From Macrostomum lignano (taxonomy: Eukaryota), in assembly GCA_002269645.1 (NCBI GenBank), contig NIVC01003090.1, forward strand, positions 1-64,000: a stretch of DNA of 64,000 nucleotides. The letters are read 5' to 3'. The notes beneath the pieces are model-generated. The model had not been told where the DNA came from, made no database searches, and saw only the letters and a list, made by a program, of their open reading frames with translations. Both the position numbers and the translations under genes were made by a program. Below are positions 1-64,000 of the stretch, in pieces (positions within the stretch are counted from its first letter, which is position 1; each line of letters begins with the position of its first letter).

Positions 1-182
1 CCCACACAGGAGTGTACAGCGGCCCTAACTTTTTTTGTCGTTTGGCATGTACACTTCACTGTGCTTGGGGGTTGGCTCTCAAGGGCGTTAATTGCTCGAG
101 CAGAGCCAACGAGATTCCAGTTTAGCCCCAAATCGAGCCTGGGCCACTGGCAAATCAGAGCGCCGCGCTTGACCACTGGTAC
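1..182 (-). mobile_element. Degenerate tRNA-derived SINE-like head (runs off window start)
   Basis: Minus strand reads GTACCAGTGGTCAAGCG... (A-box-like) then GGCTCGATT (B-box-like) at tRNA-like spacing; no complete cloverleaf. Confidence 0.3.
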
Positions 183-2956
183 ATAATGGACTCAAATAAA
201 GGTATCGAGGTTCATCAGTTAACAATTGACTCGATGACAAGCGTCGAGGTTCATTAATGGATCACAATGGACTCAAATACAGGTATCTGTAGACGGGGGA
301 ATACGGATCGAAGGTAAAGACAATTTGAGTTCAATAAAGTCAAGATGTTGTAGCCAGTAGAGAGCTCTGCTTGTGCTAAGTAAGGAGACTGTAGAGTTAC
401 CGTCTAAAGAAGAGCATACTCTCGCCCTCTCAATCCCGAATCGAAGCTGCCAGAAACAAACAACTGAATTGGAGTGGTCGCATTCATGCCAGACTGAACT
501 GGAGTGGCGGCTGACAGCAAAAGAAGTAGGCAGCCTCCGCTCCGACTCGCTTCCCTCTCTTCAATCTTCCCCTGCAGGCTCGCCCTCCCGCGGGAGAACT
601 TGCTCCACTCGATGGAGCCTGCCGGAATCGATCGAACTCAATCAGCGGAGCCGTTTTAGGGGGAAGGAGAAGTTTTTCAAGAACTGGAGCATGGCGAAGC
701 TTGAGCTGGTGGGCTGAGGGGCGAAACAACTTGGAAGAGGCCATCCCCTGGCCTCCCATCCATATCAAACTTCCCCATTCTCTCCTTCTTTTCCCTGCCT
801 TCGTCTTCGAATCTAAAGACATGCAGCTCCCTCAAGCTCAGCAGATGGAGGTCGCTTTGGGAAGCTGGAGCCGAAGGATTTGGCAAGATTATCTTTAGTC
901 TTACGGGAAACACCGCCCCTGCCAGAGATCCTCTCATCCTCCTCCTTCCTTCTCAGACGGATAGATGAGATCGTGGGCAAAGAGAATCGAAGGAGGGCCC
1001 CGCTGCTGCGAGAGAGAATTTGCATAATAAATCCCCGGATGGGTCGGGCCGGGAAGATACGAGTCGAGTTCCCCTCGACAGCTGGGGTGGAGGCGTGACT
1101 CACAGGCCAGACAGACTGCTCTGTCTAGAGTCTCAGTGCCCAGCTATAACAAGCCAAATTGTGAGCAGTTGAATCAAATGTTTTTTGTTGATGCATTCAA
1201 CACAGAACACAAAGTCAGTTGAATGAGCTGTAGCATCTCCGTATTTGATTACGGCATCAGAAATCGAGTCCAGAATATCCAGTCCTTGCCTGACCAGTAG
1301 GAAGTTGCAGTATAATCAGTAGGTTGCGCTTCTATCTATAAAAAATGTGTAAGACTCCAGCAAGCGGAAAAGACTTTCTTCCCATAGCTGTGACTGATTC
1401 GATGCGAGATTTAATTAACGGTCAATAGCCGCTGACTGTTGAATTGGGGGAGGCGATCCTCTGTCACGTGACATCCCGTGACGCAGCCGCCGAAATCGCC
1501 CCCCCCCTCCCCGGATGTTGCGAAGCCCATGCGCCACTAATACCAGATATAAAATAGTATACAATTTACAGTACGTCTGTCAGTTCGCTAAGCTTTTGAA
1601 ATATCTATCTTCACATTACTGCTGACTCAGCGCCGCTCTCATCAAGTGGCGTCCCCGGATGCTGAGGGCCGGGGTCAGGCGCTCTGGCCCTGCATAATTG
1701 CCAGCTGATATCTGCTGAACTCAATGAAATCCATCCTACTCTCTTATCTCCATCTCTTTAACAGCCTCTTTGCTTACTTTCTCTGCAAAGTGCCACATCC
1801 CAAACTCCGCCTCTTCCACTTATCGAATTGCCCAACACTCTTCTTCTTGTTACTGGCAAACGACGATGTTGTTTGCCAAAAGAATAGAAGAGAGACTGAC
1901 ACACGCAATATTACAGATCCCATCATTGGGCCCATTCTTGGTTGGTCACCGGGGTCCAGGTGGATATTCTGACACACCCAATAACATGTTCAGCTTGGGC
2001 GGCTTGGGAGCGAAGTCGAAGCCCTGGGATTAGCAGAGATAACCCGCTGGATGGCGCATTTGGGAAAATTCCTGAACTAGAGAAATATCCCCTGCCTCCA
2101 TCATTCGCTTCTGGACTGTCCAGCACGTCCCCCACCCCGATTTGGCCTCTCTCTTTCAAAATACCAACAGCTGTGCGCGCAGTTTTAACCGGCTCGATAT
2201 GGGCCTGATTGACACGCCCTTTCCACACCTTCACCGGCCGGGCGGTCCTTATCCCAACTGAGGAATTCGGTGTGCAGTCTCCTCCTCGCATGACGACTGT
2301 TGGCTGAGGTTTTTTCTGCTGAAAACTTTAACTTGACCGCTGCAGCGGGGAAGGGGAGTGGGGAAGAGAAAGCGAGCCGAACAGACGGCGGTTAAATGAG
2401 ATTCTCCCAGCTAAATTATTAACTTAAATGTCCCCTCCCTAAGCCCCCTCCCTGGTCGACGAGAACAACTATAGCGTTATATAAAATTAAAACGGGAATT
2501 GACTGGATGAGGAGGGAGGGACTTAAAGTAATTAGCGTAGAATTGCCCCCCTCCACACCAGCCCAGCTGCCGCAGACGCCAAGAACTGAAGCTAAACGGA
2601 TCCCATAGCCAGTATACTAAACAGCCGAAACGGGCCATGGTCGGCCCTCAGCTTAATTGCACCCAGGGCGGGATGGGATCCGTCTGTCCGTCTGTCTCCC
2701 TGTGTCAGCCTCCGGGCCCTGGGCTCTGCCTCTGTCACTCTTTATGCTCTATATACGAGGAAGCGCATTTTAGAAAGATTTACTCATCTGAACTCCGCCT
2801 AGGGAATAGGCACTGTTTAGCCGCAGTCAGCTTGGATCGACTTGAAGATTTCAATGGCTAAAACTTTTTTCCTAGTCTAGTCGGTTTGAAACTGCTCTGT
2901 CTGATAAACTCAAACGGATTGTTGAATTATTCTATTCTGTTTAATTCACCAGATAG

Positions 2957-3313
2957 GGGCCCTGCTTGGACTCAACCGCAGGGACATATCAGTGCGGTAA
3001 CCATCGCCCTCTCAGGCCATGGCTGAAGGTAGCAATGGGAAAATCCGCAATGAGGAATGTCCATTCTGCCTCTCTTGTGTTGAGAATGCGGAGCACATCA
3101 TCTGTGACTGCCCGGCGCGCCTTTACTCACGTCAGGCTCGCCTACCTCGGCCCAAACCCGGACCTTTCCAACGTTTCCAGGCTCTCCGTTTTGGAATGTC
3201 CAGAGGGGAACCGCGCTGCAAACCCCGGCATCACCGGATCTCCCAGAGCAACACCGCAGCACCAGCTGCTCGTGGTCGCCAGGGGTTAGCGGATGCCGGG
3301 AGCCCCCTGCAGC
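2957..3313 (+). mobile_element. 3' relic of an RNase H-type LINE related to the element at 22830-28637
   Basis: Frameshifted translation GALLGLNRRD..AVTIALSGHG..EECPFCLSCVENAEHIICDCP..AFTHVRLAYLGPNPDLS parallels RALLRLNRRDLRAVSMALSGHG..ERCPFCRSGSENAEHFICHCPVFTRARLTHLGPNPVLS of the large LINE. It also shares the 3'UTR motifs GGTCGCCAGGGG(T/C)TAGCGGA and GCCCCTGCAGC. Confidence 0.8.
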
Positions 3314-3840
3314 AGCAGATGGCGCTTGCAGTTTGGCCAGGTAGAGCGCACACTGTCCTGCTATTGCGCTGCTTGTTAAATCCAAATCAAATTCCACCTG
3401 AATACCTGCATTATCCGCTGTGTTCTTCGACCAAGTAGATTTTAGCTTGTCCAGTGGCCACGCATAATTATTGATAAAAATTGTTGCTTTTCGAATTTCA
3501 GAATGTTAAAACCCCCCAGCCCCCAGCCGAACCCTCCTTGATTTCTGTGGGGTCTGCAGCTGGATTGCACAGAAATCGGGGGTTTTCTGTCCGTCTGTCT
3601 GCAGTAAGTCCGATCTCCAGGTCGCCTGCGAGTTGCCAGGAGGAAATTGCGTCGACCCGTGTTTCGGATATGCATCGGGAGGCAGAGATGCGCTCCTAGC
3701 GGCCTCTCGACTTCGCCTTATGGCCTTCTCTTACTCTCCCCAGTTCCGTCTGCAGCTCTGGCCGCTCTCTCTTTCTCTCTTCCACTCCCGCCATCTCCCT
3801 CTCTCTCATTATCTCTCTCACCCTCCCTCTTTCATTCTCC

Positions 3841-4088
3841 CTCTACCGCTCTCTACCTCTACCGCTCTCTACCTCTATCGCTCTCTACCTCTACCGCTCT
3901 CTACCTCTACCGCTCTCTACCTCTACCGCTCTCTACCTCTACCGCTCTCTACCTCTACCGCTCTCTACCTCTACCGCTCTCTACCTCTACCGCTCTCTAC
4001 CTCTACCGCTCTCTACCTCTACCGCTCTCTACCTCTACCGCTCTCTACCTCTACCGCTCTCTACCTCTACCGCTCTCTACCTCTACCG
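3841..4088. repeat. 16-bp tandem repeat (CTCTACCGCTCTCTAC) x ~15.5
   Basis: Direct reading; near-perfect units. Explains the repetitive ORFs at 3633 and 3647. Confidence 0.97.
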
Positions 4089-6145
4089 AACTCTTCGCTA
4101 CGCTCCCTGCCTCCCTCATCTGCGCACTGTGCCTGCTTACGAAATGCCTTATCCTTTAAACTTTTTAGCTGACTGATTTATTTAAACACTAACTGTTTCT
4201 ATGAGTATCTTAGTTTTGGTCGTGGTGTAAACCTTAGTTTTATCTTTTCTATACCTTTAGAGTTGGTTCAAGACAAGTGTTTGTACTATTTTATACAACA
4301 ATAGTACTCTCATAATGCTCTCGGATTCCCCTATTCTCACCCTGCTTCTGTTTTGCTTTTTATATAGTCCTGTGCTCATCATCTGAGCTCAAGGCTTAAG
4401 GATCCTGCATATTGGACTCAACTCGTCGTATCCCCACCCTGATCGGGCTGACATGAGTTGGGTAAAAATTGGAAGGGTATTGGGAGACATCGGTTAACAT
4501 TGGATAGCGGGACGGGCTTGCGGGGCAGAACTGGAGCAGAATGGGGGAAAGAAGAGGCTTTCAGGGCTGGGGTTTAGCTCGACTTTGGAATGCAATAAAG
4601 ATGCCAAAAAGTCAGGCCCAGACTGGGCCAGCCTGCCCAGTTTAGGGTGAAAGCGAGGTGAAAGTAAAGGAATTAAGGCAGGCTTGGATGATGAGGGTGG
4701 GGACAGCCGGTAGATGAGGAAAGGAGACATGCCTGAGCACGAATCCTCAAGGCTGAAGTGGGAGGGCAGTGGAGAGAGAAAAAGCGACTTGGGGTGTCCT
4801 GCGGGATGCGAGCTCGCTAGCTGCTAATGGCGAAATACCAGAGTAGAGTATAGAACTGAGGGAGTTCCAGTATCTTCGGCAGACTGTCTATCGCGACTTT
4901 TCTTCCGCTAAAATGGCCACTAAAAATCGGGTTGGGCGGTTGCCAAGAGAGTAATTCCCCCCCCCCCCCGGGGGGGGCTTGCCTGACATCCACTTTCTCC
5001 TCTGTCTCTCTCTCTCCCGCTTGAAGAGAAAGGAGAAAAACGCTTTCTGCTGGCTCCAGCTGGACTAAATTACTTTTTATATAGACGAGCGATATATTCT
5101 ACCTGACCAGCTCCTTCTCTTCAGCTCAACCAGCTCCTTCTTCGATTTCCTTGCCGCCTCTCTCTCTCCGTCCCCAACTACCCGACTCCCACTTCACTTT
5201 CTCATCGCCAGAGGCTGCAGTGCCCATTACTTGCACAGGCGACTTCAATTACCCGAGAGAGAGGTGACCAGCGGCGGCAATTTGAACCAGCTGCGGCCAC
5301 TGATGGCCTTCTGTGTGGGCTTTTTTCGCTCCCCCTAAAAGCGAGTTCATTTTCTGCTGGTGGAGTTGATGATTGCTGAAATCGGGAAAGCAAAGAGGAT
5401 GGAGAGAGTCTTTGGGAGAAAAAATGGACCTCTCAGGGAGATGAAATCGATCAGCTGGGAAGGCGGTTTTTCAACATCGAGATCTGTGAAGAGTTTCTCA
5501 TCCGGGAGGTCAATTCAACAACTATTGGACTCGCGGGACGGTGTGGAATTTTTGGCATAGCGGGCGGCAATGCTGGCGGCTGGGACCAAATTCTCTTGGC
5601 GATCAATCTATCCACGTGGGGCCGCGTCTGCTGCCGTTCGCGTCAACTTGAGTAACAGCTCAATTTGGGCCAGAGCGACGGAGTAGAAAGAGAATGGAGA
5701 GACAGAGGGAGAGAGAGAGAGAGGCCCGCAGGAGAAAGTGGATGCTAAGCACAGACGCGCAGCTTCCCCTAAGACTCATTTCCCAGCTGCGCATGATTGA
5801 TCGACTACAAGGGGGGGGGCGAGTATGGGATGGTAGAGCATTCGAAAATCTGCAGGCATCGGCTAAACTTATAGTATAAGCTGCTGCAATGTGTGCGCGG
5901 TCGAGTGGGCTTCTGCAACCGTTTCCCCACTCTCGTAAGCCTCATTGGAAGCCGCATCAGCATAGAGATTGCCAGTCGGAGTTGCCCCCAGCTCACTCTC
6001 TCTTTCCCATCTCTCGCTCAGTGAACAACGGGCTTCGACCTGATCGATCTACGAGTATATTGCTTTAGAAACGGCGCACTGACAGTGCATTAAGTGGGGA
6101 GGGGCTACACAGAGAGACTGCTGTAGGATATTTGCTGACTGACTA

Positions 6146-6859
<714 letters not shown>

Positions 6860-9146
6860 TCAAAGCCTCAACAGCAGGACACATGACCCTTGACTGATGA
6901 AATACACATACAGAGAAGAGAAGGCATACAGGGGGACCTGAGGGGGCGATGGGGGCTCCCGGCTTGAAGGGCGGCTGCTGATTGCAGCCCAGCCGAGTCC
7001 TCCTTGTACAGGAAATTGCCCGATGAATAATTGAGGAAAGCGGTGCGTGCGGGCACCCTCAGACATCTACTCTCAAGTTCCAACTCAGCGTCAATGCATC
7101 TTTGTCCCTGCTTATGGGGAGAGAGGATCTGCTTGGGAGTTGGGAAGAGACGCCGGACATGATGGGGCAGGAAAGACATTCACAGAGTTAGAGTGAAAAA
7201 ATGCGCTCATTGGTATAGTTAACCCAATCTATACTAGATGAAGGCTCCCTGTGTGAGTCTGGCAATGGGCAGAGTTGTCTCACCTCGTTTGTCCCACCTG
7301 CATTGCTGAGAAATCCAATTCCAATCTGGTTTCAGTTCCTTTCATGCGTCAGTGTCTCTGGCGTGTCTCTGCAGTTTTTTCTCCCACCCGCCCGCTTCAG
7401 TGAGAGCGATTTATTTTTCAATTGAAAGCCCACAGTACGTGCCGGGTGGCCCTGCTGTACCTTCCCATCCGCTCAGTTTGAGAAATTGTAAAAATCAAAT
7501 TTTCACTGGCAACTGTAGACGCGAGTGGAAAAGAAACCTGGACGTGGGGTGACTCAGTCATAACATGCTCGTCAAGCTTGCATGGGCCACGGCTATAAAT
7601 CAGCGCACAGATAGAATGCCTTCTGCAGAGACATCAATGTCAGGCCTTGTGGAAAAGCAGAAAAATGGGCCCCCATCTGCGCTGGTAGAGCCGACAGACA
7701 GCCGGAGAGAGACTGGGGAATCTCGAAGCCCTAAAGTCGCCAAAAAATCCCATTCCTGCGGCCAGCCATGCAGTCACCCATTTTTTCTCTCTAAAGTTCC
7801 ACTCCTCCATTTCCTGTCTTTTTTCCGTCTTTGCCAGCGGCAGCCGGCAGCAGACCTGAACCGCCACGCGGATGCTGATAATGCGTGTGCGCCTCCCCCC
7901 TCTGTCTCATTCCATGCAGCAAGGCAGGAGAGAGTTGGCCACAGCTGCCCGGGAGTCGAGAACAAGAATTAGCCTCCGCCGAGGCTTCCCAGTTTTTTTG
8001 GGCGGTGCATTGGCGCGGCCTAGGGTGGAAAGTGGGGAGCGTGAGGGGCGGCTAACGGGTGCCGCCGGTCAATTTCAAACATTGACACAAGGGGGAAATA
8101 GGCTTGCCGCTGGCCCCTGGCAGCTTGCGGGGAGAGTGGATTGCAGCGCTGGCGTCATTAGCAGCGGCAGAGTCCGAGATAGCATCATGGGCAATTATTT
8201 TACGGTAGGTAGAAGAGGTAGAGAGAGAGACGCGAATTCTGCTGCAACAATGCACCGTAGCCAATGCACAGAGTGAGAAATTTTATGCACTGTAAATCCG
8301 CCAACTCGGCATCAAGTCATGAGGAAATTATACAAGCACCCTAATAGCCGATGAAAACTGTCTGGACTTCACCGTGCTGGCATTGCAATGGAGTTGAAAA
8401 AAAACACATTGGTATAGAGATAGAGATGGCGAGGAAGCCAGCGCCAGAAGGGAAACCCATCAAGGCCTGTTGGATGAATAACGGATGAAGCATTATTAAA
8501 AAAGCTGCAGATGGAGGCGCGCAGAGTTGGGAAGGAGAAAATGGAGATGCTGCAGCAGCTCCGCATGATGAAGGCTTAATGAGGTCCCTTTCTCTCTGGG
8601 CTGTTGCTGATGTTCCAAGCTAGCCCCACATGTTTGTCAGGCCAAGCCAGCATCTGCGCGCAGAGGGGGGGCGCTGAATTCCAACGCTGACTTTTTCAGC
8701 CTTTTCTGGAGGACGCGGCGGCAGGTGGGAGGAGGGGAAGGGGATGCTACAGGCAGGATACCCCCGGGAGGGTCCCTCCCACCGAGACAGTTTCCGCCCA
8801 GCAACCTATAGTGCACGGTAGCATCACTGCATGCAGCAACAGCTGTCTGCATAAACCCCTTTATAGCAGCTGATTGCACCTGGACTGACGGTTTGTTTTA
8901 ACAAACTTTACTAAATGCAAAACTGCGCCGATACTGCGAATAATTTGGGACCGCATTTTTGAGACCCGCGGGACCAACCACGACTTCGTTGAATGCACTT
9001 TTTAGAGCGTTAGATCCAGCTGGAATTACTCTCTGGGATTGTTTGCCAACAAATAAGATGGACGGGCACGGGTCTGTCTACATCGGCGCTTAGACCTTAA
9101 TTAATAACCACTTGTCTACGACAGAATTCCTTCCCCACATCTCTAT

Positions 9147-11477
9147 CTTACCAAATGGCAAGCACTGCATGCCATAGACAATTTAGATCTGCGCTGTACA
9201 CTTCGAATTTCAAAACAGTTGCTTTATTATGGACAGGCAAGAAAACACTTTCTCAACAGGAGAAGTGACATCTTTGACTGGAGAATAGTCTATGGCCAAC
9301 CTAGAAAAAAGGCAAGAGGGAGGGAATACAGGCATGAAAAGTTAACTGCAAGAATTTTTACTGGTGCCTCCTTAGCTCACCACCCCAACTTACCAAATCT
9401 TACAATGCAAGCGGTCAGACAGCGACGGCAAGCAGCCAAGCAAGCCTTGCGAAACTTGGGCCTCGACAGCGAATCGAGCGATGAGTCGAGCGATGACTCA
9501 TTTTTCACTGCCGAGAGCGAGGGAGAGGACGGTGACGAAAATCAAGAAGGCAACGATGGACCGGAGGAAGACGATCAGGGAATGATGCACGATGATTGGA
9601 GATCAGTAACTCCAGAGACTGATGCTCGAGCTAATTCTCTTCCCGAGTTCCTCGGGGCAAGCGGAGTCAATCCGGGATTCTCCGTACCTGCTGATGTTGA
9701 CGACGGCTGGACAGCCATTTTCGAGCAATTTTTACCCGATGACTTTCTGCTTCAGATGTGCATGTGGACAAACAAGAGAGCGCAGCTGGATATTGCCAAG
9801 TTTCAAGAAGAACACGGAGATGATGAACTGCCTTACGGGCTCAGAACGTGGAAGCCCTGCACTGTTTCTGAGATGAAGAAGGTGATCGGCGTTATATTAT
9901 ATACCGGAGTTGTACAGAAACCGGAGGTGACGGCTTACTGGTCCACGGACCCGTTTTACTTTCATCCCTACTTTCAAAGCATGAAGATGCTTCCTCGCTC
10001 GCGGTTTCAACAAATCATGTCATGGCTGCGTTGCTATGACTGTCTTGACTTCGACGCTGGTGATCCCTTGTGCAAGATCAGGCCGTTCCTAGACATGGTC
10101 CAGACAGTTTGCAAGAACAGCTACATGCCCGATCAAAGCATTGCCGTTGATGAAGCGCTGCTGCTCTATAAAGGGAGGCTGATTTTTAAGCAGTACATGC
10201 CCAACAAGAGAGCCAAGTTTGGCATCAAATTGTACTGCCTTGCAGAGTCTTCTACAGGCTACATGTGGAACTATCTGATACATTCAACCACCATTGCGAA
10301 TGAACAGTTCGGCAACGATGTGCCGCAGCTCTCAATCAGTGAGAGAGTCGTCGTAGAACTTTGTCGCGACATTCTGGACCTTGGATATCGGGTCTTTTGC
10401 GACAGTTGGTTTTCATCGGTGCGACTGGCCAAGTTCCTTCTGACCAGAGGAACAACCTTAACTGGGACCGTTCGCAAAGACCGAGGCGTTCCACCGATTC
10501 TGCGAGATATGCTCTTGCAACCACCGAGTCATTCCTTTGCCCGACATGGTGACATCCTTGCTGTGAAGCTGGTTGACAGGCGAAGCTCAGGAACAAAGAC
10601 GGTCTATCTGTTGGACTCCGCTTCAACGGCTGCTAGCTCTTTGGTTAGCCGGGTACTGCGCGGTGGTGTGGAGCAGCAGCTGCTGAAACCCAACTCGGTT
10701 TTGCAATATAATCAGAACATGGGAGGTGTGGATCGGATGGATGCCGCAGCCCAGCCTTACAGCGCATGCCGCCGAACGCACAAATGGTTCGTAAAGTTGG
10801 CGGTGTTTCTGCTACAGCAGCTGGTTCGCAACTCCTGGATTGTGTACCGACATCTAGGTGGATTCATGAGCTTTCTCAGCTACACTGAAAGGTGTGTAAA
10901 GCACTTGATTGAAAGCAGCGGAAATGGTCGATCGAGAGTTAAGCGTCAGGCTCTTCCCCGTCAGCCAGGCGAAATTCATCACCGGCTGGAAAAGCTACCC
11001 GTTACCGCAGCACAAGAACGGCCTACCAAGCGTTGCCGAGTTTGTTACCAGCGCAGACTGAAAAAGCGGACCGTCTACTTCTGCCAAGGCTGTGACGGTC
11101 AGCCTGGGATTTGCCTGGAGCCGTGCTTCTTTGAGTGGCACTCGGCTAACTGATTGCTGGCGCTTTGCTGAAACTGTAATCGAACTGTTGCTAAAATTAT
11201 TTTCATTCACTTGCATGCAGCTTCATTTGCCCTTATGTTCTTAAGATTTACCTTTGTGCATGCAATGTATGTCGTTTTCTATTTGTTTTGTGACACTCCG
11301 ACGCAGTATGACAATACAAACAGTTTTTTGGCCTTGGCATGCATAGCATTCCATTTGGTTGAGTCAGACAATGATTCTGTCTAAACTCGCTTTCCCATCG
11401 ACTTCAAATCTGTATATGGTCAATTGACAGAATGAACGATGGCATGCACAGCATGCCACTGGTAATCATAAGGTTAA
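9147..11477 (+). mobile_element. piggyBac DNA transposon (right end ...CATAAGG|TTAA at 11474-11477; left end degenerate)
   Basis: Transposase ORF; imperfect inverted termini TTACCAAATGGCAAGCACTGCATGCCATAG (~9148-9177) versus CGATGGCATGCACAGCATGCCACTGGTAA (11437-11465); TTAA present only on the right. Confidence 0.8.
9405..11153 (+). CDS. piggyBac (PGBD4-like) DDD transposase, 582 aa from first ATG, uninterrupted
   Basis: Acidic N-terminus; catalytic-motif context IAVDEALL, VFCDSWFSS, MGGVDRMD; YMPNKRAKFGIK; C-terminal Cys-rich domain KRCRVC..YFCQGC..GICLEPCFFEWH. Confidence 0.95.
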   Translation: MQAVRQRRQAAKQALRNLGLDSESSDESSDDSFFTAESEGEDGDENQEGNDGPEEDDQGMMHDDWRSVTPETDARANSLPEFLGASGVNPGFSVPADVDDGWTAIFEQFLPDDFLLQMCMWTNKRAQLDIAKFQEEHGDDELPYGLRTWKPCTVSEMKKVIGVILYTGVVQKPEVTAYWSTDPFYFHPYFQSMKMLPRSRFQQIMSWLRCYDCLDFDAGDPLCKIRPFLDMVQTVCKNSYMPDQSIAVDEALLLYKGRLIFKQYMPNKRAKFGIKLYCLAESSTGYMWNYLIHSTTIANEQFGNDVPQLSISERVVVELCRDILDLGYRVFCDSWFSSVRLAKFLLTRGTTLTGTVRKDRGVPPILRDMLLQPPSHSFARHGDILAVKLVDRRSSGTKTVYLLDSASTAASSLVSRVLRGGVEQQLLKPNSVLQYNQNMGGVDRMDAAAQPYSACRRTHKWFVKLAVFLLQQLVRNSWIVYRHLGGFMSFLSYTERCVKHLIESSGNGRSRVKRQALPRQPGEIHHRLEKLPVTAAQERPTKRCRVCYQRRLKKRTVYFCQGCDGQPGICLEPCFFEWHSAN

Positions 11478-14400
11478 GGTCCGGAGCGACTGTTGCCGCT
11501 TGCTGTCCGTCTCTATCCATTGTCTATCTCTATCCAGAAAACCTGCTTTAACTTCACCACCAGCCAATGTTCCAGCATAGAGGGAAACCGCTTCACGGCG
11601 AGGAGCTGAAGGAGCAGAAAAAGGAAGACTGGCTTGCACGTCGCGTAGACTTAGCGCTGCTGTCCGCACTCTCACAGTAATGAGTTATCGACTGATTTTG
11701 GCTTTACCTTGGCCTCGCTCATCTATCTGAAACTCTTCAACCCAGAAAATCGGAGGGGGAGCGTTCGGAGAAGCCGCGACAGAGCAGCAAAGCCAATCTA
11801 AACTGTATGACCCTCAGAGCAAACCCTGCGGACTTAAACTTTCTCTCTTCAAAGCGGCTTTGGAGGAGCGAGGGATACTCGCAGGGTCCTGCAGGCGTGC
11901 AGTCATTACTCACTGATTCTACATAGGGTAAATCTTGGCTCCTGGTGTGGCGTGTATCGATCAGGGCGCTGGGGCACCCGACGTCTCGAGTCTTTTTTCG
12001 CTTCCTTTGCTTACTCAACTCTCTGTGGAGCTTTTCTTAATTCTCTTTTCTCAATGCAGGTGCAGTTTTTTAAAAAATTGACTGAACCCAAGAAGTAGCA
12101 GACACACTAGAATTGTCTTCCGCTCCCTGGCTTTCGCTTTTCTTCCAAGTTTAGCTTCTACAGAATAACTCATTCCTTCGGCGGGCTACTTTGTTGCCAT
12201 GCGTGCGAGAGCCGCTAGCTGGGACAGGAAGAGGCCGAGCTCAATGGAGTCTCGAGCGGTAGTACATTAAGAGCATCGGCCAGTGGCGCTTTGCAAGCTC
12301 ATGCAAATGCTATGGAAGCTATAGTTCAGCATTTAAGCACTTCACTATTTTGGCCTAATTTCTTTCCAACGGTGTTCCTATTCCAGATTTTTAATTTCTA
12401 CACAAAAAACTTTGTTTACCTACAGCGAAGCATGTATGTATCTGATGCGTCGAGCGCCATCTAGTCAGTTTGATGCCAGCAGCTACCATGAAAAATAAGC
12501 TCGCACTGCATGTTTTTAGTTGCGCTCAGCTTGCCTGCTATCGGTGTTCTGCTGAGAATTCTTTCTTTGCTTTTGAATGGCTACGAGGATTAGCCCTGGG
12601 ATTCGCACTGGGACTGCATGGGACCCGCGTGGAGGAGGGTTGAGCCTGTAGACCCAGTTGGCACACGAGTAGGAGCTTAACTGAGAAAGAGAGAGTAAAC
12701 GAGTAAGATCCCTCTCTGCCTCTTTCAAGGATACCCTTTCTATTTTAAAAGTCCTACCCGGTTCGCTGGGTTTCTCTCTACTTCCTACATGCGTTGGACG
12801 ACCAGTGGCTTTTGTAGTCAACTTTTCTAGCCAAAACATTTTTTAGCACAAAACCTTGCTTCAACATTTAAATCCCTGAATAGATAAGTCGGTAAGATGG
12901 ATTGTAAGGTTTATTGAAAGCTCAAGAGTGCATTCTACTCACCAAGTATTAAACAATGCGAGTTCTGCCTTGGTCGCGGCTTTATGTTCTGCAAGCAACC
13001 GTCTGCGCGAGTCTACCAGGCAATCTGTTTTCAATGCTCTCTGGCTGGATCCGGGAGACTGTGGCCCAGCAAGGGTGGAAGAATCTGCCTAGAGGTCGCC
13101 GCTAATGAGGGGCGAGAAACTGGACTCCTCTAATAGACGCTTAAGCCTTGCAGCAATTTTTTTCTGCTGGCTGCTTCTGTGAGAGGTGTGAGACGGCAGT
13201 CGCGGGTCTCACTGAGACAGACGAAGTCTGAGGAGACTGGGATGAAGAGGGCGTCTGTGGTGAGCTGTAAATAGACCTGAGGGGCTGGTTGGGTTGTCGG
13301 GAAAATTTGGAGCAAGGCCCCCCGAGTAAATGTGGCTGGAAGTGAAGAGTAGTAACTAGCGGAGGAAGGAGGGGCAGGCGAAACAGGAGTTCAATTCCTA
13401 TAAGCAGGAGCTGGAACAAGTTTAGAAGCCGAGGAGAGCAAATTGAAAATCGGCGTAAGTGCCTCGCCAACCAATGGGGATGCGGCTGGACCGGCTGCCC
13501 CAGCTGGCCAGGATTGGCAATAGACTGAGAGGGGCAAGGGGGGCATTAGGGAGGCGGCCGCTGGAGGCACAACTGCTGAAGGCAATCAATAGGGCGAGCT
13601 GGACAGGCGGGCAGAGGATCCGAACGGGGGATAGAGACGGTGGACTGGAACTGAAGGAAGATGAGGGAGAGTTTAGGGGATGTGGAAAGTCTTGCACGGA
13701 AGGGGGCCTTGCTTGCGAGATGAGAGAGAAAGAGAGAAAGTGTGAGAGAAAGAGGAACGAGTGACGCGTTCCGGGTCCGCTGGAATTCCCCTCGGAGTCT
13801 GGCAATATCCCACGGGGGCCGAGTTCTTCCACGGCGCTGCGCTTCTGGCTAGAAGATTATTACAGAAGGAAAAGGGGGTGCGGATGGTGGATTTGGAGAG
13901 GGAGTTGAGAGGGAGGGGGTAGGGCGAGGGCGAATCCCGCATGGGTGCGCGTGCTGAGCTGGGGCGGTGCAGTTGAGTGAAAATCGAGTTACTCGATAAT
14001 TTTTTCAATTAGCCCGGCGCCGAGGCGCAGAGCTGACAAGCCCCAATCAGCTCCAGGGGGGGGGGCAGAGGAAGGGGGCCAGAACGATCTCTGGAGGAAG
14101 GGGGAACTGCAGCGAGACCAGTAAGCAGTGGAATAGTGGATGATTGAAGAACTAGGGCAAAACGAAGGGCTCCAAAAGAAGAGCCAAAGCAAGCAGTTAG
14201 TAATCAAATGTCCGAGATCGATGACCCGAGCAGACCGAATCCGGCATCAAAGGGTGGGAGAGAGAAATGAAATCGGACTCACTAGAAGAGATGAGGCAGT
14301 ACAACGCTGAGCAGAATGCAAATTGCATGGTATCGGCAAGAGAGAACAACCCCAATAATACTTCTCTGTTTAGTGAATCAACATGCATGCACAGTGTACA

Positions 14401-16254
14401 CCAGCTGATCGAATCTGATCGTATAGTCTGAAGACAGCTAAGATGAGCCACTCGAGGATCACTCGAACTATCTGTATAACAGCATGTACATGTACATGTA
14501 CGTATATAGTGGCCGCGATGAAAAACTTAATGTTTGTTGCTGCATGCCAATAAGATTTGTCTCGGTACAAACCCAATCAAATTTACTGCAGTACGAATCG
14601 TACGCTCGTACTCGCGCACCACCGCATCACCACAACCTATTGTCGACAAGGTGCTGGCATGTGTTTGCTTAGATCGAGTAGTTTAATTCTTTTATCTCCG
14701 AATAAAACACACCAGGTGGCTGATTAGCAATAACAGCATTTTACAAAAATATTACCCATTCAATCTTTTGAGCTAAATGAGCTGGTCTTCTTCCGCATGT
14801 TACATGTATATGTTTTGTAAATGGTTTTAAATACACTGCGATCATGTCGACCACCCTTTCGATAGAGCTAGTGCACTGAAGTATATGGCATTTTGTACGG
14901 TTAGCAGTAAGATATATCTAAATAAAGCCAATATCTTGTCACTTTTGTTGCAAATTAAGTGGGGGACTTAGTCACTAAGGCCTCGCGATTACAGTATATT
15001 TGAATTTTGATCTCAGGTCCTCTACTAGCTAAGCAACCCAACAAACTAAGCAGCTCATTAAGATGATTGAAGGGGTACTACGTTTTCAGTATTACGATTA
15101 CACACACAAATCCACACATGTATTCACGTATACGTATAATATGCTGAACTAAATACGCATACGGCATACTAAATTTCATTCCCTACAATATACACTCCGG
15201 CAGCAAATTTGATGAAAATAAAAGCCGGAAATATAAACATTCTATCAAAACGTAAGCTAGTAAAACAATCGCAAAAGCTTATTCCAGACCTCAGATAGAC
15301 ATAAGTTGAAAAAGCAATCCTTTTCAATAAAAAATGAAAGCAAGTCTAGCACACATTAGCATAAAAAATACAGGCCTTTGCATTTTTAAAGCGAAACCCA
15401 ACCCGTGACGAGGCTGAACAGCCTGTCGACAATGCTTATTTTTTCCCAGCGGGGCGGCCCGTAAGCAGTTCATATGAGTATGACTAGTACTGGTTTCTGG
15501 TTCTCTTCCGCTATCAAAAATAGGCTTATCTTTTTCCTTTTAAAGGGTTTTATAGATTTACAAGAGCGTGCCGTCGGTATACCGACCCGAGAATTGAGAA
15601 ATATGTAGGCAGAACCTTAATTACTTTAATATGCCTTAACTACTACCCGAGTGCCGAATACTATCATATTCATATCACTAATTTGTAAAACAGTGCAAGG
15701 TTGTGAAATCAAGTTTGTGTTAGGCCAAATTTATAAGTAATCTTAAATTTATAGTATCGGAAAATATAGTTAAAGAGCTTATCCTATATGAATTTATCTT
15801 ATAATATACAAAGTCAAAATGGAGGGCTTTGTCTTTGTGTTGCATGCAGACTAGGCTTACTAGGCCTATTAATAGTTTTTCCTAAATAAACTTAATTTAT
15901 TTGCTAGGCCTACATATAACTCAGCAACATGGTAAAATTCACACCTAAAACCAATGGTAATTTGGTAAACATGTGTCAGCTTTAATAATCTAGGCCTAAC
16001 TTTAGTCATAACTTTTCATTGTCTTCTCCATAGACTATACTTATAGCTATACTGCCTATACTATAGCTAGGGCCTTGTAAAATAAATTATATCCACAGTT
16101 AAGACAAGAACTGTAAGTATAATATAATAACTTAACAAGACAAAAAGTCATAGCCTAGTCTTAGCTTAGGCATAGGCCTTAATATAAATAATTGCATCAC
16201 TTTACTTGGAGCCTAGGGCCCTAGGATAGAATTTTTGCATTATATCTTAAATAT

Positions 16255-17788
16255 GGTAATGGCTAGAGTTCTGGCACCAGAACCCATTTTCTAGTGGCTA
16301 TGGATCCAGTAGACTTCTATAGGCAATTATCTACTAATGAAATCTTTGAATATTAGAAGTATTTTATTTAAATCTCATCATTTAATTTTGATCATATCTT
16401 GAACAAAATCTCCATATCAACTACCCAGGATGGAATTCTTGTATTTCTTAAGTCAAACGGAATTATGCAATTTTTTTATGGCGCACAAAATATTTTTTAT
16501 TGGTCGCATTTTTTATTTTGGTACTTAGCACGTCACAAAATAACAAAATAACAAAATAACAGACAATAATGAAAAATGAATTCTAAGAAAATGTAGTGAT
16601 TTGAATTTTCATCCAAATACATATGTTAGAGAATGTTACGAGTTTCTACTTTTTATATAATTTTTTCGAATTTTTACTTTTGTGCCTTATTTAGTTTTTA
16701 CTTTTTATTCTTTTTTTCTTCGTGATCTTAGCTAGTAGGGTTATCTTTTGCAAAATCCAATATCTCAAGCGCACTTTTGCATATATTAAGAATTAGCAAT
16801 TTTGTCTGAAATTCTGCGACACATTTTTTTCTGGATTTTTTGATGCAAAATCGCATTTTTTTCTCGCAATTGCATAATGCATTGTGATTTTTCTGCAAGA
16901 ATTCTATCCAGGTCAACTATCCATTAAAAAGTAAAATGTTTTTGCTATATTTATATCTATAAATTGCACTATTGAAATTGTGCTTGGCCTATTAGCTCTG
17001 TCTTTCTAGAATCTTAACTATTGGCCTTTGCCTAGTCATATTTCTTATGAGCTGCCACCAAAGTTGTCCTTCTATTTAATTAATGTACCTTTGCATGAAA
17101 ACTTATATTCTTATTATTAGTATTGTATCTGCTTTTCTATCTACTTTTACTAGTAGCATCTACTTATCTTATTGGTAGCATCTATATATATACTGTATTC
17201 TTTGGCCTGAGTGGTTTAATGGCACTGTCTACTTTATTTACTCCTATAAGTTTTCTCTCAGTCCTGGGCATTCCCTGGATCAGAAGGTCATGGCTTTATG
17301 CACTTTCCCTGCCTTGAGGTGATCTTTCTTACCATGAGGTGGTTTTTCTTGCCCTAAGGCATTTTACACCCTCTCTAAGGTTATTGCCCTAAGGAGATTC
17401 TTGCTTCTTAGCGGTCTTCTAGTAATAGTCCCAATTTGGGGTTTTATACTCTAAGAAATGAGTAAGTCAATTTGAACAACTGCTTATTATTATTATTAAA
17501 TTTGCTTGAAGTCAAATGACAATTTGAGAAGATGCCTTTCTTGGCCTGCTTCAGGGCTTCTATTTATTCTTACTTGTCTATATATTTAAAACAACAAACT
17601 TTAATTTTGTAGAATATTATTGGCACACACAACATTTAAACAAAGTTATTAATTTTTGGCAGAAATTCAAATACTATATTTTCTAAGAAATAGATTGTTT
17701 GAGTATATACTATACTATCTCAGAATATTACTGCTAGATGTATAGCTATTAGAAAATGGGTTTTAGTGCTGGAACTCTAGCTATTGCC
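16255..17788. mobile_element. Non-autonomous Mutator-like DNA element (~58-bp TIRs, 9-bp TSD)
   Basis: Left GGTAATGGCTAGAGTTCTGGCACCAGAACCCATTTTCTAG..., reverse complement of right GGCAATAGCTAGAGTTCCAGCACTAAAACCCATTTTCTAA.... Flanks CTTAAATAT (16246-16254) and CCTAAATAT (17789-17797). Superfamily is inferred from TSD length. Confidence 0.75.
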
Positions 17789-18376
17789 CCTAAATATATT
17801 CTATTTATAAGCCTAAAAAACTTGCATATTATTGACAAATTTTTGTAATCATGTAAAATCTTGACCTTGTACAATAAAAAAACTTAAAAGTTAGTATGAC
17901 TTTGTTTATTATATCCTTTGACTAAAGGTCCAATAAAATGGAAATGGTTTTGTGTCATTGCAATTAAACTTATTTGCATCTCATTTGTTAGCAAGATAGG
18001 AATAGCTAGCTAGGCTGTAGACTTTAACATTTAGGCTATAGACTAAGACTACAATACTAAAAGGACAGATCTTAGAGATTTAATATGTTTGAATTTTTTA
18101 TGAATTCTATGAAGCATCTTACATAGATTTAAATGTAAAATGTAAAAAGATTTATTAGAGATTTAGTATATACTAGAGCGTTATGGACATTCAAGCATAC
18201 AAACCTTAGAGATTTAGTATATTTAGATATATATATATATATATCTAAAAGAAAATATAGACTAGCAAGTAGACTACTTTGTAGAAAAAAAAACAATTTA
18301 TAATTTACAAAACCTATTAGGCAATTTATAGCCATATTTATTAGTTGACAATTTATAGCTATACCATTTCAACCAT

Positions 18377-18674
18377 CATACATGCGCAACAGTCGGCCGA
18401 GTCGGCCGATCCGGCCGACCAATTTGGCGGCCAATCAAGGAAGTCGCAAAAATGCCCACCCAAAAAATAACCTGAAGAGTAGTACTAAGTAGCTGACGAG
18501 GCATTTCAGCTTAATAAAACAGTCATAGTTACTCCTGCCGTTTACCCAAAGTTGCGTTAATTTTGCTTTCGGGTTTTTTTATATGTAAGTCGCATTTTTG
18601 GCCAAAAACTACGTCGCATTTTTGTTAAAACTAAGTCGCACGGCTGACCGAATTTTGGAGGTTGCACATGTATG
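18377..18674. mobile_element. 298-bp hAT-type MITE
   Basis: TIR CATACATGCGCAAC / GTTGCACATGTATG (1 mismatch); perfect 8-bp TSD TCAACCAT (18369-18376 and 18675-18682). Confidence 0.88.
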
Positions 18675-18992
18675 TCAACCATTTTACTTATACCCATTAG
18701 TTGATAATATGCAGTCATATCCATTAGCAAATTTATAGTTATATCCATTAGAAAGTTTATAGTCAAACATTGATAATTTGCAATATTATCTATAGATGCC
18801 TAAAATCACTTATAGACAATTAAAAATAGGCTTTCACCATAAGCATAAAAATCACCATTTGAAACAAGGCTCTATCATAAGCTCAAAAAGGTAGAAGCAA
18901 AAAAATCATGTAAAAAGTTTAATAACCATCATCACAAGCTTGATAAGTTCAAAAAGTTAAATTGTTGAAAACTTATTTAGCAACCATTATCA

Positions 18993-19923
18993 TGTTACGC
19001 TCCTTCCCAAGTTCTTGAAGATATTCCTAGAAATAGAACTCGTTGCTCCGGAAGTAGCTAGATAGCACAGTTGTATTACCTATCAATTTGCCTATAATTG
19101 AACCTAAAACGTTAGCCTTAACTTGGTAGGGTTTCTACCACCTTGGTGTGCAGACTCAATGCGTCAGCAGAGTTGTCTATCTGTCACCTGAAATAAAATA
19201 ACAAAATCGCTCGGAGCAAAGGCAAATCTGACAAATGTCTTAATAGTCAATTGACTTAGTAGAATGCTGCTCAAACCTGAAAACCTGAAATGAGAGAGGA
19301 GAGCTTGGAGGAGGCTTCACAAGTTAGCCACAATGCTCTGCAAGACAACGCAATAAAAGCGAGGGTCCGCAATGCTTGCAATGAACGCAATCTGGAAAAA
19401 AATGGCTCACAGATGCTCCATATTTATAGCTGAGTAGACCCCCAAAAGTCACATGAGTTTCATGTGCTAAGCGCGTGAAACTTCCTTATTTGGTCCTCAG
19501 AATCATGCGAGCAAGGTGTGATCTAAGGCCAACTTCCAAATAAGGCAAGCCTGTCACGCAGCAGTGGCGTGACTCAAGGTCAGTGGCCACGCACAGTGTG
19601 CGTGCACAGTCACGTGCTTTTCTGTGCTAAAAATAGAACTTAGGTGGATGAGTCATCCTGTTTACTCCCTCTAGGCACCCTTTACACTCTGCGCTGATAA
19701 TGAGTCATCCTGTTACAATTCCTCAGTGCAGGAGGGGAAGATATTGAGTGTGGCTGCTGTGCCCGCTCAAGCAATGAGTCATTGGGCAGTAAACACTTAA
19801 GCCCAGCACAGGGTAACTCTCTCACTAGATCAGGTAGACTGAGCTGCTGTGCAGTGGATCACAGCACTCTTAGGAACAGCTAGTGAATGCTGCTAAATAG
19901 CCAGTTAGCAGCCAGTCACTACA
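18993..19923 (-). mobile_element. 3' LTR (931 bp) of an LTR retrotransposon, copy A
   Basis: Minus strand begins TGTAGTG and ends CGTAACA; immediately preceded by polypurine tract GATGGGGAGAG (19924-19934); TATAAATA at 19428-19421; co-oriented ORFs upstream; homologous copy at ~44030-45085. Confidence 0.85.
19484..19781. promoter_or_regulatory. LTR U3 enhancer: two perfect CArG boxes and four perfect AP-1 sites
   Basis: CCTTATTTGG 19484-19493, CCAAATAAGG 19536-19545; TGACTCA 19570; TGAGTCA 19649, 19701, 19775. Motif presence only, no binding data. Confidence 0.6.
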
Positions 19924-20482
19924 CTCTCCCCATCGAAATTAAATTGTAGCAGCAAAACGATGATTCAATTTATTTGAAAAGAACAATTTGGCTCTAATAA
20001 GGCCACACCGAAAATTGAGTATTTTTTGCAATAAATTTGACTACAAAAACGAAGTGCCTACAAAAAGATGGTGTACTAAAGTAAGGCAGCGTTGAATTAT
20101 ACATATGCATGATTGCTTACATTGTAAAATGTTTGATTAAGTAAAAAGCATATTTAAGTTGATTGGTTTGCATAAAAAGAAAGAGATTTAATGAGATTAG
20201 TTTTCATTATTGCTAAAAACTTTTGATGAATGAGAAATTAGGAGATAAATTGAAAAGTTTGATTTTGACTGCAAGTTGAAGCAAAAGTTCATAAATTTTA
20301 AAGTTGTTACTGCACTTATTGTTATACTAAAAGTGATGATGTTAGAAACGCAAAAAATTGCCAAAACCATCCAGCATCTCGTCGGCTTGCTCCAGGAAAA
20401 ATAGAAGTTTTAGAATCGCCAATTCAAGCATTGTGGCATGCAGTGGATGCAGCAGGAGGGCTTCGGCGGCTTTATGGGCAAT

Positions 20483-21488
20483 CTAAGTAATGGCCCGTCG
20501 TCTTTCCTCAGGTGCGGCCACACGAAACTCTTCTCGGATGCGGTCGGACCATCTGCGGCAGAGCTGTCCTTTGAGCCCGGCCGCTACTAGCAACTCCGTG
20601 AGAGCGACTATGGCCCCTTCCTTGACGATACTTGAGCGGTCGACTTGGGTTGTGGCATCCGTCTGCGGTGGCCGGGCCCAGATAGTGGCACTGATGGCCT
20701 CTGCTAATTCCGATCGACTGAACAAGCGGGGCGGCGACGGGACAGAGGACGGTCGGCGGAAGCGTGGTGTTGGCGGCATGGGCAGCATTGGGTAGTCGTC
20801 TAGGTTTACGATGTCTGGTTGTGGCGGCGGCGTCAGCACGCCCAAATACTGCGCCAGCGGCGGCGATTGCGGCTGGGGCGGAGTGTCCAGAACGTCCCCG
20901 CGGATCCATCAGCGCTGGAGGTGCTGCGTCCGACGAAGCCCGTGCGTTTGGAGCCAAGAGTTCTTGAAGCGCCGGGAGCAGCTCTTCGCTTGGCTCCTCT
21001 TGTAGAGAGCTCGATACACTGCCAATCAGATCGAGCACATTCTCGGCTTCGTTCGGGCGCTGTTGTACTAGTGAATGGTACGCCGGCGGCTCTGCTGGTG
21101 GCTGCGCCGGTGGAGAGACAGGCCGTTCTGGCGAGATTGCGGTCTCTCGCGCTTTGTCGGCAGCCGGCAGTTGGGCGCCAGCAGCAATCGCCTGCGGTGG
21201 ATCAAGCCGGAGCCTGATGGCGGCGGCACGCTCTCTGGCGACCGCGAGGCGATTGCCGAGGTGAGGCGGCTGCAGCGGCGCCAGCCTGCGCACTTCGATG
21301 TTTGCTTCTTGTCGCGGACGCTCGTCCCAACGGCTTCGTCGACGGCGAGCCGGGTCTTGGCTGGGCACCGGAATGATGCGTGTTCGGTTGACTGGTAGAG
21401 TGGGCCGCGTCCGTTTGCGCCCACTGGCCGGCGGGGGCGTCCGGGACGGTTCTCGATCTCGGCGCCTCTTATTTTCTTTGCCAGTCAT
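20483..21488 (-). CDS. Accessory ORF of the LTR element (basic/Pro-rich, no signal peptide or TM helix seen), probably with one frameshift near 20900
   Basis: ATG 2 nt after the stop of the pol-tail ORF. The 326-aa ORF overlaps a more protein-like frame (...DVLDTPPQPQSPPLAQYLGVLTPPPQP...SELAEAISATIW...IVALTELLVAAGL...) ending at 20483. Lies between the pol tail and the PPT. Confidence 0.5.
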
Positions 21489-21490
21489 TT

Positions 21491-22196
21491 TTAGTTTTGC
21501 TTTTCAGCGCTGGAACTGGCACGAGGCCGGCGAAAGAGGTTAATTAACCGGCTCAAGTAGGACTTTGACTTTGGTTTAAGAACCAAGCGGTCAGGTTCCT
21601 TTCGAGCCCTAACTGGCCTGTCATTGACGGCCCATTCAATTTGACTAGTGGATGGCAAATTGGCCGACAAAACATGGCTATGACATTGATTATTCCTATC
21701 AGAGTCTAAGTTAATCCTATCGCTATATCTATTTTCAGGTCGCCTAAACGGTTCGACTGTAGGAGCGGATGGAGCGTCGCAAGAATCATACGGCAGTGAC
21801 TCAAGCTCAACTCTATTCTCCATAACTTCAGGTTCATGGATGCGGACTTCAGTTGGACGTGCGCCTGGCTGAGCATCTGATCGGAGTCGCCAGCGATAGG
21901 CGGGTCTAATGTCCAGGTCGTCTTCTTCGTCAGAGTCCTCAGAGATGGCGGGGAGTGTCGCAGCTCCAGCGTCAACCTGTCAAACTCGGCGTTGATTCTT
22001 CGGGTCCGCTGGTCCTTCGAGATCTGCAATTGGATAGTCTGAAGTGGGCACAAGGAGGAGGTTCCGGCGATGAACTACCATCTCGTCCGGTCGTTCTCGA
22101 GGGTGTCGAACCTTCCGTCGAATCTAAATTTGAATAGTATAATGGGTGGCTACGCACGCTCGTGTCTATGGCCATTAACTGAAATCTCAATTCCAA
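21491..22196 (-). pseudogene. Frameshifted low-complexity C-terminal tail of retrotransposon Pol (putative)
   Basis: Overlapping short ORFs in three frames; NDRPVRARKEPDRL resembles the R-P-x-R-x-R-x-x-P-D-R motif common after Gypsy integrase; position upstream of PPT/LTR. No catalytic domain visible. Confidence 0.45.
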
Positions 22197-22224
22197 ACGA
22201 CATCATTGTCCAAATTGTCAGCTA

Positions 22225-22677
22225 GGGGTTAGAAATCAAAGTGGGTGGGGGGCAGAAATGGGGGTGTGGGGGCAAAGCCCCCACATCTAAATATCTGCCA
22301 CGTCTATGGTAAAAGCCAAGGGTTAGAAAAAATCAGTTAGTTCAGTTCCAGACAACGGCAGAACACACGAAATCATACGGAATGATATGTCTATGGTCAA
22401 GACGACGGAGTTTTAAAAAGTCGCTGTTCATTGGGCGAGTAGAACCAATTTCATAAAGTCAGAAGGCATTCATTTTCCAATCAATTGGCGCAATCTGCCT
22501 ATCGACAAATTAGACAATGTCGACTCGTTCGAACTGAACTTTATTTCCGAGACTTCAAACATCGACCGACGCGACGACGACTTTGCTGCATTCCTTGACT
22601 ACATTCAAAGTGATCGTTCTAACGATGAACTGCCGTGTCTAGATGGCGAGCAACTTGATGTTAACGAGATGGATTGA
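22225..22677 (+). mobile_element. Possible hAT-like element end with a coding C-terminal remnant
   Basis: TAGGGGTTAGAAATC start, GGGGGTGTGGGGGCAAAGCCCCC subterminal hairpin, and an 86-codon stop-free frame 22417-22677 (KVAVHWASRTNF...acidic tail). No matching second TIR found. Confidence 0.35.
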
Positions 22678-22945
22678 GTAGAAATTGAAAGCCTACCTGC
22701 CGAAATGAGGAAGCAGATGTACATTCACTGTGAACGCTTATTTAATTTCCTAGCAAGTGAGAAACTACGATAGTCATGACAACCCTGTGGCTAAGTTCTG
22801 TTTCAATGGATGCACCTTTAATCAATGCACTTGACTTACTTGACTTAGCTGCAGGGGGCGTCCGGCGGATGCAGCGAGGAGGCGGAGGAGACCGCCCATT
22901 CCGCTAGCCCCTGGCGACCAACGACTTCCATTGAAGTGGTGTCGC

Positions 22946-25885
22946 TCAGGGGGACCCGTCGGTCTCGCCTGCAGCGCGGTCCTCCTCACCGACGGTGGGG
23001 AAGAAATCAGCTTGTCCGGTGTCCCTGAGGTACCGGGCGAGCAGCGGGATGCTCTCGGGCCTGCAAATGTCGGAGAGAACCGGGTTTGGCCCGAGGTGAG
23101 TAAGCCTGGCCCTGGTGAAAACCGGGCAGTGGCAGATAAAATGCTCGGCGTTTTCACTGCCTGAGCGGCAGAAGGGGCACCGCTCCTCGGGTACTTGGCC
23201 CTGAAGGAAGCGGTGGCGAGAGAAGCAGCCATGCCCGGAGAGGGCCATGCTAACTGCTCTGAGGTCTCTGCGGTTGAGCCTGAGGAGGGCTCTACGCAGG
23301 AGAGGAGAGGGACAGGGGACGGCAGCACGGGATTGCCTACAATTCCAGGTGTCGTGCCACCTGCGGAGATGCTTGGAGTCAGCCCAGCGCTTAACGCGGG
23401 AATTGATTACCGAGGCGGGGATGGGGGCACCCGGGCCCGGCCCCAATAGCGCGCCGGCGGAGCCAGCCTTGGCCAGCAGGTCAGCGCGCTCGTTGCCAAG
23501 GAAGCCGGCGTGGCCCGGGATCCATCTGAGCTCCACCTGGTTGCCTAGCGCAAGCCCGTTGAGCTGGGTGTTGCAGTCCAGGACGGACCTGGAGCTGGCG
23601 GTGCTGCGGCAGAGGGCCCGAAGGGCTGCTTGGCTGTCAGAGTGAAAAATAAATTTCCGGCCGCTAAGTTGCCTTCGGCGCAGCTCTGCCGCGCAGGAGC
23701 TGATGGCAAGCACCTCGCTCTGAAAAACACTAGAGTTGAGCCCAGTGTGCTGGGAGTAGCTCCACACCACTTCTCCCTTGAAGAAGACGCAAGCTCCGAA
23801 GCCTGAAAGACCATGCCTCATAGAGCCGTCAGTGTAACAGTGGACTTCAGAGTCGCTCCAGCTGTCACTCGCCTCGTGTCGAGGCTGAATGGTGACCTTA
23901 TACCTTTGGCTCAGGAGAAGGGTGGCTGGGATCGAGTCCGTGAGGATGTTGAGCCTGCCACACTCCTCGAGAGCCTTGAGGCAGAGGTCAGAGTGCGGGA
24001 TAAGCGACCGCTTCTTAAAGGCCCGCACTTTCTTGAAGGCCACCCCAGCATCCAGAAGACGCCGGGTGCTCTTCGCCGCCTCTCCTTTGATATAAATATC
24101 CAAAGGAGGGGCACAGAGGAAGGCATTCATGCCTTCAAAAGGAGTAGAGGGTGGAGCGCCCATAGTCATGCGGCAGGCTCTGCCCTGGATTTTGTAGAGA
24201 GCATCGAGGTTGCTCTTGACGCTCAGGCCGCTAGCCCACACGAGGCTGGCGTAACTGATCGAGGGGCGGATGATGGCAGTGTAAATCCACCACAGCTTCC
24301 TGGGGGTGAGCCCCCAGGTGGTGCCCACGGCGCGCCTGATCTGAGCCAGTACAGCCAGGGCTTTTTTGGCTTTAGTTTGAATGTGCGGAGTCCAGTTAAG
24401 CCTGTGGTCCAGAGTGAGGCCCAGGCAGCGGACCTGCTTCTCCATGGAAATATTCTTTCCATAGAGGGTGAGGGGCTTAATGGTCCAGAGCAGTTTGTTG
24501 GTAAACATGACTGCTGTGGTTTTCGACTCTGAGAGTCTAAGGCCACATTGGTCTGCCCAACGCTCCGCTCGTCCCAGAAAGCCCTGCAGAAGGTCTCTGA
24601 TGGTATCAACCGAGGGGCCCGCGCATATCGCGGTCACATCATCGGCATAGCCCACCTTGAGAATGGGGTCGTGGAGATCACTGCAAAGCAACTCATCCAT
24701 GACCATGTTCCAGAGAACGGGGGTGAGAACGCCGCCCTGGGGGCCCCCTTTCAGGACAGGCACCAAAAGAGAGCTGCCGCTCAGGTGGGCCACAACAGTG
24801 CGGTTTCGGATCATGAACATGATCCACCGGACAAGGTGAGGGTGCGTGGCCCTGGATTCCAGGGCTCTGCAAAAGGCCTCGAAGATGACGTTGTCGAAGG
24901 CCCCCTCAATGTCCAGGAAAAGCGAGAGGGCAAAGCCGCTGCCAAGAACGGCCCTCTCCAGGAAGTCAACAATGACATGGAGAGCACTCTCGGTTGACCT
25001 GCCCGCGCAGAAGGCGTGCTGGTTCTGCGAGAGTGGGAAGCGCTTCAGCTCGACCGAAAGTAGGCGCCAAAGCACCAGTCTCTCGAGGAGCTTGAGGCAG
25101 AAAGAAGTGAGGCTGATAGGCCTGAAGGCCTTCACCGATTGGTAGTCGCTCTTTCCAGGCTTGGGGATAAAGACCACCTGGGCCTCTCTCCATGCAACTG
25201 GTACATAGCCCAGCTCCATACAAGCTTGAAGGAGACGACAGAGCAGGTCCAGGAAGCGGTGGTTTTTCACCGCCTCGTGCAAGAACGCTGGGTAGATGCC
25301 GTCGGGCCCAGGCGCCTTGAACGGGTTAAAGGACCTTGCCGCTCTAATAATGCGGTCTTTGGTGATCAAAGACTTTGCTAGGCCTTGCCCTCCCACTGTG
25401 TGGTCGGGCGGGCCCTGCTGAGTCGGAGATTTAGGGAAAAAACTGTTGAGCATGAGCTCTAGAGTCTCTTCCGAACTCTCTGTGACCGAGCCGTCAGGTC
25501 TCTTCACAACAGAGAGTTTAGAAAAACGGTCATTAGTGAGTGCCTTAACCACGCGGGCTATGGGGCGAGAGCCCTCAAGCCCTTCGCAATATTGGCGCCA
25601 CTTGGCTGTCTTGGCCCTTCTGACTTGGCCCTTAAACTCGTGGATCGCACGGGTATAGGCCTCTCTGTCAGATGGGTCTTTGGTTTTGAGCGCTCGCCTT
25701 TGGAGGGTCCTGGCTCGGCGCCGAAGGGCCCCGAGCTCTGGGTTCCACCAGGGAGCAGATTTCTTGCCTTTATAGGCCTTTAGGGGGCAGGCTGCTTCAA
25801 AGGCAGTGGTGATCGCCCCGCCCAGGGAGGAGGCGAGATCGTCCACCACCTGGCAGTCAGAGAGGTCACTGGGGGGGGGGGTCAA
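22946..25885 (-). CDS. LINE ORF2, RT plus RNase H plus C-terminal Cys/His motif (979 aa stop-free part)
   Basis: KAPGPDGI, FIPKPGK, FRPISLTS, FLDIEGAFDN, GGPQGGVLTP, GYADD; RNase H YTDGS...SEVLAI...SDSQAAL...WIPGHAGFLGNERADLLAK; CPFC..ENAEHFICHC. Confidence 0.96.
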   Translation of the reverse strand: MTPPPSDLSDCQVVDDLASSLGGAITTAFEAACPLKAYKGKKSAPWWNPELGALRRRARTLQRRALKTKDPSDREAYTRAIHEFKGQVRRAKTAKWRQYCEGLEGSRPIARVVKALTNDRFSKLSVVKRPDGSVTESSEETLELMLNSFFPKSPTQQGPPDHTVGGQGLAKSLITKDRIIRAARSFNPFKAPGPDGIYPAFLHEAVKNHRFLDLLCRLLQACMELGYVPVAWREAQVVFIPKPGKSDYQSVKAFRPISLTSFCLKLLERLVLWRLLSVELKRFPLSQNQHAFCAGRSTESALHVIVDFLERAVLGSGFALSLFLDIEGAFDNVIFEAFCRALESRATHPHLVRWIMFMIRNRTVVAHLSGSSLLVPVLKGGPQGGVLTPVLWNMVMDELLCSDLHDPILKVGYADDVTAICAGPSVDTIRDLLQGFLGRAERWADQCGLRLSESKTTAVMFTNKLLWTIKPLTLYGKNISMEKQVRCLGLTLDHRLNWTPHIQTKAKKALAVLAQIRRAVGTTWGLTPRKLWWIYTAIIRPSISYASLVWASGLSVKSNLDALYKIQGRACRMTMGAPPSTPFEGMNAFLCAPPLDIYIKGEAAKSTRRLLDAGVAFKKVRAFKKRSLIPHSDLCLKALEECGRLNILTDSIPATLLLSQRYKVTIQPRHEASDSWSDSEVHCYTDGSMRHGLSGFGACVFFKGEVVWSYSQHTGLNSSVFQSEVLAISSCAAELRRRQLSGRKFIFHSDSQAALRALCRSTASSRSVLDCNTQLNGLALGNQVELRWIPGHAGFLGNERADLLAKAGSAGALLGPGPGAPIPASVINSRVKRWADSKHLRRWHDTWNCRQSRAAVPCPSPLLRRALLRLNRRDLRAVSMALSGHGCFSRHRFLQGQVPEERCPFCRSGSENAEHFICHCPVFTRARLTHLGPNPVLSDICRPESIPLLARYLRDTGQADFFPTVGEEDRAAGETDGSP

Positions 25886-26644
25886 GATCCCGAAGGCCGC
25901 GGCTCAGCTTCGAGCCAAAGGCGGCCCAATCGGTGTTCCTGACGTTCTGACTCCAAGTGACCTTAGGCTTTTGCTTGGTCGGCCCAATGCAAAAGCGGAT
26001 AAAGCGGTGGTCCGAGAGCGAGTCCTCGTCCCACACTCGCCAGCCCGTAACTGCGGAAAGCAGTCCGGGTGAGGCGATGGTGGTGTCGATGACTTCAGCC
26101 TACCGCCCATTATTGAACATTGGTGCATTGCCCACGTTACAGAAGTTGAGGTTAGTGCTGCTGACATAGGCCAGCAGCTCCTCGCCTCTGCTATTGATGT
26201 TCTTGCTGCCCCAATGCAGGTGGTGTGCGTTCACATCCCCTGCAATGAGCAGCTCGAACCAGCATAGTCAGTAAGGTTGACTAACGCGTCGCAGACAACT
26301 GGGGCATCGCCCGGGAAATAGGCAGAAGCTACCAGCATAGGTTTATTGGGAATGAGGTTATTGATTTGAACAACACAGATGTCCCCAGTCGAGAGATCAG
26401 GTCTCATCCATGCCTCAAAAGCTTTTGCAGCAAAGACCAGAGATCTTGGGCGAGGCTAAGAGCCCGCCATGCAAAAACAGTGGTAGCCAGATGGCACATT
26501 ATTTGGCTTACCTTTAGTCATCCAGGGCTCCTGTACGAAGACCAGGCCCGGAAGCTGTTGCTCTGCCGTGCGCATCAGGTTGACCGACGCCGCCACGCAG
26601 TGCTGGGTGTTGATCTGCAGACACTAGGTAGTCGCTGGCATCAT
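25886..26644 (-). pseudogene. LINE ORF2 APE endonuclease domain, disrupted
   Basis: MMPATT*CLQINTQH..VFVQEPW..ASAYFP..LIAGDVNAHH..WGS..IDTTIAS..SLSDHRFI. Three in-frame TAG stops, one frameshift near 26250 and one in the poly-G run at ~25871-25880. The ATG overlaps the ORF1 stop (ATGA, 26644-26641). Confidence 0.88.
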
Positions 26645-28161
26645 TGCAGATCGGATGTTGCAGCCGCCAGGAGTTCCTCCTCCTCCTCGGCGCTCACCGG
26701 CTTCGGGTCGGGGTCGCCGGTGTCCATGGGCTCTTCTTCAGCAAAAGGCCCCTGATTGGCCGGAAGGCAGTAGGCAGCGTTCGCCGCCCTTTGCTCACCA
26801 TCCATGGGGTCCTCCGCCTCAGATTGGCCCAATGCCCTGGAGCAGCCAGCCGCCTGGGCAGGCGGGTCCGTCTCCAGTCGGCCCTGCCCCAAGGGGTTGG
26901 GCCCAGCTGGGACGTCCCCACCCTCCCTGGACGAACTGGTGCGCCTAGGCGTCCCGGCGACCTCTCGCCTCAGCTGGGAGATTTTGGCGGTACGGACTGC
27001 CTCAGCTGCACGCTGGTACAGGCCGCGCCGCTTGGTGCTGCGCGCCGGGCGTCAGTCGCCTCCGCCCTCAACAGCGCGTTCAGCTTTGCCCGCGCGGCCG
27101 TGCTGCCGGGCAGGGCGGTTTGCTTTGGCAGTCTGAGCAGAGGCTTGCACCTTGGCCCCGGCCGCCTCCGCATCCCGCCCGCCCTGCTCACTGCCACGGG
27201 GAGGGTCGGCCTCGTAGGAGCGGATGCGCAGCTTCCAAAGGCCGACGTTGATGAAGCTGCCATGTGGATAACGCCTCATCCAGGCATCCAACAGCCCCAG
27301 GATGGCTGTGAAGCCAGTGCCGTCGGTGCGCTTAAGGGTGTCATGCACCACTAGGCCCGCGGCGGGAAGCTCCCGGTTGACTGCTAGCAGTCCTTTCCGG
27401 AGCTCGTCAGCAGAGGTAACAACGCTCCTGGCCGGGACCCAGATTCGATGCCTCTTGGTCCGGGGGCGCTCGTCCTCTCTGCAGAAGGCTAGGTTGAGGT
27501 CCCAGCTCTGCTCGGGCAGCAGCTCAAGGAGCCGCCGACCCGAGTCAGCATCACTGGGCCAAATGAGAAGGCACGAGTCCCTCGTCGCATTCGAATGAAT
27601 GTTCAGAGGCGTGCCCTTCAGAGTTTGCTTCCACAGGAGGCCATCAACGGCACTTCTCACCTGCTTCAGCTGATCGGGAGACAGGCGCGCGTCCTTTCCC
27701 AGGATGACAACCGCCGGTTGCCTCTTTGCCGTATCAGCGTAGGAGGCCCGGGGGTCAGTGGAGCTTTCTTCAGGTGGGCTGTCCACCCTCCCGGCTGCAT
27801 CGGCCTCCCTATCCTGGGCAGGGGCTTCCGTGGGCTCGAGGCCCTCTTCCGCCACCGCCCCAGACTGGGAAGCTTCCGCTGCCGCGGGCCGTTGGCCCCT
27901 GGCACCGGTTTGGCTTCCACCCTCCTTGGCCCGCCTCGCCTTGTTAAGTCGACGGCGGGCAGCTCCAGAGGTGGTGCTGCGTTTCTTAGCAGCTGGAGTA
28001 GCAGGTGTCTTCTCGGAGGCACCGCTCAGAGTTGGCTCCACGGGTCTCGCCGAGGCGTCCCCGATGGTAGCAGGTGGTATGGCCAAGGAGTCCACGGCCC
28101 CAGCCGAGGCCGGAGGCACTGTGTCATCCACAGCCGGTTTGTTACTTTGGTTAGAAGCCAT
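26641..28161 (-). pseudogene. LINE ORF1 (~506 codons) with a single in-frame TGA at 27054-27052
   Basis: The 369-aa ORF continues in the same frame without further stops to 26641 (checked codon by codon); SYADTAK motif; directly upstream of ORF2. Confidence 0.8.
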
Positions 28162-31100
28162 TGGCTAGAAGTAAAAAGGTGGGACTTCCTGCAGAACACA
28201 GGCAAAGAGCCGCAAGGCCGCAACCCCAAACCAAGCGGCAGGCCCCCAAAAAGCAAAATACCACCCTGCGGGGGGACCCAAAAGCGCAAGGGGAACCGTT
28301 AGCGACCAGACTACTCCCTGGCCAAGCGTCCATCAGCACGGAGTTACACTGGGACATTAGAGGGTGCGTTTATGGTCACACCAGGACCCGGCGCCAACGA
28401 ATCAGCTCGGCAGGGCCCAAGGGGGCCTGCCTTAACACCCACGGGACGAGTACCCTTCGAAGTGCGCCTTGCAAGGTGAAAATCAGGAGACAGAGTCTCT
28501 TGAGCTATCAGCCCGCCAGGGGAGGCAGGTGTGAGCATCGCTGGCTGGGATCAAGGCCATACCAGTCTCATACTGCACAGATAGTTCACCACGCCATTAC
28601 GTGCAGGACCCAGGGTCCTGGGGGCAACAGCCCCGGCTTAATCAATGCAAGTTCAACTAAATTTTGTGAGACATTTGTGCGACGAATTAACTAAAGCTAA
28701 AAGTGTGCTTTTGATTGTTATATGTTAAGTTTAAAATACACGCATTAACTTAAAAAATTATACCACTTCTAAAAATTCCAAACAATGATCAGTCATTGTA
28801 TAAATTTCATTGCCTTGGAACTAAATTACCATCGACATTTTAAACAATGACCAAGGATAGTCATTAATAATAATATAAATAAACTTAAAATAATAAAGAC
28901 TGAAACAATAACAGAAATTTTCCAAAACTAGAATCTTTGTCCTAGACTTTTTTAAGCTCTTCTTTGGTAACCTAGCTCTAATAAGTTTATTTAAAGTTCT
29001 TAACTTTGTATTTTAATCATAATTGTTTGCAGTAACTTTGAATAGCAGTATAATATATAACAAAGCAAAATACTGTCAAGTTTGTTAGTATGTAAATAAT
29101 AATAGATCCTATAATAGCAGTTTATTGAATTAGGCCCTTGGAGGAACTATTTTAAAATTTTAATCTTAGCTAATATTTCATTCTAGTAACATTTTCTAAC
29201 ATATCAATATGGTAGCATTCTTATTATATGGCTTATTCAAGGCTTCTGGGTACTTTCTAGTCTTAGAGCTTATCAATGGATCAGATTATTGATTACTATT
29301 CTAGTAGCTTTTATAAGATTAAGATTCATTGCATCTATATGCAGTGCAGTGCAAAGTAAGACTAGTTAGTTTTACATTTTAAACCAAGATATGCATGACC
29401 ATAAAGGCTTTTATACTCTTGTTTAATTTCTTATATTGACAAAAATAGAATATTTAAGTGATTTAAATAACTTTCAATGCATTAAAAAACTAGTCACAAT
29501 ATGTGCAAATTGATTATTATGCATAAATCTTCTAGTAAATTAGTCCAAGTCCCTGTTGGAGTCTATCCATGGCATAGCACCTTCCTATAATTGAGTATTA
29601 AGTGTAAATAGGCTATATAACTGAGAATGCTGACCATAGCATTGCTATCCAACTATGAATCATGGACAATATTATGTTCTCTCTCAGAGTCTCCAGAGGT
29701 ATACTTAAGCAGCAAAAACTAATGCTAATATCCTAGTACTTAGTATTCTTAGTATACACTTATATGTAGTCAGTAAATATTGACTATAGTGGCTAATAAA
29801 TAATTAAATTAAATTCTAATGCAACTGATTGTTTTTTCATTTATTCATTTATTCTTATTGATTTTATTAAATTTTTCTTTTTTTAAAACCAATGTTAAGT
29901 ATACTTTCTTCACCTTAAAAATCTGGAAGAGTTTTATAAAAGCTTAGATTATGTATTTATATTTGTTAAACATTGCTTTTTTAAAAGAAACTAGTTATCG
30001 AAATGAAGTATTATAATTAGGGCATCAATGATACTCAAGTTTGGGTATTAGAGTATTGCTTTCCACTGATAATTTTTTGTGTATCACATCTAATATACTG
30101 ATGTTCAGTAGTCATAGCTGTAATTATGGCAGAACAAGAACAAATTTCATATCAGTAATTTACTAATCCTAAAAAAATCTATAAGCTTTATAAGGGGTTA
30201 GCAATAAGTTTCTTGTCTGGCAAGAAATTATTGCACAACTATCATCTATGTCAATTAGCACATCTATGATTGTCCTCAAATCTGTTTTTTGTGCCATTTG
30301 ACATAGTTAAAAGACAATTATTTCCCAATGGAAGATGTTTGCAGGTAGAAATAGTTAGAAAAAAACAGTAACAACTTTTCAAAGTCCTTTCCAGAGCATT
30401 CAATTCAAAGTTGCATCATGCATCTACTCAAACCACTTGTTGAAGCAGCTAGATCAGTCTGAAGTAGGCACCTCCTCTATTGTATTCTGAATGAAAGCCT
30501 CCACTGTAACTTGCAATAACCCATAGCAAATTCCACATATCCTGGACATTATCACAAAAATACATATTGCATGAGGGGGCAGGAAAGATGGCCAAGTTCT
30601 TAGATGTACTCTCTGGCTAGGAACTCAACCACCTGCCAAGCCTTGTAGGCTAGGTCATTGTTATAATAGAGAAAGATGCCCTAAGCCTTAGGTGACACCT
30701 AGAAAGTGCTCTGCATTTCTGGCAGGCATATGACTGTGCACTATGACATAAGTAGCACCATGGCCAAATGGCCTATTTCTGCCACAGTAATGGCCACTAT
30801 TGACTTAGCCATGTTATACTCTTGCCAGAGCTTGGATAGGGGAGTATAATCAGTAGGAGTCTATTGGGCTAACTCCTGCTTAGTTTCTGGTTTAAAACTG
30901 TAGACCCAGTATTAATCAATACTGACAGCATCTGCATCAACATTGACAACACTGACACTAGAAAATTTGACACTGACTGAGTTGAAGTTGCCACTTACAA
31001 ATTTCCTAAGCATGTTGTGACACTTGGTCACCCAAGCCTCTTGCTATGGAGTCAGCTGATAAGGTACCCAGCATGCAAAAATCTTGCTCCAGTTGACCTT

Positions 31101-32727
31101 AGAGTGCAAGATCATCCTGATGGATCCTAATAAGGTGCCTTATCTGATGTCACTATCTAATGACTTAGGATACCATTCTAAACTATAGCTTGAACAACAG
31201 CAATGTTCTTGGTTGTTTCAGAGATAGGCCAGTGGCTGCATTCCTCATTATTTAGGCTCTGCCTCTGAATAATATCTCTGAAAGCTCCTTGGAGTCCCTT
31301 TAAACGTTCCTATTGTTATAGACCACTGAAAGTTATAAAAAATCATGGCTCTCCAGTGACTTCTATTGAGTTCCATGGTAAATTTAAAAGATAGAGTTGG
31401 TATGCTAACTTGATTTGGCTGCTATATTGACTATCAGACTAATGTGTCTGAAATTGTGCAAATACTATACTAAGATATTGCATTGATCGGCTTCTAGTGA
31501 GAAGCATCTACATGCAGTCAGTGCAAGGCAAGTGCACTTAGCAACAATTTTACAAGTAGCATCAAGCAAGAATGGAAGTTAAAGCATTAAAAATGACAAT
31601 TGGCTAATGTACAAAATGAATTGCTAGTCAATAATTAATATTCATTGGTCACAGTATAGTGTTGTACCATATCAGTTTATTAGCAAAACTACAGTGGAGA
31701 GGTGGCACAAGGATCAGGGTTTATTGTCAAAATTTACAACTGGAATAGAGACCTTTAAAAATTGTATATAGATAGTAGCAAAAGTAGGTTATTTTTTGTT
31801 TCAACTTTATAACAAACAGACAGAGAGCACCCACTTGAACCATGGGTTGTGAAACTTATTTCAATAGGGTCTTAAACCAGTAAATTGCAAACTTAATGCA
31901 TCATGATATGCAATATTAATAAAAATGATATAAATAAAGGTTCTTATATAGCTGTAGCTGTATCATTATAATACTCCTAACATTTTTATTTACAATTCCA
32001 TATTTCAAGCAAGCAATAGAAAACAATCTCTAGAATTGAGAGCCATAATCATTTGATATCCTAAATCGCCAAAGTATATAATCCCAAGATTAAAATCTTG
32101 ATTAATATTGACCTTTTCAGTGACCTTTTCAGTGATAAACAATTGTTTTGTTTATCTTATAACTTTTGTTTGCATTAAATTTGACTCATTGCATCAGTTA
32201 GTGGGTACAGAATCTGGTTTTTTATTTGACTGTACCTGTCATACAACTGGTGCCTAAAAACCATTAAAATGATATACCTTATTGGTTTCATGAATCTACT
32301 TTATGATTTCTTAGCTAACTGTGTAACAATATGTGTAACAGAGATGATAAAAGAAATTCATAAAACCAATGAGTCGAGCTGTGCCATCAAGCATTTTATG
32401 ATTTTTAGGTATAGGGAATGGCATAAAAAAATTAACAGAATCCTAATTTTCTGATAAAAAAAACGATGCATATCAATAGAGCAATAAGAAAGGCACACAA
32501 TTTCAAAAGATGAACATCGAGTCTGCCTGCTATCGAAGACAATGACAATGTTATTCCTATCTCTGTAGTGTATTTTTTTCGAAAAAACACTCCTAAAATT
32601 TTCCAAGAAACTCTAGTTTCCCGTCCTTCTACTTGAGTAGTCCTTGGTCAGATGGTTATAAAAATTGCTCTAAATATACCTCAATGGACTGGGATTATTT
32701 ATCTAATTATATCTGCCGATCAATTTT

Positions 32728-33900
32728 ATGCTTCTCCGCATGTCGTCCGCCCTGTGCGACAGGAGTGCAGGACCGCGTCCTTACCGACAGCAGCAGGATC
32801 AGGAGAAGCAACAAGAAGCTGCTTCGTCTGGCGCAGGACCCAGTGGCAGCGGTAGCGGAGAAAGTAGCACCGGCTATCGCGATATCACCGTCACCCTGCA
32901 CAATGTTGTTAGTTGTTTCTCCACCCAGTGCCATCTGAACCTGAAAAAGATTGCCCTAGACGGCCTGGACGTTGAGTACAAGCCGGAGACCTACATGGTA
33001 ACTATGCGACTGCGCAAGCCCTACTGCGTAGCTAGCATTCGTTCTAGCGGCAAAATATTTGTAGCCGGCAGCGCCAGCGAGCTGGACTCGCGTCGCGGAG
33101 CTCGCCGAATAGCCCGGCGAATCCAAAAGATTGGTTTCCCCTGTCGGTTCTCGAATTTCCGCATTACTAACGTGCACGCCACCTGCGAGCTGCCGTTTCT
33201 AGTCAGGCTGCCTGGCATCGCTGACGAGCTGCCGCAGATGGCCGACTACGAGCCCGAGCTACACCCGGCGCTGAACTTGCGCTTTAAAGATATTCGCGTA
33301 TTAGCTAAGGTATTCGCCACTGGCAGCGTTGTGTTCACTGGGCCTTGTACGCGCAGCATTGATGAGGCTGTTGTGCGACTCTATCCAATCTGCTGCCGGC
33401 ACAAAAGCACTAATAAGAGCGACATTGAGCGTCGCGACTGCGTTGCTTCGGTTCGCGGCCGGGCGGCGCCTCCAGCACGTCCGCCTGCTAGCGGAGTCGG
33501 CGTCAGCGTCGGCGGCAGCGGCGGAGCGACAATCGGTCGACCGTCGGCTGCTAAGCGTCGTCGGCTGGTTGCTGCTAATGCCGGCGTCGGCGCAGCTTCG
33601 TCATCGTCGGCATCGGCGTCAACTGGCGGCAGTGTCGCCGGCCGGGCCTCCGCCGCCGCCAAGAGACGCCGGCGTCAGCAACAGTCCGATGACGTCTTCG
33701 CCGATTTGAATCTTGGCGAAGAGGACCGGCAGGTGCTTCGCCTGCTGCTGGCCGACGGTAAGCCGGCTAAGAAGCGCGGCCGAACTGCCGCTGCTGGTCG
33801 AGCTGCTTCAGCCGGCGGCGGCTCCTCGCTGCTGTCCGACCTCGAGGACAACGACGACTTCGGGTCAATGTCTGACAGCAGCAGTTCGGACGATTTGTGA
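32728..33900 (+). CDS. TBPL1: TBP-related factor, TRF2/TLF (TBPL1)-like, intronless, with long low-complexity C-terminal extension
   Basis: NVVSCFSTQCHLNLKKIALDG..VEY..MVTMRLRKPYCVASIRSSGKI..ARRIARRIQKIGFPCRFSNFRITNV..YEPELHP..KVFATGSV matches the TRF2-type bipartite TBP core. Start may be 32728 or 32740. Confidence 0.88.
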   Translation: MLLRMSSALCDRSAGPRPYRQQQDQEKQQEAASSGAGPSGSGSGESSTGYRDITVTLHNVVSCFSTQCHLNLKKIALDGLDVEYKPETYMVTMRLRKPYCVASIRSSGKIFVAGSASELDSRRGARRIARRIQKIGFPCRFSNFRITNVHATCELPFLVRLPGIADELPQMADYEPELHPALNLRFKDIRVLAKVFATGSVVFTGPCTRSIDEAVVRLYPICCRHKSTNKSDIERRDCVASVRGRAAPPARPPASGVGVSVGGSGGATIGRPSAAKRRRLVAANAGVGAASSSSASASTGGSVAGRASAAAKRRRRQQQSDDVFADLNLGEEDRQVLRLLLADGKPAKKRGRTAAAGRAASAGGGSSLLSDLEDNDDFGSMSDSSSSDDL

Positions 33901-35696
33901 CACTTGACAGGGGCTTGGCTTTGGATGGGGTGTACCATTGATTGACAAGTCTTCAGTCAGTTAGATGAAAGAACTAAGCGATAGATACACATAGAATACA
34001 TTAGTCCGTTCATTTTGGTTCGTTCTTAACAGTCTCCGTTGTTTACCTTTAAAGTCGAAGATCTGTTTTTTTTAAAGAAACGTCTGACAAAAGTCAGAAG
34101 CAATAACAAAGAGCAGTCTCTCCTGCGTTTGTTTGTATCTGTCTATGCTTTGTTCCTGCTGTGCCCAATACGAATTAGAATTGAAAATATTTTGTTGCAT
34201 TTTCACACCTTATAGCTGCTCTCGTTTGTTCTCGATCCCCCACCTACCCTTTCCAGACAAACTCAATAAATTTGTAGAACTATTCATAAAAAAGCTTTAT
34301 TTTTTATTTCAGTTACCAGTTTTTTTAAGCTTTGGTCTTAGTTACTTACAGTTGGTATTAAATTGGTGTTCAATAGGAGGTCGCCATCAAAAACTCGAAA
34401 AATCATAACGGGCTATTTCCGGTTTGTCATATTTCGGGTTTCTGATGCCCCCCCCCCCTCAGTAGGCCTAATTAAAGGCACAGCTTGATAAAAGTAAAAA
34501 AGCCTGCCTATTGAGATCAACACACTATACTAGTGATTTAACTGCTAGCGTAATGATAGATTCGCTTTCCTTTACGTATATCCGAGAGGCAAGTCGCGTT
34601 TGCATTTTTGTCTGATAAACCTCTGTTTTATCGCCTCCTACGAGTATATCTATCACCCCCTGCTCTCTATGTATCGAAATCGGTTGACTAAATCGCGTTG
34701 TTAATAGAAAAACTTTTTTGCCTGTCTATCAACAGATTTTCGTCAACACTAAAGCAAAAAAATGCCAACAGCATTAATTCAGTAACTTCGCTATATTGCG
34801 TTTTCATTTTTATCCAAAAATCAATTCGTACTCGTCTTAATTAGATAGCTTTCAGTCATAAATATGCACACAATTGCCATTATTAAGGTAAGGTACAACT
34901 AATGGTGCTCACTGTTAATCTGCATTAATTATAGTTTGTCAGCGGTTTGAAAAAAAATTAATTGTCAGACTAGTCAGTTTTCTAAGTGCAATGGCGGTAG
35001 TGTGAAAAGAATCTGGGTCTTATGGTTCATCTGATGTCGAAATTTCAATAAAAAGTACAACCTATAAGTTTATACACGTACTGTTTTATTAAGCCTGTCC
35101 TAAGTTTTGTATCCTGGTTGCTATCATTCTATAATATAGTATGTAGAAACTTCCGTTCCACAAAGAAATGTACTTGCAAACTGTTTCCTTACATAATCGG
35201 ATATTCGTGTCCAGTGTTTTATTTTCTCCAGCTATGAATTAACTTTCAAATTACAAGCCTTAACTGATTAAGAGATTAAACAATGCAGTAAGTATTAATA
35301 ATAAGTCCCAAGCAATGCGAATCCAGTATCGTATGGTTCGGTATTCGGCGGAACCCAGATACTCATTTTGCTTTGAGTTACTTTGCCTGTTGAAAATAAA
35401 AGACATCCAAGCGTCTTTTTCGCTTTAGACATTGTTTTTGCTAAAATAATAAAAAAATCTTGTTAGATTGGCTGTCTTTTTGTACTTTTTAGTAGGATTG
35501 AAATGTAGTTTAATAGGATTCTAGTGCTTAAGTACTTAGATAAGTCTTTTGGTTACAAATTTAAAAAAGTCGCAATATAATAGGGTTTCTTTGTTTTCAG
35601 TGAAACAACAAAACAATAACTTTTGGTTGTGCCACGTAACTGTCAAAGCCTGTTAATTATTCAGCAGCTCAGGTTATAGCGATCATTCTCCTCAAT

Positions 35697-37951
35697 CTAC
35701 CTAGGCTTGACACAGGTGTCGTTAACACGCTCATATCCGTCAGGACAACGGGTGACACACTTGACCACAGTCTTTATCTTGCAGATGCACTCTGAAAGTT
35801 CAAGAAGTAGTCGGTTTCAAACACTTGTACGTTCCAAATTTGCTCTTAAAAAGTATGCAAAGTGCATACATTACTGATTGGAAATGTTTGTCCTTTTCAT
35901 ACTTGCCTGGCTTCCACTTTTTTCTTAAATGTTTCTCGCTCGATGGCATCGACGTAAAGGTAGTTTCGCCTTTGGACGCGTGACCGATGTAGTTCAGTAC
36001 CTTGTTTGGCATGGAATAAGGTTATGATAAGGTTATGGTTATGACTGTGGCTCTATGTTTATGTCTAAGGAATTTTGGACACGTAATGACTCACGTATTT
36101 GAAATGGCGCCTGTTCCGCAATCGCAGCACTCGGCCTCCGGTCTGTCTAGCTAAGAATTCGAACTCGCGTCGGTACCGCCTGCCGCACATTCTGCCAACC
36201 TTTACAGCAAACAGACGAATCTTCTTAGAGCGCAGGTAGCGAGCCACAGCGTATTTGAGTCGTGCATCCTTTGCCGAGGCGTCGGTCACCACGAAGAGCA
36301 CCGAGCGGGGTCTGGCGAGTCTGGCAGCGTCCAGGATGCCGCGCATAGCGAATTCCGGACAGTCGCCACCCCGTCTGGCCCTCACGCGTTTAAGGAATCT
36401 GAGTATGGTGTAGGCAGACCGGGACCTGATGACTTTGCGCCTGTAGGGGTCGTTGAATGTCCCGATAACGTAGTCCTTGAATCGACGGTTGGCTTTTACA
36501 ATGCGCTTGATGTTGGTCTTGACAGCTCTGATCTCGCGCCACATAGAGCCCGTGTTGTCGATGGTGAATGCTAGGGACCCGACGACGCGTGGCGGTGGCT
36601 TGGTCTGGTCGGTTCCATTGCTGCACTTGCACACGCGAACTGTCTCTTCCAACTTGTAGTAGTCGGCTGGACAGCCTGTATGAAGTAGTATATAGTTTTT
36701 CTCCTTATCACCTGAATTTACTCTTTTCTCGTATTTGTCCCACGTACCTTTCGTTTTATCCTTTTCACACTTTGTTATAGTGCGCCACTTGCAGCAGCCT
36801 GAAATGGACATGTTTTCAATTTTTAAGTATTAAATGTATGCTTTTTATGGCTTGCACGCACGCCATTGAGCGTATGATAGACTCGGAAGGCACTTTTTCC
36901 TTTGTATATTTGCGGAGGCGGTTCTGGCATTATGGTCCTTGTTAGTGACTGAACAAGCACTTTACTTTCTTACGTGGTCTCAGTCGACGAAGCCGCGCAC
37001 CGCTGCTAGGCATAGAGTTGAACGCCACTTTACCATACACGGCTTTTGTAATGAACCGCATAAGCTGCAATCAGAGACAGATATGACCAGATCTTTAAAA
37101 ATACGAAGAGTATAACATTCAATTATATTGTGAAATTTCGATGGTTTTATTAATTACTGTTTGTTTTGTCTTAATAAAAGCCAATCAATAGTTTCGAGAG
37201 GTATTGATAAACTCACATAACGGAAGTTCACTCGGCGTCTGAACCGCAGCACTCGGCCTCCAGTCTGTCTGGCCAAGAATTCGAACTCGCGTCGGTACCG
37301 CCTGCCGCACATTCTGCCAACCTTTACAGCAAACAGACGAATCTTCTTAGAGCGCAGGTAGCGAGCCACAGCGTATTTGAGTCGTGCATCCTTTGCCGAG
37401 GCGTCGGTCACCACGAAGAGCACCGAGCGGGGTCTGGCGAGTCTGGCAGCGTCCAGGATGCCGCGCATAGCGAATTCCGGACAGTCGCCACCCCGTCTGG
37501 CCCTCACGCGTTTAAGGAATCTGAGTATGGTGTAGGCAGACCGGGACCTGATGACTTTGCGCCTGTATGGGTCGTTGAATGTTCCGATGACGTAGTCCTT
37601 GAATCGACGGTTGGCTTTTACAATGCGCTTGATGTTGGTCTTGACAGCTCTGATCTCGCGCCACATAGAGCCCGTGTCGTCGATGGTGAATGCCAGGGAC
37701 CCGCGTCGGCGAACGATGTGGCACTTAGAACTGCATATGAATTTTTTTACGCATACCTTCTTGTAACCAGATGGGCACTCGGCTGTTAAAACGACGTGAT
37801 ACAGATGTCATAATGATAATGATAAATTGTCATATACGAGTAATGAGCATACATTTATATTATAAGTAATTTATTTTGACTTGCCGGCCAGCACAGTGCC
37901 GATGCTTATTGCGGCGCACAATACCAGAGGGATCGCAAATGATGGCTTCAT
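35697..37951 (-). CDS. Secreted cationic protein with two tandem hemicentin/VWA7-type vWA domains and Cys-rich linkers (~538 aa); exons 37951-37885, 37782-37217, 37064-36974, 36798-36095, 36000-35907, 35791-35697
   Basis: Signal peptide MKPSFAIPLVLCAAISIGTVLA; MIDAS-type DDTGS/DNTGS, GGDCPE, TDASAKD. All exon phases match (1,0,1,0,1); total 1617 nt = 539 codons. Exons 3 and 5 are homologous (..FNSMPSS.. / ..FTSMPSS..). A possible extra 36-nt in-frame intron lies at 36711-36676. Confidence 0.85.
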
Positions 37952-39633
37952 TTTCTTCTAGTATGGTGTAAGGAATCTAGTATAGACAGCAGATCAAAGT
38001 CTTTGTGGTGGATGGGGGCAATCTTTGGAGGTTATATGCATGTTGCATAGCAATTATGCATACATTTCTGTGTTTATGATGAATTTGCTAGCCAAATATT
38101 GTCCAAGCTAATGCCCTGTCAAGTTGCGGCAAATGTTCAACTGTCTTCTTCTACTCGTATGAGTAGAAGTGCTGTATCTAAAGCAGCTGATTTTTTTACA
38201 AACGTGCTTCTTGGACTACTGTATAGAATCTACCGCAATTTTAATCTAGTGTGCAAATGTTTACTCAACAACGAGAGTCGAAATTGCTGCAGCCTGGATG
38301 CCGCTATTCTACAGCAACAAGCTTGTTTGTTAACCATTGAGCAACTTGCGTGACCATCTCGTTATTTGCACAAGCTATAGTGCTTGTCCGCTCGTCGACG
38401 ACACGTGCCACGTGAAGAGATGTTTTGATGATGCAGAGAGTTGTGATTATAACCTGCAGTCAGGCACTTACTTCATCTTAACTACATACGAGCGTATGTA
38501 TGGTATTCACATTTTTTTATGTTTGTACATGTATATAATAGTATCAAGGACAAGCAGTAACTTCTATAGTGGTCCTTGAATAGCATCGGGGGCATGGGCC
38601 GGCCCGGTTCGTCTCGTTTGCTAGTTTGCTGCTGAGAGATTAAAACTATTGCCTCCAGCATTAAATATGCATTCACATGCTAATTAAGCCTACATGTACA
38701 CCTTGTTGGAAGTTCTAATGCTTACTACCGAGGTACATCGATCGCGCTATCTTGGAACCGGTCATTTGTTTTTTTCTGGTGCTTTCCGAGTCTATCAAAC
38801 GCTCAATCGCACTGGTCCATCTTTTTCCTCCCTCCATGCAATGCACGTATACATATAAATCCCACCCCCATATTTGTGCCAAACACGCGTTAGAGTATAG
38901 CTTAGAATTTGCGTCTCGGATTCGCTAAAATTTCATGCAGAAGTATTTTTGAAATGAATATTGATATACATGTACAGTACATACTTCCTGTGGGTCATTC
39001 ATTTTTATTTCCCCCCCCCATTTCCAAATATGAGGATTTAGATTTATGACTCACTTACAATATTTTTTATTTAAAAATTAATAAATCTGCAGTTCTGGCG
39101 AATTAATGGCAAAAAGGTAGCTACTCCGGAACAAAAAGTGCACAAATTCTGTTTTTTGTTACTTAGGCGTGAGGAAATGTATCATCAACTTCTAAGGACA
39201 TCGACAATGAAAAGATAGTAAAGTCTTTTTAGCGTCTTGCACAGTAAGAATTACAAAGTAAGAATGCTAATAATTAATGGAGCTTCTTTAAGTTTTGTTT
39301 TGTTACTTACAAGAGATACTTTTAAAAAGTCTAACTGACGATCATTTTTTTAAAGATTTGTATGAATTATCATCGATCTCTATTTATTTATTTATTTATT
39401 ACTACAAGTATTTAACAGTCAGATTGCCTTGGTAATACATTTGGTCTTTTACCAAATAGACTAGGCCTACATAGAATATCTGGCTTATCGGGTCTTGCTA
39501 TGAAGTAGATTAGAATGTATTTCAATATTGCAGTTGTATTGTATATAATCCTTAACCTTGAAATATGGCCATGGGTCTATATTATTTATAAGGCTAGAGT
39601 CGAAATGAAGTGTTATTTGTTTCTCATCATAGG

Positions 39634-39929
39634 CCTACATGCGCAACTGCTGGGCGACCTGGCCACCATAAATTGGGTGTGGGAGTGGTGGGTACCAAAA
39701 ACCATGAGGCAAGCAATTGAGTGCTTGCACTGCTAAAATAAGTGCCTGTGGTGCCAAAATGAGTGCCTGCGGCCCCAAAATGAGTGCCTGCGGCGCTAAA
39801 ATGAGTGCCTGCGGTGTTACAATAAGTGCCTGTGGCACCAAAATAAATGCTTGCGACGTGCCAAAACAAGTGCCTACAGCGCCAAAATGAGTGCCTGTGG
39901 TGCCAAAATAAGTGCTTGTCGTGCCAAAA
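39634..39929 (+). mobile_element. End of a larger hAT-like element: TIR-like CCTACATGCGCAAC plus ~9 copies of a 21-bp subterminal repeat (AAAATGAGTGCCTGCGGCGCC, 39735-39929)
   Basis: Terminal motif matches the TIR of the MITE at 18377 (13/14); tandem repeat read directly; no partner TIR found. Confidence 0.6.
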
Positions 39930-42900
39930 GTGACAATGGCATAAGGCATGGCCAGCCAAGCCAACCCACCCCACCCCAATCGAAATTCCTGACAATGGCA
40001 CTGGATGTTTTGGTGACACCATTGGTCAATTCAGTGACAAGCTTTTTAGACCTTATTTTACTGTTTTTTGTTGGTAAATATTTGAATAAAGCTTTTTTTA
40101 CTAATTTTCTTATTAAAATAAAAAGTTTTAGATGCTATCAAATCATTAATCTTTTGTTTAAATGGGTTTTAAAGCATGAACTTAAAGCAATGTGCATTTT
40201 GTATCTATATTGGCTTTTGTAGTTTTGATAGTTTTATGAAACTAGGCCTAATATAGTTTCAATTTCTTACCTTTAATCATTTTTTTATTTCTTATTTAAT
40301 GTATATGATATCTATTAGAATTTTTAATGCAATAATAATAGGCATCATTCAATTAGCTACAAATATAAATTCAAATGGCTTCTATTAGTTGTCTAAAACT
40401 GTAAAAATGCATATATGTATACATGCATCAATATATGTATCTATATATATATATTCATATATAGATACATATAGATACATATATTAAGACCATTGTACTA
40501 CATTATATCTTATACTAAGAGTTCATTGACTATCTTAAGCTATTATGTTAATTTGTAGCAATAACTAGCAGCAATCGTACCATAAATATGTGGGACAAGA
40601 ACTGCAATATTGACTTCTTTGTGTCCCTAATCATATGCCTTTCTATTTGGGCATGATAAGAAATTGCCGTAAAAGACAAAGGATCAACATACAGTTTGAC
40701 TAACCATTCAAGTGTGCACTTAATAAATGAAATAATTAGTAAGAAATTTATTTTAAAAACTATGTGCAAGGCCCCTCTCAATTTCTTTATAAAATAGTCA
40801 CCATTTAGTCAATTTGAATTCACGCCAAAACTAAGAAACATATTTTGTTTTAATACTTATATTTTCTATAATATTTTGCACTAACAAATTTTTGTTTAAA
40901 ACTGTAGCAAATTTTAGTATAAATAGAAGCGATTTCAGCAGAGGAGAATACAACCTCGCGCATCGGGGTTCCGCAATAAGTGATTGATAGCGAATAGTAA
41001 GAGTTCCGAGAAAATAAGAATTGAAGAAGTGTTTTCTGTGTTATTTCCTTTTACAAAGTAAGGGTGAAATAGACTGAAGCGTATATAGTACATACTATTG
41101 AGAAGCAGCAATATTGAGTAGTAAGAGAATACGAAATAGATCTGAAGTGATACGTGTAAGAATAACCAGAGACTGTGACCCTCTGATCTCGGTAACGCCC
41201 AAGGACTTGCAAAGTACATGAAATACATATACCAATAAGCCAAAATACCGCTCAGGCCAAATTATTAAATAGAACGCTACCAGAATAATAGAATGCTACC
41301 AGAATAACAGAGGAATAAAATCTTTCAGGGCTAATAGTTTTCTAAGAATAATACTCAGACTAAATACCCAGACTAAATATGCAGACTAAATACTCAGACC
41401 TATTCTAAGAAATATTCTCAGACTTATTCTAAGATTAATAAACTCATAATTTATTAATAGAATAGTCTTGGTGGCAGCTACCAACATTTATAAAAACAGG
41501 AGTTTAGCCCTTCGACAACTTTGGTGTCAGCAGTTAAGATTTCTAGAAAGAGCTGAAAGGCCTTTGACAACTACTGTAGTTTGCTCTAGAAATATTGTTA
41601 TAGCCATTATATATGTAAAATACTAGCTGTTATAGTTACCTTGACAATGAGTTTTCTTTACCAAATTCTGTTTTGTCTAGTTATAAGCTTCAATTGAGTT
41701 ATTGAGTTTTAAAATATAGTATATTGCTTTAAAGCAAATTACAATATAGTATAGAGCTGACCAACTGTCTCTCTCCTTTATCCTTCTATCCCCTCTAATT
41801 CTTTTTCTTTACTCTACTTTCTTTCCCACTTATATGTATTGCAGCTCTCTTTTGATTCCTTCATTTGAAGCTTCAAATGCTTAAATAGTCAATATTGTGG
41901 TCAAAAGATATGAAGGGCTCCCCATCATAACCATTTTCTCTATCCCAGGCTGATTCTGCATAGCCATCTCTGATTCCCATATCTACTATACATTGCTACC
42001 TCAATTATTCCTAGAGATCCCTGGCCAAATGCTAAAGTGGTCAATTTTTTGACATAACAGTAGCTATATATAGCTTTATAAAGAAATTGGCATAGAGAAA
42101 TCAGGACCAAATGTTTTGGGCATTCAATATTTTTGACTCTTTATAAAGTTCACACACCTTGAAAAGTATGTTTCAATTGATCCTAGCCTTACATCAATTC
42201 AGATCCCTGCAGAGTGGTTTATCTATATTCATGGGTAAAAAAGGCAGCAATGTTGCAGAGTAATTGTCAACTATATATACATATAAGAGCATAGCAAATT
42301 TCCTTTATTACTTTCATTTCACTCAAGTTTAGTAAAAGCTATATTTGAATATTTATCAATACTTGTTACCAAATTGACTAGCAATATTGTCATAAAAATT
42401 TCCCAAGTTGTCACCAAAATGTCTTGTTATTGAATTGACCTAGGACCAATTTTACCTTTGCAGTTTAGAGATTTATTAATAATAATAACATATTTTATTG
42501 ACTAATTTAGTCATTTCTAAACTTTTCTAACTTTTCATGATTTTAGTTAGCCTATTAGTTTCTAGAGCTCATAGTCTATATCATGGTCATGGCAACCATA
42601 TATGGCTCTGGTCAAAGTTGTCATATTTAAGATTGTCATAATGCAAGTTATAAGAAAAATAGCTAAATTATCTAAATTGTCATTGTCTTAGCATTAGACA
42701 ATGCTGCATTCACTAAATTGTCATATTATGTTTCATTGGCTATGTAAGGATCTTGGCTCTCATAGCAGCAACATGTTCTTGTTTGCCAACAAAATGATTT
42801 TCAACTTTAAATTACATTCATACCATCCACTTAAAGATGCAAAGCCTTGGACTAATTCCTATATTAAAGTTAATAGTCTAACTGAATATTCAAGGTTTAT

Positions 42901-43178
42901 TGAATTGAATATTCAAGGAAACTGAATATTTCAATTGGCACAAAGGGAATTATAGAAAGATTGCATTGTAATGGTTTGATAAGTCTGTAATTAGTTAGAA
43001 GCAGATATATTTTTAAATTTTATTCAAGATATTATTCCTTAGCTGTTAAACAATGTGCTTTAATTTATTCTAAGGTCCTATATATGTTATTATTTAAAAA
43101 ATTAATGCTAAGAATAAGTTGCTTTTATGTTAACTTTTTTATAATATAGGCCCTCTAGCTTATAGCCACACTTAGTAA

Positions 43179-43534
43179 TAAGGATTGACCATGATCATGG
43201 TCACAATCACGAAAAATATGATCACAAGTAAAAAAGTTGTATACAGTTTTTTGCCAATCACAATTAATAAATTTTGTGAAATAAACCTTAATTTTTTAAA
43301 TCATAGCATAACCAAAGCAAACCAAAATTGCAATGTCAGATAATAAGATATAGTCAATCAATAAACATGATAAAACAAAGCTTAAAAATCAATAAAAATT
43401 ATTAGTCTTAATAGTATTAATATTAATATTTCTGCATTTAAATTAAAATGTATATTATAAAAAATTCATAGTCACACAGTTCACACATAGTCTAATTCCA
43501 ATCATGCATAAAATTCATGGTTGGTCAATCCCTA
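43179..43534. mobile_element. 356-bp hAT-type MITE (decayed)
   Basis: TAAGGATTGACC / GGTCAATCCCTA termini (11/12); 8-bp flanks CTTAGTAA and CTTAGGAA (7/8). Confidence 0.65.
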
Positions 43535-44029
43535 CTTAGGAAGGTGTCATGTGTATATGCTAATACTTTTTAGTCTATTTTTTTAAGTGTGTACTATGTG
43601 TAAAGCTATATAATAAAATTTGTGCTGAATAAATATGTTATATCTTGTTCCTAAATACTCTTACTCATATTATCATAGCTGCTATCTATATTTAGGTCAT
43701 AGTGCCCACAAATAAGGAGCCAAGAAGAGCATGAATATGGCAGTTAATAACCTTGGTGATATTTTATTTCTTCAATGCTTTACCATAGAAATCTTAGAAG
43801 AAAGGGTCAAAATGCACTTGTAAAGTAGGCATGTTACCCAATTGAGCAGCTGATCATATACTGGCATTTTAATTCCTAGTGCATCTAATAAAGCTTAGCA
43901 TGTAGCTCAAGCATAGCATTAGCCTGGCTACTAGACATGTACTATATCTTCATTATTGAATGAATAGAATAGAATAGAATGAAATTATTGAATCACTAAA
44001 AAGAATGAACTAGAAATGTGCACTATTTC

Positions 44030-45620
44030 CGTTACACACACCAGTGCCACCTTAATGCAAAGTGTAATCAAGCAGTCAATAAAATACTTGGCTGGCTATC
44101 TCAAACACTTGTAGATTGTTGTATATAAAGGCATAAACTGTAGCCTTATCTAGGTGGTATTAAAACTTGTTGCCAGACTCCAACATGACTTTTAAATAAA
44201 GGCCAAGCTCACATATACTTACTGAGTTTTTACAACTTGTGACATTGACTATGGGGCCTATCATACAAGGCACTAGCCAAGACTCATGCCCAATCTATTT
44301 GATAGTTGAATAGATTGACTATATAGATATAATTTGCAATATACTTTCATGACAGCTAGCTATTGAGTACAAGCTGACATTGCACTTTGCTATTGCATAA
44401 GCCACTTTACTTGGTCAGATTGTGTATATAGCTCAATTTTCACATATACATCATCTGTAGTAAGGAGCTCAATAATTGTAATAGCATCTATAATTGCAGC
44501 AGTAGTAATAGCTACTGAGTGTATCATTGATTTCTATCAATTTATTAATTTCTATTTGCTATCAAGAAGTGCACCTCTTCTTGAAGCAGCTCTGGACAAA
44601 GCCTAAAAATGCAGTCTGGGGAAACACAGCTCATAAGTGCTCCATATTTTTAGCTGAGTGAACCCCCCCCCCCAAAAGTCATGTAAGTTTAATGAACTAA
44701 GTGCATTAAACTTCCTTATTTGGACCTTGGAGTCATGCAAGATAGGCATGACTCAAGGCCAACTTTGAAATAAGGCAATCTTTTCATGCTTTTTATGTGC
44801 TAAAATAGATTTAAGTGGATGAGTCACCTTGTTTATTCCCTATAGGCAGCCTTTGCATTCTGTGTGTGCATGAAGGTAGGGGATAAGTCATTCTGCTATG
44901 CCTCCTTAGTGTAGGTAGGGAAATCATAGTATGTGGCTATGAGTCATTAGGCAATAAACACTTAGGTCTAGCATAGGGTAACCTTCTCTAGATCAAATAG
45001 ACTAGGCTGCTGTATAGCCGAATGCAAAGCCCTTAGGAAAGCTAGTGAATGCTGCTAAATAACTAGTTTATAGCCAGTCACTAAATTCTCCCTGTCCAAA
45101 TTAAATTTTAGCAGCAACACAATGATGCAATTTATTTTTGAAAATTGCAAATGGTAGGTGGTAAAGTCATGGCAATGGCAAGACCACACAGATTTTGTAG
45201 AGTATATATATATATATATTGATTGTTGAAAACAAAATGATTTTTGAAAAAAATGTAGGGATAAATGTGGTTTATAATAGATTTATGTTGCTTAGTGCTT
45301 TTAAAAAGATAGTGTATATAAGTGACATATGCATGTTTTAGTATGAATATTATTAGTAAATATTGATTTTGAATGCAACTGTCCAATTTACATTAAAGTT
45401 TTAATTTAGAAAATGGTAAAAAGAGTGGCAAAAGTTGTTAAAGTTTGACTTTTACTAATTTCTGTTGTGTTAATGTCAGTTTTATTCATTTTGTTTTAAT
45501 AGTGGAGGAAGCAATTAAGTTTGCCTGGCATTTGGGCAGCTTGGCTCAGGAAGAATAACATCTTCAAGACAGCCAGTTCAAGTGAGGTTGTGTGTGGCAG
45601 TTGATGCAGGGAGGCCCGCG
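44030..45620 (-). mobile_element. Second, more decayed copy (B) of the LTR and adjacent 3'UTR; left boundary approximate
   Basis: Colinear with 19400-20470, e.g. CTTCCTTATTTGG, TAGTGAATGCTGCTAAATA, GCCAGTCACTA, AAATTAAATT.TAGCAGCAA. Decayed PPT at ~45086-45096; retains CArG 44714-44723 and AP-1 at 44749, 44820, 44940. Confidence 0.85.
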
Positions 45621-46606
45621 GTGGTGCTAGTAAAATCTTAGTATAACTCTAGCAGCATCTTGCATTAGAATAAAAAACCATGACATTTGTAATGGCAATG
45701 GCTGCTAGTTCCCATAAAGTTTAATAAAGTTTCCAAGGCTTTTTTTGAAAAAAATAATTGTTCTTTAGTGCCATTTTAAGAATCTATCATTCATTTAGAA
45801 TACTAAATGCTAAATATAATATTTAGCATTTTTTCCATTTGATAAGTCTATAGTGCTTCAACCTATGGAATGGCTCTTAAACTAATATTTATATTTTGTG
45901 CAATCATATTAGTAATTAATTTTACTATTCTAGATTTGAAAATATTTGGCACACACCCATTATTTTACATCTGTAATATACACAATCTAGGGAATGCTGA
46001 ATCTCATTTCTAATTCTAACATTTTAGCTAAGGTAAACTAGTTTCAATAGTATTATTTGCATCCCTTAAACAGCCTTTCTAAATAGCTAAAATAGCTGCA
46101 CTATTACAGTTGCCATTATCAACCCACCAACACCAATAATATTATCATCTTCATCCTTTCCTTATTCATCATTGTATATCAGAGGCACTAATCCACTAAA
46201 TCTCAGGTTTTTATGGTTTAGAGGTCTGAGACATTCGCCAATTGGCAATTGGATTTCCAACACAGAAAACCACCAGTCACATGCTTTGAGTTTTTTAAAA
46301 GACAATTGCTGTGCCATTTTCAATTTTGAGTTCAAACTTAGGAGGCCAAATTGATAGCTCAAGATGCCAGCTGACATAAAAAGCTTAAAATCAATTAAAA
46401 CACCAACATCTTTACCCTACACGGAGAAGTATGCAGACTTTATGTTTACAGAATACTAAAGTTTGATTCAGTTCAAAATCATCAGTTTCAAGTCTTCAAT
46501 TTTTTTAGAATCCCAATAAATATACAATGATTTATACTTCAAGTGAAATGAATGACAGAGAAATGAAACTTAAATTAAATAGCATCCAGTTTGGAAAACA
46601 GTTTAA

Positions 46607-46900
46607 GGGTTGTAGCCTAGTGGTTAGAAGTGTCGGACTCACGACTTGAAGGTCGGGAGTTCGATTCCTGGTCCCACTCGGAACAATTTATGTCCTTGAT
46701 CAAGACACTTAACTCTGCATTGCTTTAGTTCACCCAACTGTAAAATGGGGTATCAGCATTAGCTGGGGTAATTAAGGCTGTGTGTGGCGACCCGCCAGTC
46801 CTTGGACTGAACAGCCGTACGCAGCCTTCAGATGCGCCGCCCAATAGCTGCGGCTGAGCTGTCGGTTGCACATCTGGCCATTAGGACAAGTGTAATCAGT
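46607..46900 (+). mobile_element. tRNA-derived SINE with CORE(MIR)-like central domain
   Basis: A box TAGCCTAGTGG, B box GTTCGATTCC, then CCTTGATCAAGACACTTAAC...CTGTAAAATGGG (CORE-like); second copy at 53279-53567. Confidence 0.85.
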
Positions 46901-47025
46901 TAAAGTTGGTGTGTCATCATGACAATAAAACCCAGGTTACGCTTAACAAACAGTCATATTAATAATTGGCAGTGCACATTTTAACCTGCTGAGTTGATTT
47001 AATCAGACTAAGCCGCTGGTAATTC

Positions 47026-49100
47026 ATGCCGACTCCGCACAATAGCATGTCAGCCACCGGTTCAAGCGACGAACTGTGCGCTCAGCACGGCGACCAGCCC
47101 TTCTCAAACTGTTGGCGATTTCATGCCGAGAATCCCGAGGACTGCTGCGACGACCTCACGCCGGGCCCGTCGCCGTCTGGTGGCGAGGACAGATCCCGGT
47201 CGGTGTCGCCCTACTTGCCCGCCAGCGGCCCCGACCAGCGGATCGACGGCGCCGCCGACCAGCCGCCGCCGAAGAAGAAGTCGCGCGGAAAGCAGAAAAT
47301 TAAAATTGAATTCATACAGGATAAGAATAGGCGCTTTACTACGTTTTCGAAGCGTAAGACTGGACTGATGAAGAAGGCGTACGAGCTGGCCTCTCTAACC
47401 GGTGCGCAATCTAAAGCTGCGTCACACTGATCTTTTTTACAATATAAATATCAACCCTACTTATCGATAATAAAAAATTCTCCAGAGACAATCCCAACTG
47501 CAATAAATCTCAAGAATTATCCCCATAAAAATGGTACCTAGGCCAAGAAGCCTCCCAGAGTCGTTGCAAATGGCATAGGTAAAAAGGGAAAGAATTGAGT
47601 CTTAACGAGTCTTAAAACAACGAAATGTCACAGTTCAGGTCGCCCAAGAGTCGCCTTATACTCTGGGGCTGTAGAGTCAGGTTCAAAGTGCATTTGCGTC
47701 GCTTGATTTAGCGGCGTTCTCCAGTCGCTAAAAAGTCGCAAAAGAAGCGCTTTATTGCGTCACTTCTGAGACGCTCTGGGCGTGTTACAGAGTCAGAGTT
47801 ACAGTTACGCAACAAACACTCGGTATAGCCTATGGAACTCTAATTGCACTCTAACTAGCCTACTGAGTTAGTAGAAAGTTTAGCGCTAACACAACGATTA
47901 ATAAATGACTTTCTTCGAGACTCTTACGATTCTACAAGTCACGTGACGCGCTTGTGACGCAACAGTCCCCCCCCAGAGTCGCTAGAGTCACCAGAGTTGT
48001 TTGCAACGACTTTTCAGCAATTCGACCATTACATAATGCCAGGAGCAGTTTCAATCAAATCCTAATAATGCTCTCCTGCATTCCCTGCAGGCGCCCACGT
48101 GCTCCTATTGGTCGCCTCAGAGACCGGCCACGTGTACACCTACACTACAGAGAAGCTGAACAACATGGTGCAATCCAACAATGGCAAGGCTCTGATCCAA
48201 GCCTGCCTCAGCTCGGAGAAGTCGCCAGACGGAGGAGGCAGTGGCGGCGGCATGATGCCCTCACCGGGCGAGGCTGCTTCCCCTGTCGGAGCCGGAAGCG
48301 GTGCCCCCGCGGCTGCTATGCCAGCGGAGCCCCCGCCGCCACCGCCGCCGCCGCCGGCTCAGCTTCCATTTCAGCAGCAGGATCAGGCGTCTGTCTCGCC
48401 TGTGCAGCACCATCAGCAGCAGCACCTTCAGCATCACATGCAGCCACCGCCGCCGCCCCCGCAGCATCCGCTGGCTCAACAGCAGCAACAAGCTCAGCCT
48501 TCTGTGCCTCAGCATCACCAGCAGCATCATCATCATCATCAGCAGCTTCATCATCAGCATCTTCATCATCACCAGCAGCCCGAGCAGCATCCACAGCGAC
48601 AGCCGCCGCAGCAGCATCAGCAGCAGAGCTCGGAATTCCCTATGCCAGTAGTCTCCGTGAGCTCTGTGACCACAGTGAAGCCCGAGATTCCTCTGCCATT
48701 GCTCAGCCACCAGGGCCTCAGCGACCTGCTGTCGCCCGGCGGTCGCGCCGCCGCCGCCGCTGCCGCCGCAGCCGGCAGCTCGCTATCAGACCGGAAGAGC
48801 CACATACCAGCCTCGCTGGACCTGAGCAATCTCAGCAATTTGGCCATGGCCGCCGGCTCTGCTGCCACGCCAACCTCCGCGACATTCTCGCCGGCGCCCG
48901 GCTCCGCCCCGATCCTGCAGATACCGCAGTCGGCGTTCACTTCGACCGAGTTTAATCTGGACTCGCCGAATCTGTTCAGCTTAGGCTACGTGCCCGTCCG
49001 CGGCCCGGACAGCGTCATCTTCCTGCCCATCTCCGTCAATTCTATACCCAACCATCAGGACGCCGCGCCCAACTCTGTGGCCGCCGATCGCAACGCGTAA
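47026..49100 (+). CDS. SRF: SRF-type MADS-box transcription factor (461 aa); exons 47026-47401 and 48091-49100
   Basis: RGKQKIKIEFIQDKNRRFTTFSKRKTGLMKKAYELASLTG|AHVLLLVASETGHVYTYTTEKL..GKALIQACL; phase-1 intron G|GTGCGC...CCCTGCAG|GC; Q/H/P-rich C-terminus. Confidence 0.95.
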
Positions 49101-49230
49101 GATAGAGAGAGAGACAGAGAGAGAGGATTTAACAATAAAACTACTAACAGTCATTGCTGACCCCGTCACTCATTCAATAACGCTTATGCGGATTCATGCT
49201 TTCCCGCTTCACTCTGTTAACTGCCCTTTC

Positions 49231-51668
49231 ACACTGTTGAGAGTGACATTTCACACTATTGAGAGTGACATTTCGCACTGTTGGGAGTGACATTTCACTC
49301 CAGAGAGTAACATTTCACACTGTTGAGGTTGACACTGACATTTCACACTGTTGAGAGTGACATTTCACACTGTTGAGAGTGACATTTCACACTGTTGAGA
49401 GTGACATTTCACACTGTTGAGAGTGACATTTCACACTGTTGAGAGTGACATTTCACACTGTTCAGAGTGACATTTCACTCCAGTGAGTAACATTTCACAC
49501 TGTTGAGGTTGACACTGACATTTCACACTGTTCAGAGTGACATTTCACACTGTTAAGAGGGACATTTCACACTGTTGAGAGTGACATTTCACACTGTTGA
49601 GAGTGACATTTCACACTGTTGAGAGTAACATTTCACACTGTTGAGAGTGACATTTCACACTGTTGAGAGTGACATTTCACACTGTTGAGAGTGACATTTC
49701 ACACTGTTCAGAGTGACATTTCACACTGTTGAGAGTGATATTTCACACTATTGAGAGTGACATTTCACACTGTTGAGAGGGACATTTCACACTGTTGAGA
49801 GGGACATTTCACACTGTTGAGAGTGACATTTCACACTATTGAGAGTGACATTTCGCACTGTTGGGAGTGACATTTCACTCCAGAGAGTAACATTTCACAC
49901 TGTTGAGGTTGACACTGACATTTCACACTGTTGAGGTTGACACTGACATTTCACACTGTTCAGAGTGACATTTCACTCCAGTGAGTAACATTTCACACTG
50001 TTCAGAGTGACATTTCACACTGTTGAGAGGGACATTTCACACTGTTGAGAGTGACATTTCACACTGTTGAGAGTGACATTTCGCACTGTTGTGAGTGACA
50101 TTTCACTCCAGTGAGTAACATTTCACACTGTTGAGGTTGACACTGACATTTCACACTGTTCAGAGTGACATTTCACACTGTTGAGAGGGACATTTCACAC
50201 TATTGAGAGTGACATTTCACACTGTTGAGAGTGACATTTCACACTGTTGAGAGTGACATTTCACACTGTTGAGAGTAACATTTCACACTGTTGAGAGTGA
50301 CATTTCACACTGTTGAGAGTGACATTTCACACTATTGAGAGTGACATTTCGCACTGTTGGGAGTGACATTTCACTCCAGAGAGTAACATTTCACACTGTT
50401 GAGGTTGACACTGACATTTCACACTGTTGAGAGTGACATTTCACACTGTTGAGAGTGACATTTCACACTGTTGAGAGTGACATTTCACACTGTTGAGAGT
50501 GACATTTCACACTATTGAGAGTGACATTTCGCACTGTTGGGAGTGACATTTCACTCCAGAGAGTAACATTTCACACTGTTGAGGTTGACACTGACATTTC
50601 ACACTGTTGAGAGTGACATTTCACACTGTTGAGAGTGACATTTCACACTGTTGAGAGTGACATTTCACACTGTTCAGAGTGACATTTCACTCCAGTGAGT
50701 AACATTTCACACTGTTCAGAGTGACATTTCACACTGTTGAGAGGGACATTTCACACTGTTGAGAGTGACATTTCACACTGTTGAGAGTGACATTTCACAC
50801 TGTTGTGAGTGACTTTTCACTCCAGTGAGTAACATTTCACACTGTTGAGGTTGACACTGACATTTCACACTGTTCAGAGTGACATTTCACACTGTTGAGA
50901 GGGACATTTCACACTATTGAGAGTGACATTTCACACTGTTGAGAGTGACATTTCACACTGTTGAGAGTGACATTTCACACTGTTGAGAGTAACATTTCAC
51001 ACTGTTGAGAGTAACATTTCACACTGTTGAGAGTGACATTTCACACTGTTCAGAGTGACATTTCACACTGTTGAGAGTGACATTTCACACTATTGAGAGT
51101 GACATTTCACACTGTTGAGAGTAACATTTCACACTGTTGAGAGTGACATTTCACACTGTTCAGAGTGACATTTCACACTGTTGAGAGTGACATTTCACAC
51201 TATTGAGAGTGACATTTCACACTGTTGAGAGTGACATTTCACACTGTTGGGAGTGACATTTCACTCCAGAGAGTAACATTTCACACTGTTGAGGTTGACA
51301 CTGACATTTCACACTGTTGAGAGTGACATTTCACACTGTTGAGAGTGACATTTCACACTGTTGAGAGTGACATTTCACACTGTTGAGAGTGACATTTCAC
51401 ACTGTTCAGAGTGACATTTCACACTGTTGAGAGTGATATTTCACACTATTGAGAGTGACATTTCACACTATTGTGAGTGACATTTCACACTGTTGAGAGT
51501 GACATTTCACACTGTTGAGAGTGACATTTCACACTATTGAGAGTGACATTTCACACTGTTGAGAGTGACATTTCACACTGTTGAAAGCCACATTTCACTC
51601 CATTGAGTAACATTTCACACTGTTGAGAGTGACATTTCACACTGTTGAGAGTGACATTTCACACTGTT
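49231..51668. repeat. 22-bp minisatellite (ACACTGTTGAGAGTGACATTTC), ~110 units, with 20-bp and 28-bp variant units
   Basis: Direct reading; starts about 130 bp after the SRF stop codon. Confidence 0.97.
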
Positions 51669-52411
51669 AAGTTTAGCGGTGGGCGGAAGTTGGCTCTCAG
51701 TATTTATACTGTTAATTTGAATTAATCAGCTATCAACATTGATTGTATGCAGTTTCTCCCGTATAGCCTAAATTATTCTCTCTCCTCTATTATTTTGCTG
51801 TCCAGTTCCGCGCTCTACTTATTGCAGTTAGTAGTATCGTGTTCCAAAATAGTAGCAAAAAATAAACAATTCTCCGTTTGCCTACAGGTTAAAGAGATAC
51901 AAAGCTTAAAGGCTTCCCGGCTTCAGTTTGAGTTTAAAGTAGTCTGGTCTCTCCTGTTCCAGTGTCTCTTAGGCTGCATGGAGATAGACTCGCTGTACCT
52001 TGTGTATATGGAATATAAGAAGCCATTGTTTGCGTCACTTGTTGTTATAGAATTTAGAGAAGCGGTATAAAATAATTGTGTAGTTATCATTAAATAACGC
52101 TATTGATTTCAACTGCAGCTCTCTCTCTGATATTTATCTTATTTTTGCAACTCTGCGCTTGTACATATATTTATTAAAATATGTATTGAGGTTTAATGTC
52201 TATTTACTGTAAATGCACATAATTACGTAAAAATGCTTCTTTTTAATATGAGTAAATTGTCACTATTTTCATTTATTGTGTTCAATAAGATTGAGAGAAT
52301 CAAATTAATACCCTCATTGCTTAGTAGATAACGTATGCAAAATAGAATAGATTTGAGAGATTAATTTGTATTTAAGCATGAGTAATAGACAGACATCAGA
52401 TTCAGTAGTAA

Positions 52412-52552
52412 ATAGACATGAGATTGACTAGTATATAGACAAGATTGACTAGTATATAGACATGAGACTGACTAGTATATAGACATGAGACTGACTAGTA
52501 TATAGACATGAGACTGACTAGTAGATAGACATAAGACTGACTAGTAGATAGA
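52412..52552. repeat. 23-bp tandem repeat (ATAGACATGAGACTGACTAGTAT) x ~6
   Basis: Direct reading. Confidence 0.9.
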
Positions 52553-53278
52553 ACTACGATTGACGTGTGCTTGCCCATTTCAAGTGTTCACATATTACTA
52601 AATGTACATATTGATATCGCTGCTCTCTCAAAATGTCTGTCTGAATGCATAAAAATCAAGGTTTGCTTTCTGTAACCTCGTTAATCATAGTTGGTGTATT
52701 TAGAATGATTAGATAATAAAAATTACGGTGAAAATGTAATTGATGACTTTTAATGATACAATTATATTGGCTGAATTTAAATGCATTACACCGCCTTTGC
52801 TTTTGTGCAGTGTGCTCTTTTTAGTTAGTAAAAATTCGATCCCGTACTCGACTGAGTTTTGAGCAATTTCAATTTTCTAACATTTAATTACTGCTTATCT
52901 GTTATGTAATCTTTGCGCTCGCATGTCTCTGTTTTGTTGAACTATAAAATCACCACAAATGCTGCTCTAAAAGTACAGACAAGTGAACCTATGGAAAATA
53001 AAAAATTGACTGCGCTATTTGATTCAAATTCCTTTTTTTTGCTAAAAATGTGGTAGTCACTTCCTTTGAGTGTGAATTTTTTTCGTTTGAATTCGATTCA
53101 TTTTTGAGTGGTGCCGGGCTTTGCTGCTACTGAAAGTAGTGCTGTATATAAAAATGTGTAGTCAGCAGAAGGAAATATATTCACAATATTTCAGCTTCTG
53201 GGAATTGGCATTTACAAACGGAACAAGTGTTTGTGTTTTGTTCGACGTTATAGGGCTCGTATAATTAATATTTAATAA

Positions 53279-53567
53279 TTGATTACACCTGCTCTAACCG
53301 GCGGATGTGCAACCGACAGCTCAGCCGCAGCTATTGCGCGGCGCATCTGAAGGCTGCGTACGGCTGTTCAGTCCAAGGACTCCTAGGGGTCGCCACACAC
53401 ACCCTCAATTACCTCAGCTAATGCTGGCACCCATTTTACAGCTGGGTGAACTGAAGCAATGCAGAGTTGCCTTGCTCAAGGACACAAATTGTTCCAGTGT
53501 TATCGGGAATCGAACCCCCGACCTTTCAGTTGTGAGTCCGACGCTCTGACCACTGGGCTACAGCCCC
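53279..53567 (-). mobile_element. Second copy of the tRNA-derived CORE-like SINE, inverted relative to 46607
   Basis: Minus strand GGGGCTGTAGCCCAGTGGTCAGAGCG...GGTTCGATTCCC...CCTTGAGCAAGGCAAC...CTGTAAAATGGG; body GTCCTTGGACTGAACAGCC...GGTTGCACATC almost identical to copy 1. Confidence 0.88.
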
Positions 53568-53568
53568 C

Positions 53569-54084
53569 TCATGTGCTCGTGTACATGCGCCATAGACATT
53601 TCCATAACTCTCCTTTCCCTGTACGTACATGTACATCCGGCACGCGAGCATTTAGAGGATCGTGTTTATGAGGATTGTCTCCATCGGATTGATCGACTTC
53701 CAAAACTCGCGGGGAACGAAAGCCGTGATGCCCGACCGAATTGGTACGAGTTTGATATGACGGTCGATACAGTGCCGCGTTGGAAACTCGCTCGTCGCCA
53801 ATCTTGAAGGTGGCGCCGTGCAGCCGTAGGCCATCGTGTACCGACATGCTGTTTGAGCAAGAACAGCGCCACACCCTCTGTCCGTCCTGGCTGCTGTGGA
53901 ACCAGACCGCCGAGGTAGACGAATTGCCGAAGAAATCGCGGAGTTTTCGCCGCCTGTCCGTCAGCGCGTCGGCCCTAAATCGCAGCCTCGATGTCGTCCG
54001 GCACGCACAGAACGACCACTCGCCTACAAACAACGAGTACGAGCTGAGTAACGAGCAATAAAAGTCATTTTTGGTACAAGGCAT
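53569..54084 (-). CDS. Unidentified coding-like segment (possible exon or transposon fragment)
   Basis: 171-codon ORF with GC-rich third positions in the segment YSLFVGEWSFC...LHGATFKIGDERV, and an acceptor-like TTTTATTGCTCGTTACTCAG near 54047. No recognisable domain. Confidence 0.3.
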   Translation of the reverse strand: MPCTKNDFYCSLLSSYSLFVGEWSFCACRTTSRLRFRADALTDRRRKLRDFFGNSSTSAVWFHSSQDGQRVWRCSCSNSMSVHDGLRLHGATFKIGDERVSNAALYRPSYQTRTNSVGHHGFRSPRVLEVDQSDGDNPHKHDPLNARVPDVHVRTGKGELWKCLWRMYTST

Positions 54085-55496
54085 TAAACCCGGGTGTCAA
54101 AATTTAGTTATGCCGGGGTCGCATTTCCTTTCTCTTTCTGACTCTCTCTCTCAGGCAGTTCCAGTCTGCCAGTTCAAAAAGATGCTAACAAAGAAGAGAA
54201 TCGATCCAAAACTCTGCAACATGCTCAAACAGGTACCGTCGCTTCCTTCCTCTCACTTGGCTGCCTGTCAATCACGCTTCTGTCAAAGCTGACTGTCTGC
54301 TTGCCAGTTTCCCACAAAATTGGCAATAGCTAAGACAGGTGTGTAAAAACTGTGTTCCCAAGAGAAGCTGCTGATGCTGCTCAGACAGAAAGGGTGCATG
54401 ATTGTTGAAGGAAAAAGAATTTCGATGCTCCGCCAATTCAAAGGCCTTCAAGCGGAGAGCGCCGTGGGTGGCTGGCTGGAAAGGGAAAGGCGGGCTGGAG
54501 GAGTCAGGAGGATCTTTGCCCAGCCCCAACCCGCCTCTCCCGCCTTCAAGGCATCCCCTATAAGCTTATAGCGTTATAATAGGACAAAAGGGCTTGGCTG
54601 GTAAGTGACTGCAGCAGCTGCGGCCCTGACAGGCGAAACTGCCTTCCTCCTACTTCAGCGCCATTTGTGGGAACAAATTTTTTTCTTCTTTGCTTTGTGT
54701 CCTGTGTGTGTTTTTGTGAATCCGCCAACACCTCCCAGTATTTTGCTGCTTTTGACAAACAGAAGCTTTATGGGGGGCTGAGGAGAAAGGAGAGAGAGAC
54801 GGGAAAGGGACAATTGAAGATTCCTCGCATCATCAAAGCCTGTAGCTGGCAACCCGAAGTTGTTGAGGGGGGGGGGAAGAGAAACTTTAGTGGAGTGGGG
54901 ATTCTGGGAGGGCCTGGCGGCGCCCGGCTGTCTAGCGGGCATCCCCGGATGCCTCCGCTTCCTTTCTCCCTCACTGTGCGCGCGCCCGCCTGCCTTCTCT
55001 GCTTTTGTGAGAGACTGGCTGGCACAGAATAGCTTGAGGAGGGAGGCCAGGAGCATATTTTATTGCCAAAATTTTCCACAGTTTGAAGTGGCCCCCGTCA
55101 TCCTTTCCTCCCCCCCACCTACCTGGCAGGAGGCGGAGCATGGATAGCTTGAGACAATCCGCACTGCTCCTGACTGACTGTCCTTTCCTTTCTTGGCTTC
55201 TACATTAGTCACTTTAAAAAAATTGCCCCGAGGGTAAAGAGTGGCAATTGGGGTGGTTGGTTGGTGCCAGGCAGATGACAGCTGATGATGGATGCATCGC
55301 GTATCACACGAATCATTTGCTTTTTTGGCTTGGCGCGCGTGCAATGCTGCTTTTTTCGGAGGCAACGAAGTCAAAAATATCAAAGCGATGCAACTTCGGT
55401 GTGAAATATCTTGCCCAGCGGCTTCTTTGTGACGGTCTTGACTTTTTGTAAAGGTGTAACTGCAGGTTCTCTTGTGTCGGAAGTTCAGCACCTGGA

Positions 55497-55710
55497 AATT
55501 CCCCAGAATCCCATCATCAGAAATCCCAGCTAACTGAGAATTAATTCCCCCAGAATCCAATCATCATAAATCCCAGCTAACTGAGAATTAATTCCCCCAG
55601 AATCCCATCATCATAAATCCCAGCTAACTGAGAATTAATTCCCCCAGAATCCAATCATCATCATAAATCCCAGCTAACTGAGAATTAATTCCCCCAGAAT
55701 CCCATCATCA
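55497..55710. repeat. 47-bp tandem repeat x ~4.4
   Basis: AGAATC recurs at 55505, 55552, 55599, 55646 and 55696. Confidence 0.93.
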
Positions 55711-57182
55711 CGAATGCAGCATCAGAGGTTCCGATGATGAAACTGGAAGGGCCTCATCAGACACTTCATCAGTAATTAGCTACCAAAGCCGGTGCAAAAA
55801 AGTATTTACAAGCAAATTTATAAATTAGAGCCACAGATTCCTCAGCTTTTTGTCTCCCAATGAAACGTAATGAAATTAGGATTTTATACATTCCCACGAC
55901 GGTCTGGAATGTGGTTCACTTGTTCACTTTCGATACACGCGCATAAAGATTAAAGATTTGTACAGATTTCAGCCCCTGCTGCAGCCGCATCCCTGCTTCA
56001 TCTCTCTGAGCCTCCAGCCTCGCCGGGGCACAATGTCCCGAGTGTGGGTCTCGTGCCCGGCATTGGCTAGTCAAGAAAAGCAAAGTTTAAGCTCGGATGG
56101 TCATTAGCGGGCAATCTGTTGGGGCCTAGAACTCAGACAGAAAATGTTTTGACACATTTTTCTCTTCTGGTAGCTTCTTCTTGCCCCATCTTCTAAAAGA
56201 CGGTTTAGCGTAGAGAGGAAAAGAGTTTTCTGGCGCTACTGTTTGTTATTGTTGAGAGCGGGAGGGCCGTGTCGCGTCCCAATTCTCCCAACTGTTTACC
56301 GATCCCATTGCCTCGCTTTTTCTGGCACCGCTGAAAACCACTTTGTAGCCAAAAATTCTTGGCGGTGGTGATTTTCACTCGCCGCTAATGAGGATGGTGT
56401 CTGTCCTCCCCTTTGCAAATTCTGCTTTTAATGAAATTGCAGCCAAAGTGACGGCTCCTAGCGGTCCTGCCTTTACTTCCCTGCTTTGGCTGCGTCTTCT
56501 TATCCTTTTTTTCTGCGGCAAATGAGAGAGGCCTCTTCTGCCCTCCGCCTCCCCGCCATCCTAACTATCACCTCTTGTTGCCTCTTGTTGTTCGTCTCTG
56601 TGTAAACACACACAGCTTCTGCAGCAGCAGCAGTATTATAGAGTGCGACTATAACAAGCTCGTATCCCTATCTATCTGTAGCACACTTTGCCTGCAGCAG
56701 TCCGCCCTTCTATACAAATAAGATGTTCGTTTCTCTCCCACTACCAAATTGGCCCTCGATGCTGATTTCTGTCACCTTAATTAGGGAGACCTGAAGGGGT
56801 TGTACGCGTTTTAATGGGTGTGCTGAGGGTGTGATAAATGTATATATTTACACTATATTTGCACAGAGACTTTTGCATTCCCTCCCCCCACCAAGAGGTT
56901 CGACCTTGTCCTAGCAAAATAACCGTGTGTTGGGGCGAGCCTTGTGCTGAATAAACAGTTTGTCAATGCTTTTTACTACACAATTTACAGCCATGCTGTA
57001 CCCCCTGCCCGCTTATTGCATGCAGACCAGATGCCCAGAATCCCAACACTGTTAGTCCAAGGAACATTTCGCTTAACTTTTTTCTACAACTAATTATGCA
57101 TGCTGCTTTTTCATATAGTGCTGATATATAATGTTTAGGCATACTTTGAAGACTGATCCAGGGGTCGTTATGGCTGCGCAAG

Positions 57183-58070
57183 GGTCCTAATGAGTCTGGA
57201 GGAAGGTTCTAATGAGTCTGGAGGGAGGGAGGGAAGGTTCTAATGAGTCTGGAGGGAGGGAGGGAGGGTTCTAATGAGTCTGGAGGGAGGGAGGGAAGGT
57301 TCTAATGAGTCTGGAGGGAGGGAGGGAAGGTTCTAATGAGTCTGGAGGGAGGGAGGGAAGGTTCTAATGAGTCTGGAGGGAGGGAGGGAAGGTTCTAATG
57401 AGTCTGGAGGGAGGGAGGGAAGGTTCTAATGAGTCTGGAGGGAGGGAGGGAAGGTTCTAATGAGTCTGGAGGGAGGGAGGGAAGGTTCTAATGAGTCTGG
57501 AGGGAGGGAGGGAAGGTTCTAATGAGTCTGGAGGGAGGGAGGGAAGGTTCTAATGAGTCTGGAGGGAGGGAGGGAGGGTTCTAATGAGTCTGGAGGGAGG
57601 GAGGGAGGGTTCTAATGAGTCTGGAGGGAGGGAGGGAAGGTTCTAATGAGTCTGGAGGGAGGGAGGGAAGGTTCTAATGAGTCTGGAGGGAGGGAGGGAA
57701 GGTTCTAATGAGTCTGGAGGGAGGGAGGGAAGGTTCTAATGAGTCTGGAGGGAGGGAGGGAGGGTTCTAATGAGTCTGGAGGGAGGGAGGGAAGGTTCTA
57801 ATGAGTCTGGAGGAAGGGAGGGAGGGTTCTAATGAGTCTGGAGGGAGGGAGGGAAGGTTCTAATGAGTCTGGAGGAAGGGAGGGAAGGTTCTAATGAGTC
57901 TGGAGGAAGGGAGGGAGGGTTCTAATGAGTCTGGAGGGAGGGAGGGAAGGTTCTAATGAGTCTGGAGGGAGGGAGGGAAGGTTCTAATGAGTCTGGAGGG
58001 AGGGAGGAGGGTTCTAATGAGTCTGGAGGGAGGGGAGGGTTCTAAAGAGTCTGGAGGGTTCTGGAGGGTT
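57183..58070. repeat. 31-bp G-rich minisatellite (GGTTCTAATGAGTCTGGAGGGAGGGAGGGAA) x ~28
   Basis: Direct reading; TAATG recurs every 31 bp. Confidence 0.97.
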
Positions 58071-59607
58071 CGTGAGTTCTAGAGACAGAAGTGGGTCAAG
58101 AACTCCCAAGTGCGTCATGTGAGGTGCCGATATCAAGGGTTTGCTTTAAGTTTGCAGACTCAATGGTCCACTCTGATTTGAGGCATGGAACTTCACCACG
58201 CCGCACCCTCCACTGTCAATTTAAATCTTCATCAGACGCTGACACGCGCTACGCTGACTGGGCCCAAGCGTGAGCAAACACACCTGGAGTTGATGACTCG
58301 GTGTGAAAGTGAGTATAGCTAATTGAGGTGTTTAGTCCATTGATAGCTAACATACTAAGCCTCACTGACTGAGTGAGCGATCGAGGTGGGAAATTTATCA
58401 GTGGCTTCTTCTCGAATTCCCTAACCGTGGGAGAGCTGGGGAGTTGCTCGGGCTGGTTCCGTTAGCTGTGTTGAAAAAAATTAAAGCCACTTCCTTTTTG
58501 CGCGCTCGTTTCTCTCCCTCTCATCTCTTTATCCTCTTCAGCTTGGGGGGAAATTGGTTGTCTGCTTTACCTTCTTTGCGCCGTGTGTTGAGACCTTCTT
58601 TTCTCAACAGCAGTGGCTAAGTGGCCTCTTCACCTGTGCTATAGCGGTTAGCAACTGAAGCCGCCGCTGCCGCCATCTTCTTTATATACAAGCCTATTTC
58701 ATTTTCCCACCCTAATGCCAATAAATACTGAGACTGCTCACGTAATGAGGCTGTGAGGATGCTGGGTAATGATGAGGATGGTGATGATGATGGGATACTA
58801 TGTCTATATACATTGCAACCAACTTGTCCCAGCGGGGAGCTCCATAGCTGACGGGCTGCGCTATTGTCTGCAGTTTTGAAGATTTGAAAACTATTTTCAA
58901 GAGCGCTAAAAGATGACGGCTGTGTAGAGTATAATGTCCCTCGTAGGACTCCCATCAAATCTGATTTGCTTCAACTTGTTTTCCCCTACATCTCACCGGA
59001 CACGCACAATGATGCGGGAGCTGGGGGCTACAATGAAGGATTGGGACGAGGAGAGAGGGAACTGATGGAGAATAAATAGGAGGCTGGACATGCACCTTGA
59101 CAGCCTTTGACATGCGTATATAAGTATAGTGATTGGGGGCATCAGTCACGCCTGGGTGAGCGCGACAGTCGAACGACAGCTTCTGCTCGAGTCCTCCAAT
59201 CTACCTGTGCTCGGGTCAAGCAGATTAGCTCAGCGAGCTCCGTCTCCATCTAGCTCGGATGGAATTCGCTTTGTGCTTGTGGAATAATTGAGTTCCATGC
59301 ATCCATTTTTTTCAAACCCCTCCATGCCCGCAGTTATATGCTCGCCAAAACTTCGCTTCAAGGTGGACAAAAGAATTTTCATACTTCATTAGACAATTTC
59401 GCTTTTCCATAAGTTGGCAAATATGCGTAGGTTAATCCTCTTACCGTGCGAGTGACCTTAAATACAACTGGCCTTTTAATTATGTGGGTTGAGTAGCATT
59501 GCTCTTTGCGTCATGGAGACTGGTGCTGCGCCTAGCGAAGCCGCTTCATCTGGAACTGGCTCGGTCTGGATTGAGAACAGCTGGTTGAGTCTGGTCTCAG
59601 AATTGTC

Positions 59608-59999
59608 TCATGACAGAATGATCGGTCATGACAGAATGATTTCATGACAGAATGAGCTCATGACAGAATGATCTCATGACAGAATGAACTCATGACAGAA
59701 TGATTTCATGACAGAATGATTTCATGACAGAATGAGCTCATGACAGAATGATCTCATGACAGAATGAGCTCATGACAGAATGATCTCATGACAGAATGAG
59801 CTCATGACAGAATGATCTGATGACAGAATGATCTCATGACTGAGTTATGATATCATGACTGAGTTATGATCTCATGACTGAGTTATGATCTCATGACTGA
59901 GTTATGATCTCATGACTGAGTTATGATCTCATGACTGAGTTATGATCTCATGAAGTAATGATCTGATGACAGAATGATCTCATGACAGAATAATCTCAT
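59608..59999. repeat. Compound tandem array: 16-bp TCATGACAGAATGATC units, six 19-bp TCATGACTGAGTTATGATC units (59834-59947), then 16-bp units
   Basis: Direct reading. Confidence 0.95.
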
Positions 60000-61250
60000 T
60001 AAAGTCCCATAAAAGCTTTATATAAAAATTAGTAAAATTTGCAGCAGAATTTGCCCACTTTTTCACCTTTTAACTAACAGCTAACGGAAGAAGAAATAAT
60101 AGACCAAAGTGGCCGTGTCCGCACTCGCTCGCACCCCTCGCGGCTGAATACAATACTCACTCCTCCGGGCAGACTTCTCGCTTGAGTAGGAGAGTTATAA
60201 ATAAAAAAGGATATTTAAAGAGAGCTGCGTGCAAATATCACTGAAGCTCTTTGAAAGCGAAGTTTGGCAAACACTCCAGATAAGAAGCCTCTACCTTGCT
60301 CACTGCTTCTCTATGAGCTTCCCCTAACAACTTCGGGTGAGATCTTTAGAAACAGTTTGAGTTCTTCCAGCCCTCGACGGTTGAAGGAGCTCCGACCTCC
60401 GCGGTGTGCACCTACTTGAAGCCATAGTCAACCGCGCGAGCCCGAGGGTCGACCCCCCACGCCTGTTTTTCCTCTCATTATTAGCAAACTAGTTCGCAAT
60501 AATAAACTTATGATAGCTAAAACACTCTTTGTAACCGTGCAGAGCCACTTCTGCTGACTGCTAGGACCACTGCGCTGCTGATACGGCTCTCAACTTCACC
60601 CTAAACCCTTGAAGACGACATTCGAGTGGATTGATTAACCTATTGGATTAAAACTTTTTACAGCAATGAATAGGAAGGATTTTTCAGAACCTGACTGACT
60701 ACCAATGTCCATCTCCAGCCTCCCCTGTTCCGTCATCCGCCAGCCCCCCCCCCGTGTCACCGCTCCCGTTGATTCTGCCGCCTCTTCGCGGGCAAGAAAA
60801 TGTTTACTAAACTCTCCCGATGGGAGGCCCGGCCGCGCGCCCAGCCTCCTCCGCCATCAGCCGCGGTGCCCCAATTGGGCGCTGCCGACACGGAGGGATC
60901 AGTTCTCGGCTAAGATCCCCAACCCATGGGCAAAACCAATCCAATCAGTCCCCTGAATATTATTCTTCCCCTTGCCACCCCTAAAAACACTCTTTCCCCT
61001 TGCTGGCGTTTCTCCCCTATTTCCCCTTCACCCCTCCCCCTCCCCAACCCCGGCCGCCCACCCCACGCCAGAAGAATCATTTTTTCTGGGGCAAGAAAAA
61101 TAGAAAGGCTAAGAGAGCAGAAGCTTAGACGGATCCTGAGGGGGAAGAAAAAGTCAAACAGGAGCCACCAGGCAGACAGTTCGGCGCCAAGGATAAAAAT
61201 ATTTCCGAGCAGTCAGCAAACTCTTCCCAATTCCAACAAATCAACAAAAC

Positions 61251-62642
61251 ATGTCGGTCGCCTCCTCAGCCGAGAGCGCTTCCGCCGGGAAGTCTGCAGC
61301 AGCCGCCGCCGGCGCCACCGCCGCTGCCACCACCTCCTTGTTTTTCTCGCCGCCTGCCGACTTGGCCGAGGACTACAGCGGCGACAGCAGCTGCGACGAA
61401 GAATTCTCCGCGGCAGCGGCGGCGGCTGCGGCTGCAGCTGCGGCTGCTTCAACTTCCGCATCAGCAGATGCAGACTCCGACGAGGACGCTGAGCTTGAGC
61501 TGGCATCGCAGCAGCCGCAGGAGCAGCAGCCGCAGCAGCAGCAGCAGAAGCGGCGCGGGCATCACGTGAAGCCGCCTTACAGCTACATCGCCCTCATCAC
61601 CATGTCGATCCTGCAGTCGCCGGAGCGCAAGCTCACGCTCAGCGGAATCTGCGAATTCATCATCAATCGATTCCCGTACTACAAAGAGCGGTAGGCTATT
61701 TCTTAGAAACACTACAGTTTCCATTGTGTTTCTGGTGTTTACTCTACACTGTATATAAATGTATAAAACCTTCACTCCGAACGCAGGTTCCCTGCCTGGC
61801 AGAACAGCATCAGGCACAATCTGTCTCTGAACGACTGCTTCGTGAAGATCCCCAGGGAGCCGGGCAACCCGGGCAAGGGCAACTACTGGACGCTGGACCC
61901 ACAGTCCGAGGACATGTTCGACAATGGCAGCTTCCTGCGCCGGCGGAAGCGCTACAAGCGGCAGACGCAGCCCGACCTTTACTTCCCCATTGCCGCCTCT
62001 GCCGCCTCGTTTATGGCAGCCAATTCGCATGTCGGCATGTCGCATCCGCCGCCGCCGCCTCCGCTGCCGCCTCCGCCGCCTCCGCCGCCTCTGGGCCTGT
62101 TTCCCGCGGCAGCGGCAGCAGCGGCAGCAGCGGCGGCCGCCGCTTTTCACAGTCGCAGCCAAAGTTCGCCTCATCATTCCCAGCAGCAGCAGCCGCCTCC
62201 GCCGCAAATGTCGAATCCGCCGACTCGACATCCCCCGACAAGCCTCCTGCCGGGCCTCGGGCCCCTTCTAGCCGGCCTGCCAAATCATCCGCTCAACCTC
62301 AGCCTGAGCCATCACAGCCAGCATCCCCAGAGCCAGCCTCATCAACAGCAGCAGCCGGCATCTCCACAGCAGCAGCAGCGGCGGAGGCGCCGGAGCGGCT
62401 CTCCCGGGTTCACCATCGACAGCCTCATCAGCGGCGGCGGCAGCAGCAGCGCCTGCAAGCGCCAAACATCGTCGTCAAGTTCCTCGCCGCCGCGCCAGGC
62501 GCCTCCGCCGGCACTTTCGGCGCCTTTCCTACCGCCGCCGCCGCCGCCGCCTCCGTATCAGCACCCGCCGTTCGATCTGGAAGCCTACCATCGCCTGCTG
62601 CGCAGCGGCGCCTTCCTGCCGCCACCGACTTGGATTCGCTGA
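61251..62642 (+). CDS. foxD: Forkhead box D transcription factor (431 aa); exons 61251-61690 and 61787-62642
   Basis: [42 protein letters not shown]|[58 protein letters not shown] (FoxD signature); phase-2 intron CG|GTAGGC...ACGCAG|G; eh1-like FTIDSLIS at ~62409. Confidence 0.96.
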
Positions 62643-63249
62643 ACTGCTCGGATAAAATTCTCTGCTTTGCCAGTGCCGCCGCTCTGTACATCTTGAATAT
62701 TCTACAGTATAAAACGACATTTCTAATGCTAAGAAAAAAACTGTTTTTCCTTCGGTTAATTTCTTATATAAATGATTTGTCAGGGCTTTGTGGAATAGCT
62801 TAATATGGTCTCTGCTTGTGCTCGTGTCTCTTTTCCATGTACCTTAATTACTGTTATTGTTATTATTGTCTATTAATATGATTTGCCTAATGTTAAATTT
62901 TCCTTGCTACCTGTACGAACGACTGCAGGCTGATCCGTTCCAGTTGTTTTTTTTTAGAAAACGAGACTCAAATATGAAATAGCAACAGCCATTGGATATA
63001 GCGTGTTCTGCATTAGCGAGTATTGATTACCATGGATTCTATATAGTTGATTTACCATTCTGCTTGCTAAACTGTAACTGTTTAATGTATGCGTGAAGTT
63101 CAATAAAATGTGCGCATAAGTTTCCTTTGTCCATTCTTTTGGAGTTCGCTGTCGCCTTGTTAAATGGAAGATTGACTTTGAGTGTCTTGTTACCCCTCTC
63201 AGTGCTATTGCATTGCATTACCCCTCTCAGTACTCGCTGAGGCTGTCCT

Positions 63250-64000
63250 CTATCTGTCTTCTATCTGTCTTCTATCTGTCTTCTATCTGACTTGTATATG
63301 TCTTCTATCTGTCTTCCATCTGTCTTCGATCTGACTTTTATCTGTCTTTTATCTGTCTTCTATCAGTCTTCTATCTGTCTTCTATCTGTCTTTTATCTGT
63401 CTTCTATCTGTCTTCTATCTGTCTTTTATCTGACTTGCATCTGTCTTCTGTCTTCTATCTGTCTTCTATCTGTCTTCTATCTGTCTTCTATCTGTCTTCT
63501 ATCTGTCTTTTATCTGACTTGCATCTGTCTTCTGTCTTCTATCTGTCTTCTATCTGTCTTCTATCTGTCTTCTATCTGTCTTCTATCTGTCTTCTATCTG
63601 TCTTCTATCTGTCTTCTACCTGTCTTCTATCTGTCTTCTATCTGTCTTTTATCTGACTTGCATCTGTCTTCTGTCTTCTATCTGTCTTCTATCTGTCTTC
63701 TATCTGTCTTCTATCTGTCTTTTATCTGACTTGCATCTGTCTTCTGTCTTCTATCTGTCTTCTATCTGTCTTCTATCTGTCTTCTATCTGTCTTTTATCT
63801 GACTTGCATCTGTCTTCTGTCTTCTATCTGTCTTCTATCTGTCTTCTATCTGTCTTCTATCTGTCTTTTATCTGACTTGCATCTGTCTTCTGTCTTCTAT
63901 CTGTCTTCTATCTGTCTTCTATCTGTCTTTTATTTGTCTTTTATCTGTCTTCTATCTGTCTTCTATCTGTCTTCTATCTGTCTTTTATCTGACTTGCATC
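63250..64000. repeat. 11-bp pyrimidine-rich repeat (CTATCTGTCTT) with a 73+11n bp higher-order unit; runs off window end
   Basis: GACTTGCATC marker at 63432, 63516, 63655, 63728, 63801, 63874 and 63991. Confidence 0.95.

Follow-up and report, generated by a model that had tools for sequence, protein, structure and literature searches.

Among the described systems closest to the gene analysed here, PTMP1 of the mussel byssus is a collagen binder, while matrilins and cochlin are short secreted proteins whose two vWA domains, of the collagen type (PF00092), stand apart by small Cys-rich modules and are accompanied by true EGF modules and a coiled coil, at ordinary charge. Reversible underwater adhesion is studied at the molecular level mainly in Macrostomum lignano, whose current adhesion model comprises one cationic protein, Mlig-ap1 (5407 aa), and one glycoprotein, Mlig-ap2. 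Mlig-ap1 has been proposed to act through its charge; adhesion in this worm is charge-based and heparin-sensitive, heparin blocking attachment (PMC6410801). In planarians, rhabdite mucus contains sulfated GAGs (PMC5450325).

The locus described here lies in a 64-kb window, which is the whole stretch of M. lignano DNA analysed. It encodes a predicted secreted tandem-vWA protein, which is a plausible glue or mucus component because relatives from its flatworm-specific family occur in material that the worms deposit on surfaces.

Results

Structure of the gene

The tandem-vWA gene unites two ORFs and occupies positions 37951-35697 of the minus strand, with its ATG at 37951 and its stop codon, TAG, at 35699-35697. 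The spliced model has seven exons, 1581 nt and 526 aa, with phases consistent throughout. Its features are as follows:

37951-37885, minus strand: exon 1, start codon and signal peptide MKPSFAIPLVLCAAISIGTVLA, ends in phase 1
37884-37783, minus strand: intron 1, 102 nt, GC-AG, donor G/GCAAGT, sole in-frame junction
37782-37217, minus strand: exon 2, CPSGY cysteine hairpin and vWA domain 1, donor GTGAGT
37703-37242, minus strand: copy A of a 462-bp block, in exon 2, 98% identical to copy B (9 mismatches)
37681-37667, minus strand: DDTGS motif of vWA domain 1
37492-37475, minus strand: GGDCPE motif of vWA domain 1
37408-37388, minus strand: TDASAKD motif of vWA domain 1
37064-36974, minus strand: exon 3, last helix of vWA domain 1 and FNSMPSS linker, ends in phase 1, donor GTAAGA
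36798-36712, minus strand: exon 4, CCKWRTITKC hairpin and K-rich flexible linker
36711-36676, minus strand: 36-nt GT..AG segment, intron 4 or read-through coding sequence, in frame, stop-free, 31% GC
36675-36095, minus strand: exon 5, CPADYY hairpin and vWA domain 2, donor GTGAGT
36581-36120, minus strand: copy B of the 462-bp block, in exon 5
36559-36545, minus strand: DNTGS motif of vWA domain 2
36370-36353, minus strand: GGDCPE motif of vWA domain 2
36286-36266, minus strand: TDASAKD motif of vWA domain 2
36000-35907, minus strand: exon 6, last helix of vWA domain 2 and FTSMPSS linker
35906-35792, minus strand: intron 6, 115 nt, GC-AG, donor G/GCAAGT
35791-35697, minus strand: exon 7, CICKIKTVVKC hairpin, CPDGY hairpin and stop codon TAG (35699-35697)

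The 526-aa model is colinear with the transcript-based M. lignano paralog P0006 over every junction, and its intron positions recur in the paralog loci, in agreement with an earlier note on this DNA, which had proposed one gene rather than two. Two separate genes were considered and rejected: the downstream ORF, from an ATG at 36811, would give a product beginning MSISGCCKW without a signal peptide, whereas in the paralogs a single product contains the joined units. Intron 1 has the position and phase found in the paralogs, and the mRNA-like contig L003 spans it as VTA/ECPSGY; the same contig is colinear over the position of intron 6 (SWKP/ECICK). The intron positions of exon 3 are common to P0006, P0004 and P0111. 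GC content is 41-57% in exons and 26-39% in introns. Two of the six donors (introns 1 and 6) are GC, whereas the mapped introns of three paralogs are GT-AG in 41 cases out of 41. The full G/GCAAGT consensus is typical of functional GC-AG introns.

The 36-nt segment at 36711-36676 is either intron 4 or coding read-through. It coincides with a conserved intron position, at which splicing yields the 526-aa product; the mapped paralog introns (41/41) all measure at least 78 nt. Read-through inserts DKEKNYILLHTG and gives six exons and 538 aa, which reproduces exactly the model of the earlier note, while splicing replaces it by the seven-exon model. Since the segment is in frame and stop-free, the protein stays intact in both cases. 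We consider the reality of the gene and its tandem-vWA architecture to be very probable. No further copy was found in the 64-kb window, tblastn matching this locus alone.

Public records of the locus

The sole model of the locus in the public protein sets is P0001 (A0A1I8GUE1), truncated to 383 aa: it has no signal peptide and lacks exon 4 as well as the C-terminal exons; proteomic and transcriptomic searches made with it may therefore under-detect the protein. The gene, which had been called hidden, is thus so in its full-length form: by exact look-up, neither the 526-aa nor the 538-aa product is in the protein collection. A word-index search returned no transcript-based NCBI (BOX15) protein for the locus, a weak negative because the same search overlooked the 80%-identical homologue P0110. 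When the search was made with the inter-unit region (residues 199-322) it returned no match and is uninformative, as P0001 itself was not recovered.

Full-text literature searches gave nothing on Mlig025149, Mlig027525, Mlig022224, A0A1I8GUE1, RNA815_2254, RNA815_1151 or SRR28338165, and a search for Macrostomum with hemicentin, VWA7 or vWA gave nothing relevant. The search for single-cell atlases yielded no usable Macrostomum marker table.

Two vWA domains of the hemicentin/VWA7 type

The product opens with a signal-peptide-like N-terminus (pLDDT <50 over residues 1-22, the exon 1 leader), and a similar hydrophobic leader opens paralogs P0006, P0004 and P0111 and the homologue P0110. Two units follow, each made of a CPxGY hairpin, a VWA_4 domain (PF25106), an F(N/T)SMPSS helix and a CxC hairpin, and a flexible K-rich linker connects them (pLDDT <50 at residues 259-270, in exon 4). 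All the motifs reported from the letters were found again: the signal-peptide-like start, CPSGY/CPADYY/CPDGY, DDTGS/DNTGS, GGDCPE and TDASAKD twice each, FNSMPSS/FTSMPSS and CCKWRTITKC/CICKIKTVVKC. The proposed hemicentin/VWA7 subtype is likewise borne out by Pfam PF25106 VWA_4, which matches in two copies at 215 bits (E = 6.6e-64), far beyond chance, membership being defined by a profile HMM score above the gathering threshold of 27 bits.

Pfam matches in the 526 aa are to vWA-family domains only. Scanned alone against Pfam (E <= 10), the linker hairpins gave no credible domain, the best being Antifungal_prot at E = 0.037 and atypical EGF at E = 0.16, so that their likeness to EGF/furin-like half-repeats is a putative one. 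The AlphaFold model has a mean pLDDT of 82.8, the 10-residue blocks lying mostly above 90 in the vWA core and mostly at 83-98 over exon 2, and its strands alternate with helices as in the Rossmann-like alpha/beta vWA fold. Structure comparison with the PDB gave 146 matches at E <= 0.001, of which the best 50 are almost all vWA or integrin I-domains; by sequence, no PDB match was obtained with the single sequence or with a 70-sequence profile. The mature chain contains an odd number of cysteines, 19.

A cationic domain with preserved motifs

The whole protein contains R84, K50, D21 and E17, with a pI of 11.1 and a net charge of about +95. The figure of 41 R/K against 10 D/E given earlier for each 140-aa vWA core is about right: we count 38 against 10-11, and 43 against 9 in the richest 140-aa window. 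Per 100 aa, the two VWA_4 domains have net charges of +18.4 and +19.5, against a mean of -4.0 (sd 3.4) for 236 domains from proteins not listed as Macrostomum; they stand about 6-7 sd above the family mean. The sole highly cationic exception among those 236 domains, P0145, is also from M. lignano.

In a 70-sequence VWA_4 alignment, G120, D122, C123, P124, E125, D149, A150, D154, C181 and G198 are invariant, and conservation reaches at least 90% at D57, T59, G60, S61 and M62. The protein keeps all of them, including the Cys123/Cys181 pair, and the D.TGS, GGDCPE and TDASAKD motifs are intact in both domains. A putative MIDAS can be drawn from D57-x-T59-x-S61 and D149, with D122 where Thr is usual. 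Seven of the 12 acidic residues of domain 1 occupy conserved positions (D57, D93, D122, E125, D133, D149, D154), and an eighth, D58, is inside the DxTxS motif. Because the charge is 6-7 sd above the mean and the acidic residues of domain 1 are mostly at conserved or motif positions, the charge pattern looks selected, not incidental, as far as sequence can tell; surface charge was judged from secondary-structure classes only.

Internal duplication and selection

Outside the two 462-bp blocks, neither exon ends, linkers nor introns align between the units. Such flanks beside blocks of 98% identity indicate gene conversion between both vWA cores, which would keep the copies alike. Of the nine differences within the conversion tract, three are silent; the tract contains no stop and no frameshift. 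Against the mRNA-like homologue L003/P0110, dN/dS is 0.11 at a dS of about 1.5, and the gene is, by this measure, under purifying selection.

A family of VWA_4 proteins in Macrostomum

The architecture, which had appeared unfamiliar, is not confined to the present gene: the unit of CPxGY hairpin, VWA_4 domain, F..P linker and CxC hairpin occurs at six or more loci of M. lignano. A signal peptide, at least one unit of this kind (CPxG(Y/F) hairpin, VWA_4, F..P linker, CxC hairpin) and conserved intron positions delimit the family, and all are found here. The unit recurs in paralogs P0006/P0007, P0009/P0113, P0004, P0003, P0112, P0111, P0247 and P0145, and the intron positions of the paralogs are those of this gene. 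P0006/P0007 (BOX15_Mlig025149g1), of 512 aa, two units, pI 11.4 and 46% identity, is a near twin in design.

Other paralogs have three units, or add LCCL, SUEL-lectin or VWD domains together with thousands of K/R/Cys-rich residues. P0112 has a vWA-LCCL-vWA arrangement, P0111 (BOX15_Mlig022224g1) is a giant member of 4112 aa, P0004 (BOX15_Mlig027525g6) and P0003 are near-neutral three-domain proteins, and giant secreted K/R- and Cys-rich relatives carry VWD, SUEL-lectin or LCCL domains. Domain charge in the family ranges from -8 to +36 per 185 aa, this gene being the cationic extreme. The paralogs are uncharacterised, with no described function for any of them.

All multi-unit or strongly cationic relatives that come with an organism name are from Macrostomum lignano, in line with the lineage-specific origin suggested earlier, and we found no close orthologue of ordinary charge and known function across animals. 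The gene is a member of a Macrostomum-specific expansion of VWA_4 proteins.

Proteome and expression data

Peptides of paralogs P0004, P0006 and P0009 are present in published proteomes of M. lignano footprints, tails and PNA pull-downs (Wunderer et al. 2019, PMC6410801; PRIDE dataset PXD012626), including the sheets 'footprints_Trypsin_intact'. They went unremarked in that publication. The paralogs were thus recovered from footprints of intact worms, from PNA pull-down eluates and from material left on glass, and their peptides are abundant in amputated tails, which contain prostate and cement glands. The footprint samples also hold tubulin, an apoB-like protein and other cellular proteins, so presence in footprints is not proof of secretion into the glue. 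Nine tryptic peptides of the present gene were not found among the portions of the MS tables searched (PMC6410801); the peptides predicted to be unique to it include VAFNSMPSSGAR, YVLNYIGHASK, GETTFTSMPSSEK and VNSGCPADYYK.

The transcript IDs of the paralogs are absent from the positional RNA-seq candidate lists searched (PMC4490696), where the only vWA entry is an unrelated collagen-like transcript. The searched supplements of the seminal-fluid ISH screen contain no vWA or hemicentin-like entry (Weber et al. 2018, PMC5977470).

Discussion

A proposed crosslinker of surface secretions

The best reading of these data, to which we give close to even chances, is that the protein is secreted, binds polyanions and crosslinks a surface secretion in a metal-dependent manner. 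It would be exported into an extracellular secretion, the likeliest destination being the mucus or adhesive material left on the substrate, in which mass spectrometry detected three paralogs. There it would act as a bivalent crosslinker and condenser: each vWA pocket may bind the acidic side chain of a partner through a metal ion, and the arginine-rich surface may bind polyanionic glycans, for example sulfated GAGs or glycoproteins of the mucin type. As the mature chain has an odd number of cysteines, a covalent intermolecular link may form as well.

More tentatively, and with considerable doubt, we extend this reading to the family. The Macrostomum polycationic VWA_4 proteins could represent an unrecognised structural class in the flatworm adhesive footprint and/or rhabdite-type mucus, in which folded polycations condense sulfated glycans through their charge in a coacervate-like manner and lock the network by metal-dependent vWA-ligand bonds and the odd cysteine.

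The alternative that survives best, yet is unlikely, was already listed in the earlier note: a reproductive secretion of the prostate/seminal-fluid, cement-gland or eggshell-associated kind, whose polycation would bind glycans of sperm, egg coat or antrum. Reproductive glands of flatworms typically produce small, lineage-restricted secreted proteins, and the abundance of paralog peptides in tails that hold prostate and cement glands would fit. However, reproductive proteins are usually fast-evolving, and a dN/dS of 0.11 is low for them; tyrosine content is ordinary, unlike that of an eggshell precursor, and the paralogs also occur in footprints of intact worms and in PNA pull-down eluates. The seminal-fluid supplements (PMC5977470) and positional lists (PMC4490696) searched, without an entry for this family, also speak against it.

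Very unlikely, in our view, is a defensive or antimicrobial polycation, placed on the epidermis or in rhabdite-type granules and disrupting microbial envelopes or deterring predators by its charge. Such a role agrees with the extreme positive charge and its arginine bias (R84 against K50), the secretion signal, a predicted disulfide-stabilised fold and the paralogs in surface-deposited material. Yet a pair of folded vWA domains of 20 kDa each, in which a ligand-binding motif is conserved, is unlike amphipathic antimicrobial peptides or proteins, the conserved MIDAS face argues for a specific protein ligand, and the relatives sit in giant mucin- or glue-like proteins containing VWD or lectin domains.

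We give equally little credit to an ordinary extracellular-matrix or basement-membrane protein, in which a hemicentin-like vWA would serve cell-surface targeting or matrix assembly and the charge would be a by-product. The domain family is that of hemicentin and VWA7, and near-neutral three-domain paralogs (P0004, P0003) exist; against this stand the lack of Ig, TSP1, G2F, EGF and fibulin modules and of PF25107, PF23560 and PF23619, a charge some 6-7 sd above the family mean with the acidic residues of domain 1 mostly at conserved or motif positions, and the recovery of paralogs from material on glass, not from tissue alone.

Finally, a silent or decaying duplicate, its frame intact through recent gene conversion and its splicing or expression lost, would account for the two GC donors in six and the 36-nt intron (paralog introns being GT-AG and at least 78 nt in 41 of 41), for the peptides missing from the MS table portions searched and for the missing transcript-based NCBI model and full-length record, but it is highly improbable: the reading frame runs open and in phase through all seven exons, the two GC donors show the complete G/GCAAGT consensus at conserved intron positions, the 36-nt segment is in frame and stop-free and leaves the protein intact either way, the invariant residues are intact in both vWA domains, the conversion tract (3/9 differences silent) is free of stops and frameshifts, and the database negatives are weak, given the search that missed the 80%-identical P0110.

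If the reading extended to the family is true, charge-based attachment and release in temporary adhesion would involve more players than Mlig-ap1 and Mlig-ap2. A folded, strongly cationic and bivalent vWA family, some members of which already lie unremarked in the footprint proteome, would supply candidate crosslinkers and new biomimetic building blocks. The evolutionary pattern is also unusual, with the acidic residues of domain 1 mostly at conserved or binding-motif positions and, apparently through gene conversion, copies that are 98% identical.

Comparison with known systems

Hemicentin and VWA7 have the vWA family (PF25106) in common with this protein, which keeps the D.TGS, GGDCPE and TDA..D motifs together with the Cys pair. 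In hemicentin an N-terminal vWA domain precedes long arrays of Ig domains together with TSP1, G2F, EGF and a C-terminal fibulin module, none of which is found here. In VWA7, PF25107, PF23560 and PF23619 flank VWA_4; these three domains, which accompany VWA_4 in most non-flatworm matches, are all absent, and in contrast to both proteins the VWA_4 domain is duplicated in tandem.

Matrilins and cochlin resemble our protein in having two vWA domains with small Cys-rich modules, and P0112 is even vWA-LCCL-vWA; unlike the EGF modules of matrilin and cochlin, the linkers here match no Pfam domain.

PTMP1 (PDB 4cn8, 4cn9, 4cnb), to which the earlier note had drawn a parallel, is indeed the best match among solved structures, with both domains aligned at E = 3.6e-14. 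Secreted as part of an extracorporeal holdfast material, it has two vWA domains and, according to the PDB title, a MIDAS site; the present protein has, as PTMP1 does, two consecutive vWA domains in one short, predicted secreted chain. The two nevertheless belong to different vWA subfamilies and share about 12% identity; with a TM-score of 0.27-0.36 and an rmsd of about 13 A, the interdomain geometry is not common to them.

The cohesive protein Mlig-ap1, from the adhesive organ of M. lignano, is likewise secreted and extremely K/R-rich (PMC6410801). Identity with it was considered and rejected, the domain sets being different and the antigen peptide SRKPRRKNRKSRKP being absent from P0111, P0247, P0119 and P0145. 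Mlig-ap1 combines low-complexity KR regions with C-lectin, vWD, C8, TIL and EGF domains and has no vWA (PMC6410801, PMC8621496), and none of these domains occurs in the tandem-vWA protein. The protein described here carries its charge on a folded domain.

Gene structure

On the minus strand of the region 35600-38000, read in three frames, two long ORFs (37154-37666 and 36065-36811) contain near-identical vWA cores. Around them lie, in all, five short coding stretches with regular splice signals. The joined coding sequence of the vWA gene is 1581 nt long and encodes 526 aa, from the ATG at 37951 to the TAG at 35699-35697.

Exons of the joined coding sequence of the vWA gene
Exon 1: 37951-37885, minus strand
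Exon 2: 37782-37217, minus strand
Exon 3: 37064-36974, minus strand
Exon 4: 36798-36712, minus strand
Exon 5: 36675-36095, minus strand
Exon 6: 36000-35907, minus strand
Exon 7: 35791-35697, minus strand

GC content is 41-57% in the exons and 26-39% in the introns. Four of the six donors are GT (GTGAGT twice, GTAAGA, GTGATA). The remaining two candidate introns on the minus strand, 37884-37783 behind exon 1 and 35906-35792 behind exon 6, are of the GC-AG type; both have the full-consensus donor G/GCAAGT, and neither site offers a GT alternative that keeps the frame.

The exon number depends on candidate intron 4 (36711-36676), a 36-nt, in-frame and stop-free stretch bordered by GT and AG. It could be a mini-intron, since paralogs carry a conserved intron site at this position, but the introns mapped in three paralogous genes are all (41/41) GT-AG and at least 78 nt long. 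It could also be an exonised remnant. Reading through it adds DKEKNYILLHTG and yields exactly the 6-exon, 538-aa model of the earlier note. The joining of two ORF hits into one phase-consistent gene proposed there stands, whereas its six exons and 538 aa hold only with this read-through, the product otherwise having seven exons and 526 aa.

Judged from sequence comparison, the vWA gene is one gene and not two, as that note had also suggested. At every junction the model remains colinear with P0006, a 512-aa paralog whose NCBI annotation (BOX15_Mlig025149g1) is presumably transcript-based, and intron positions and phases match in the loci of P0006, P0004 and P0111. Moreover, L003, a 1073-nt mRNA-like contig from Logan run SRR28338165 with an uninterrupted 273-aa ORF (P0110), shows 77-78% nucleotide and 80% protein identity with the gene. 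Its alignment splits into blocks at the modelled exon boundaries, and it is continuous over the exon 1/2, 5/6 and 6/7 junctions, both GC-donor junctions included. We consider the gene and its architecture secure.

P0110 is composed of a single unit, in which the N-terminus of unit 1 is fused to the C-terminus of unit 2. A genuine single-unit orthologue is one possibility; alternatively, P0110 may have lost one unit by recombination between homogenised cores, or may reflect an assembly path collapsed through a repeat. Both vWA cores of the gene share a 462-bp block (37703-37242 vs 36581-36120) with 9 mismatches (98% identity), including about 290 bp without any difference. This block lies wholly inside exons 2 and 5, the surrounding hairpins, linkers and introns do not align, and the linker exons of the two units, read side by side, are strongly diverged in protein. 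Most simply, the unit would have been duplicated long ago, and gene conversion within the one gene would recently have homogenised the cores.

Less probably, the odd splice signals could be those of a silent or decaying duplicate. Compared with P0110, the gene displays dN = 0.168, dS = 1.49 and dN/dS = 0.11, which points to long-term purifying selection.

The best database match to the protein is A0A1I8GUE1 (P0001, M. lignano, 383 aa), 98% identical in the multiple alignment. It begins within exon 2, omits exon 4 and extends into intron 5, and is thus taken as a truncated prediction of the same locus. An exact look-up in a 15-billion-sequence collection found no entry for the 526-aa or the 538-aa product. 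Among the matches of word-index protein searches was no BOX15 (NCBI) protein of this locus, a negative that does not amount to absence, as these searches also overlooked P0110 and, with a 124-aa sub-query, even P0001. The gene is incompletely annotated and unstudied.

Other features of the window

The TBP-like ORF, whose distance to the vWA gene's 3′ end is about 1.8 kb, has long Ala/Ser/Gly-rich tails. Coding regions of the MADS-box and forkhead genes look very GC-rich by eye, with many poly-Q and poly-A tracts, and the large tandem arrays give rise to spurious long ORFs.

Other genes, mobile elements and tandem arrays
3836-4088: tandem array, 16-bp unit x16
6143-6739, minus strand: exons of an RRM protein, ELAV-like by eye
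9219-11153, plus strand: intact piggyBac-type transposase ORF, 644 aa (DDE_Tnp_1_7, E = 3e-70, and zinc finger)
22946-25885, minus strand: open 979-aa ORF encoding reverse-transcriptase and RNase H domains, a probable non-LTR retrotransposon
27052-28161, minus strand: 369-aa ORF upstream of the reverse-transcriptase ORF, no Pfam match
32728-33900, plus strand: TBP-like factor gene, uninterrupted 390-aa ORF, two TBP repeats (PF00352, E = 2e-37)
47026-49100, plus strand: exons of an SRF-type MADS-box gene
49227-51668: tandem array, 22-bp unit x110
57201-58058: tandem array, 31-bp unit x28
61251-62642, plus strand: exons of a forkhead gene
63243-63995: tandem array, 11/73-bp unit x70/x10

Protein product and family

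The N-terminus MKPSFAIPLVLCAAISIGTVLA is by eye signal-peptide-like and unstructured in the AlphaFold2 model, and paralogs have similar leaders. Two units follow, each made of a CPxGY..C hairpin, a vWA domain, an F(N/T)SMPSS linker and a CxC...C hairpin, then a final CPDGY..C hairpin. This layout, leader included, is as the earlier note had read it. Both domains belong to Pfam PF25106 VWA_4 (E = 6.6e-64), in agreement with the hemicentin/VWA7 subtype it had named. In the AlphaFold2 model (70-sequence alignment; mean pLDDT 82.8, pTM 0.48), 10-residue blocks of the vWA cores mostly exceed pLDDT 90, linkers form beta-hairpins and the inter-unit stretch 259-270 is disordered. The mature chain contains 19 cysteines, so that one is likely unpaired; a disulfide probably links the invariant C123 and C181.

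The protein (R84, K50, D21, E17, C20) has in its mature form a pI of about 11.1 and a net charge of about +95. Per 140-aa core, our recount gives 38 R/K against 10-11 D/E, close to the 41 against 10 claimed before, the richest window having 43 against 9. The charge survey covered 268 VWA_4 domains, taken from every homologue retrieved. In the 236 that belong to proteins not listed as Macrostomum, the net charge per 100 aa is -4.0 on average (sd 3.4), against +19.5 and +18.4 for the two domains here. All surveyed domains above +9 come from named M. lignano proteins or similar contigs without organism name, and domains of the flatworm family range from -8 to +36 per 185 aa. In family alignments, seven of the 12 acidic residues of domain 1 (D57, D93, D122, E125, D133, D149, D154) occupy invariant or near-invariant positions and D58 falls within the D-x-T-x-S motif; most remaining acidic residues are thus conserved or motif positions. 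By analogy with canonical vWA structures, the D-x-T-x-S, GGDCPE and TDA..D motifs would lie on the MIDAS face.

The architecture, which the earlier note did not recognise, is not unique to this locus: many M. lignano loci are made from the same unit.

Proteins related to the vWA gene in M. lignano
Cationic, two units: vWA gene; P0006/P0007; P0009/P0113
Near-neutral, three units: P0002, P0004, P0005 (one locus); P0003/P0008
vWA-LCCL-vWA, cochlin-like arrangement, hyper-cationic: P0112 (A0A1I8JEL7)
SUEL-lectin and VWA_4, hyper-K/R sequence: P0247 (A0A1I8JAD7)
More than 15 CPxGY hairpin repeats ahead of a VWA_4 domain, hyper-cationic: P0145 (BOX15_Mlig000911g8)
Signal peptide, two units and VWD, 4112 aa: P0111 (BOX15_Mlig022224g1; L004, NIVC01000294.1, gene 3001-19244)

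About 2800 aa of P0111 are K/R- and Cys-rich, with a net charge of roughly +50 for each 200 aa. Its identification as Mlig-ap1 was rejected on domain content, and it appears to be uncharacterised. Outside Macrostomum, named matches show only single-domain similarity. They include animal, fungal and bacterial proteins of VWA7-like or hemicentin-like type, and an acidic two-domain chitin-binding protein of the midge Clunio.

Functional implications

A full-text literature search found no paper naming proteins of this VWA_4 family. Paralogs are nevertheless contained in the supplementary MS tables of Wunderer et al. 2019 (PMC6410801), in the parts covered, under no other annotation than 'von Willebrand factor type A / similar to hemicentin' (pI 10.5-11.8) and not discussed in the text covered. 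The sheets 'footprints_Trypsin_intact_1' and '_2' of Datasets S1-S3 list peptides of P0004 (SSIQAVVTATSGIFDK, NSVLVLFTDAAAK), P0006 (AIRPNGGGDcPEYSLSGVR, NYVLATFSDPYK, SVLFLFTDASAK) and P0009 (DAHLQSSVASLLSSK, NHIQSIIR, NAHQALAFLR). For P0006 and P0009, peptides are further listed from amputated tails, where coverage reaches 32%, and from PNA pull-downs. As the same sheets list tubulin and an apoB-like protein, the footprint samples are not pure secretion. Of the vWA gene itself, nine specific tryptic peptides were looked for and not found among the table rows covered.

Functionally, the protein is best read as a secreted, bivalent, polyanion-binding crosslinker. Its vWA pockets would bind partner proteins in a metal-dependent manner and its arginine-rich surface acidic glycans, sulfated or other, most likely within a surface-deposited secretion. 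The published M. lignano adhesion model is charge-based, attachment being blocked by heparin and release by polycations (PMC6410801), and sulfated GAGs are abundant in planarian rhabdite mucus (PMC5450325). Less likely readings are a reproductive-gland secretion, a defensive polycation and an ordinary ECM module. The earlier note's observation is borne out, and its interpretation finds support in part. The gene is a good candidate lead for flatworm bioadhesion and mucus biology.

In a Foldseek search of the PDB, the tandem-vWA protein PTMP1 of mussel byssus ranked first (E = 3.6e-14); the alignment covers both domains, with a TM-score of only 0.27-0.36 and about 12% identity. Next came single vWA domains and integrin I-domains. 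By sequence, the PDB gave no matches. By analogy, the protein may work like a PTMP1-type or coacervate-type matrix crosslinker. Tested for membership, it differs from PTMP1, hemicentin, VWA7 and Mlig-ap1 and falls into none of these families: it is a vWA matrix protein at the extreme of cationisation, within a lineage-specific family.
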